The notes: generated by a model from the letters alone, not told the origin. Shown: positions 1-64,000, numbered from the stretch's first letter. The stretch: 64,000 nt of DNA from Chlorokybus atmophyticus (GCA_009103225.1 RHPI01001507.1:287626-351625); one strand, 5' to 3'. Program-made: numbers and translations.

Positions 1-689
1 TGCAATGCTTGGACTAACTGTGGTTGGTTTAACTTTAGCTATCATATGTTTGCATGCTTGCGCAACAGATTTTCGAGCCTAGACTGTTGGCAATGGGGTA
101 TAAAGAGGTGATGTACTGAGTCCATATTGTAAAGAGAGCCCACTTTAAGTCCCGCATCTGGCACACTAGCAGCTAGGGTTTGTATGCTATGCATGGCTGC
201 ATGCACAGCTGCCTTCAAATGTGTGTAAGCTAGCACATTATAAACAGCTGAGCCTTCTCAGCTGCATACACAAGATTATATTCGGATAGATCCGTTGTGC
301 TGGCCTAAAGCCTCGCGCTGGTTTGGAAAAGGTTTTGCCCTAAGCCAATTCCGCCTCCACCAACTTAACATGTTATGGGCCCACAACATTTGCGAGCGGT
401 CGCTTGGATAGTGTGCTTTAATCTCCTTTTCAAGCTACTAATGCTGGATGGTCTGCTATAGCTAGTTGCCGTGGGACATCTCTATCCGGAAGTGCTAGAT
501 GGAGTCCTTTAATCTGTTAGCAAGCTCTGTTGAGGTTGTTCATTTGAGGTTTTGTCTGAATAATAGCATTGGAACGTATGAGTGTGACTGCAGTCCGACA
601 AAGCTGCTCCACTTTCAATTGAGTCAGTTGGTGGTTGAGCAGCTTTAAGTGTAAGCTGATTTGCAATTAAACAACGGGTGGTTTGTTAG

Positions 690-2060
690 GTCGCATAATG
701 TTACTCTTAACGGCTGATTGATTATATGGGACAGCCGTGCATTTGAGGATACTGATTTACACTGACGACCTTTAATCTACCGGGTCCTGATACAATGCCT
801 CAGAGGTGCCTGAGCATAACGGCCATCACCATTAGTCGGCGGCCGTATCTATAAAGAGACTGATCTACACTGACATGTACATGTTAAATACCCATCAATA
901 AAGCAAAGGGGACTTGACCTAACGAACCGGCACCTAACAGTTGGTTCCCGGCAACTGTACCTCGAAGGTGCCTAACTATCAGGTACCTTTAGGGCATCTT
1001 ATGGTACCTTCAAGGTACCTGACATTACTGTCCCCAGTACCTACCCGTACCGTGCAGTCATGAGCATGTGCTGCATGCATGCGATTGTCGTCAACTGTGA
1101 GAGACGCCAAGTCACAAGCTTGACTGATCCACACAATAAAATATTAATTAATCACATTACAACCTGTTGCTACGCTACAATGTAAACTACATTAAGCTAC
1201 TACTATTACCACTACTACCCTACACTCTGCCCGTATACTCCTCCTCCGCTCCTCCGCTCCTCGTCGCTCCTCTTCTTGGCCTGGTCGACAACTTGTTTTT
1301 GAAAAAGGGCATCAACACAATAGCATCATACACCATGACAGATGACACACATAACCAACTCACCTACCCTGCCGCCGCCGCCGCCCTAGCCTGGCCTGGC
1401 CTGCCCTGCTCTAAGAAGAGCGGTTGGGTTGTACTGATGCACTTAACATAACGGCATTATGCATGCTACTCTGTGTTGGAGGACAGCCCCTACTGTCCTC
1501 ACCAGCTACAGTCAGCTTGGACAGCCCCTTTGCATTGACATTCGCCTACATTGACAGCCCCTGAATTAACAATCGCCTACATTGACAGCCCCTGGATTGA
1601 CAGCCCCTATATTGACAGTCCCCAACTGTCGATGGAAGCTATCTGCAAGACTGAAGTTGTGGCATTTATAACAATGAAGCAGACCGCTGGCGGCGCTAGA
1701 AGGCTCAAAAAGGAGAGTCCTTTTGTATGCTAGCACAGACTGTAATAGCTAGCATAACCAAGGGGAACTCTTGTGTACATGTGGCTAGATAAGTGGCTAA
1801 GACTATATATTGTGTGTGCCGAGCCAGAGTTAATTATATCCACAAAACCTCAAGTGTGCAAGCTGCTGCTGTGCATGCTCGTGTGTGTGCGAGATAGGCT
1901 TAGTGTTGTAGCACATTCAACACTGCTTAGCTCTGATTGTCAACACTCTGTGTACACACATAACCACAAACTCACCAACTGGCGCCGCCGCCGCCGCACA
2001 CTGTTCTTGAACTTGTTGCCGTTCAGCGTGTGAGGCGCTGCTGCGTTTGAAATGCTCGAC
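690..2060. mobile_element. Diverged, partial copy of the non-autonomous TIR element family (copies at 22529-24114 and 61102-62348)
   Basis: Starts GTCGCATAATGTT (690), versus GTCGCAAAATGTT in the other copies. Shared blocks include aagcaaaggggacttgacctaac (~901-922) and gccgccgcacactgttcttgaacttgttgccgttcagcg (~1990-2030). The far terminus was not found. Confidence 0.6.
1485..1623. repeat. Short tandem/dispersed motif (TT)GACAGCCCC, about 6 copies
   Basis: Repeated ggacagcccc/ttgacagcccc units seen directly, inside the TIR-element remnant. Confidence 0.75.
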
Positions 2061-2376
2061 GGCGACGAGGGTCAGCTGCGGCTTGCCGGTCGCGAGCTCG
2101 TTGCGGCGAGTCCGATAGACGATGTGGGTAAGTCGTTGTGTTTGGATGTTGCACGGCGATCCTTACGGGTAATGAGTCGGGAGGAATGTCATACTGTGAT
2201 CATAAGACATGGTTAAATGGCATGTGGCTCCTCCTATAGCAGCGACTTTTGCTGCGGTAGCATAGTGGCTAAGGCGTTGATGTTACAGCAGACAACAGCA
2301 GCTTTGACTGTGCCACACGCATGCGCAAGCTTGAGCGCCCACACGCCCTGCAGCATTTTGAACCCAAGCATGCCTG

Positions 2377-2584
2377 AACACCTGTAGCACAACGCATACA
2401 ATACCTACACATACAACTACACACTACACATACAATCACACGCATGCGCATGAGCTAGAATTCTGCACACCTGCAGGCGAACACCTGCAGCACAACACAT
2501 ACAATACCTATACATACAACTACACACTACACATACAATCCCACGCGCATGCGCATGAGCGTAATTTCTGCACATCTGCAGGCG
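2377..2584. repeat. Tandem duplication of a ~103-bp unit
   Basis: gaacacctg(t/c)agcacaac...catacaactacacactacacatacaatc...gcatgcgcatgagc occurs twice head-to-tail. Confidence 0.8.
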
Positions 2585-4897
2585 TGAAGGAAGCTTGTGC
2601 GTAAGTGCGCATGCATGCGTGTGTATGCGCAAGCATGAGCGCAGTTGAATGCACATGTGTGTGCAAGATAGATAAGGAATACGTAAGTGAGTATGCGTGT
2701 AGTTGTTACCTATAACTTCTTGAGCTGAACTGACCAAGTGCAACTCCGCCTGCTTGCAACTTTGCTTTTAATCAGCCAGCAGCTGCACCACTGGTAGCTC
2801 TCTGGCAGAGAGTACCTTGTGGACCTGTGGCAACAAAGCGAGAATTACACTCAGCAAGATTGAACACAACCAGCACACAACATGCTCGTGCCGACAAGCG
2901 ACATCCCAACCTCTCACCTTATCTTGGCAAATGTAACTCGCAGGCTTGACAGCCTACAGCCGCCGGTGCTTATGACACATTAGCTTGTTGCTGGACCACT
3001 TCTCGGCGTAGTTACAGTAGCAGTGCAAACGACCACACAACTTTCTTGAACTAAATGCTGAATACAGTAGGCTACAAGTGGATGGGTTCAACTTACTAGC
3101 AACAGCAACAACGACACCCGCACAAATACAGCAAATGCAACAGCAGCAACAAGCAAAGCTAGCAATACCTGCAGTCACTGCCCGGCAGCCAAGCTGCAAG
3201 CAAAATGTGTGAAAGAGCAGGCACGCAAGCGGGGGCGAGCAAGCATGGGGCACTAAGCAGGCAGGAGCGGGCGTGAAGGAGCAGGCGTGTAACAGGCATA
3301 GACTAGGCTGAAAACATTGCTGTCGCCTGCATGTAGTCATAGTTTTGGCATGGCAAGTAGGCAAACAGCTGCGAACAAGCTGCTGGTCGAACTACATGTG
3401 AACGACGCGTGTGTGCAAAACAACAGTAGCTTGCAATGCATGAAGTTGATGTGCTTGGTAAAGAAAGACACACGGAGCTGACCTCTCTTGTTCTTAATTG
3501 GACATGTTTTCAGGCCAGGTATGAGTGGAGCGACATAACACTGTGGGGAGCAATCTAACACTGGCAGCAACGCATCCTTTGGTTGACGTACGTCATGGCA
3601 TTACGGCTTTTACGCATACACATTGAGTACGACAACAAGAACATCACAAGTTAGTAAAACAAGCATTGGTTGCTAAACCGCAAGCAAGACAACAACTATT
3701 GCAGTTTACACACCTGCGCGGCTGCAGCACAAGTGGCAGCACAAACGTCACATGTGCAAGAAGGAGAAGCAGGCGTACATTACCAGAGCGATTGTGAGCG
3801 CCGACCTGCAGAGCATTGCAGCGATTGTGAGCAGCAGGCCGGCGCTGCTGGCAATCCCAACGACGAACTCCTGGCATTGCTACCGCCGCCGCCGTTGTGG
3901 CACACCATCGCCGCCGACACGACAAGCACAGCAACAATGCTACAACCGATAGCACGCCGACACTTTCATCGCAGCCCGCGCAAATGCAAACGCCTGGAAA
4001 TTGTAGGCCGAACGGTTTGTTTAACTACTGTAGGTGTTAGCAATTGCAGGCGTCAACGGTGGGTAACGTAAACCGCGATAGGCGCTGCAATTGCATGCAT
4101 CTTATAGGGTTTGGTCGATGTAGCGCATATTAGCACATACGGTTCGGTTGCTACGTTGGTCAAAGTATCGCTGTTCACGTTATTTAAGCCGATCGTGCGA
4201 GCATATCAGCTGCTTAAAGTATCGGTTGGCCGTGCACAATTGACCGAGAACACAAACGGTATGCCACGATTCTGGGTAGGTTACAGCCGGTCACTGTGGG
4301 GAATTGGTGCTGTACTGCCAGCTGTGTCAAGATCAGCGCCGGACAGCAGGCCAATTATGGCTCTATCGTCGGCACCAACCATAGTGCCGTCGATAACCGG
4401 CACCATTACCGGTCTCAACGTCGACGGCACTAGTAGGCGGCCTACTGTATGAAACCGGTGTTGGTCCGGACGCATACGATTAGTGGCCGCAACGAAAAGC
4501 ACCAATAATGGCGACGTCGATGGCACCAGAGACCCGGGCTGCCGGACCAGTATTGGACCGGCGTCTAGGAATTACCAATAATGGCGCCGATGTTGCGCGC
4601 TAGTAATGGACTCTCGTAGGACAGTGGTCCGCGCAGGTAATTCCCTGTGGCTTTCAGTCACTAGTTTGCCAGTTTTGCCTTGGATCCATTTCACGGCAAT
4701 TAAGAAGTTCTACCCCTAATGGGATCCCAACCTGTGCAGCTCAGCTCCGTTGGCAATGTAACACTGGCGCCTTAACCATTAGGCTACGGCAATGAAAGTC
4801 GCCACCATAGGAGGAGCCACATGCCATTTAACCATGTCCCATAACTACGGTATGACATCTTCAAAACTTGTCGAAGTCTCTAAACCAAGTTATTAAG

Positions 4898-5700
4898 ATG
4901 GCGGTGAGTTTTGACAATGTTCGGATTACCCCACTGCAGTCGGACAACTACCAAATGTGGAACACTATGATGATGATGCTTATGACAAGAAACAAGCTGT
5001 GGCAGATGTCTCGTCGTGATGCTGCGCCACGTGCTGCACCTGAGCTCTCTAACTGTGTGACTGCTGTTGGTGGGGCTAAGGTTGCTGCTGCTGCATGACC
5101 ATCACGACGAAGCTGCACTGTCACGACCATTGGGCTGGCAAAGGTCATTCTCTATTTCTTGCTTCATGAGACTCAATGGGACTCATTCCTAATAAGCAAG
5201 TGTAGTGTTACTGGGGTATGCTCTAATGTAGGTCTGCTCCTGAGCTCATGGGGCCTTGATTATGATGGACTACACAAGGCATTGATGAAGGTCGGCATGA
5301 AGCCGTCAATGCTAGAGGCTCGTTGAGCCCAAACCTACTCGCCACAATAAGTGACAGCTCCAAAAAAGAGAGCTAACTTGACAAACCACAGGACTTGTGC
5401 TGTGGTAGTGCGATGCGCCACAGATGTGATAGTCGCAAGGCTAAGTGATGCCTGTGGGCAATTGCAAGTACCGTACTAAGAGAGCCTAAGTTTGCATTCC
5501 CTTGATAGGACTGTTACTCCTACAGCAAACCGAGAGAGTTTGATATGCTCAAGGTTGATGTCCTGTGTTGGACAAGGGCAGCTTGCGCTGATAGGTCAGC
5601 ACACAGTGACAAGCCTTGGGCCTTGGACATCATGTATGCCAAGTCGGAAGAGCAGCAGGTGGTATTGAGGCTTAGTGACAACCTTGAGTAGAGGTATGAG
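4898..5700 (+). mobile_element. Degenerate Ty1/Copia gag(-protease) remnant
   Basis: MAVSFDNVRITPLQSDNYQMWNTMMMMLMTRNKLW resembles the Copia gag N-terminus (L..dNY..W...M...L....LW). Downstream fragments (LLSSWGLDYDGLHKALMKVGMKPSMLEAR) resemble the UBN2 gag region. Many stops. Confidence 0.55.
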
Positions 5701-6168
5701 TGTGTGTCACCACTTAAGGGCCACTTGTGTGTGGGGTGCCTGGCTAGTAGCTGTTGAAGGGGCTCTCCCCCTCATCGCTTGTGGGGTGGGGTATTGTGTG
5801 TGAGTGTGGGTATGTTGGTCGTGAGTGTGCCTGGGATTGGAGATGTGTGAGAGGTTGGTGGTCATTATCTCCTCCTTTGGAGCTGTCGTGCCTGCCATGG
5901 TCGAGGGCAACCTTGTCTCGGACAGGCTGCAGAGGAGTGCTAGTGCTGCACGCATGCTAGTGCCGTGCACTGCATTGGAGTCATGCAAGCAAAAGACAAC
6001 CCCCCAATCGTGGGCATAGGCTTGAAGATGAGCCTACGCGGTGTTTAGTGCAGTGGACGAGCCGATGCCGCTCGCCACCTTTGTGTACAGACTGTGTCGT
6101 AGTGCACACAGCCAACAAGCCACCCCCCCTGAGATTCTGGGGTAGCCTTCTGCTCCAGAACTCAGTTC

Positions 6169-9100
6169 CTACCGACTGTGTGGGGGACCGTTGATGCGGC
6201 AGTCATCGCACCAGTACTCCCACAACGGTACTGCGTCCAGGGGAGGGTCAAGGCAGTAGCAGTGCATGCCTTGATTACAGCCGTCGCATAACATCATCAA
6301 TGGGTCGTCGTCGGCGCTGCCACACTTCTCGCATCGGGTGCTGCGCAGCGGACGCGGGTGCTGGATCTTGGTGAAGCCAGCAATGTAGGGGAGATGACAG
6401 GGCGCACAGTTGACCATGTTGTCCTTCATGCGCTCGCCTCGTTGTCCCAACAGGTCCAGTACCCCTGTGGGGTGCACCTTCAATACCTTGTAGACAGCAC
6501 GCCCGACGGAGGTATCGAGGGTGTCGCGTGTAGACGCCATACGGTAGACGAAGTCTCCTGACTCGAAGCGGCGCTCCCGCTCCTTGTAGAAACCACTGCG
6601 CACACGCTCGTAACGCAGCGTGTCGCGGTGCTGCGCGATGCGCAGGTTGTTGAAGGCCATGGGGACTGTGTGTTCGAACAGCGCACTGCGCACTGTCAGA
6701 TCATACAACATCTCGTCGGGGTTGTCAAGATTGTCCACCACTCTGTCGACCTCCTGCTGTGCGCGGAAAGGGAGCAATGGCTGCCTTCCAAACAGTAGGT
6801 AGTATGGGCTGTACTCTCGCAGGGCTGCCTGCTTGGACAGCCGGTAGCCCATCGCTACCCATGGGAGGTGATCATCCCAGGTATTCTTCTCGTAGGCGAG
6901 GACGTACTTGCGCAGTGCCTTCTTGATGGTCTGCACGGTACGCTCGGCGAGGCCGTCGGCCTGCGGGTGGTCGCGTGAGGTGCGACGGTGGTCGATGAAG
7001 CATCTGTCGATAAGCTTGTCGAAGGCTCCTCTGAACTCTGTACCCTGGTCGGTGATGACTTCAGCGCAGCTGCCGAAACGTCCGAGTACATATGAGAGGA
7101 AAGCCTGGGCTACTCCCTCACTGCTCTTGTCGGGCAGGGGCACCAGCTCCACCCACTTGGAGAAGTGCTCGATCATGACGAGGATGTAGCGGTTGCCTCG
7201 CGCTGAGGGCGCTAGGTCTCCGAGGATGTCCAGTCCCCAGCGGTAGAACAACCCGGAAATGGGAAGGGGATGCAAGGTGGCATTGCGCGTGTTGAGGCTG
7301 ACGCGAACCATGTCACACTGCTGACAGTTGCTGACGAACTCCCGCACATGTCTGTGCACCCCATACCACCAGTACTGGATCCTGACCAGGCTGACCGTGC
7401 GCTTGACACCGAAGTGCCCGAGCTCGGTGTGAAGGGAGGAGATGATGCCTTCACGTGCAGCTGGTGTGGGGACCTCCTGATCTGCATCTTGTATCCGTCG
7501 ATACAGCCTGTCGTTGGCCCAGCGGTATCGCTGAGTGCGTTGTCGGACGCGGTCCTTTTCGCGTGCGCTCATGCCTGCTGGAAGTTGTCCAGTCTGAAGC
7601 AGTGCGAGGGATGGCTCGTCCAGCCAGATGTCTTGTCGTGTGTCGGTGGGCGCCAGCTCCTCATCATCCACCTCAGGGTTGGCAGCGATTGCTTCTTCTG
7701 ATAAAGGATCGGTGGTGGTGATGGCGGGCTCGGGAGCGGGCAGGTCCTCGTCTGCTGCTGCCTCAAAGGTCTGAGTCCTGCGTCCTGAGCGTAGCGCAGC
7801 GACAGCGAACATAGTGGCCACACCTGAAGGTGCAGATGTAGGACCCAACTCATGTCGGGCGCCTGTGGCGTCGTTGGTGCTGAGGTGGGGGTTACGGCTG
7901 AGGCCATCCGCATCCTGGTTGGCAAGGCCTGCGCGGTGTTCCACCTCGAAGTCGTACTCTTGGAGCAGCAGCGCCCATCGTGCTAACTTTCCTGTCAAGT
8001 GCTGGTTGTTCATTAGCCACTTGAGGGGTTGATGGTCAGTGACCAGTTGGAACTGCCGTCCAAACAGGAAGGGTCGGAAGAAGGAGATGGCCCACACTGC
8101 GGCGAGACACTCCCCTTCGTAGCTGCTGTAGTTGGCCTCAGCACTGTTGTTGCTGCGGCTGGCGTACGACACCACGCGCTCCTTCATGTTGTTGTCATGC
8201 TGTACGAGCACGGCCCCCATGCCGAGCTTGCTCCAGTCTGTGTGCAAGATGAACGACCTGGTGTAGTCAGGGCGTTGCAGAATGGGAGCTGTGGTGAGGC
8301 GGAGCTTCAGCTCCAAAAAGGCCTCCTGTTGTGCCTCCTTCCACAAGAACTCGGTGTCCTTCTTCAGTAGTTCATTGAGAGGCCTTGCGATCTTGGCAAA
8401 GTCTTTGACAAACCGGCGGTAATAGTTGGCAAGGCCGAGAAAGGCCCGCAGCCGCGTGAGGTCTGTGGGGGCAGGGATAGCCACCAGTGCCTCCACTTTG
8501 GCCTGCTGTACGTACACACCATGGGGCACAATCATGTGTCCTAGGTAGGGTACCTTGTGGGTGAAGAAGGTGCACTTGTCAGGGTGCACCGTCATCCCGA
8601 CTTCCTTCAGCCTCTGTAGCACCTCTTCGATGTGCTGGAGATGCTCCTCATTGCTGTGACTGAAGATGAGGATGTCGTCGATGTAGCAGCGTGCGAAGTC
8701 CAACCCCTTGAGGGCTTTGTCCATGACGCGCTGGACCTTGGCCGGAGCGTTCTTTAGTCCGAAGGGCATGACCTTCCACTGGTACAGCTGCCGGTTTCCC
8801 CAGAAGGAAGTCTTGTGCTTGTCCTCCTCCTTGATGGCAATCTGGTTGTACCCTTGGCGCAGATCCAGGATACTAAAGACTGTGCATTCTCCTACATCGT
8901 CAAAGATGCCTTCTGCGGTAGGCATTGGATACATGTCCTGCTTGGTCTTGTTGTTGAGGGGGCGATAGTCGCCACACATGCGCCGGTCTGTCCAGTTGCC
9001 TGCTGAATCTTTCTTCAGGGGCATGACGGTCGCGGCCGCAAAGTCCGATGTGGACTCCTCGATCAGGCCTGCATCTAGCAGCGCCTTGCACCTCTATTCC

Positions 9101-9402
9101 ACCAAGTCTTCTTCTAGCTTGGAGAGGCGGTACTGTCTTCTGAACACCGGTTCGGTGTCCACTAATTCAATGTCCATCTGGTATGCTGAGCAGATGCCCA
9201 GCTCCTTCACACTGAAGCTGAATTGGCTCCTCCACTTGTTGAGAAGAGCCTCGAGTTGCTCTCGAGTCTGGCCTGTGGCCAGCGGTCCAATGGCGTGGGA
9301 CCACGAGGTAGCGTTGGCGACCACTGGAATGTCTTCCACAGTGACTGCTGTCTGCTCCTCCATGTGGGCGGTCTCGAGGGCGGTGTGTGCTGCTTTGGTC
9401 TG
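6169..9402 (-). CDS. pol: reverse transcriptase - RNase H - integrase - PHD finger (in-frame TAG at 9094-9096)
   Basis: RT: DYRPLN, LDLRQGYNQI, MPFGLKNAP, YIDDILI. RNase H: HTDWS...EGECLA...TDH. Integrase: H..GH...C..C, GLDI, DQGTEF, AERT. C-terminal C4HC3 PHD. ORFs 9363-9094 and 9024-6169 share a frame and read EDLVE*RCKALLDAGLIEESTS across the stop. Confidence 0.93.
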
Positions 9403-12400
9403 TTAAAAACGAGCAATCCACCCCCCAGCCAGGTGTTCGAGCTCCTGGACGGACACGTGGCGGTCCTGGAGAGCAAAGCACATTTCCAAGTACCACACCA
9501 TGCTGTTCTGATCAATGGCGCGCCCTAACAACTGACACTGTTGACCGGTTGTCAGCGTGGAGCCTGTGATGCTGCCTGGAAAGAATCCCATAGCACGCTC
9601 GCGCTCGCGGGCATTGGGTTCTTCCAGCTGTCCAGTGTTGGAGTCCAACACCATGCCGTCGCCACCATTGCGGAACGCGTAGGAGCCTGGATAGGATACA
9701 AGCGTGGGTAGTGCGCGGCGCGGCTGGCCAGGCTGGTTGCACTGGTAGAAGTGGTGGTGGTCAAGGCGTGTGACTGGTTGCGCTGTGCGTCCAGGGTCCA
9801 AGATGTCATCGACGACGAGATTTCGTGGCCGATTGCTGTATAGGTACTCTGCCAGAAACAGGTCTTCCACAATGGCCAGGTTGGTCCACTTGGCGCGGAC
9901 GCGGTGTGCACGAGATCCATGACGCGCGGCGTTGATTTTGAGAGGATGCCCCAGCAAGGAGCATACTTGTCGATAGGCCTTAGCGACGTGATGCCGCTTG
10001 TCATCCTCGGAGTGCACATTCTCGATGATGTACCCCAAGGGCCTAGCGATCTGACTGGTCTGTAGGAGTTTGATGACTCTCATTAGCTCCCAGAACAGCT
10101 GTGAGCGAGGATCAGAGAGCCCTTGACCTCTGCCTGCCCTGGAGTGCCCTTGACACTCCCATCCTGCTATCAGCAGGTCAACATTGGCGACTGCCTGCAG
10201 GTGATCCTTGGTAATCCAGCGGATGTCCTGCGGTAGAGCCTTCTGGCTCCCTTGCAGTGCCGACAGTGGTAGCTGCTGCGGGTAGCGCTGGTGCAGCTGT
10301 CGTAAATGATGGCTCAGAGCCTCCTGTGCATGAGGGTCAGGGTCACAGTAGAGGTACTTGGTGACTGTTGTTCCTGTGTTGAGGACAGCCGCAAGCCCAC
10401 TGCCTATGCCTCCGAACAGCTCCAGCACGATGATGCCTTGTTGTCGGCGGAACATGTGGAACTCCACAACTCCCGTAGCTATGTGGTACTGCTCCTGCAC
10501 TGTAGCCTGGTCTTTGTAGACAGGGAAGTGTGCAGTGAGCTGAGGCCTGGTCAGCAGCATGTGTGCTGCTACTTGTGCGCTCCAGCGACGCTCGGATGGC
10601 TCCTGAAAGGCCACTTCTTTGGTGACAGTCTCCTGAGACTCATCGTACGGTGTAGGAGAGTCCTCTTCAGCGTTTAGGCTCGGGCTCGAGCTCGTTGCAG
10701 TTGTCCTCGGCTGCGTTCGGGCACGAGGCACACGTGAGCTTTTTGTAAGACTGTAGGTGGCTGCTGCGGCCGATCTTCGTTGCGAGCGATCCTTGGCCAC
10801 CAGTTCGAGAGGTAGGAATCCCTGCTCCTCTCCATCGTCCTCATCCCAATGCGGTCGAATCCATGCCTGCTCAGTCCAGCAGTCCATCCCCATGCCGACA
10901 GGGAAGTTGCAGTCCTGTCCCAGCAGTAGGTCAAAGGACCCGGCATCGGTGACCACACACCGTTGTACAATCTCGGTGCTGTGGGAAGGGTTTAGTCCTG
11001 TGAGGCGAATGCTCACAGCCTGCTTGATAAGGCCGAGCACCTTGTTGCGGTTGCCGGTTGCGGTGTCCAGCTGGTAGGGACAGGGAAGCAGCTCAGTGCT
11101 GGTGATGCCGAGATCTCGTGCGAGATAGCGCCCAACGATGACAGGCTGTGCTCCAGTGTCCAGCATCACGCGTTTGGGTGCCCGCCCATTGACGGTCACG
11201 TGCTTGCCTTGGTTGGCGATCATGGCTGCATTGGCGTTGATGCGCAGCCTCTTGCAGCGACGGAACCTCTTGCGTGGAGAGACTGTTGCTTTACTCTCAT
11301 CTGCGGGGCCTGACCGTAGGGCAGCCAGGGCTCCTCTGCCTGATGGATCTTGTGGGCCTCCTTGTCCTCGGCTTTGTCCAAACCGTCCTTGTCGCGGTTG
11401 CTGATACACGCGTGGTGGCCTAGGCACTGGAGGTGCTGCAGCAACCTGTCCAAGTGGAGGTGCAGGAGGGTTGACCCTCTGTGCAGCTGTTGTCATGCCA
11501 GGAGGAGTGGCCAGTGGCTGTGGCGGGAACCCTGGAGGACCTGGTGTTTGCGGGACTGCCTCTCGTGCAGCCTGCTCCTCTGCATAGGTCCATCGCACAG
11601 CATGGGCTGCCTCTCTGACTAGTGTACCTTCCCATGTCGCCGTCGCATTGTTGTCCACGTCTATATAGCGATGGTTCTGAGGCATGGGCTGCAGGTACAC
11701 TGCGCGTAGGAGCCGCGCTCTCATGTCGTGGGTGATGGTGGGCACCCTGAGGATCCCTGCCATGTAAGCATCCCATCTGCCGTTGACCACTCCCACTTCC
11801 AGCACTGTTATTGCTCGTGTGCGTACAGTGAGGCGGGTCTCTGGCTGTTGGACATGCTGCTCGTAAGCAGCGGCGATGCGCCTGCGCTGACGTCCTGCCT
11901 CCACTCCTGGCAAACTCAGTATAGCCTCCAGAGCTCCCTCCAGAGTGTCAGTGGCGGCGGAAGCCACTTCATCATAGGCTTGCCGTATGGAGCGAAGGAA
12001 TGCGTCCACCCACGCTATTCTGGCGCCGAAAGCGAACAACGGGACTGCGGGATGGTTGGTGACCAGCCACGTCACTAACCGTGCGCGTGCCGCGTTGCCA
12101 TTGTCTCGCATCCCAAGCATCTGCCGAAGTCCGATGCCTTCTTGCCGATGCAGCATGGTTGCTTGTCGCAACAGAGCAGTGCGTAGTTGTTGCTCTCCAA
12201 CCAGTCCTGCTCCATCTCTTTGTGTACACCCTTGTGGTGTAAGGTAGCCCCTCCCTGGCTCCCTTTGGTCCTCAGGTAGATCCTCCACCAGCGCAGGCAG
12301 CAACGGGGCGATCACCCCCCTGGTTTGTTGAGCCAACGCCCTCGCTTGGTCAGAGTTGGTCTCGACGAAGAGCGGAGTGGTGCTGGAGGATGGACCAGCA

Positions 12401-15264
12401 GTTGGTGACTGAGGTATTGGTGCACGTGTAGCTTCAAGAGCTTGTTCACGTGCAGCAATGGCGGCAGCTTGATCCTGTCGCCAATGATATGCTTGTTCCA
12501 GTGCGTGGTAGCGCTGATGAAGACGAGCGGTTGTAGGAGGTCCGAGTGCTTCATCAGTGCCCAAAGGCAGGTCGGCTGCGGCGGCGATGCGCTGCTGGAC
12601 GGCGTCTCGGCGGTCCAGATACGTGTCCAACGGGCTGGGTTCAAAGGTGGTGGTTGGCATGCGTGCAGGCTGGCGCGGGGCGGTCTGCATGTTGTTGTGC
12701 AACGCCCAGAACAGCTGCAGAGCCAACTCCAACACTACAGGTGGGCTGTAGCTGATTAAAAACACCCTGTCACGCATCGGAGGTGCAGTGCCAGCAAGGA
12801 TCTTATCTTCTAACTGGTGTTGAGTGGGTGCTGGAAGGGTGTGAACCTCTGGTAGCGGGAAGACGCGATCATCGCGGGCGACACGCGTGGTGCGCTCCCC
12901 CCCCCGACCGAAAGCGATGGTAGTGGGGTCTGCTCCGCGCAGGATGGTTTCCCATGCTCGCTCAGCTTGCTGACCAGTTGGGACAGCCTGAGTGACGTCG
13001 AGAGCGGGCAGAGTGGCTGCGCGCGTCGCTGCAGAGACAGCGGGGTCGACGATGGCCATTGTGGCAGTTGCGACGGTATCGGTCGGTGGTGCGAGAGTTG
13101 TCTCAACGCCTCCGGACAGAGGCACTGCTGCAGTGGGAAGTGCACCGCCCACTGGTGCAGATTCGGTAGAGATGGCGGCTGCTGCCAGTGTGCTCACCAG
13201 CGTTGGCGTCACGGTGCCCATCGGTGTACCAGGCTGTGGTGCAACTGGAGTGGGTGCTGCTGACGTTGGTGGAGTCGACGTTGTAGCCGGTGTGGCTGTT
13301 GCTGCGGAGGCAGCACCACTGGTGGCTTCGGAGGAGGTGCCTGCTGATGTTGTTGCAGCTTCCCCTCGTGCTCGTCGTAATGGTTGCACGCGGGACGGAG
13401 TGTTCCTGTCTCTCTCGCGATTTGCAGCCATCAGCGCCCATCGGGCAGCGTAGTAGGCGCGGTAGTCCTGCTCCTTGTCTTCTTCCAAGCGCGCCATACG
13501 CGCCATGAGGGCTGCCATATGGTCATCAGCTGGTGGGTTGGCTGAAGCCTTGGCGGCAACAGCAGCAGCGCGTGGACGTGTATCTGGTCCCTTACGCTGA
13601 GGAGGTCTGTTCTTCCCCCTGTAGCCTTGCTCTTCCTTGCGAACACTGGCGTTGTTGTTGTTGTTACTGCCACCAGCGTTGTTGCTGTTGTGGGCTCCAG
13701 TGTTGTTGCTATTGTAGCCACTGAAGTGGTTGCCAGTGTGGCCCCCAGTGTTGTTGCTGTTGTAGCCACTGAAGTTGTTGCCAGTGTGGCCCCCAGTGTT
13801 GTTGCTGTTGTAGCCACCGAGGTAGTTGTGGTTGTAGCTGTTGGCGGGCCTCAACTCTGGGAACTTGAGCCAGCAGACTGACTCCAAATGACCAGTCTTG
13901 TGACAGTGGTCGCAAACCAAAGTTGAGTATTCTTCGGTGCACTCCTTTTGGTAGTGCCCATGCCGTCCACAGCGATGACACAGCACAGGGGCAGCAAGTG
14001 CAGCATGAGCTGACCGTTTCCCTTTGTCGCGTGCTGGTGGAGCGTCCCGGCCACGGTCGCGGCGAGGAGGCTCAGTTGTCGTGCTGACTACAGGCCGTAC
14101 GGCGCTGCGGTTGGTGTCCAGCACTGCCTTCTCATACACCAAGCGCTTGTGGATGGCTTGTGCAGTCTCGAAGGCTTCTTTGAGGGTGTAGCCAAGGGGC
14201 CTGCTGTAGTTCAGAGTCAGGCGTGTCGACTCGCTCAGAGCAGCATCCAACTCATTGACGTATATCACTGCAGCAGCCTCCTCACTGACAATCTTGTAGT
14301 CAGTGTCCTTCAGCAGACCTTCCAGTCTGGAGTACAAGCGGAGGGGATCCTCATTGGGCTTGCGTCGAAAGCGTCTCAGCTCCTCAACCTTGCTGGTGGT
14401 CTGAGGAGGGAAGGTACGGCGCAGGGCAGCGTACAGGTCCTTGAGTGGAGAATCAGAGATGGCAGCACCTACGGTGATGGCTGGTGCGCGCAGTGCTACT
14501 GACCCGAGGGTGAAAGCGCTGCCTCCTGCACGAGAGCCAGGTGTTGCTGGAGGTAGAGGAGTACCCCACTCTGCGGCTGCCGCTTGCTGTACAGCTCTTT
14601 GTTCCTCAATGATGATGGCAGAACGGTCAAGGATGCGGACTCGACGTGTGGCCTCCTTGGACTCAACTTCTGCAGGGGTCAAGTTGACAAGTACCAACTC
14701 TGGTTCCTCCTCCTCTGCCTGCTTGAGAGCTGCAGCTATGGTCAAGCCTGTTACTGCAACTGAAGTGGCAGGTGGAACGACACCTGCTGGACGGTGCAGG
14801 GATGCAGATGCTATGGTGCTGGCAAGCTCGCCATAGCCGTCTACTCGATGCAGTTCAGCAACGGACTTCCAGACATCGTGTGCTTCATGATCAAGATACT
14901 GAGCAGCAATGTGGAAAGAGATCTCATCTGACCAGTCTTTGTTCTTCAGTGCTTGCTGCCGCATCTTGGAGTGGAACTTGATGATGAACTCATCCAGCGA
15001 GGTGGTGCCGGCACGTCCGGAGAAGCGCAGGGATGTGGTTGAACTGGAAGATTCCATCTCGTTGTCGTCGCTGTCCGATGATAGTGGAGAAGCTGGATGA
15101 CGAGGAGTAGAGTGGAGCGGGGTGAAGCTGGAGATGGAGCGCGAGCCTCTGCTGCTGCGGTCGATGCTTCCGTCACTGGTCCGCTCGTAGGTGAGATTGG
15201 TGGTTGGGCTCCAACTGCTGAGGTCACCCTCGTCTATTGGGGAGAACGGGGTGGGCCTGCTCAT
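9403..15264 (-). CDS. Gag - unknown region - aspartic protease - C5 cytosine methyltransferase polyprotein (1953 aa)
   Basis: Zinc knuckles CHRCGRHGHYQKEC and CDHCHKTGHLESVC. Protease LDTGA (DTG at 11152-11160). DNMT motifs ELFGGIGSG (I), AGWECQGHS (IV, Cys at 10153-10155), ENV (VI), AHRVR (VIII), ERERAMGF (IX), LLGRAI (X). Confidence 0.92.
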   Translation of the reverse strand: MSRPTPFSPIDEGDLSSWSPTTNLTYERTSDGSIDRSSRGSRSISSFTPLHSTPRHPASPLSSDSDDNEMESSSSTTSLRFSGRAGTTSLDEFIIKFHSKMRQQALKNKDWSDEISFHIAAQYLDHEAHDVWKSVAELHRVDGYGELASTIASASLHRPAGVVPPATSVAVTGLTIAAALKQAEEEEPELVLVNLTPAEVESKEATRRVRILDRSAIIIEEQRAVQQAAAAEWGTPLPPATPGSRAGGSAFTLGSVALRAPAITVGAAISDSPLKDLYAALRRTFPPQTTSKVEELRRFRRKPNEDPLRLYSRLEGLLKDTDYKIVSEEAAAVIYVNELDAALSESTRLTLNYSRPLGYTLKEAFETAQAIHKRLVYEKAVLDTNRSAVRPVVSTTTEPPRRDRGRDAPPARDKGKRSAHAALAAPVLCHRCGRHGHYQKECTEEYSTLVCDHCHKTGHLESVCWLKFPELRPANSYNHNYLGGYNSNNTGGHTGNNFSGYNSNNTGGHTGNHFSGYNSNNTGAHNSNNAGGSNNNNNASVRKEEQGYRGKNRPPQRKGPDTRPRAAAVAAKASANPPADDHMAALMARMARLEEDKEQDYRAYYAARWALMAANRERDRNTPSRVQPLRRARGEAATTSAGTSSEATSGAASAATATPATTSTPPTSAAPTPVAPQPGTPMGTVTPTLVSTLAAAAISTESAPVGGALPTAAVPLSGGVETTLAPPTDTVATATMAIVDPAVSAATRAATLPALDVTQAVPTGQQAERAWETILRGADPTTIAFGRGGERTTRVARDDRVFPLPEVHTLPAPTQHQLEDKILAGTAPPMRDRVFLISYSPPVVLELALQLFWALHNNMQTAPRQPARMPTTTFEPSPLDTYLDRRDAVQQRIAAAADLPLGTDEALGPPTTARLHQRYHALEQAYHWRQDQAAAIAAREQALEATRAPIPQSPTAGPSSSTTPLFVETNSDQARALAQQTRGVIAPLLPALVEDLPEDQREPGRGYLTPQGCTQRDGAGLVGEQQLRTALLRQATMLHRQEGIGLRQMLGMRDNGNAARARLVTWLVTNHPAVPLFAFGARIAWVDAFLRSIRQAYDEVASAATDTLEGALEAILSLPGVEAGRQRRRIAAAYEQHVQQPETRLTVRTRAITVLEVGVVNGRWDAYMAGILRVPTITHDMRARLLRAVYLQPMPQNHRYIDVDNNATATWEGTLVREAAHAVRWTYAEEQAAREAVPQTPGPPGFPPQPLATPPGMTTAAQRVNPPAPPLGQVAAAPPVPRPPRVYQQPRQGRFGQSRGQGGPQDPSGRGALAALRSGPADESKATVSPRKRFRRCKRLRINANAAMIANQGKHVTVNGRAPKRVMLDTGAQPVIVGRYLARDLGITSTELLPCPYQLDTATGNRNKVLGLIKQAVSIRLTGLNPSHSTEIVQRCVVTDAGSFDLLLGQDCNFPVGMGMDCWTEQAWIRPHWDEDDGEEQGFLPLELVAKDRSQRRSAAAATYSLTKSSRVPRARTQPRTTATSSSPSLNAEEDSPTPYDESQETVTKEVAFQEPSERRWSAQVAAHMLLTRPQLTAHFPVYKDQATVQEQYHIATGVVEFHMFRRQQGIIVLELFGGIGSGLAAVLNTGTTVTKYLYCDPDPHAQEALSHHLRQLHQRYPQQLPLSALQGSQKALPQDIRWITKDHLQAVANVDLLIAGWECQGHSRAGRGQGLSDPRSQLFWELMRVIKLLQTSQIARPLGYIIENVHSEDDKRHHVAKAYRQVCSLLGHPLKINAARHGSRAHRVRAKWTNLAIVEDLFLAEYLYSNRPRNLVVDDILDPGRTAQPVTRLDHHHFYQCNQPGQPRRALPTLVSYPGSYAFRNGGDGMVLDSNTGQLEEPNARERERAMGFFPGSITGSTLTTGQQCQLLGRAIDQNSMVWYLEMCFALQDRHVSVQELEHLAGGWIARF

Positions 15265-16259
15265 ACAGCTGGTCCAGAGGTGAAAGGGTAGAGTGCTTGT
15301 GCTCTACCGTCTATCCTGATGCTGTTACCACCCAACACACTAGTGCTTGTGCGCACTATGTGATGACAATGATAACGAATGCCCAGCGATGTATCCCTGG
15401 GTGCAGACTGCACTATCTGATGCAGATTGCAACACACTCACTTGTGCAAAGAGGGTGACAATGTAAGTCAACAAGCCACTACGATAGGTAGTGCTGTGGA
15501 CACAGTCCTTTGCATGAGTGGATAGAATGATACACTGTTAAGTGAGGTGAATGAGTGTGCAACACGTGGATACAACACCCTGACTACTGAAACAACACAC
15601 CACCGTCAAGCTCACAGCAATGGCAGGCACAGCGCACAAGAGCATGCACCGTGTCTCACGCAGTAAGGGAATTCTTGGCAACCGGGGCAGCGTGCTTCCA
15701 GTTCAAGTCGCTTCACAAGCTCTTTAGAAACAGAGTCTTTACTTCGTGGTACTCCTAGTACTCACAGTACTCACTTACAGTGTCGCCAGCCAGTCTGGTG
15801 ACGTAACTTCCTACTTATACATGTCAAATCATGACTGTGCAGTGCCACGCGGGCACTAGGCCAACGGTCACATCGAGGCCTCATGCTATTTCGGAAATCT
15901 TCTAAGACTCGATATAGCACATGTGTTCTTAACAGACTTGCAACTGATCAGCTACGCGCGGTCCCTACAGACAGGTCTATAAAGTAGCCCTAGCTACATG
16001 CTACATGAGTGATACAGTAGCTAGCAGTAGGCTGGGGCTCGCGCGGTCTTCATGCTGGTAGCCCGGGCGCGGGGCTGGGTGTAGGCATGCTTGAGAAGAA
16101 CTGGCATGCGAGGGTAGATGGCATGACAGAGCGCTGCTGCAACTTCTCCTGCACCGTAGTGTTGGTGGGATTTCCACCGTAAGTCCTTGTGCATTGGTGT
16201 GCCAAGCCCCGACTAGCAAGCAAGTAGTGGTATCGTTACATGCACGCGCTGCAGCTGCC

Positions 16260-17400
16260 GAAGACGCTGAAAGGCTCAAATTTTTATTGGACTGAATGTG
16301 AAGGATCATCACCAAAGTTTGATGACTGAGTGCACAACCGCAAGGGAGTGCTGCAGACGGTTTGGAGGCACATTTAGGTCTAGCAACAGTACGAGAAATT
16401 TGCAACTTGAGAGACCGATGTTTTTATAATGGATGACGACTAGAGAACGTGTTATCAAGTTTGTCGCAAGGGCTAGAGACCTTTGCATAAAGCTAATTGC
16501 TGTTGCCATAACATTAAAGAACTTAAAGTGGTCTGGAACATCATGTCTAGGTTGTCTGCCAGATTGAACAATATGGTCCAAATCTTGGGCACCACTTCTG
16601 CTAATTAATGCTGGGTTGAGGTTGTACCAAAGCTGATGTGTGTTTAAGGCAATTATAAGAAGAAGTAGGACTTCAGGAAGACCATTGCAATCGCTGCCAA
16701 GTTTGTGGCTTCCTCATCCTCTTGAGGCCATGAAAGAGGTAGAGGAAGAGGCAAGTTGAGAGGTGTGAGTAGAGAATAGTGGCTGAAGACTGTGGAGTGT
16801 CATTTGCTAGGAAGGTCCATAGCCAGGCCAACTGTTATGAGAATAAGACCAAGGGCTGAAAATGCACGGAGAATGTTATAGGTGGCTTTTGCTAAATCCG
16901 CTGAGTTTGAGGCGTGTACCTCTCGGCTTAATAATAGACTCTGATTGTACTTGCACATGACTCAAAACGATGCGGAAGACAATAGACATCTGGCAAAACC
17001 CACTGTCGTCTTATAATCAAAGACTTGACTGACGCCGAGCAAGGTGCACAACTTGCTACTGAACTCGAAGCGATGTGCCACTCCACTAGTTGACAGCTTT
17101 CTCATCTAGCGCGTGCGCACCTGCTTTTACAGTGTTGATAACCACCTGGTCGCGCAGCCTCAAGGGCTCCAATGTACATGCCCCCTACTAGTATGTCTCA
17201 GAATTGTCAAAGTCAAGGCAGTCAACACTGTAGTGACCAAGAGCGCTTACCGCTATTACGAAGTACAGCTCAAGTGCATGGTTGTAAACAATAGTTACGC
17301 AAGGACAAAGGCGCGCATCTGCATTCCCGTAGTAAAGAAGGACGAGTGGCAAGGCAAGTCAGCACATCGGCTTGGCAAACATGTAAGTGCTGCTATTTGT
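16260..17400 (+). mobile_element. Second degenerate Ty1/Copia remnant (gag, protease, pre-integrase)
   Basis: KAQIFIGLNVKDHHQSLMTECTTARE...TFRSSNSTRNLQL matches the Copia gag pattern. Frameshifted DCGVS protease-like segment near 16790 and HRLG near 17370. Many stops and frameshifts. Confidence 0.55.
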
Positions 17401-17591
17401 ACGTACTGCTTACACCCATGTCAATGCTTCTGCACAACCAGCTGAAAATGTAGGTGAGTGGCGTCATAAAGGGGCCATCATTCTCAGAATGGCATTGCAG
17501 TGCGCATGCGTAACTTACGCATGCGCACTGCAATGCCATTTTGATGCCCATGCAGCGGCTGCAACGAATGTGAGTCTAATAACATCGGCAG

Positions 17592-17704
17592 TGTAAAGGG
17601 AGAGAAATACCAACTCCCCCTTCAATGCTCTACCCCAACACCCACGCCAACGACCCTACCCATGCCGCCGCCGTGACTGTCGTGTCAAGAACCCCCGTTC
17701 CCCC
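17592..17704 (-). repeat. Partial LTR copy (ends at an N)
   Basis: tgtaaagggagagaaataccaactcccccttcaatgctc... matches the first ~110 bp (plus strand) of the 25565 LTR; preceded by GGCAG. Confidence 0.85.
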
Positions 17705-17863
17705 NCAACCTCTCTAGTCGAGCGTATCTAGCTCACTCAGCTAAGCTTAGTGGGCCCCCACCCAGTCTGTGTTAGGCGTTCTTGTATTGTATGGTGATGT
17801 TTGCCGTGTAATGCCACTTGCTCTGTGACCCTACTTGGCCCCTGCTGTTTGCAACAGCCATCA

Positions 17864-18213
17864 TGTAAAGGGAGAAATGCCAACTCCCCCTTTAATCCTC
17901 TACCCCAACACCCACGCCAACGACCCTACCCATGCCGCCACCGTGACTGACATGTCAAGAACCCCCGTTCCCTCACTCACTATCAGCCATAGCTTTGACC
18001 ATTTTGGTTGATATCAACCAATTAGGGTAAGAATCACGGATATCACCCGTTGGGACTCATATAAGGGTCTTAATTAAGCATAGAGCGAGGAACTAATGAA
18101 GCTTGGCATTTTATATGACCTAAATTGGTCAATTATAAAATATAATTGACCAATTAAGGTCATATAAAATGATGTCAAGGTGAAAACCTTAAATAAGGGA
18201 AAAGCCCTTGACA
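17864..18213 (-). repeat. 3' LTR-like copy adjoining the PPT
   Basis: tgtaaagggagaaatgcc...aagcccttgaca, followed on the plus strand by ttgccccccctc (minus-strand PPT GAGGGGGGGCAA). Confidence 0.9.
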
Positions 18214-18405
18214 TTGCCCCCCCTCGGCTCCTGACGCCGTCAGTTGATCACTCTAACAGCCGGATCCGATTTCGATGAGGGATGAGGGTTGCACACTGAA
18301 GACATGCTGCCTCACGCCCTGTCAGTAGTGCGGTGGGCACACACGTTAGCGAGAGTTGTAATCCTGAAGAACCTGCTGGCAGTTTGTCAAGTTGCTTTCG
18401 GGCTC

Positions 18406-21400
18406 CTACGTGTTGTGCTCAACACCATACCCTTTCCACTTGACCAAATACGATGTGCGTCCACGCTTATCCTTTCTATGATCAAGTATATTCTCCACCT
18501 CATATTCCGGGCCCGCACTGCCATCTAAGACAACAGCAGGAGGTGGTGGTTGAGTCCGTCCATCAGCACGATAGGCTGCAAGGAGGCTCACAGGAAATAC
18601 ATCATGTATCTTTCCCATCGATGCTAGCAACTCCAACCGATATGCAAGTTTGCCAACTCGCTCGCGTACTGCGCACGGTCCTACAAAGCGTGGCATGAGT
18701 TTGCGGGTACACTTTGCCTTGAGTGACAAGTTCTTGGTGTTTAGCAACACCATGTCACCAATTTTAAACATTATGCCGATGCTTATCAGTATACGCTTTG
18801 ATCGATCTTGCGCCGCACGCATGCACTCACGTGCTCGTTGCGTGCATGATTGCAATTCAAGTGCAAGATCGCGTGCAGCTGGCACCTTATAACTAGGTGG
18901 CAACTTCAGATCAGCCACCCCCAATGGGTATTTGCCATAATTCGCAAAGAAGGGCGTGTCGTTTATGCTCGCTTGCCAAGCATTATTGATTGCAAATTCT
19001 GCCATTGGTAAGTAGACATCCCAATCGGTTTGATTAGGTGCAACATAATGTTGCATATTGTCGCATAATGCCAGGAGTCTCTTCCACAATCCGGTTGGCA
19101 CGTTTAATTTGCCCATCCGTCTGAGGATGAAACGTAATGCTCATGTGTTGGTTAATGTGCAAGAAGTCACACCTTGATCTCTAAAACAAAGACGTAAATC
19201 TCGGACCTTTATCTGATACCATATTGCGTGGCAAACCATGCAAACGGTACAACGAGGAGAGGAACAGCATAGCTAATTCCCGAGCACCCGTGTCCGTACG
19301 GCAAGGAGCTAGGTGAAGCATTTTGGTCAGACGGTCCACAAACACCACAATCGCTGTATGACCTCAGGTAGTCTTAGGCAGTGCAGTGATGAGATCCATA
19401 CTGACACTCTCCCAACTGAGCGATGGGATAGGCAATGGCTGTAAAAGGCTGGACATTCTTTGCCGTCTTGGCTTGTTGCGTTGACATGCATCGCATGTTG
19501 CAACATACTGATCGACATCCAATGTCAATCGGGGCTAATACAAGTGTCGTTGAGTTGCAGCAGTAGTCTTGGACCGCCTAAAGTGACCGACATGCACAGT
19601 AGTGATACACTCAGTGCGCAAGCCATCATGATCAGGTATGACAAGAGCATTGCCCTTATACCATAGTCCATCCCGCAATTTAAAGCCCCGTCACGTGTTC
19701 ATGGTTGATACACCATTGCTCAGTAGTCGTATGGTTGACGTCAGCCGGAATGAACTTGCGAGACTCATACGCACACACATTCGTCTTGCATGAGCACCGC
19801 CCCACACCCAAACTTGGAAGCATCACTTATCACAGTGAATTGTTTCTCTTCCAATCCGGCATTGCCAGTACAGGTGCTGATGTTAGTGCACGCTTGATCA
19901 TCGCGCATGGATTCGTCGTGTTTTGCATCCCATGTAAAGCATTGTCCTTTATGCAACAATGTTGACAACGGCAAAGTCAATGAACTGTAACCAAGTATAA
20001 ACCGTCGAAAGCAATTAGCCAGGCCCAAAAATGATCAGCTCATAATGATTGCGAGGCGTAGGCCAATCTTCCACGACCTTAACTTTGGTAGGATTAGGCT
20101 TGATGCCATCAGCACCAACAATGTGCCCCAAGTATGGCAACTCCTGCTTACCAAAATTGCATTTGCTGAGGTTGGCGAACAACTTGTGCTTCCACAACCG
20201 CTCAAGAACGATTGCCACATGTTGCTGATGTTCATCCAGGTCATTACTATGAACAATGATGTCATCCAGGTAGACCTTTGCAAACTTGCTAAGCAAGTCG
20301 CCAAACACAGCATTCATCTCGGCTCAAAAGACTACGGGTGCGTTTGTCAAACTAAACGGCAACACCTTGTATTCATAATGGCCAATCGGCGTTCTGAAAG
20401 CAGTATTATGTACATCATTCGCATGCAACCGGACGATAACCACTGGTCAAGTCGAGTGATGTAAAGTACTTACTCCCCGACAGTGAGTCCTGCATGTCAT
20501 CAATGCGTGGTAAAGGGTACTTATTTGTGACCGTGATCTTGTTCAATGCACGATAATCCACACATGCGTAGCTTCCCGTTTTCTTTCTTACAAAGAGAAT
20601 GGGAGAGCCGTATGGGGATTTACTCGGTTGAATCAAACCTTTGGCCAATAACTTTGTGATCTGCTTTTCCATTTCTACCCTCTCTACAGGACTTAGCCTA
20701 TAGGTAGGTCGTGAAGGAGGGGCAGATCCTGGTTTTATATGAATGGTATGACCAATACCTCTACCTCTATCCGGTGGTAGTTCCGGCAAAGTGTCAGCAA
20801 AGACATCGCTGAATGTGGTCACCACTTGTTGCATTTTGGGAATGCCATTCATGGCAGCGCTGTTGGCATCGGAAGCAGCATGTACATGAGCCAAAAAGGC
20901 CGTTGATTTGTGCTTGCGATACACACGTTTGGTTTGCAGAGCATTTAAAAGCCCTGCACGCTTAGGCAAAGTTCGTCGCAATTGCGTGGTGAGCGTAACT
21001 TTACGCTTACCTTTGCGTACGGAACATGTTTTTGCATATGTGTCTAGAATGCGACGCACAGCTTGTTGCCAATCAAGCCCCAGTATGACATCAGTATTGT
21101 CAATCCCAAGAACTGTGACTAACAGCTTAAACACGCCGAGTATGCACCAATGCGCATGCGTGCATTGACAACGCCATATAGAGGCAAAGCGTTGCGCCCT
21201 GCGGCATGCAACAGCATGTTTGCTGGTAACATAGCCAACGATAAGCGTTTCACTAAAGAATGATCAATCAAGCTATGCGTAGCAGCGGTGTCCAACACAA
21301 ATGAAGCATAATAACCCGCTAAAGAACCCTGAAAGGTCCATAGTAAGGGAATAAGATGACCATCAAATGCGGCCATAAGGGCATGGTCACTGTGCGGCGG

Positions 21401-21409
21401 AAGCACCAC
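18406..21409 (-). pseudogene. Frameshifted chromovirus pol (PR-RT-RH-IN-chromodomain)
   Basis: Pieces in different frames: 21409-21119 PR, 21134-20415 and 20317-20015 RT, 20028-19765 RNase H, 19116-18406 integrase C-terminus plus chromodomain. Confidence 0.88.
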
Positions 21410-21754
21410 CTACTTCATGAAAGTAGGCATATCTGTTGTCCGCTTGAACTTAGCCACAAGGTGTCCATGTGATGTCCATTTGGAACATGAGCCATGATTG
21501 TATGGCATGAGGACATACTTTGTGATAGCAGGATGCTGTTTTTGAAACGTAGCAAACTCTGCTAAAGTAGTTGCTAAGTCATCTGGTTTGCACGAAAGTA
21601 ACACACGCGCATCATGTACTGGTTCATCACACCGCAATACAGGCAACGTATCATGATCAAACCAAGCATGCGTGACACCATGTGTACGTATAACAGATAC
21701 AATGTCCAAACCAACATCTCTAGGCATAGTGGCCATGGCTAATCCCTACGGCTC

Positions 21755-24449
21755 CTATTGAGTCTTCTGGCCTTTGCCCTTGCCCATCTTTGAAGACGCA
21801 GAGGCCTTGAGCTCAGGGTGCAGCTGCCAACAACGACCTGCCGTGTGACCAGGATTCCTGCAAGAAGCACAAGTCACCTTTGGCTTATCGAAGCGGGACT
21901 TCTTGAACCGCTGAGGTGCTCCACGTTTGCCGTCCGTGTGCTCTCTCTTCTTCTGCACTGAAACTGCAGTTGTATCCTCAGGATGAGTTGCTTTGGTAGA
22001 TCGCAGAGAGTGGTCGAGACTGATGACATGACTTGATGTACTCATCCAAATTCCCAGCCCCCCCCACAGTGTTGTCCCCTCTCAGCTGCAAGCTGGTGAC
22101 GAGATCCTTGCGTAATCCACTGCGAAAGGAGCGCATCTGTGCAGCCGCATCATACGGAAGTGGTCCTTGGTTGACTTCATCAACCAACAGGCGCCACTCG
22201 CACGCATACACAGCAGCATTCTTGTTGCCCATTAGAAGTTGGGCCAACTTCTCATCTGCTTCCACCCAAGGCGCAACACTCTGGTAGTGACTGCGCATGT
22301 AGTCCATCAGTGCTTGCATGGTATTGGCAAACTTGCCCTTCTCATGCTGCATCTGCACCTTAGCTGGTGCCGAATTGAGAAGAATGTTGAACTTGTCCTC
22401 CTCTGACATGTCATTAGCTAAGGCCAACTAGTTGTTGATGGTTGGATCCACTTCTTAATGGTAGTCTTCCTATCAATGGGATCAAACATGGATGGCTTGA
22501 CCAATGCCATCTTGGCACCGGCAGACATCGTCGCAAATTTTACACGGGGACTGATAAGGGACTGAGGGACTGACGTGTGCCTGACCCTACCTGACGTAAC
22601 GGATTGATCCATACAGGGACTTTTCAGGTCGGCAGTTACAATTAAGCAACATATACCGACGGCAAGCAGTCGACCGATTGATACAATCGACGGCGGCCTG
22701 CCTGTAACGGCAACACCGCACTTTAAGATGACGGCCGATTGTCGGTCGTCCCATTTGCGCGACCTATCTGTATAGTTGATAAGTCACGTTTTGGTCACAT
22801 ACAGTGACGGCCGACCGACGGTCGTACCTTGACCGTAAAAAAGTATGCGCGACGGCCTGCCTACTTTGGCAAGCCAGTCACTGTTAGTCCCTTTCAGGTG
22901 ACCTTACCGCGTTTATCAAGTGACGGCCGATCGCCGATCGTGCACTTAACGCGGCGGCGACCTATTTATTGTGTGTCAAGTATGATAAGCAAGTGACCGC
23001 TGGTCCCTAAAGGTCGGCAAGTCGGGACGGTGGTACCGGCCGGCAAGTCAAACGCGGTGGTACAATGCCGCCGCCGTACTATGTCAATAGTACGAACAGT
23101 GCCATTGTTGCAATGGCACTATCGTAACATCAGTATGGTACGATAGTGCCATTGCGACAATGGTACTTTCGTACCATTATAATTATACGATAATGCCGTT
23201 GCGAATCCGACTCAAAACGTGAGTCAAGTTTCGAAAACGCGTTTGAATAACTTGGGCTGTTCAAGTTATTTAAACGCTCAACAGCTTCAAGTTGAACAGA
23301 GAGTTGTGGGCGGCGGCGGCGGCGGCGGCAGTGATGGCGGCGGTGGCGGCGGCGGCGGCAACGGCTAACAGTAGGTGAGCTTGGTTGCTGTCTGACGTTG
23401 TACTACGTGCAACACCGCATGCCAGCTAACCACCCTCCTTGCCTTAGGGCGGCCAGGCCAGACCAGGCTAGGCCAGACCAGGCCAGGCGGCGGCGGAGAA
23501 GGAACGGCGGCGGCGGAGCTGGAGCGGGCGGTGCAGGAGCCGCAGCTCAGTACAAGGGTAGTACTAGCAGTAGTACCTAAGGTAGCTGTAGCTGTAGTGG
23601 TAGTGGTAGCAGTAGTGGTAGTCTAGTTGTACTAGCAGTAGTAGTAGTAGCTCTGTATATTACATTGTAATTTATTTATTTATTTATTTTTTATTATTTA
23701 TCACGCATTCTTGCATAGCTAATGACGACAATTACGTGTGACACTTTATCATGATTGAGCGGTACCAGCATGTACCTTTACAAGTACACATCGTTAACGG
23801 TAGGTACCTTAAGGTACCTGACAATTTCGCTCAGTTAGCGTACAGTCGCCGGTACCTAACTGATAGGTACCGGTCAGTTACCTGTTAATTAGGTCAAGTT
23901 CTCTTTGCTTAACTGTTGAGTACCTGACAGGTACTTATTAATTAGGGTCAGTCCCTTTATGCAAACGGCCGCCAACTAATGGTGACGACCGTTATGCGCC
24001 GGTCCCTGTATCGAGATCGCCGGTAGACTGAAGGTCGACAATCTAAATGAGTATCATCAGGTGCACGGCCGTTGCTAATATTTAATTGGCCGGCAGGGGA
24101 AACATTTTGCGACGATACTGCTTGTGGCGGGTGAAGAGCGCAATGCCGTCACTTGCTGAGACAGATGAGAGATCAATGACTCTGCGATCTCCAATCTAGA
24201 AGTAACGCCTCGCGCCAACGCTTCCTGATGGCGACAATTTTGTGCCAGGAATTGGAATGCGCAACGCGGGCCATTGGAAGCAGCGTCAAAGACGCGCAGA
24301 AAATTCTGAATGAATTCCTCACTTGTCTCAGTGGGTTGCAACACATAAGGTTGGCTCTGTTGAGCTCCCTCTGAACTGGTGCGAGTAGCTGCTGGTGCAG
24401 GTTGTTGCTGGGTAGTTTTCTCCCTAGGCTCATTGACATCAACATGCAC
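21755..24449 (-). pseudogene. Chromovirus gag, interrupted by the 1.6-kb TIR element and frameshifted
   Basis: Gag-like pieces (KPSMFDPIDRKTTIKKW; QMRSFRSGLRKDL; knuckle CASCRNPGHTAGRC). Removing 22529-24114 plus one AT joins ORF 24449 in frame to ORF 22612-22418 (PATSS-MSAGAK). Confidence 0.75.
22529..24114. mobile_element. Non-autonomous TIR DNA transposon (1586 bp)
   Basis: Termini CGTCGCAAA...TTTGCGACG flanked by AT on both sides. Subterminal ACGGCCG-type repeats, internal (GGC)n, (TAG)n and (TTTA)n microsatellites and hairpins. No coding capacity. Closely related inverted copy at 61102-62348. Confidence 0.85.
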
Positions 24450-25550
24450 AATCTAAGCAGGGTCTGCAGGCAACACCAATGGGGTTGCCCCCAGTTTAAC
24501 ATCTTTCAACCACTTCTCTACATCAATATATAAGGCGCTGCTGCCTAGCGGGTTTAAGTTTGTCGAACTGTTCACCAGCAAGAAGGTGCCTTCGTACATC
24601 ACCTGCAAAACGCTTCGCCTCCCCCACAGAGTAGGGTTGACTGCAGAGAAAGCGTTCTTGCTTGGTGAGCTTAAGGAGAATGGCCCCTTCAATCTCATCC
24701 TGTGGGTCAATTGTGTGTAAGAGTGTGTATCTTCCTTTTGCCCCTCTACTTGCGTAGCGGTAAGCGGGGGATTCTCAATGCCCTGAGATGTTTTTTTTAA
24801 CTTGCCGTTTGCCATGTTTGAACACAGCAATACAGCTTGTAAGAACGAAGCTGTGTCAGGCAAAGGAGTTGTGCAAGCAAAGCTTGCAACAACAACCAAC
24901 AACAAGTCTTATGCCTGGGGCTGCTCGTGTTGTAAAATTGAGTGTAATGCCACCCAAAGAATGGTGTTAACGTGTGAGTGAGTGATGTCACCTATTGCAA
25001 TGCAAAGCAAAGCAACCCAATGACTAAGTGCTCGACTGCAGCGCAGAGGAATATTCGAGAGGCTCCCTCAATTAATGAGGGATATCGCGAGAGGCTTTTT
25101 GTGCTATCAATTGTGCACAAATACGCACACAATGCACGCGAGCCAGCAAACACTCACGCACATCCACCTCTCCACAAGGAAAAGGGGCCAAATTAGCACA
25201 AGACAACCTATACAAGCTAATTATTTACTTGTTTAGGTTGAAAGTCTGGCTGGTCGCGGCGACTTGCCAGGCTTTAGTTGCCGCTGGTCTGGCGGTGGTT
25301 GACCGCAGGGGGCAGGAACTGACGCGCGCGGCAGTCAGTCCGGCGGCCGATACGATGGTACCTGATGCGATGCAGGTTGCGTCGCAGGAGGTTGCGCTGT
25401 AGGCTGCGCAATAGGTGGCTTGCCAGGCTTCTGTCCTGGTGGATGTGAACGGCGACGCTGCTAGCGGCCTGGTGGCTTGCTGGCGGCATTGCTCTACCAC
25501 AATAAATAACCACAATAATTACATTAAGGCGCACCCACAAGGAGAAGCAA

Positions 25551-25562
25551 GCTCCGATACCA
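25551..25562 (-). promoter_or_regulatory. Primer-binding site for initiator tRNA-Met
   Basis: Minus-strand TGGTATCGGAGC two nt from the 5' LTR end; one change from the canonical TGGTATCAGAGC (G-U tolerant). Confidence 0.9.
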
Positions 25563-25564
25563 AA

Positions 25565-25925
25565 TGTAAAAGGAGAAATGCCAACTCCCCCTTCAATGCT
25601 CTACCCCAACACCCACGCCAACGACCCTACGCATGCCGCTGCCATTACTGTCGTGTCAAGAGCCCCCGTTCCCCCACTCACTATCAGCCATAGCTTTGAC
25701 CAGTTTGGTTGATATCAACCAAACTGGTCAAAGCTATGGCTGATTAGGGTAAGAATCGCGGATATCACTCGTTGGGACTCATAGCTTGAATAAGACTCAT
25801 ATACGGGCCTTAATTAAGTATAGAGCGAGGAACCAATGGGGCTTGGCATATAATTGACCAATTAAGGTCATATAAAATGATATCAAGGTGAAAACCTTAA
25901 ATAAGGGAAAAAAAAGCCCTTGACA
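25565..25925 (-). repeat. 5' LTR of the chromovirus
   Basis: tgtaaaaggagaaatgcc...aagcccttgaca; contains a perfect 60-bp palindrome at 25684-25743. Confidence 0.92.
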
Positions 25926-27367
25926 GGCAGGCCCCAATTGCATGCAGTCAGCGCAAGACGACCCATTGCATTTTGCCCACGGGCGAAAACTCGCTCTAAT
26001 GCGAGTTTCATGTGATAGAACCGGAGAATACATGTGAATCAGTAACGAACGAGTAAACGCATGTTAGCCGCTTTGTAAGGTGCCCAACCCCGCGGGCCCG
26101 CCAGGGCACAGCGCGCAACTTGCGCGACTAGCTAGATTAGTGCCCATGCCTGGATGTGGCTTTGCACCGCGCGTCGCCGGGGTTATGAATTTCCGGCAAC
26201 GCGCGATGTAAATTGTCCTATGTTGAGGCACGGGCATTTTCTGGTGGCGGTTTGAACAGCCAATGACAAGGCAGCAAAAACTGCTGCCTTGTCATTGGCT
26301 GGCGCTGCCAACAGCAATGGGGAATATTATAATCCTCATCTCCGTGGCACGATCTGCTTTGATGGTGTTTTCAGTCATAATTTGAAATCGGTTTGCTTAA
26401 AACAATGGGACTTAAGCGAGAAGAATTATGACTCTTAAGTTTTCACCCCTGAGCAACACGCAATATGCATGCCTGGCCAAAGGCCCCAACACCATTATAG
26501 TATTGTGACAATTGCCACCACTCAATAGGGAGGTATGCATGTACCTTGCTACATGCAGATCATACTAATTCAGCTGACCACCGCAACACCTATTATTCTA
26601 ATGCTATGTCGATGTGTACAGAGTGTAAACTCTTTGGGCATAACAAAATAGGACGAATGCATGTTAGTAAAGGCGTGCACGATTATTTGTGACCATTATA
26701 ATCAAGATGGGAACCCCATGCGGCAAGTCCCGGGAAGCTACCAATCTGTTTATGACAATAGGATCCAGCTCGCAATGAAAGCCGCTATGAGTGTTTCCGG
26801 CCAACATCCAAGCACATAATGAAGGGAGCTACATACAGATTTGCCACTTAGATAAATCGGATCACAATGTTGCAGGATGAAGCAGGTTACATGTGGGTAA
26901 CAAAGGCTCCAGGGGCGCAAAAAGACCCTCACAGAAGTAAGCAAGCGAAATTACTTTCTTTATGCAAGGATTGTCATTGTGGGCAGTGTAGCATGGTAGG
27001 CAAATGTTGATTGGTCGTCTTTGTCATGCGTACCTTTGGCTTGAAGATTTGGTTACAGTGTGCCGCACAGCGCACTGCAGCTTCAATAGTAGCTGTGTGA
27101 AGTCAGGTCATGTCGTGGGAATAGCAACCACTCTTGAGGATTGCCACCTGGGTAAGTATTATAGTGGAGCACATGCATGCCGCAGATGAACGTCATTCAA
27201 GCACAGTCGTGGTTTTACAGCACACAGTGCACGCACCATATATATATATACATAGCAATTTCATGAGTCGTTTATTGGCGCTAAATGATGCATCACTTCA
27301 TTTCTACCCTTTTCATCATTTACTGTTTGCACAAATAGTTCGTGACTGCGAAATATATATATATATA

Positions 27368-27555
27368 CCGTAGTGCCGCGAAATCTTCGTGTTGTGCGGC
27401 GGCCACAAATATTGTATAACTTTCGTCAAAACCTCGCAGCTATGCAACTTATTTATTACTACTAGATTGCATAACGGCCGCCGATTATCTAAAACAGTGT
27501 CGTATAGCGCCTGGCTAGAGTTATTTCTTGAACGAAGATTTTCGCGGCACTACGG
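27368..27555. mobile_element. Tc1/mariner-type MITE (188 bp)
   Basis: TIRs CCGTAGTGCCGCGAAA(A)TCTTCGT at both ends (one indel), flanked by TA on each side. Confidence 0.85.
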
Positions 27556-29179
27556 TATTCTTCAGTCCGTTGGTGGACTGAAATGCTATCAACAAACATG
27601 ATTGTATAAGCCGGAGAAGACTGCTATGATTTGGTCCAACCGTACAGGAGGGCCTCTGCACCTGAGGGCCGCGCCTGGTCCAGACCAGCGTAGGTTATCC
27701 TGATCACTGGTCCGTGCCGGTCCGTGCGCGGCAGAACAGCACGGCAAGCGGCACAACCACACGCCTTTCCGACGGCGGACCGTGTGCATGCATGATGCTG
27801 CAGCAATGATATGTACCAGCGCGCTGGGCACATGATGGGCCGCGGGCCCCCAGAAGAACCGTGCACGGTTGCTTCTTGTATCAGGCTCGTGCCGTGTACT
27901 GGTGCGATGACGACAAAACCATGTGCATGGTCCGCCGTCGTAAAGCCGTGTGCGCTTGTGCCGCTTGCCGTGCAGCACGGCCCGTGCTGCTGCTGTCGCT
28001 AGGTTTTCCGGCTTGTAACATTATGTAAAAGCGACCTGATGACACCCGCTCGCCGGCACCAGCTGCCTAGTATTGGGCATTAACCTTAAAAAAGGGGAGA
28101 ACCTTAATCAATGCACCCTGTTCCAATCGGTTTTACGCGCATGACAACCAGTGTGGTGGCCACTTCGAACTTCGTAACGCTCACAAACTGCAGTTGCACG
28201 ATATTACAATAACGCATGAGCATGAGCATTCATGCATTGCAGTATGCAGCAAGCAGGCAGCATGCTCTACAGTGTTATGACCGCAGATTGCATGCTAAGA
28301 TGCTGCATGGATCAAAGAATGAAGCGGGGCGGGTCATGCAGCATAACCCGCCCCTCTCATCCCAAGGGAAGAGTCGGCGGACGATCGTCAACGGCGAGGG
28401 ACAAAGTGAACGTTGGGTCACCCGACTTGGGTGGAATTAATGCCTGAATGCGCACTTGTGATGCCATCGGCGGTACTAGGCTGTTCAATAGGCACAACTG
28501 ATTCTGATCTATTATCTGCTTATCTGCTTTCGTTGGCACTGCTCGCGCGGTACTGCCTCGTACCAAATGCCTTTCTGATGGCATGGTCTTGCCTTGCCAA
28601 GCAGCACGTGGAATAAAGCAGCGCATGCGGCACGATTTGATATTGCTGCCATGCTGTGGTGCGCATAGCATGCAAGTAGGTAGCACGGCGGTTCCCCACC
28701 TGCTAGCCTTGCCTAGCAGTGCTAGCGCAAGGACCTTGGATGATGCTGACCGCGCAAAAATCGCCAGGGCGGCCTGAATTATTATTTGAGCACCTGCGTC
28801 ATCTTTCAAGCGCCGACATCCCCTTCGTTAGTTTGGGGATGAGGGGATTTATGTTGCATTTGATGTGTGAATGTATCCTGAGAATGCTTGACAAGACATG
28901 CCACAAGCACATGTAGTGAATGTGTGTGTGGGTGCGCCGCCTCGCAGCCTGCCGGTGAAGGCCACAGGTGAGTTGTCGGACCAAAGCAGAAGTGTTGTGA
29001 CGTGCCAGTTGGTGTTGTTGGCACTGTTGGCTCTGTGTCAGGGCTGTTGAGGCTCACCACGTTGACATGACAGCTTTGTTGTGTAGGACCCAGCAGACGC
29101 CTGTCACAAAGCCTCCCTCCCTAACCATGGCGCCTCGCTCTCTTTGCCTTCTTACATGTGACTTAAAGCCCAACCATTT

Positions 29180-32071
<2,892 letters not shown>

Positions 32072-33099
32072 TACAACGCGTTTGCGAGCCGGGCGCCGGA
32101 GGATGCTGCAGTCATTAGACGCTACTATGGCGAGCGCAGGGTAACGCAAGCCGTGAATGATGCCAGCAACAAACGGCTCACAGCACTTGCGAGAGAGTCA
32201 ACGGCGGCACTTCTCAACTCCATTCAGTATGTCTATTTCCAGTGCCCTCTCCAGGTGGCCCTCACCTTCCGTCACACCCTGTACAACCTCAACGACACTG
32301 CACGAGGTACATGATCCAAGTGAATATGCGAGCGCGCATGTAACCCCATGAGTGCTTGCTCTGAACTAACCAAGGTTGCCACTGCCTTGTGTGTTTGCTT
32401 GTACGTGCGTGCGCACTCGCGTGTAATGCGACAAGGACGGCTTCTCACTACTGGCTCGTGTGCAGTTGACGCAGTGATAAACAAGTTCACCACGCAAAAC
32501 CAGGCGTCCTTCCCTGGCTGCCCGGTCATTGACTGCAGCAACTGAGTTTTGTGCAAAGAGGAGGACGTTGGCCAGAGCACAGCAAATGCAGTAGCGGTTG
32601 TGGTCCATCGCTTCTTCCGGAAGACATGTGCATGCTTTGTATAGAGTACAGTACTTGGCAGTCGAGCAGGCCTTACATAGGCATGCGTTTCTTGTTGTGC
32701 AGGAGTAGTGTCGCGGGTATAGAGCGTCTTGAACAAGGAAAGTCTTTGGTGTTCAATAAGTGCCAACGGGGCCCAAAAAAACCACACAAAGAAATCAAGG
32801 GCGCACACGGTTGCACACATTCTCTCTTTCTTTCACGCTCATGTAGCAGTGTATGAGATAGTGAGTACACGCGCGTTGCTGTTGTGCGCTTAAATTTTGG
32901 GCCTGTCCGTCTTAATCATCCCGAGTAAACAATCATTGTGCATATGTCTTAGTCTCGTACTCGGAGGTTACTGTCACCCTTGTCGTGACCTCCGGCATGC
33001 CACACCGTGTTGTGTATGCATGATTGAGCACACCAAGCATTGCTTACCAACGAACCCCATACGGGTGTAACTGTCACTTCGATCCTTCATGTTCAGACA

Positions 33100-33800
33100 T
33101 TCCCATTCATTGAAATTATGATATGAGCATCATATTTCCTACGTCCGGCTAGCTTTCTTGCTTGAGTAATCGATTCAAAGAATGCAGGATGTTAGATACA
33201 GTCTGCTTGGTTGCAACAGTTAAACCAGCATGATAACTGTGCAAGCGATGCACGCGAGGGAAGATGAATCACGTGCAGAGACAAATTGATCATAGTTAAT
33301 AACGTACTCAGCTAAGTGATCAAGTGTACAGAGTAATCAAACAAATGGTGTGTAATGCTTGTGTATGCGAATACACACAACCGAAGCGCACATGCACACG
33401 CAATTATAGAAGCAGAACGTTATTTAGCAACTTAGCTACATAAGCATAGCTGACCGGAGAAATAGTACTCAGGTTCCTATTGCCTTCTCTCCTACTCTTT
33501 AACGGATATACAATTTCGTATCCTAAAATAGAAGCTACGAATAACAAACTTGTTGCTAAAGTTCCTTCCTGCTACCGTTGCGCTTGTATGAAGAGTCCCG
33601 CCTGTTCTTGCGCCGCTTGTCGTGCTCCTGCGTGCCGAGCTCTCCATTATGATGCCCGTGGTCCTCATCTCTATAATGGTTGGTCCGCCTGCCGGCGGTG
33701 TTCGATTTCCCTCCACCTGCCACGCCGTGCAGGCTGATGTAGCCTTTTGAGTTGTTTTGCGATAATTGACATATGTTTGTAACAATTGCGTCGTGATTTG
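33100..33800 (-). pseudogene. Degenerate Pif1-family helicase fragment (possibly Helitron-derived)
   Basis: ISLHGVAGGGKS P-loop (33703-33726) followed after a frameshift by IIEMRTTGIIMESSA...TGGTLHTS (Pif1 motif Ia/Ib-like). Later HPAFFESITQARK-like segment. Heavily disrupted. Confidence 0.45.
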
Positions 33801-35424
33801 GCTGTAAGAATTACCCGATGTCGTTTAAACGATATCGGCTCTAATGTACACGATGTCTTGAGGGTCATATGCACGACAGTGTGATGACACCCTCATGCGT
33901 GCTGCTCATGCCACGAGTAGAGTGCGGCAATTGTTGTTGAGAAATATGAATTAACTTATACGCCCCGTTGGAGTCTTCGTATTGACTCCTTCTTTGGACC
34001 CGGGTTGGCCGAATCTGAGCAAATATGAGTACAAGAGTCGTCTGGCAAAGGCGGTCCAAGCAATCAAGTTGTTAACATGGAGGTTTGCATCAAAGGAAGA
34101 GTAAAACACATGCAATTGTAAAGTCAAGAAATAATTGTATATGATGCGACCTAGATATTATATGGCTTCATTCATGCGGGATTTGAACTACACGTGCATA
34201 CGCACATTATGGGCAAGCGCACGTACGCACGCACCATGGGTGTGACAACCCCACCCCCACTCAAGCACACCACAAAAGTCTTACTTTGCAGCCCGTTAGG
34301 GCAAATGCAGGTAGCTACGATGATGGATACATATTGAGCATCAACACGCGTGCAGCAGCAAAGGCAGTGTGATAAACCCCTCAGCAGCAGCATCAAGCCA
34401 TGTCATGAGGTTTGCAAGCACAGCTCAACAAGCAACACCCCTGATGTGTGAGCATTGCTATGGTTGGTTATATATATGTATATATATATGTAGTATACAA
34501 TTGTGTACTTTGTATACATCTGGCTATCAGATATCACAATAATATTATGCTTGAGAAGATTTTAAGAGTGATTATTTACCACACAAAAGCAACCACATTG
34601 TATACTGTAGTGTGTCTCTTCTCCTTTTATTGTGCTGTATTTCTCAAACTTTCGGAACCCGCCGTTTATTCGGCTGATGTATTGCGGGCCACCCAAACGA
34701 AAGCAGTCAAGATGAGAATACATCGAATTGTAACGAACAGAGTGAGCTTGCTGTTAGTAGGCTCGTTGGTAAAGATTCATTGGGGTATGGGGGGCACTAA
34801 TGGAAACGCGTGATGTAGAATGCGGTTCTACGGCAAACTGTCGCGCTGTGCCGTAAACGCGCGGCATCCAACGCGCCGTTTGTCATTTGTCGTCGCTGGT
34901 GGGCGGCCGGAGATTCTTCAGGCTTTGGGGGCCACACTCAGCAACGACAGCGACTTCAACGGTGGTTTAGGTGTTGCTTAATTAAACGCAGTGCGGCGCT
35001 GTCATTTTTGCATTTGCGGTACCACATCAATTGACCGCCTTTGATGCATTCGTTGACTGCACATGCAAAGTCAAAGTCACATCTTTCCATTGTTGCGCTC
35101 ATTATACATGGTCTTTATAAGGAATTTTTGAATATCTTACTGTAAATGTTTACACAAGCGATCACCAGATGGGTAAAGTTGGATGGTCACGATGTCTGAT
35201 AAGCGCTTCACCTTAACTGAAGGGTAGAAAACGTGTACATCAACTGTCCCAGTGACATACAATTGTGTTTTAAAAACACATGAACAATTTATGTACTGTC
35301 ATATTACACCATCTCATTCAACATGGGATACCGATACATGTTTATGCATAGATCGCCGCCATAAGTGTTCATGTGCACCGTTTGTGCTCTTATTGACATT
35401 TTTGGCAAACATGAGCAATATTGC

Positions 35425-36665
35425 GATTAGGATGTGCTTTGAACGGCCGCGATGTAATAATATACATCCAACGGCTTGAGGCTGATGGTCGCCGCCCAAC
35501 AATGAGCGGCAGGCGGCAGGCATACTGCCACGCAGCCCGCCAATTGCGGGTGGCTGTGTTTGATGGGCAAGTAATGGGGGGGATACGTGTGTGATGTGGC
35601 GGCCGGCTTGCTCGGCCAAACAGCCGCACCACTAATTCGGCTGTTGACCATGTTTGATGACGCAGTAACTATAGCGTGTAATCAATTACAGTGGATCAGT
35701 TAGAACGAGGGTGAGTATTGACGGCATGTCTTTTGGGTATGGGGCCTGCCCCGACCTCGTACTGCCAAAAATGCGGCTAATTTAACCACGAACTGTGCTG
35801 CAATTGCACCAAATTGCTAGCGATTTTGGGTCGCCGTTGGCAAGTAGTTGCCGCCGAGATACTTTTCAGCATGTTTTATGCATCTCTGCAATGATTAGCC
35901 AATTTGCTGCCATTTTCAGCAACGGCTGTTGTCACCGTTGCAATCCCATTTTATCAAAATTCATGTGTGACCAAATGGTGGCCTAACGATGCAATTTTTC
36001 GTTTGGTTGAATCTTAACGTTAAGGTAATTCAGGTTTGCACTATTTTAATAATTGTAACCTTGGCATTACTGACAAATTATCTTAGCACGTACCGTGGCG
36101 TGAACGTTAGATTATTTATTTTTATAACATTTAACTGCAAGTTGCTAGCCATATTGCACCATATTGCAGCATATGTGCTTCATATCGCAACATATGTGCT
36201 TCATATTGCAACACATCAGAGATGTTGTGCATGTGGACTTTGCTTCAGTGCACGCCCTAATTGCCGGACTGTGCCGAGATGGTTCTTTTGGACGGTCAAC
36301 AGTCGAACAAACGATCATCACATATCAATGTATCTCCACGTTTATCAAAGTTATTACTGTAACACATAAGAATGATTAACATGCAATCATAAGCGGCCAC
36401 GTATGCAGAACTGTGCTGAAGTTTACATTTATTGGCATGCGTTTACAGGATTGGATGAGCTTTGGACGGCCAGGATGGGTTTAGGGCAGATTTAACGGTG
36501 TAACGCTTGTACTCGCCGCCTAGCCAATGAGAAGCAGGCGGGCCGCACATACTGCCGCGCAACCCGGCAGTCGCGGGTGCTGTGTGATGGCCCTTGTGCG
36601 CGGGATGTGTGATGTAGGTTGAATGCCGGCCGGCCGACAGGCCCGGCCCGACCAAACAGCCGCAC
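35425..36665. repeat. Two diverged ~210-bp direct repeats (35425-35629 and 36450-36665)
   Basis: Shared blocks ggatgNgcttt..acggcc, tcgccgcc, caatgag, catactgcc, gtgtgatgt and ccaaacagccgcac. Confidence 0.7.
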
Positions 36666-36936
36666 TCGTTGTATAATGATGTAGTGGTAATACCCTACAA
36701 GTAATGAGTCATACCAATCTGTGTTCAGGCTGCATGAGTCCTTGCTGCCGCGCAAGTTGCGTTCATGCGTCACACAACGACTACATTGTCAACGTACAAT
36801 ACTCATTGATGCGTCATTGTGCATCGTGCATGATGCATGCTGTGCAACCGCATGTCGTCGACATGATGTCGATGACTTCAGAAGCAAGGTGCTCAACTGT
36901 CAACGCATCAGCTTCGTTCGTCGCGCATGCGCGGCG

Positions 36937-39900
36937 ATGGCGTCGGCGGCGTCAGCGGGGTGGCTGTTGGTTTCGTCGGTGTCGTCGAGCTGGTTATCTG
37001 AGGATGCCAGCTTCCGGGCGGAGAGGGGTTCTGGGCTGAGGAGAAGATTGCAGCGGCATGGCGCAGTGACAACCGCGCAGGCTTCTCAGCCCAAGCCCAA
37101 GCCCAAGCCTCAGCCTCAGCCTGAGCCTCAGCCTCAAGCTGGTGAGTTAGGGTTTCATGCTTGCTTGCTTGCATTCTTGTTTTCTAACTCGTACTAGCTA
37201 GTTGTGCTTTGCTAGGTGCAGAGGTACACCTCTAGCAAGAAAGGCAGCTGATAACTGTTGTGATGTGCAAGCTTTGTTGGCATGATCTTGACTAGATGCT
37301 TCTTGTCAATCGCCAATGATCGCGGTAACATTGAGAGTCAGGATTAGGCATTGCTATAAGCGTGCAAGCATGCGGTGTTTCTTGCTCAGCATACAAAGTT
37401 GCAGCGGTCGTGTTGCAGACGGTATTAATGGTGGCGGATTGGCGCTGTACAGGAGGCAGTTTGCATTATCTTCAGCAGCGGCAGGTATCAGGCAGTAAAC
37501 TATCTTTTTCTGAAAAGGCACCAACAGTCCATGCGAAAGGACATGGGAAACAGTCAGACACTCAGCTGGCTGGAGTTCAGTTCGTCATGCATACCGTTGC
37601 TGCAGCAACACACATTATAGATTTATTGTAGCAACTCGCGATCACTTTGGATCGCACTCTAGCGTTCTTCACTACACACATTTTGTAGAAGCGCATCCTC
37701 TCAGTCATCACACGGGAAAGTTGGACGGGCTCAAACAATTGAAACAGTCGAGTTCTACGCATGCAACTCTCGTGATTGCCTTGTAAGTGTCCTCATCAAG
37801 TTTGCGTACTGTTGCTGACCCAAGTTGTGAGCAGTGTTCTGGTAATTTATACAACTCTGCCACAAGCCATCATTCGCTCGCTGTTGTTGATTTCCTGGTA
37901 ATTAGGAACTAAGTGTCTCATGCAACAATATCTTGTCCTAAAAGCTGCTCTTGCTTTACAGTTGTGACGAGGAGGAGTTTGATACAACGCAGCAGCGGCT
38001 TGCTGCTATTCATGCCGGCCGCTGCCCCTGTTCTGACTACGTTCGTCACACGCAACGGCAGCAATGCTGCTCGCGCTGTTGATGCGCCGTCTCCACGGTC
38101 AGGCGTGCCGAAGTCGCCTGAAGCAAAGTAAGTCAGCTGACGAGCTACAAGCTAGTGTGTTGTGGGTGGAGAAGGCATATACGAATACAAAGACATGCAC
38201 AAGTACATATATGTGTGCCTTTGTGTATACGTGAGTCCGTCCGTATATGTGTGCGCATGGGTACATGCACCCACGCAAGCGTCACTGTGTGCATGTGCAC
38301 CATACCATGCGTGCACCAGCACGTACATCTGTGCGCTTGCGCAAGTGTACAAGCATGTGCACATGCGCGCAACGTACTGTGCATGCATCCATTTGTGCGC
38401 GTATGCGTGTACACTTGTGCACACGCACAGTACCTATGTTGTAAGCGCTCAATCTGTTGTGCGTGCTTGTCAACAATAGTGTACATGCACATAGTGTTTG
38501 TGCATGCATGCTTGCATATTGTGCTGCTTGGCAACATGCAAGATCAAATAACAATATATCAAAGGCATCTACAATGTGCAGCACTGACCAACTGTTGTCA
38601 TCAACAGCGCAACGCTCTATGCCGCGTTGCAATCGGCGATCCGCGAGACCACAAGCAAGGGCAAGGCGCCGGGCGTGCTGCGGCTGGCTTTCCACGATGC
38701 CGGCACGTATGATCCATTTGCGGGTGCGGTGTTGCAGGGCGGACCCAACGGCAGCATAAGGTAGTCAGGATACACAAGCATACGTATGCCTGATGTATAT
38801 ATATATTGCCGCACATATATGCAAGCGTGTGCAGGTGCGCATGTGCGAGTGCTACTGCGTGTGTGCATGTGTGCATCAAATGGAAATGCTGTGCAGGTTT
38901 GAGGACAAGCGGCCAGAAAACGAGGGCTTGCAACGGCCTTTGAGGGTGAGGAACACATGTTCAATTCATCCAGGCTTGCAATGCAATTTGGATATGTGTC
39001 TGAGCTCAGGTTCTGATCGCAATTGTCAGTACTATGTGCACTACTGTTGTATGTTGCATGTGCGTGAAAAGCAACACGACTGCATGGCATCAAAGCCAAC
39101 AAGACAAACACGTGCACCTGTGTCAACGAGCCTTGTACTTAGCATGTTGTGTACAGTGTGTGGTGCCTCCACTTTGTAAGCAGAAGTGTTGTGACTGGCG
39201 GTCTTTAAATGGCAGCCCCTGCTCTTGTAGACACACTTCACCCAAACAGTTGTCACACTCGAAGCACTAGTAGAAATAAGATTAGTATGTAAACAGATTG
39301 ACGCGTGTGCACTGGATGTGTACACGTCTCATCAACTTTTTGTTCGTACCCATGCGCGCACTTGCCGGCATATGCATATGTTGACCCCTGCCTTCCATTT
39401 ATGTGCAACGTGCAGGTGATAGCGAAGACAATGGCGTCGCTGAAGAAGCAGCTGCCGAATGCGACTGTGTCGTGGGCGGATGTGATTGCCGTCGCGGGCG
39501 CCGAGTCCGTTGCCATCACGGGCGGGCCGACCTTCCGCGTACCTATTGGCAGAGTTGACGCACAGTAAGTTGATTCTCTCTTGCTAATGGGGGTTGCTTG
39601 TTTGTGTGTTTGGTGATCCTCCGGGAGTTTGCTGGCTGGATACCTTGCATATGCAGAACAACGCTGATGGGTGCAGAAGTCTTGTTTGAGGTAGTATGAG
39701 GCCACCCAGTGTTTGCACTACCCAAGCTGGGTGTGTTAGAGATAGCATACATTGCTGCTGACATAGCGCCCGTACCAAAATCTCCCATGCATACCATGCG
39801 TGCCATATGCAGTGCTTGTAATTCGTTGCAAGACACATTATTATTGCAGCGCGCAAATAGAGTTGGTATTGTACACACATGCTATATGTCACATATCACA

Positions 39901-40857
39901 CCTTGCAGGGCGTCAGATGCGGATGGTCGCATGCCAGGCGAGAATTGGACGGCAGCACAGCTGAAGTCTCATTTCGCAGCACAGGGTTTCAGGTACACGA
40001 ACTGCGTGCATGCCTACATGAGTGTGTGTTAAGGGTTCTCTTGGTGTGATTTGTGAGCTCACAGCTTCGTGTGCGGATTGTCTCTTGACATGTCAAGGCA
40101 CTTCACCAGCTGCATTGTCTGAAGTGGGATGTGTTCGTCACATGTGCTAATTGTCAGGAGTGCGGATGCTGCAAGTGGCTCGTCGTTGTTCACTTTATTA
40201 CGCTCATATCGCTAGTATCACATCTGCTGCCAATGCATCAAGTAACTTGATTGTGAGTCATGATTATTGCCTAGTCATGTGACAGGTCTAGTCATGTAAC
40301 AGTCATGTGCAAGTAGTCGTGGAGCACTTACATTATGTTGCTGCGTGGGTCTGCAGCACGCGCGAGTTGGTGGCGTTGTTGGGTGCACACACCATTGGGT
40401 TCAAGGGTTACGGGATGCCGGATGTGTTTGACAACACATACTACAAGACGCTGTTGGAGAAGCCTTGGAAAAACAGTAAAGGTGAGTCCAATCAGTCTGA
40501 GGGTGGGCTGTCCTACACATGTGGCACTTGTGAGGGTGTGTGCGTGTGTTCATGTATTTGTGAGTGCACGGTGAGCAAAGCCAAGACTGAATAGCTGTTA
40601 CCGGTTGCAGATGCAATGGCATACATGATTGGTATACCTATTGACCATGCGGTTGCCGAGGACACGGAGTGCTTACAGTAAGTGCGCTTCACGTGCATGG
40701 TTGTGGTCAGTTCAGCTTATTGGACACCTGATTGACTGATCATGGCGCAATGTGCAGATGGATTCAGCTCTATGCGGCCGATCAGCAGCAGTTTTTCAAT
40801 GATTTCGCTGCTGCGTACACAAAGATGACGTCTGCAGGAGCCGTGTGGTCGGTTTGA
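36937..40857 (+). CDS. APX6: Ascorbate peroxidase-related protein (APX-R/APX6 type), plastid-targeted, multi-exon
   Basis: Exons give a transit-like N-terminus, then [59 protein letters not shown] and [13 protein letters not shown] in RLAFH and the MxxM motif typify APX-R. Stop TGA at 40855-40857. Confidence 0.9.
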
Positions 40858-41155
40858 TCCATTTGTCACTTAGAACTGAAGTACTTGCTGAGTGTAACAT
40901 TATGCTGCCTTTACTGCAGTACACATTGTGCTGCATACCTGATTTTGTTAAACTCGTACACACTAGCGTGCTGTTGTGTAATGTGCTTAATTTGCGTACA
41001 ACAGTTGTCCTGATAACCTGTTTTAGCTATTGCCATCATGACAATAGCAATAGGGTTGTAATTATCATAGGCATTTCAATGATGCTCCTCTGTTTCTGTC
41101 TGCATTTGCCTTTGTGGTGCCCCACACACTGCGTGCAAACATGCGAGCCCCCCCC

Positions 41156-41655
41156 NNNNNNNNNNNNNNNNNNNNNNNNNNNNNNNNNNNNNNNNNNNNN
41201 NNNNNNNNNNNNNNNNNNNNNNNNNNNNNNNNNNNNNNNNNNNNNNNNNNNNNNNNNNNNNNNNNNNNNNNNNNNNNNNNNNNNNNNNNNNNNNNNNNNN
41301 NNNNNNNNNNNNNNNNNNNNNNNNNNNNNNNNNNNNNNNNNNNNNNNNNNNNNNNNNNNNNNNNNNNNNNNNNNNNNNNNNNNNNNNNNNNNNNNNNNNN
41401 NNNNNNNNNNNNNNNNNNNNNNNNNNNNNNNNNNNNNNNNNNNNNNNNNNNNNNNNNNNNNNNNNNNNNNNNNNNNNNNNNNNNNNNNNNNNNNNNNNNN
41501 NNNNNNNNNNNNNNNNNNNNNNNNNNNNNNNNNNNNNNNNNNNNNNNNNNNNNNNNNNNNNNNNNNNNNNNNNNNNNNNNNNNNNNNNNNNNNNNNNNNN
41601 NNNNNNNNNNNNNNNNNNNNNNNNNNNNNNNNNNNNNNNNNNNNNNNNNNNNNNN
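41156..41655. other. Assembly gap (500 N) flanked by C-runs
   Basis: N run. Confidence 0.99.
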
Positions 41656-42259
41656 CCCCCCCCGTCTGCTTCACCCTCTTTCCAGTGCACAACAGTGCCA
41701 TCCCACAGTAGCACAGGTCCAGCACTGTGCGCGCAATATTGCTTTGCTATACGGATGGGGCATGTATTTGCTGCAGTGCGTCCGGTCCTCAGCGCAACAC
41801 CAAGCAACACGTGACGAGCTGCAATATCTTGCATACGCAAGGATAATGGCAGGACTCACGGCATGACCCAAAACCTGAAGCAAATAGCAGTACAGCATAC
41901 GCCTGCCGCTGCCTGCCAGTGCTGCCTTGCAATGGCACGCACATATGATGCAGCACCCAGCACGCACAAAGGCACCAGCCCCCCTAGCCTAGCTTAGCGT
42001 ATAGCTAGCTAGTTAAGCTTAGGTGTTTATTGTGTGTGTGTACAGGATATATGCGCTGCTGTTCATATGCAGCAGCGTGCGACCAAGCAAGCATCATGCC
42101 ATCAAGCCAGCATGTGTGAGGAGAACCGAAGGTGCTAGTTCCCATGTTCATTACTTAATTGTATTCGCTAAGCTATACGCGCCTGTATTATGCCCTATAC
42201 AACAGCAATGCAGCATGGCGAGCCTGGCGTGCATGAGGCGGTTACTCGGTCAGTCGAGA

Positions 42260-42754
42260 GTGCTTTCGGTTCATGTTAATGTTGTCCAAAAAGTCACATG
42301 GACGCGTATATATGATGGCCTCAAAGGGAGGCCACGATTAACACTAACCACTAAATCCCACCATCACCACATGTGGCGCTCAGCCAGGCGGGGAGCATTT
42401 GCAACGGCGTTGGTCGGGTGCCGTAAGTACAGTGACCATGGAGATCTCTTAGGCGCATGCACCGCGTGAGACAACTTCTTTTCTTTGGCGATTGAGTTGT
42501 TTGGCACTTTGGGGTCCTCCTTCCACAAGCTCATCAATATTTGCGTGCACCGCGTGGTCCAGCACAAGGGATTGCATGCGACATGCATGTTGGGCTTCGT
42601 GTCCATGTACATGCTACGGATTGCTTATGAGTTGCAGCAGGCTTATGGCGTGGCGCTTTTACAGATAGCGACCACGGCCGTGTCCACGAAGCCAGGCTGG
42701 CCACCATCACGACTTGCCTCCATGACTATGTTGTTGAACATGGCGGTGAGCTAG
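42260..42754 (+). mobile_element. 3' fragment of a restriction-like-endonuclease (CRE-like) non-LTR retrotransposon
   Basis: GAFATALVGCRKYSD...FSLAIELFGTLG...FVSMYMLRIAYELQQAYGVALL matches the RLE C-terminal pattern (K.Y...F.PlavE.fG.lG...QR.A). Similar to the fragment at 63080-63430. Confidence 0.6.
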
Positions 42755-43052
42755 GCGTGAGGCCTGCATGCCTGCGTGCATGGTTGGGTGATTGCTAGCC
42801 ATGTTGGCATAAATACTGTAGCTAGCTTGTTGGGCTGTTGTGTATACACAAAGTAGTTGAGAGTGTGTGTAGCGCTATTAAATCTTCATGTAGACCTTGC
42901 GAACATGCATCAATATATAGATAGTGTCAAAGACAATTCCAATGCAATACATTCATTGTCCCATTTTAATGTGTTTCCACATAATTCTATGGGTGTGATG
43001 ATATACTTACATGTTCTACCAGCAAAAATTACTTTTTAACTTGTGACCCCCC

Positions 43053-43358
43053 NNNNNNNNNNNNNNNNNNNNNNNNNNNNNNNNNNNNNNNNNNNNNNNN
43101 NNNNNNNNNNNNNNNNNNNNNNNNNNNNNNNNNNNNNNNNNNNNNNNNNNNNNNNNNNNNNNNNNNNNNNNNNNNNNNNNNNNNNNNNNNNNNNNNNNNN
43201 NNNNNNNNNNNNNNNNNNNNNNNNNNNNNNNNNNNNNNNNNNNNNNNNNNNNNNNNNNNNNNNNNNNNNNNNNNNNNNNNNNNNNNNNNNNNNNNNNNNN
43301 NNNNNNNNNNNNNNNNNNNNNNNNNNNNNNNNNNNNNNNNNNNNNNNNNNNNNNNNNN
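43053..43358. other. Assembly gap (306 N) flanked by C-runs
   Basis: N run. Confidence 0.99.
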
Positions 43359-44192
43359 CCCCCCCCCCCCCCCCCCCCCTCCCCTCTCCTTCCAAGCTGC
43401 TGTGCATGTAGTTTGTGGCTAGGTACAGACATGGTGTACATTGTGCCTGCGTTTGTGTTAATGCCATTAGCGTTTAATTCCAAAGCACACTGCAGTGCTG
43501 TCCATTAGTTCTTTCAAAAGACTTCTGAGGATGTTAAATAGAGAAGCTTGTATGTTACTGTGATGTTAGCAAAATCTGACATGATCGCCTCGAATATCAT
43601 CTTTATGTCTTTGCATGGCTTGTTGTTATTGATGGCAACATGTTGATTGAAGCTACGCAATAGTTCTGCCTTATAGTCCATGCCTACTTTAATTAAGACA
43701 CCAATTTTGTGCAGCTACATATAATGCGCGCGTGCAGCATTCATTCCTTTTTTGAACATGTCATGGCATTCCACATGCAGGCTATGATGGTCATCTTGTT
43801 CATCACAGTGAATAACAAAACGGCCATGATACCCTGGCCACATCAAATATATAAGCCTGATAATACTAGTTCTCACCAAATATACTCGATACATTTGTGC
43901 AACTCACATATACACAACACATTTGTCTCTGTACAAATTGCAGCAACGGCACAGATACAACTGGTATCTACCAGCAGCGGCGGTGATCACTCGCCGACAC
44001 ATGCCCCCGCAACCCAACGCTGAAAGTGCTCAATGGGTTCAAGCTGGCGGGCAGCTGCAGGAAGAAGCAACGGTGAAAGGCGCTCGTGCAAGCAGTTGGC
44101 AGCCATAAGCGGTGAAACCACCTGCTTGTATGTTTTTTCCACCCACCCATAAATGTATATTTCCGTTTTTGGAACTCTGCAAGCCACGTCCT

Positions 44193-47100
44193 TCAAGTCT
44201 CGTACTTTGCATGCACGGACAGCTCCACAACTGGGCTGTTTGCATTTGCTTTAACTGCAACTCTGCTTGCCTCATGAAGATCCTGCACCAACGCATACTC
44301 AGATAACATGCAAATTAATCAACTGCCCCTAATCCATGCCATGTACCAAAGCTCTGCGACCATAATGGAAGCAGGGGGTTACCTTGTCATTGGTGATCAG
44401 CACCCATTCTTCGCCATCAAAGTACTTCAACTTCAATTGCTGGGCAGTGTTCAATCGGAACAGCTTGACTACCTGCAATTGGGTGCACGCTGAGTATATA
44501 ATCGAGCATGCAACTCAACATGCGAAACCCTAGCAGTCCTTATACTCCACCAGCAAAACCGCCCGCAGCAACCTGCAGCACATACCTCATTGACCAGCGA
44601 CTGGAATGTGAGCAGAGGTGTCTGTGCAAATCTTACTGAGGAAATCCCACACGTTGCCTGTACCCACCAATACCATTAAACTACTGTTGGGAGCGCGGAA
44701 CAGCGATGCACAATGCTACCACTCAGCTTGCACTGAGGCAGCGACACATCAGAGAATTGAGTAACCAGCGTTTGACATACCCTGAAGTGCACTGCAGGAG
44801 TGTGATGCAAGGGTTCGGCGCTGGTGAGTGCCTCCCAATGTGGCAGACACAGGGGAGACTCAGGAACATGTGCACTTAACAGGCAGGTGTCGGGAGCAGT
44901 GCGCAGCAAGGAGTTTGTGAACTGCGTTGGATGCCAGGAATTTGGCAGGCTGTCAAGGGTGGCTCCTCGAGAGGAGCCAAAAACATCGCCAACAACGTCC
45001 AGTAACTGAGAAGACGGGGGAGCACCCGGTTGTAATGATGCATCTTCTTCCATGCGCCCTGCCCCTTCACCATGCAGTGCCAATGCATGCAGTGCCTGCG
45101 AGCCGCCATGTGCGCGGTCGCCCACAAATGCACATGGCACAGGCGCGTCAAGCTCAAACTGCTCTGCATCCCAGGTCTGCGCATCCGTCAACCAATCATT
45201 GTGTTGGTCTTCACTGAATAAGTCGTCGGCGCTTAAAGCATGGGTGTCTGATAGACTGGAAATGCCGACATCGCTCTCAGTCCCTGGCAACCACTGCATC
45301 AACTGCGCATCCAGATTGCTGCGGACTGGGTCTGATGCAGGGTGTGCACCAAGCAATGGTTGTCTCATGCTGGTGGCTTGAGGGACACGGATGTTCATTG
45401 GTTCTGAAACGGCTGGATAACTATCATGGTGTACGCTGTGAGACGAGGCATCCGCAGGCTGCTTGAGGTATCTGTCAATCAACGGCATGGAGTGGAGAGG
45501 CAGGCCACCATGCACACGGCCTTCCTCAGCAGGTGTTGCCAGAGCAACTGCATCTTTCGGAGCACCGCTGCGTTCTCGCTTCTCTCGCTTCTCGACCATT
45601 GGTGACTTGATCCTATCTAACTTCACTCCTTGCGCAACCAGTGCCATGGCAACAGCTCGTGTGTCGGCCAGAAGAGACTGGGTGTCTTGCACGCAAGAAG
45701 TTTCACTGCCTGACGAGCCGTTTGGTGTTCTGGGGTCACCTCCTGACAAGACCTGTTGTGGGTCGACGGGTTTGTGCTCTCGAGGCTGCTCTCGCCGCAG
45801 AAGAGGCACCAATTCAGGAACAAAAGCAGCAACAGCAGCGGCCTTGGCTGCTGCTGCATTGACTGAAGCACTGGTTGCAGCAGATACGGCAGCATCGGCA
45901 CCTTGCATGCGGTCAATCTCTCCCTGCAGCTTCTTAAGGGAGCGATTCAACTGCGTAGAATTCGCTGCTTGTCAGGTATTGCGACAACGAAAGCACCCTG
46001 CACTGCATTGGCAGAATATTCCATACCTTGTTAATCTTTCGACAAGGCCATCTTGAGATGCCATGCTGGCGACATATCCGCTTCAATGTGGTGCCGCAAA
46101 CACCAAGCTTCTTGGCTGCGTCCTTGAGGGAGTAACCAAAATGCTGCTGCAAAACGTCCATGGCAATGATTGTCTCGCCAGCAGGCTTTGCATCAAATTG
46201 CATAGAGCGTGCGGGAGGGATCTCATTGCGAGGAACATCCTTGCTGCTTTCACTACGCTCCAACATTTTCAATGGCTGTTCTGGCACTGGCAAGTCATCT
46301 GGCTTCGAAGAGTTCAGAGAGGCGCCAAGGGCGTGCAGGGCGGCTACTGCAGATGGGGACAGCTGCAGCAGTGTGCATTTGGTTTGCAGCGTGACAGCCA
46401 ACTGCACCATCAGCGCATGCAATGCCGGGAGGGTCTTTACTTCTGGCGGCAAGAAAAACTCCAGAACATAGTCGACTGCCTCGCCAGTCAGCATCGAACG
46501 CATCCGAACAGCACATGAGGCATGCACATCGAACATGCGGGCGAAGTGTGCAAGGGGGTAATCGGCAAAGGAAACATGCGAGAGATCCAGGGAGTGCTCA
46601 AAATTGCCGGAGAGCCATGCTTTGCCAGTGAGGCCCTGGCCTCCTGTTAGGGTTTGCTCAAGGCAAGCAAGCCTGAATGCCCACAGCGCCGAGTTACGGA
46701 CACAAGCTGGAGCGCCTCTTGTCCGGAGACACCGTCCGCCTACACCTATTCCACCATGCGGCAAACCGCCGCCAATCACGCCAGAAGGACTGCCATCACC
46801 ATGAATATGAAGCCAGGCTTGCGCCATTGGGAGACCATGAAGTTCGCATGTCTGTGACAAGACAGGTAAAAGCTCCACACAAACAGAAGCGCATGCCGCT
46901 GGGGCTTTGTGCAGGGGAATGCCCGTAACCACTTCACTTCCAGCCAGGCCAACTGCTTCAAGTGCTCGGCACACGGCGGAGAGCTGACTGTGGAAGAGGA
47001 CGTTCTCGCTCAAAGACACCAGTTCCACCAATGCGACAGGCACTTTTTCTAGATGCGAGCTGCACGCTGTCTTTTCATTGGCTGCACCCTGCGCTTGGCC

Positions 47101-48412
47101 ATCATACAGTGCAAATACAGGCACCACCAATGTCGCACGCACTGCACAGCGATAGCAAGATCAGCGGGTGAAACTTGCAAAGCCTTGCAGGTAATGTTGT
47201 GAGACACGCACCATTGCAGCGTTGGGCGAGGATGTGCTGCAGGTACTCAGATGATGAGAAGTACAACGTGTTGGGCGACCACTGTGGCCTCTGCGTCAAC
47301 CATGCCCGGCCAAGCAGCCCAGGATGTCCTGCACCATTCGCCGGGAACCGGAAGTCCGCAGAAAAACAACGAAATGATGCAAGGGCGCCCCCAGGACCTT
47401 CGAGTGCTTCCACTCGGTTGCTATGCGGCATCCCTCGAGTGCTGAGCTGAATCATGCTGGACTGTGCAGCATCAGATGCCGTGTTGGATGCAGGGAGCCA
47501 TGCCTGCAGACAGGACGTCCACTAAGAACACTCACTCAACCATACCTAGCCAGAACAACCCTTCGCACCAATCCCTCTGCAGCATCACGGCTGGCCAATA
47601 TGGCTGCCAAGTGTTGCCAGCAAGAAACTGTCCCAACCAGCTGTCAATATGCGGCATAATCACCGCAGCGCAGATGCAGGCCACTGTCAGCAGCTCAACC
47701 ACCTACAACTAAGACCAATTTGGCTGCTTGCACTGCATCGGTGACCTAACGCAATGTACACAACCCACCACTGTGCAGTCTGAATTAGGCGCCAATACTG
47801 CATTACAACTGTATACATACTGTATATATACTTATGCATTTTGGCAACCACAATTCCACAATTGTATGGACAACTACGCGCACACGCAGGACCAGCAGGC
47901 AACAGTAGTAGTAAAAATTGCTACGCAAGCCCGACTGTAGAAAGAACCTTACTACAGTCAAGATCCTGAAGCGTCTTCCCTGCGACCCGCTAGTTGATGG
48001 GGAACGCACTCATCGGGCGCGTCAATGTACAGAATTGCTGAAAGCTGTAAGATTATACCTGAAGCAGCACATCCACGCGCTCGTGGCAAATCCTGTCGAT
48101 GGCGGCCCTGACCCTAGCAATGACGGCGTCCCTGTTGCAAACGGCAACCCCAGACGACAACACGCCGGCGCCTGCTGCGGCTGCTGTTGCGGCTGCGTGT
48201 GCAGCTCCATGGGAAGCACTCCGCTGCTTGCTTCCTCGCCGGGACGGCACGATAGTGGCAGGCGACGGCGCCCCCCTCAACGACGTCGAGGACACCTCCG
48301 AGGGGGACAACGGCTGCTGAGCACAGCTGCTGCTCTTGCCCGCCCCTAACCTTGCTACCGAATCGTCGTAGCCTACACCAATACTACTCCTTTCACCGAC
48401 CTCCACAACCAT
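44193..48412 (-). CDS. NLP: NIN-like protein (GAF-like nitrate-response region, RWP-RK, PB1), multi-exon
   Basis: VLLQ|AWLP; [26 protein letters not shown]; GQGLTGKAW; [10 protein letters not shown]; [10 protein letters not shown]; [47 protein letters not shown]|LNRSLKKLQ; PB1 exons [10 protein letters not shown]...[18 protein letters not shown]|DLHE. Stop at 44193-44195. Confidence 0.92.
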
Positions 48413-51400
48413 GACGACGACTCCACCGCCACCTCCAGAGCAACCTCACCAACAGCACCCGCTACAAAGCTCCATGCTGCACATCCACTCCAATCGCCGG
48501 CACCGCGCAGGCAACCCACCACTACTCAACGGCCAGCAGGTATGCCAAGCCCCTGCCGACAACGGCGGCGGCGGCGGCGGCAGAGCCGGCGATGTCGGCC
48601 GCGGCGGCGCCGGTAGCCGTGGCTTGCAGCGTGTCACAGGCAAAGGCAGAGTTGAGCCTTGAGCGAGGTTAGCAACACAGTCAAGTGCGCTGGGATTGAG
48701 TCAAAGTTTGACAGCGACCAAGAGTTAGGCTTTTCAACCGCTAATTCTTTAACCCGCGCCGTTCAAGATAAGCTTGTCGCGGAAACATGCGAAAAATTAC
48801 TTCGGACAACTGCCGCGCTTCGTCCTGTTGCTGGCAGCAACAGGCTGCAATCCCACTCAGTACAGTGTAGCAATCCGCAACATGACCGAACTGTGACCGA
48901 CAGTGCCGGTCACCTTGCGCGCTTATCTGATGATAACCGTGAGCAAGCCGCTGAAGTCTGGTGAGCAGGTACCAAGTTGGCACTGCGATCGGTTCGTATC
49001 AACCAGAGTACTAACTGAATAGATGTCGGCGTCGTACAAGCCGAGTTGTCACATCGTAATGAAGTGGCTTGCCTGCATAACAAGCCGCCATTTCATGACC
49101 GTGCCACAGGCGCGCGGCGCGGTGAAGTAAAGATTTGCATGCAAAATCCAACGGGACGGGTCGTGCTAGTCTGCCGTTTACTCACCCTTGAGCCGCGGTG
49201 CTGCCGCGAGTTTCACCGTTACCGTTGAGCAACGAGCCATACTGCTCGCAGTGTCGGAAATGTCATGTCTCGCCATGTGGTGGTGGTGGCCTAAGGCCTA
49301 CATTGTTCGTACGGTACCAACGAACGTATTAAAACTACTACCAGCCTCATGCTCCGAATGATGCTCGCATGGCCAATCTTGCCAGCATGAACCCAAGCAA
49401 CCTACGAGCCTCAACCCACAACACATACAGGGTCTAGCATGATAGGGTTCATGCTTCATGTACATGGGGTGGATTATCATGCAAGCCGTGCAGAATCTCA
49501 GTTGTGCGCGTTGCGGCGCGGCCAAAGATTTCATGCATACCAGGTATCTATGGCGCATCAGTTAAGCTTAACCTTAAACTACGGTTTACCTAGCCGAAGG
49601 TATGCTGACTGAGCACTACACAGCGGTACAGCAAACCTCGATCGGTTGGCGACCTTACCTGCGAACATACCTTGATGTGCGTGGTCATGCAGCGCGTCAA
49701 GTGGAAAAAAACAAGTTCCATGAGTTCAAGAACACCGCCAGCCCAACACAGCACTTTAACCCTGTCGTACGGCGATCATGTTGGTCTTCAGGGCGCGGGG
49801 TAGTAGACCATCGCTGGTCGATGGTCTACTACCCCGCGGCTGTACGGTTTACACTAACGTACTTGATAAGGCTACACTCTGAGTGGCACTACACTGTACG
49901 TGGGTGTGGTAGTAGGAGAGGACCTAGACGACAGCAGTGCTATGTTCGCTGCTCCGTGCAGTGTGGGCCTATAGACCGGCAGGCGCCGATAGGTCTAAGC
50001 TCACGGGAACCGGCCTAATTAAGGGCGGCATATTGGAAAGGGAACTTGTGCCATCTGTTTGTGAACTCTTTTGCCAGATATAGCGCTTGCCACAGGTCGC
50101 ACGTTTTGTACAATTCCCAGGACGACAAGCGTTGTGTCGTTTTTCGCGGCGACTGACACCAAGCTGGTGTCCCTACCCGACAGTGCAACTAAAGCACATC
50201 ATCATACAAGGGGACAAGGTTGCCTCCAATTGCGTTGCAGCTTCCATACCATGATGCTGTTTGCATAGCCCCTGTACTTCAGGAGTCCTGAATCAGGACG
50301 GCCGATAAATACTCTGAAGTGGGCTGTTAGCTGTTACCGGTACACTATCATTTGGTGTAAATACTAATGGTAATGCATTATACATCAATTGTGTACAACT
50401 TGAATAGCACCGGTATACTGGACCATGAATTATTGCGAGCGCCTGGACAACATGCGATTCGTACACAAATGATATAAGGTGTTGCAACCGTATTGTAATG
50501 TAATGATATTCTGATCCGAAGCAAGGTTATCAATAGCCTGTTAGTCCATTACATATTCATTAGCACATCAACAATTTAATATATGATTAAACGTTAATGC
50601 CCATCGCCCATAATTAAACTGCATGTTAAATTCAGTTGCAATAGATGCAACACATAATTAATTGTAGCAACAATTCATACAGTGTAAACATTCTTGCAAT
50701 TGCATTACATCGTGCGACACTTCAGTTATTGCTATTCTTACGTGCGTTGAAACACGCGCAATACAGTAAAAACAAGTAGCACTCACGATATGAATGTACT
50801 TAATCACAAATTGGTGCACTTTACGCAGCAATCATTATTTTGATCTCATATGGTTGTTGTATAATATAATTGCCAATGGCGGCCACGAGGCTAGCATATG
50901 TTGGAAGTTGGCATGGTTGAGTGCATATTATGGACAAGTTTGCTTAGCCTTGACATGGCTAAGTCCTTAGTGTACTAGTGGTTATAATATAAGGACTGAT
51001 ATCGAGCAGTTGTGAGTCCAGTGGCCTATATCTGAGCAGTGTGCCACGCAGAGTGTGAGCAAACCGGACACTGTTGGCAACTCCAAACTTGGCTGAGTCT
51101 GGCGCAGGCTGGTGCAGCTCAGAGCTCCAGAAGGATGGCAGGAACTCCGTGTGTAGTTTAAGTGTATATACACTTAAATATGGCGCGTGGCATAGCTTGT
51201 TGGAAAGCGTATGAAGCTATTTATGTGGCAAGACTTACAGCGCCGCGTTTAGCTGAATATAGCTTACGTGGTGCTTGCTAGAATAAACGTGTGTAGAGAC
51301 TGGCGGGGTATAACTTATAACTTATAACTTATAACTTTTGAAAACCCCATGAAGTCATGGTAATTTAAACTTGTACGGAACACAATGTAGCGCGTGTGTC

Positions 51401-51740
51401 AGCCCACTCGACCATGAAGTACAGGTGCTTTTATTGTCGATTTGTGGTTATTTAATGTACCTTCCCAGTACATTGCCCCCCCACTTAAAAACGTTGACGT
51501 CGGCAGCTGCCCCATTCAGCTGAGGAATCATCCCAGGGGTCTGATCAGGGTCGGTCACCAGCCCCACTGCTCAAGAACCGGCTAATTTAGGCCCATACCG
51601 GTCAACGCGCGCATAGCGCGCCGCTGCCGGCCCCACAGGTTGCATCGCGACCAGCAAGTCGCGACCCATCGATGATGGCACTTATAAAGTGACCTTTACG
51701 ATATTACGGGATCGACAAACAACGATCGCGGAATTCGTGT

Positions 51741-51803
51741 GCAAGGCAGGAATCGAACCCGTGACTCAAGCTCCGATGACTAATGTCACAGCCCACACGA
51801 CCA
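51741..51803 (-). other. tRNA-derived SINE-like head / tRNA pseudogene
   Basis: Minus-strand A-box-like TGGTCGTGTGG (51803-51793) and B-box GGTTCGATTCC (51759-51749). No complete cloverleaf acceptor stem. Related A-box block at ~51390-51470. Confidence 0.4.
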
Positions 51804-53593
51804 TATAAAAATTGGTGGTTTTAATTTCAATTTGTGGTTATTCAATGTACCTTGCCGTTACAGCGTGTATGCTTCTGTAAGGCAGTTGCTGTGCATATGC
51901 ATATGCTCGAGGTGTAGCATGTATGTCTCCGTGCTTGCACTACATCCATATGCATGTGTAGTAGCTTGTCCACATCTCAACAGCATGATGCTGTACCACA
52001 GCATTTATGTTGAACATGTATGGTGCAATTGCTGGATAAGTTGAAATCAACTATTTGATGACACTGCAAATAGGTGGTAGTCATTTTTATATTATGATAC
52101 GCAAGCCCACGCATAACCAACATTATATAACCATCAATAGAGACGCGGTAAAGCAAACTCCAAGTTTAAAAGAGGGGCCACTGTAGAGCAACAAGTGTGC
52201 AAGCCTCTCAACACAATGCAACACACTCAATTTGCATGGGGGCCAAGGCAGAGTTAACTTGGCTACAACTGACAAAGGTCTAGGCGAGGATCGCTTCATT
52301 TACTAAGACAACCCTCAAGCAGCAGCAGTAGAGAGCAGGGGCAACAGCAAGGAGTAGGATAACCTGCAGAGAGAGCGCGGCAAGAGGCAGAGGTCAGGCC
52401 CGGGCTAGCTTATATAGCAGCAAGCATGATGCCGATAACGACGATGATAAAACTGACGCATAGACTTATATATATATATATATGCGCATTCTTATACAAA
52501 TATGTGTTCATTATCATGGGCATCTACACGCGCAAGCATCACACTTGCGTAAGCGCATGTGCTCTTGCATAGAAGTTGTTGTTATGAGGCAAGACGTTGT
52601 GTTGGATCTTAACCACAATCACATGAAAATGTGTTATCTTCAGGTAATTGTATATAGCATAAGTAACAGTTGCTAATATGTATCTTGATTAATGTTTATA
52701 TAATCACTCATTGCCTAGCTTCATGCCGCATGATGCATACAATGGTATGATGGTGATGTGCTGTGCTGCACTGCCTGGTGACTTGCTGCTATGCATGACT
52801 GCATGATATGCAGTGCCAGCTGTGTAAATGCACTTTTTATATGCTTGTATTCAGGCTGCTGGCTGTTAATTGCTGTTTGTTGCTATTGCATTGCTATGCA
52901 TGGATCCGTTGGCACTTCCCAACTGGAAGCGGAAAGTGGTTGATGTTGGTGTGGTGGCTAAGGCTGCAGGTGTTACAAGATGTACACGAAAACGGGTCTT
53001 ACACTGCAACAGCAATTCTATCCTCCTAAGACTGGCGGCGGGCGATACACAAGTACTGCACCAGCACTACACACTTCACCCATCACGCCACCCTCAACCC
53101 GTGTCGCGCTGTGCTGTTTTGCTCGTTGCTGCTGCTGGTAGAGGGTCCAACCATCAGCGCCTGTTGCTTTCGGTTAGTTGCTGTACTTGCTGTCTGGCCC
53201 TGCTGCCCTGCACTGCTCTACTTCAACCACCCCACCCCATTGCCAACTTGCATGCAAGCACTTAGCAACGCATTAAGTTAGCGTGTGCCCCTGCTTGTGG
53301 AATAAAGTTCTGCTCTGCCTTGCTCTTGTTTGCTGCTTGCATTGCTATTGTTTACTTGCTTGCGATGCATCCGCAACTCAGATAAGCCTATACAATGATT
53401 GTGTGCAAGTAGCTACGAGTCGTATTCATGTGCTCGTAACCGTACTCGTGACCGTACTCGTGACTTTACCAGTGCATCTCACAGAATGTGTAAGTTCATA
53501 ATGCATTATGAAGTTGAAACCTTGCCTAAAAGCCGTAAGTCTTGCCCGACGCAATTCTCATGTTGAAACTATTCATGACATTGCTCGCGCCCC

Positions 53594-53869
53594 NNNNNNN
53601 NNNNNNNNNNNNNNNNNNNNNNNNNNNNNNNNNNNNNNNNNNNNNNNNNNNNNNNNNNNNNNNNNNNNNNNNNNNNNNNNNNNNNNNNNNNNNNNNNNNN
53701 NNNNNNNNNNNNNNNNNNNNNNNNNNNNNNNNNNNNNNNNNNNNNNNNNNNNNNNNNNNNNNNNNNNNNNNNNNNNNNNNNNNNNNNNNNNNNNNNNNNN
53801 NNNNNNNNNNNNNNNNNNNNNNNNNNNNNNNNNNNNNNNNNNNNNNNNNNNNNNNNNNNNNNNNNNNNN
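53594..53869. other. Assembly gap (276 N) flanked by C-runs
   Basis: N run. Confidence 0.99.
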
Positions 53870-54283
53870 CCCCCCCCCCCCCCCCCCCCCCCCATCATAT
53901 GGCAAGATACACGACATGATTTCCAAGCATACATGAATTGTTATGGTGGTTTGCATGCATTGCGTGTCATGTGGCCATGCACTACCTGGTACCTGCCAAT
54001 GAGGCTCGCGACAGACTAGCGGCAACAGCGCATTATTGATGAATATCTCGTCCACACTGTAACGGAACTCAAAGTCTCATGAAGAGACTCCTGCTGCCAA
54101 AGCGGGTTGCCGCATGGAGGGGCACAGATACTAGGCGGCGCCAAGTTGGCATATACTTTGTACGGTAACAAGCGGGTGACCGCATACGTGCCAGGACAGG
54201 GTTTCCACACTGGGCTGGCTAAAAAGTTTAGTGTGGTCTGGTCAGGCTTGTGCTTGCGCTCCTTCTTCTTGCCATCCGTCACC

Positions 54284-56464
54284 ATGAAGGCCGTCTGCGT
54301 GCTGCAAGGCACATCCAATGTCGGCGGCGTCATCACCTTTGAGCAGTCCTCTCCAGGTACGACCATGTCTCTCTTCTTGTGGCCTGGCTTGGCCCGGCCC
54401 GGCCTGGCCTGGCCTGGCCTGGTCGTGCCAGGCTGGTTAAATTAAACGTAGAAAGGCGGTACACGCTCGCTTGCCAGTGTTGACGGTGTCACGTCATGCC
54501 CGGTTGCCAACTCAGTACAGCAGTGCATGCAAGCCCAACCCATCACCTCAACTGCTGCCTTACATGCATGGTGCTGTTTAGAGAGAGTTTGTTTCTTTCT
54601 GTTGGCTTTTGTGCATGCCTGCGCGCTTTGGTATGTGTTCGTTTGTTTGCTTATTGGAAGTTAGCGAACAGTTAGCTTGCGCTCATAGGTCCTTGCCAGC
54701 ATACACGCACATGAACAGCTAACAAGCTGTGGTGACAAGTTGATGGCACGCAGATGCTCCTGTGACTCTGTCCGGCTCCATCAACGGTCTGACTCCCGGT
54801 CGGCACGGCTTCCACGTGCACGAGCACGGCGATACCACCAACGGCTGCGTGTCCACAGGCATGGCAACAAAGTTACCCTTGGTTCTGCACTTTGTGATTC
54901 GCTTGACTCTCAAGTGCATTCCACACTTTACTGATGCTTCACTCCGTTCTTGTCACAGTCCAACCGACACTCATTGTATAGTACTCGTGCTCAATTCAAT
55001 TCAAACCTTTGTCTCCAATGCAAGCTGCACTTGCATTGGAGACAAAGGTTGCATTTCGTACTACAGATGTCTGTTGCAATTGCTGCTGTTACCAGCAGGT
55101 AGTTGCAAGTTGCATGTAGCATTTATGCATGCTTTATTATATCCTGTAGCCAGTTTGGATAATAGCCTGGTTGAGTTTGCGCATGTGCATGGCCACACAC
55201 TACATGACAATATTTCCTACTGCAGCCTGGTTGAATTTGTACTATGGTTTGTACTATAATGTGACGTGGTTAGGGTATGTGCATGCATGGCAACAAGTGC
55301 ATGCGCACAAGCAAGCTTGACTACACCCTTTCAGTTAGTACGCATTTAGTTTGCTCTGACAGAGCGCTGTTAGGGTTGTATGCTGGCATGGGGTTTTGGC
55401 CCTGCACATGCGCAATTGTTCTGAGCGTGTTTGCCGATTGTTGTTGGTGTTCGTCAACTGCTTCTGTTCAGGAACCCATTTCAATCCCGAGAAGGCTACG
55501 CATGGTGGCCCGACCGACCCTGTTCGCCATGTCGGCGACCTCGGCAATCTGGAGGCTGGAGCAGATTGTAAGCCATTTTGTGTCGTGCATTTGTGCTTGC
55601 GCGATGGCGCGCATGCGTGTGTGCACCATAGGTTCTGCATGTTTAGGCTGGACAAGACTGTACGCCACTTTTCTCTTAGCATGCACTCACGCATGCGTGA
55701 ACATAATCATGCATGCATGTCTGGAAGGTTGTGTCGGCTCATGGAACGGCATTCTTGTGCTTGTGTTCTTGTTTGCAATGCGCGGTCTGCAGCCTTGGAA
55801 AACTTAACACTGCATGCATGCACAGAGCGTTGTGTCAGGCATGCATTTGCTGTTGTGTTGATGCATGCACTGTTGTGTTCTGCTTGCATCTATGCACCGT
55901 CGTGTGGGAATGTCAAAAGAGTATTTTGCCTCAAAGCAACTCACGCGCTTGTGTTTGATATGTATCTTGCAGCTGTTGCGAACGTGAGCATCACCGATAG
56001 CAAGGTACGCTGCAATCTGTTTCAGGCTGATCAAGCTTGTGCACGTGCTGTCGTCACTGTTGGTAACACATGTCAGTCATTATTGGTTGTCGCTCATATC
56101 TTGCTTCTTGCAGATTACTCTGATGGGCCCCAACTCCATCCTTGGACGGGCGATGGTGGTTCATGAAAAGGAGGATGACCTTGGCAAAGGCAAGCAGTGT
56201 TTGATGGAGACAGGCAGAGTTTGTACACATGAAACAACTCGTCCGGGAGAGTGTCTTTCTAACATAACATGGCATGAATTGATTTACTCAGGCAATAATG
56301 AAGAGAGCAAGAAGACAGGCAATGCTGGCGGTCGCCTTGCTTGCGGTGAGTGTTAACAACTAGTGCGTAGAGCAGAGGATGCGCTGTTGTTGTGGTGGTG
56401 GCGGTGTATCACTTCATATGTGATTGCCCCTGCAGGTGTCATTGGCATCCAGTCCAGTGCATAA
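54284..56464 (+). CDS. SOD1: Cu/Zn superoxide dismutase, no transit peptide, 7 exons
   Basis: MKAVCVLQG..., [19 protein letters not shown]|THFNP...THGGP...[30 protein letters not shown]|[18 protein letters not shown]|VIGIQSSA*. All Cu/Zn ligands, both disulfide Cys and the active-site Arg are present. Confidence 0.96.
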
Positions 56465-56673
56465 GCGTGCCAACGCAGTAGTACCTGGCAACCAAGACGC
56501 ATGTGTGCCCGGAGCTTCATTATGTAAATACTGCTGTAAGCCAGACATTACCCTTTGGGTGACGCCACTCAGTCCGTCGTGGTTTTGGCTGTGGACATAT
56601 TGTGTTGTAGTGTTGTCGTTTGTGGGCAGGAAGCACACTCACAATGTGATTGTCAGGAGTGGCGGGGAGGGGN

Positions 56674-58664
<1,991 letters not shown>

Positions 58665-60201
58665 ACTGCAACGCAATAATCACTCAACGGGCCATGTGTG
58701 TTTGAAATCTTGACACGACACAATGCGATAAGCCCCCAATAAACTGTCAAGTCAGAAAAAGGTCTGTGGATACAATGCACCGCAGCAAATGTGGTTGGAG
58801 CGTCACACCACCGCGTCAGCTCATAGCTATAGTATTAACAACACTCACTGACCACGGGGTCAAGTGAGGCCCATCAGCCGGCTGCGGGCAAGCACACCGT
58901 GATGAGCGAAAGTAGTAGAAGAAACACATGTTGGGGTGACTAGCAGCTCTCCCAATAACAATAGTAACAACCACAAACAGTTGCGCTACATGCAAACTGA
59001 AATTGTAATTGTAATGCAATTGTTCTCTCTGTGACTGCCTGCAGGAATGCACGTATGTGCACACTGCTGCAGACACAATGACGGCCGAGGCAGCGTTAAC
59101 GCCAGCAGCAAGCAAGGTGTGTGGGCAACTTTGCGCTGTCATTGCTAGTGTCATCAAGGGGAGTTGTGTTGCTGACGACGCAGTACGTTGTCTCCTCGCA
59201 CATGTTGTAGAATTTTCTCCAGAACCCACCATGCTGAAGGCAGGATTGATGTTTGAGGTTGCCCCAAAGAAGGATGGCCATATGCAAGCGCAAACATGCC
59301 GCATGCTGGCCTCCCCAGCTACCAGGGCGGGGAATGGCGTGTCGACCAAGTTGGAACACAGTTGTCACACCTATGGTTGGGAATGAAAGCAGCAAACCAA
59401 AGCATAAGCTTGCTGCTGTAAAGCCAAGTGTGGTGTGACGCACACATGCGGGCATCCTTGAAGAATAACTCACTTGCTTAGTGTTGTGTCCCATTGTTTA
59501 TGCCAAAGGGATAGAAGTCCTCCACGGTGAAGGGCGGAGGTGCAGGCAATAAGCAGCACCAATGACAGCGCCAACGGCGGTAAAGTAGATAAGGCCCGAA
59601 CCCTGGCTGGACACATGCAGCAAGTGCAACAAATCAGTGGCATGCAGCACAACAGGAACGGCAGGAAGCTAGTTCTATTGTGTTCTTGTGTTCAAACCCA
59701 ACCCAACTCAAGTCAACTTTTAAGCTTGCTTTTCTGCTGCATACAGATAGGCGCATGCGGACAGGAGAGCAGAGTGACATACAACTCTCTATGAGCCATC
59801 TATAAGGCACATAACAACGCGAGTGCAACAGATGAGCTGCATGCAGTATGGAATGGTCTACACCATGCATGCTTCTGCGGACAGCAACGCATCCCAGCCA
59901 GAGAGTAGGCAGGTCAATCCGAGAAAGTGCGCATACCGACATGCGGAAGGCAGACCTCGTTGGTCGCAGGACGACTAACCACCACAGCAGCAAGCGGAAG
60001 CAAGCATGACAGCCATGCACCGCACAGCAGCCCGCATTGCTGCCACCTCCGATGCTACGGTGCCAGCCTACAGCAGCCGTCAGCAGCTGTTGACTTGCGA
60101 TGTCCTGCTACCTCAAGCTGCAGCACTACGCCTTCTTGTCAACTGAGGCAATGCAACATCGCTAATACATCCTGGGATGTTGGCGTGACATCACCGTTGG
60201 C

Positions 60202-61101
60202 TCATCGCGCTTGACGTGCCTCTGCGAGCTCCTGTTGCCAGGAAACAAACTCAGGAAATCTTGTGTGCCAGGAGGCTGCAAGGCAGACCAGGGTTGAGGC
60301 GGCCATGGGAACTGCATGTTGCCGACACAACAACATATGGTCGAGCACATTGTCTCTACATGTGAATGTCTTATTCCATGCAGGCATCGACCACGTGCTT
60401 CGCTCTACCTCCATGAACTCGGTAGCTAGCCGCTTGGAGCGTGTTTATAACCGCTCACATGATAGCAGAACAATCACTCTTGGATGACACTTGAAAATCT
60501 GCATGGCAAGGTGCCTGTCACCCAGGTTGTAAGACACAAAGGCGTCTAGAAAGGTCTGAAGCTTGCTGCGCATGGAGGCATCATTGTTGCAGACTAGCTC
60601 CAGGCATTGTTTCAGCAACGCGACCATCTGTGCGTGGTCAACTGCCAAAAACATATGCCAGGCAGTGAATCTTTCAGCGACAACCTCCAGTGTGAGAGTA
60701 AGTATGTGAGGAGCTCTGCGCAGCGTAATGCAAAGGTCCTTGACACTGATGCTCAACAGCGCCTGGAGCCTTCAGGTTGTTTGCACAAGTCTCAGGACGT
60801 TGCTGGAGAATAAAATTGCATGCGTTGCTGATCTTTTGTTGACACCAGGAATCAACCTTTAAACCTAAGATGCGACAAGCTTAACCACAAGCACCCGTGA
60901 ACGAAATTTAAGCAAATTAACACATTGTACCTCATAGAGTCGTCGCTTCAGCTCCTTGGGATTGCGGTAAAGTGAAAAGGACATGCCTTGCGCTATTAAC
61001 ATCGCCACTCGATGCGGGGGGAGAGATAACCCCTCCCAAAATTGGTGCACAGCTTGCTGCTCGGCTTTTAACCATTGAGGCATTGGAGGCCTGCCCCCGT
61101 T
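60202..61101 (-). pseudogene. Probable mTERF-like helical-repeat pseudogene, truncated 5' by the TIR element
   Basis: Coding-like exon ...SLYRNPKELKRRLYE|gtac, then (frameshift) LQALLSISVKDLCITLRRAPHILTLTLE...FKCHPRVIVLLSCERL*TRSKRL (in-frame TAA). The x-x-P-x-I-L repeats resemble mTERF; family call is tentative. Confidence 0.4.
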
Positions 61102-62348
61102 GTCGCAAAATGTTTCCCCTGCCGGCCGACAGAATTTTGGCAACGGCGGTGCACCTGAGGATACTCATTTTTACCGTCGACCTTCAGTCTACCGGCGATC
61201 TCAATACAGGGACCTGAGCATGACGGCCGTCATCATTAGTTGGCGGCCGTCTGCATAAAGGGACTGACCCTAATTAATAGGTGCCTGTCAGGTACTCAAC
61301 AGTTAAGCAAAGGGGACTTGACCTAACTAACGAATAACTGACCGGTACCTATCAGTTGGGTACCGGCGAATGTACGCTAACTGAGCGAAATTGTCAGGTA
61401 CCTTAAGGTACCTAAAGTTAATGATGTGTACTCTTAAAGCTATCTGCTGGTACCGCTCAGTCATGATTAGGTGTCACACATGATTGTCGTCATCAGCTGT
61501 GTAAGAATGCGTGACAAATAATAAAAAAATAAAAAATAAATTACAATGTAATATACTGAGCTACTACTACTGCTAGTATAACCAGACTACCACTACTGCT
61601 ACTACTACCTTAGGTACTGCTGCTAGTACTACCCTTGTACTGAGCTGCGGCTCCTGCACCGCCCGCTCCAGCTCCGCCGCCGCCGTTCCTTCTCCACCGC
61701 CGCTGCCGCCGCCTGGCCTGGTCTGGCCTAGCCTGGCCTGGCCTGGCCGCTCTAAGGCAAGGAGGGTGGTCAGATGGCATGCGGTGTTGCGCGTAGTACA
61801 ACGCCAGACAGCAACCAAGCTCACCTACTGTTAGCCGTTGCCGCCGCCGTTGCCGCCGCCGCCGCCGCCCACAACGCTTGGTTCAACTTGAAGCCGTTGA
61901 GCGTTTGAATAACTTGAGCAGCCCAAGTTATTCAAATGCGTTGTCGAAACGTGACTCGCAACGGCATTATCGTATTATTATAATGGCACGAAAGTACCGT
62001 TGTCGCAATGGCACTATCGTACCATTAGTATACTAGTGGTACGATAGTGCCATTGCGACAATGGCATTGGTCGTACCATTGACATAGTACGTCGGCTGCA
62101 TTGTACCAGCGTCTCGACTTGCCGGCCGGTACCACCGTCCCAACTTGCCGACCTTTTGGGACCGGCGGTCACTTGCTTATCATACTTGACACACAATAAG
62201 TAGGTCGCCGCCGCGTTAAGTGCACGACCGGCGATCGGCCGTCACTTAATAAATGCGGTAAGGTCACCTGATAGGGACTAACGGTGACTGGCTTGCCAAA
62301 GTAGGCAGGCCGTCGCGCATACTTTTCGATGGTCAGGGTACGATCGAC
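61102..62348. mobile_element. Second copy of the non-autonomous TIR element (inverted relative to 22529-24114; ends at an N)
   Basis: Begins GTCGCAAAATGTTTCCCCTGCCGGCC and aligns as reverse complement to ~24113-22820. Confidence 0.88.
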
Positions 62349-63079
62349 NTGTGTTACTGAGTGTATGTATGGTGGCTATTTTATGTGTGTATACTAGTAC
62401 AGTCACAGCGTAACACGCTAACCACAGCACAATAGTGTCTTAAATCATTATACACACGGCTCACGCACCACATTGCACTCGCAATTGTGACCTGCGTGCA
62501 CGCAATCCTTCCCACCCCACCCCACACCGTCTCAGTCGCTGACAACCGCTCATGGCGCTACCTCCATGCCGCCTTCGCGTGCTTTGTTTTCGCCGTTGCG
62601 CCCTGGCTTCGCTCAGCTCATACAAGTCTATGTGAGCACCGCATCCGCCATGGATTGCTGAGAGTGTAAATCACTGTTGCGTTGATTATGTAAGTGTTGC
62701 CATTTGATGACTAATTGTTCTTATAAGGCCCGTTCTGCCTGACTCTATGGATGTACTTAGATCAGGATAGGTCTTCACCAAGCCTTGCGGATAGTGTTGC
62801 ATGTTTGGTTGTTGGTTAACTCGTGTTGTGTCGACGGCGCATACACAACGCTGAGGGCTAGCACTGTGCCCGGGTCTTCTCGCGCCACATTGTGTTAGGT
62901 GCGCCGCAGCCACATCTATTACCCTCCAGTTTGCACGACAATGAATTTTGCATTAATCACAGACGCACAGTGGGTACCAGTCATGTCCATAGCTATGCCT
63001 AAGCGCACACATCACAACAACAACGTCCAGCACAGAGCCACCCACAGCGGCGCACACTAGCACGCTAGCCCGCACGCAA

Positions 63080-63430
63080 CTACCCGCGCTCCGCAGCGCC
63101 TGCGAGGACCGCATCCTCCTCCGCCGTCGGGGGCACCGTCTGTAGTGGCGCCCATCCCGGCACAGCCGCCATAGCCGCTGCACCCCGCTTGAGCAACGCC
63201 AACGCCTGCGCTCGCTGCAGGGCGCAGGCCACCCTCTGACGATACATGGCCACGAACCCGCCTAGACGGCCGAGGGCTAGGCCACGCGTGTAGACTGCCT
63301 GCCGGGCGCACTTCGCAAGCAGCGCGTTGAACGCCCAAGGTCCCCTGCGTCTCTGCCGCCAGCGGTATAAACTCGTCCGTGGGCGGGTGGGCGGCGTACT
63401 TGCGCCGCTTCGCCTGCTCCGCCTCCAGTT
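63080..63430 (-). mobile_element. 3' fragment of a CRE-like (RLE) non-LTR retrotransposon
   Basis: AEQAKRRKYAAHPPTDEFIPLAAETQGTLG, then a frameshift to FNALLAKCARQA...FVAMYRQRVACALQRAQALALLKRG...*; GTT-repeat tail downstream. Confidence 0.65.
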
Positions 63431-63908
63431 TGACCTTGTGAGCTAAGATGCTTGCATTGTACAAAACTGCGATGCATGCCACTGGGTTGCTATGTGTTGC
63501 CAATGCCGTTAATGCATGTCATAAGTTCTGTACCAATATAGTTGCTTGTGGATACGCAATAGCACCTCGCACAACCTATACATCACAACCATACCAGTAT
63601 AATGGTTTAACAGCAAGCATAATACATTGTGATAGTGGGTAGTACGTGGCTTTCCAAAAGTGTTGCGGTGTCCCATGAACCTTATCTTAGCAACTGAACA
63701 ATAAGCAAGCACAAATAACCAATAATAGCTAGGAAACTCGCACATGAATTCCTTATAATATTTGCAACTCTCTCTTGCCATTGGTCTGGTGCGCTCTGTA
63801 ATATATTATACAAATCTCAATAAAACCAAATGCTTGGTGCTCTGCTCGCAAGTAACAAGAAAAAAAAGTAAATATATAAAAATAAATATATATATATATA
63901 TATATGTA

Positions 63909-63912
<4 letters not shown>

Positions 63913-64000
<88 letters not shown>
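63913..64000. repeat. (GA)n microsatellite running off the window end
   Basis: Pure dinucleotide run. Confidence 0.97.

Follow-up and report, generated by a model that had tools for sequence, protein, structure and literature searches.

A minus-strand locus in the window (the whole stretch of DNA that was analysed, 64,000 nucleotides) places a cytosine methyltransferase inside the polyprotein frame of a Gypsy retrotransposon. This raises the questions of what state the element is in, how widespread such elements are, and what a retrotransposon does with such an enzyme. The copy in the window is a decayed member of a multi-copy Ty3/Gypsy family with a DNMT3-like domain in its polyprotein frame. 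The green-lineage Gypsy-DNMT3 kind has already been published (KnitGypsy-Dnmt3 of Klebsormidium), and the window element is a further member of it, a dead one. The features of the element are the following.

5900..16240 (approximate), minus strand: Ty3/Gypsy element, limits estimated from contig bin depths
9403..15303, minus strand: open frame of 1966 codons, stop to stop, with Gag-like region, protease and methyltransferase; first ATG at 15264
13873..13980, minus strand: Gag zinc knuckle(s) of the CCHC type (Pfam zf-CCHC, E-value = 0.001-0.005, under the curated cut-off)
10846..11232, minus strand: aspartic protease (Pfam Asp_protease_2, E-value = 1.7e-7; LDTGA at 11149-11163)
9466..10437, minus strand: DNMT3-like C5 cytosine methyltransferase, motifs I to X in unrearranged order (Pfam, sequence, profile and fold)
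9403..9405, minus strand: first in-frame stop, between methyltransferase and reverse transcriptase (RT); not the majority state of the family
9094..9096, minus strand: second in-frame stop, in the first part of RT (frame translation)
8530..9297, minus strand: RT with YIDD (Pfam RVT_1, E-value = 9e-34)
7894..8349, minus strand: RNase H (Pfam RT_RNaseH, E-value = 3e-36)
6394..7632, minus strand: integrase, H2C2 finger and core (Pfam Integrase_H2C2, E-value = 6e-15; rve, E-value = 3e-8)
6199..6339, minus strand: PHD finger at the end of the frame (Pfam PHD, E-value = 9e-7), also present in relatives
6169-6171, minus strand: stop of the frame after the PHD finger
6121..6130, minus strand: possible polypurine tract, a purine run then TG just past the frame (tentative, from reading the sequence)

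The Pfam domain order on the minus strand is Gag zinc knuckle, protease, methyltransferase, RT, RNase H, integrase and PHD finger, and it contains the Gag-PR-RT-RH-IN order by which Ty3/Gypsy elements are recognized. Gag to PHD finger forms a single reading frame throughout, interrupted only by the stops at 9403-9405 and 9094-9096. The first of these closes the frame about 20 codons past the methyltransferase domain. The second falls within RT, and the window copy is thus decayed in any case and cannot make RT. The sequence-only reading had described an intact methyltransferase between protease and RT. The order is correct and the domain itself is intact, but the two stops had been overlooked; the copy is not intact and its methyltransferase is not joined to RT. 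A non-standard code in which TAA and TAG specify Gln was rejected because the 1966-codon frame contains no TAA or TAG codon.

The zinc-knuckle region shows a second Cys/His motif when the sequence is read by eye. A 24-base tandem repeat (positions 13653-13852) encodes an Asn/Gly/His-rich stretch directly after the zinc knuckles. At the integrase end Pfam gave no match to a chromodomain, and the PHD finger is found there instead.

The depth of contigs from sequencing runs X1 and X2 climbs near positions 5600-6000 and drops to 0 past the 16028-16428 bin; their coverage of the element reaches to about 16200-16400. Self-comparison by two methods showed no terminal repeat pair or split repeat flanking the element in the window. 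A tentative TG...CA pair and its 5-base duplication were rejected as the element ends, being within chance expectation, and no tRNA gene is present in the window for comparison with a primer site. One X2 contig (depth 4.5) links 5880 to 16131, which may be a DIRS-like split-repeat junction or an internal deletion. Paired long terminal repeats (LTRs) were found in two of 28 long related loci, L005 and L042, both from the branch of stop-containing elements described below:

L005, 5868-6174 and 14615-14921: LTR pair, 307 bases, 94% alike, short inverted TG...CA ends
L042, 1676-2017 and 10350-10691: LTR pair, 342 bases, 92% alike, short inverted TG...CA ends

The rest of the window holds a decayed chromovirus-type Gypsy element at 17863-25925, with an RT piece at 20415-21263 and an SH3 domain and chromodomain at 18406-19140. 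It is flanked by diverged 350-base repeats (17863-18213 and 25564-25925, 75% alike), which are possible LTRs of this element. Also present are a gene for an NLP-type transcription factor (44676-47160, GAF_NLP and RWP-RK domains) and exons of a Cu/Zn superoxide dismutase gene (54744-56166), and these two genes point to the green lineage, with a streptophyte alga as the probable host. An intron-rich gene with a NIDO (nidogen-like) domain lies at 29546-31786. Very long GA/CT dinucleotide runs are found at about 30400-30870 and at 56670-58660 (about 2 kb), each beside a single N, and their length may be an assembly artefact. A 102-base inverted repeat (2186-2287 and 4757-4858, 80% alike, 2.5 kb apart) may represent the ends of a DNA transposon.

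The methyltransferase domain displays the C5 motifs I, IV (with the catalytic Cys), VI (ENV), VIII (RxR), IX and X in order. The motifs named in the sequence-only reading were all recovered in one minus-strand frame, fused in frame to Gag and protease, as translation and coordinates show:

10396-10422, minus strand: ELFGGIGSG
10336-10350, minus strand: YCDPD
10150..10164, minus strand: GWECQ, motif IV, catalytic Cys within a Glu-Cys dipeptide
10093-10113, minus strand: DPRSQLF
10015-10026, minus strand: IENV
9895-9909, minus strand: AHRVR
9583-9606, minus strand: ERERAMGF
9517-9531, minus strand: LLGRA

A profile search with the domain alone, which had been proposed as a check, matched Pfam DNA_methylase with an E-value of 4e-11 and a score of 43 bits, the cut-off being 22. 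The best solved relatives of the single sequence are DNMT3C, DNMT3A and DNMT3B (E-value = 1e-6). When an 18-sequence profile was compared with solved structures, DNMT3A gave 4e-20, DRM 6e-12 and HaeIII/HhaI about 1e-7. DRM chains align only to the motif I-IV part of the domain in this comparison, and the circularly permuted motif order of the DRM type is absent from the window domain, which has the canonical order from I to X.

An AlphaFold2 model of the domain has a pTM of 0.75 and a mean pLDDT of 69, with the core above 90 and the target-recognition region poorly predicted (pLDDT <50 at residues 245-288). Foldseek with this model gave DNMT3 in all 40 matches listed. A fold search against 48,161 representative chains placed DNMT3A at the top (Z = 21.8, rmsd 3.3, 251 residues aligned), with DNMT3B at 21.6. 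Lower matches were M.MpeI (18.9), HhaI (17.7), DNMT2 proteins (16.0-17.1), DNMT5 (16.1), and CMT and DNMT1 (15.2), and the best 20 matches are all C5 methyltransferase structures. The domain therefore does align to the fold, a point on which the original proposal could have failed. By sequence, profile and modelled fold it is closer to DNMT3 than to DNMT1/CMT, DNMT2, DNMT5, DRM or the bacterial enzymes, and the earlier preference for DNMT3 over DNMT1/CMT is borne out.

The catalytic domain of animal DNMT3A/3B/3C (PDB 2qrv, 4u7t, 6u8p, 8tci) is thus the best match by sequence, profile and fold and has the same motif order. It differs in its low identity to the window domain (~20-22%). The window domain has Glu-Cys in motif IV, departing from the canonical Pro-Cys, and a longer, poorly modelled target-recognition region, and there is no PWWP or ADD domain in its frame.

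The closest published system is KnitGypsy-Dnmt3 of Klebsormidium nitens, which also bears out the precedent first cited for this locus. According to the part of PMC5890265 that was available, it is likewise a green-lineage Gypsy element with an unrearranged, intronless DNMT3-like domain in the polyprotein frame, with catalytic residues kept, purifying selection and several copies. It has been published with DIRS-like split repeats (A, coding, B, A, B), of which none are seen in the window. The same portion of text does not give its domain order, or mention a PHD finger, Glu-Cys or readthrough; its likeness to the window element is one of description. SymbioDIRS-Dnmt3 of Symbiodinium, described in the same source, also has a DNMT3-like domain within Pol, in two domain orders. 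These are dinoflagellate DIRS elements with a tyrosine recombinase, whereas the window element has a protease, a DDE integrase and Gypsy order. The EpiLTRs/DAM-LTRs, as far as the accessible text of bioRxiv 10.64898/2026.05.21.726589 describes them, are Ty3/Gypsy-like elements with a DNA methyltransferase and a chromatin reader that occur also in chlorophytes; they differ in having an adenine methylase, a DNMT4-related enzyme and a chromodomain. That text lists Gypsy-DNMT3 elements for streptophytes only, and the accessible part of PMC12344493 (2025) mentions such elements in streptophytes.

The element is repeated. Contigs of runs X1 and X2, which may come from other strains than that of the window, were mapped to it, and 616 (X1) and 1197 (X2) contigs match with 80-100% likeness. 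Summed depths are 43 to 626 inside the element and 0 to 10 in the outer bins. The number and depth of contigs show many related copies, though they do not give a copy number. In X1 the main contigs that bridge RT to methyltransferase and methyltransferase to protease have a depth of 43.6-45, compared with 41.7-54.3 elsewhere in the element. Third codon positions account for 21 of the 31 variant places within the domain among those listed (p = 9e-5). In all four pairs of related loci that were compared, dN/dS of the domain is 0.10-0.17, near the protease value and above the RT value. These substitution patterns show the methyltransferase domain to be under purifying selection.

All searches for homologues used the methyltransferase domain as query. 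Three such searches gave 83, 84 and 51 proteins, all with 51% identity or less. The hosts named, for a part of the matches, are the liverworts Marchantia polymorpha and Calypogeia fissa, several strains of Closterium, and two chlorophytes, Hariotina reticulata and Haematococcus lacustris; no Klebsormidium sequence is among the named matches of these searches. One cluster, P0095, comprises at least 18 annotated M. polymorpha proteins at 90% identity, several of them on the V chromosome and all called hypothetical, and its longest M. polymorpha proteins stop shortly past the methyltransferase.

An exhaustive profile search gave 524 clusters at E <1e-30, of which the best 150 were analysed. At least 150 clusters, with less than 50% mutual identity, have E <1e-70. 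Another retroelement domain accompanies the methyltransferase in 107 of the best 150; RT or RNase H precedes it in 69, integrase directly follows it in 20, RT follows it in 7 and protease precedes it in 11. The remaining 43 have no other domain detectable by the queries used. A PHD finger is found in 49.

Conservation was counted over 141 near-complete domains from clusters less than 50% identical to each other. The catalytic Cys is present in 140/140, the motif VI Glu in 141/141, and the motif VIII arginines in 140/141 and 139/140. From these invariant residues, working members of the family may be taken to be catalytically active. The catalytic Cys is preceded by Glu in 76 of 140 rows and by Pro in 52; Glu-Cys is thus a common state of the family and not damage. 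At 5 columns with a conservation of 80% or higher, the window protein is off consensus.

A second architecture has the order RT-RNase H-methyltransferase-integrase-PHD (locus L036; P0208 and P0225 of H. reticulata; P0216 of H. lacustris). FastTree was run separately on RT-RNase H and on the domain, with SH-like support only and no outgroup, for 65 rows: the window element, 57 proteins having RT, RNase H and at least 190 domain residues, and 7 hand-picked loci out of 71. In both trees, a branch with a support of 99 separates the elements whose domain lies between RNase H and integrase (41) from those in which it precedes RT (24). Named hosts of the former are the two chlorophytes and those of the latter are streptophytes. 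By RT, the window element is sister to the Marchantia-containing branch.

Patristic distances of RT and domain have a Spearman correlation of 0.75 overall (0.85 and 0.47 within the two architecture groups), and none of 999 permutations was as high. Comparison of the two trees thereby shows the methyltransferase to be co-inherited with RT. On the trees, motif IV changes between Glu-Cys and Pro-Cys at least 8 to 10 times. The split between the two architectures agrees with a single capture followed by a move; with unrooted trees, separate captures from two related donors are also possible.

How would a working copy use the enzyme? Ty3/Gypsy polyproteins are packaged into particles and processed by their own protease. 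The balance tilts slightly towards a process in which the enzyme of working copies is packaged in the particle and methylates newly made cDNA. The polyprotein would be packaged together with RT and integrase and cut by the element's protease, and the released methyltransferase would meet the new cDNA in the particle and methylate it. The target context would be CG, going by the related SymbioDIRS-Dnmt3 enzymes; the model of the domain, with its poorly predicted target-recognition region, does not itself show a CG specificity. Each new copy would then enter the genome already marked, and the PHD finger of the integrase end probably steers insertion to chosen chromatin.

Methylation of cDNA by a Gypsy-borne DNMT3 is a published hypothesis (de Mendoza et al. 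2018, PMC5890265), and guidance of integration by PHD fingers has been proposed for other retrotransposons (PMC6673714); both are taken from the available parts of these papers. The former reports de novo CG methylation in yeast for DNMT3 domains from dinoflagellate DIRS elements, the only retrotransposon DNMTs with such activity in the available text. The Klebsormidium domain, the only Gypsy-borne one assayed, gave no methylation in yeast; human DNMT3B failed too, and the authors consider the result inconclusive. A mark of self-methylation was also sought in base composition and was not found: CG depletion relative to synonymous shuffles is 0.83 in the element and 0.84 in the neighbouring chromovirus remnant, which has no such domain (a control of 283 codons only). 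The proposed methylation of cDNA is weakened by this Klebsormidium result, by a CG loss equal to that of the domain-free neighbour, by Glu in place of Pro in motif IV, and by the five off-consensus columns.

It is possible, though rather unlikely, that the enzyme acts instead on chromatin (the insertion site, older copies or host loci), being carried there with integrase and PHD finger or made in excess. The domain stands after RT/RNase H or directly before integrase in 89 of the best 150 clusters, and in many it adjoins a PHD finger. The conserved stop of the liverwort-related branch would put the domain in excess over RT and integrase, and the element has no extra CG loss. However, a place in a polyprotein that is cut by protease tells little of the partners of the domain, and the methylome of Klebsormidium resembles that of land plants, without a genome-wide effect, in the available text of PMC5890265.

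A repurposed fold that binds nucleic acid, or methylates RNA, is still less probable. The absence of DNA methylation by the Klebsormidium domain in yeast would be in accordance with it, as would the presence of Glu-Cys in over half of the family with its repeated switches on the trees. Mere binding, however, needs neither the catalytic Cys nor the Glu nor the two arginines, which are almost invariant, and the nearest folds are those of DNA enzymes, with DNMT2 lower than DNMT3A in the fold search (16.0-17.1 against 21.8).

Methylation of cDNA in the particle remains the preferred reading. In some relatives, those of the liverwort-related branch, the amount of enzyme may be set by a stop codon. 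Among 41 loci in which both the domain and the RT start are present, 38 have an in-frame stop 21-28 codons ahead of the RT match, and 37 have TAR-CAR at the stop. The 38 loci form seven subfamilies at 85% identity, one of which holds 31 loci; TAG-CAR is found in six of the seven. The readthrough signal of the tobacco mosaic virus (TMV) type is UAG-CAR-YYA (PMC2754532, in the part available), and the full signal is present in five of the seven. The L002 group has the conserved stop, as do L001, L004, L006, L009, L046 and L053. No other stop interrupts the stretch of about 1,700 codons between protease and PHD finger in L006 and L009, and the corresponding position is also where many database proteins from this branch terminate. 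The conserved TAG-CAR stop, judged from this pattern of conservation, is likely a programmed readthrough site. Readthrough at TMV-like rates would yield methyltransferase at the level of Gag and in excess over RT and integrase.

In the window, too, a Gln codon follows the stop at 9403-9405, as in the TAG-CAR of relatives, the element is sister by RT to the stop-containing branch, and 17.8/81.4 of the X2 depth lacks the majority difference at this codon. It is nevertheless very unlikely that this stop is a programmed readthrough site and that Gag-protease-methyltransferase is the normal main product of the window's family. In both runs the main contigs depart from the window sequence in the stop and in the next codon: at 9403-9405 contigs differ within the codon at a depth of 45/45 in X1 and 63.6/81.4 in X2. 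At 9094-9096 the corresponding values are 95.2/95.2 (X1) and 206.2/206.2 (X2). The bridging X1 contig has 11 differences to the window, and a hand check showed that they make no new stop. The closest relatives with Glu-Cys are single open frames, and the second stop, within RT, marks the copy as decayed anyway. The TMV-type state is that of the stop in related loci and is not the majority state in the window's family, and the first stop of the window is treated as decay because the family majority differs there. Since the main contigs differ in both stops and the bridging X1 contig gains none, the family is most likely one open polyprotein of which the window copy is a decayed member.

It is hardly credible that one copy alone picked up a piece of a host DNMT3 gene which serves no function: no evidence in its support was found, and against it stand the family-level depth in two runs, where the domain is present in other copies of the family, the lack of any sign of introns (one open frame), the selection, and the dozens of distant elements that likewise carry the domain in frame.

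The broader picture, judged marginally probable from comparison of sequences, is that Gypsy-DNMT3-PHD elements form one old green-lineage clade of chlorophytes, streptophyte algae and liverworts. DNMT3 would have been taken up once and kept catalytic, and its place in Pol would have changed, with streptophyte elements having it ahead of RT and chlorophyte elements between RNase H and integrase; its dose would be set by stop readthrough at the Gag level in the land-plant branch. In the accessible text of the literature covered (few subscription journals, with Repbase-type records outside it), no liverwort or chlorophyte members, second architecture, Glu-Cys or readthrough are reported for such elements, and the available parts of PMC11244446, PMC6338049 and PMC6453930 hold nothing further on them.

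Some of these copies may be miscounted as methyltransferase genes of the host, or as bacterial genes in metagenomes; one related protein carries the name of a cyanobacterial bin. Since 2018 there has been the question of why retrotransposons retain an enzyme whose normal effect is to silence them, and the Gypsy case has consisted of one alga and one negative assay. The relatives described here show that the trait is old and widespread, and they provide many natural variants of the enzyme. Marchantia polymorpha, a genetic model with methylomes, mutants and reporters, has many copies, and this makes retrotransposon self-methylation directly testable.
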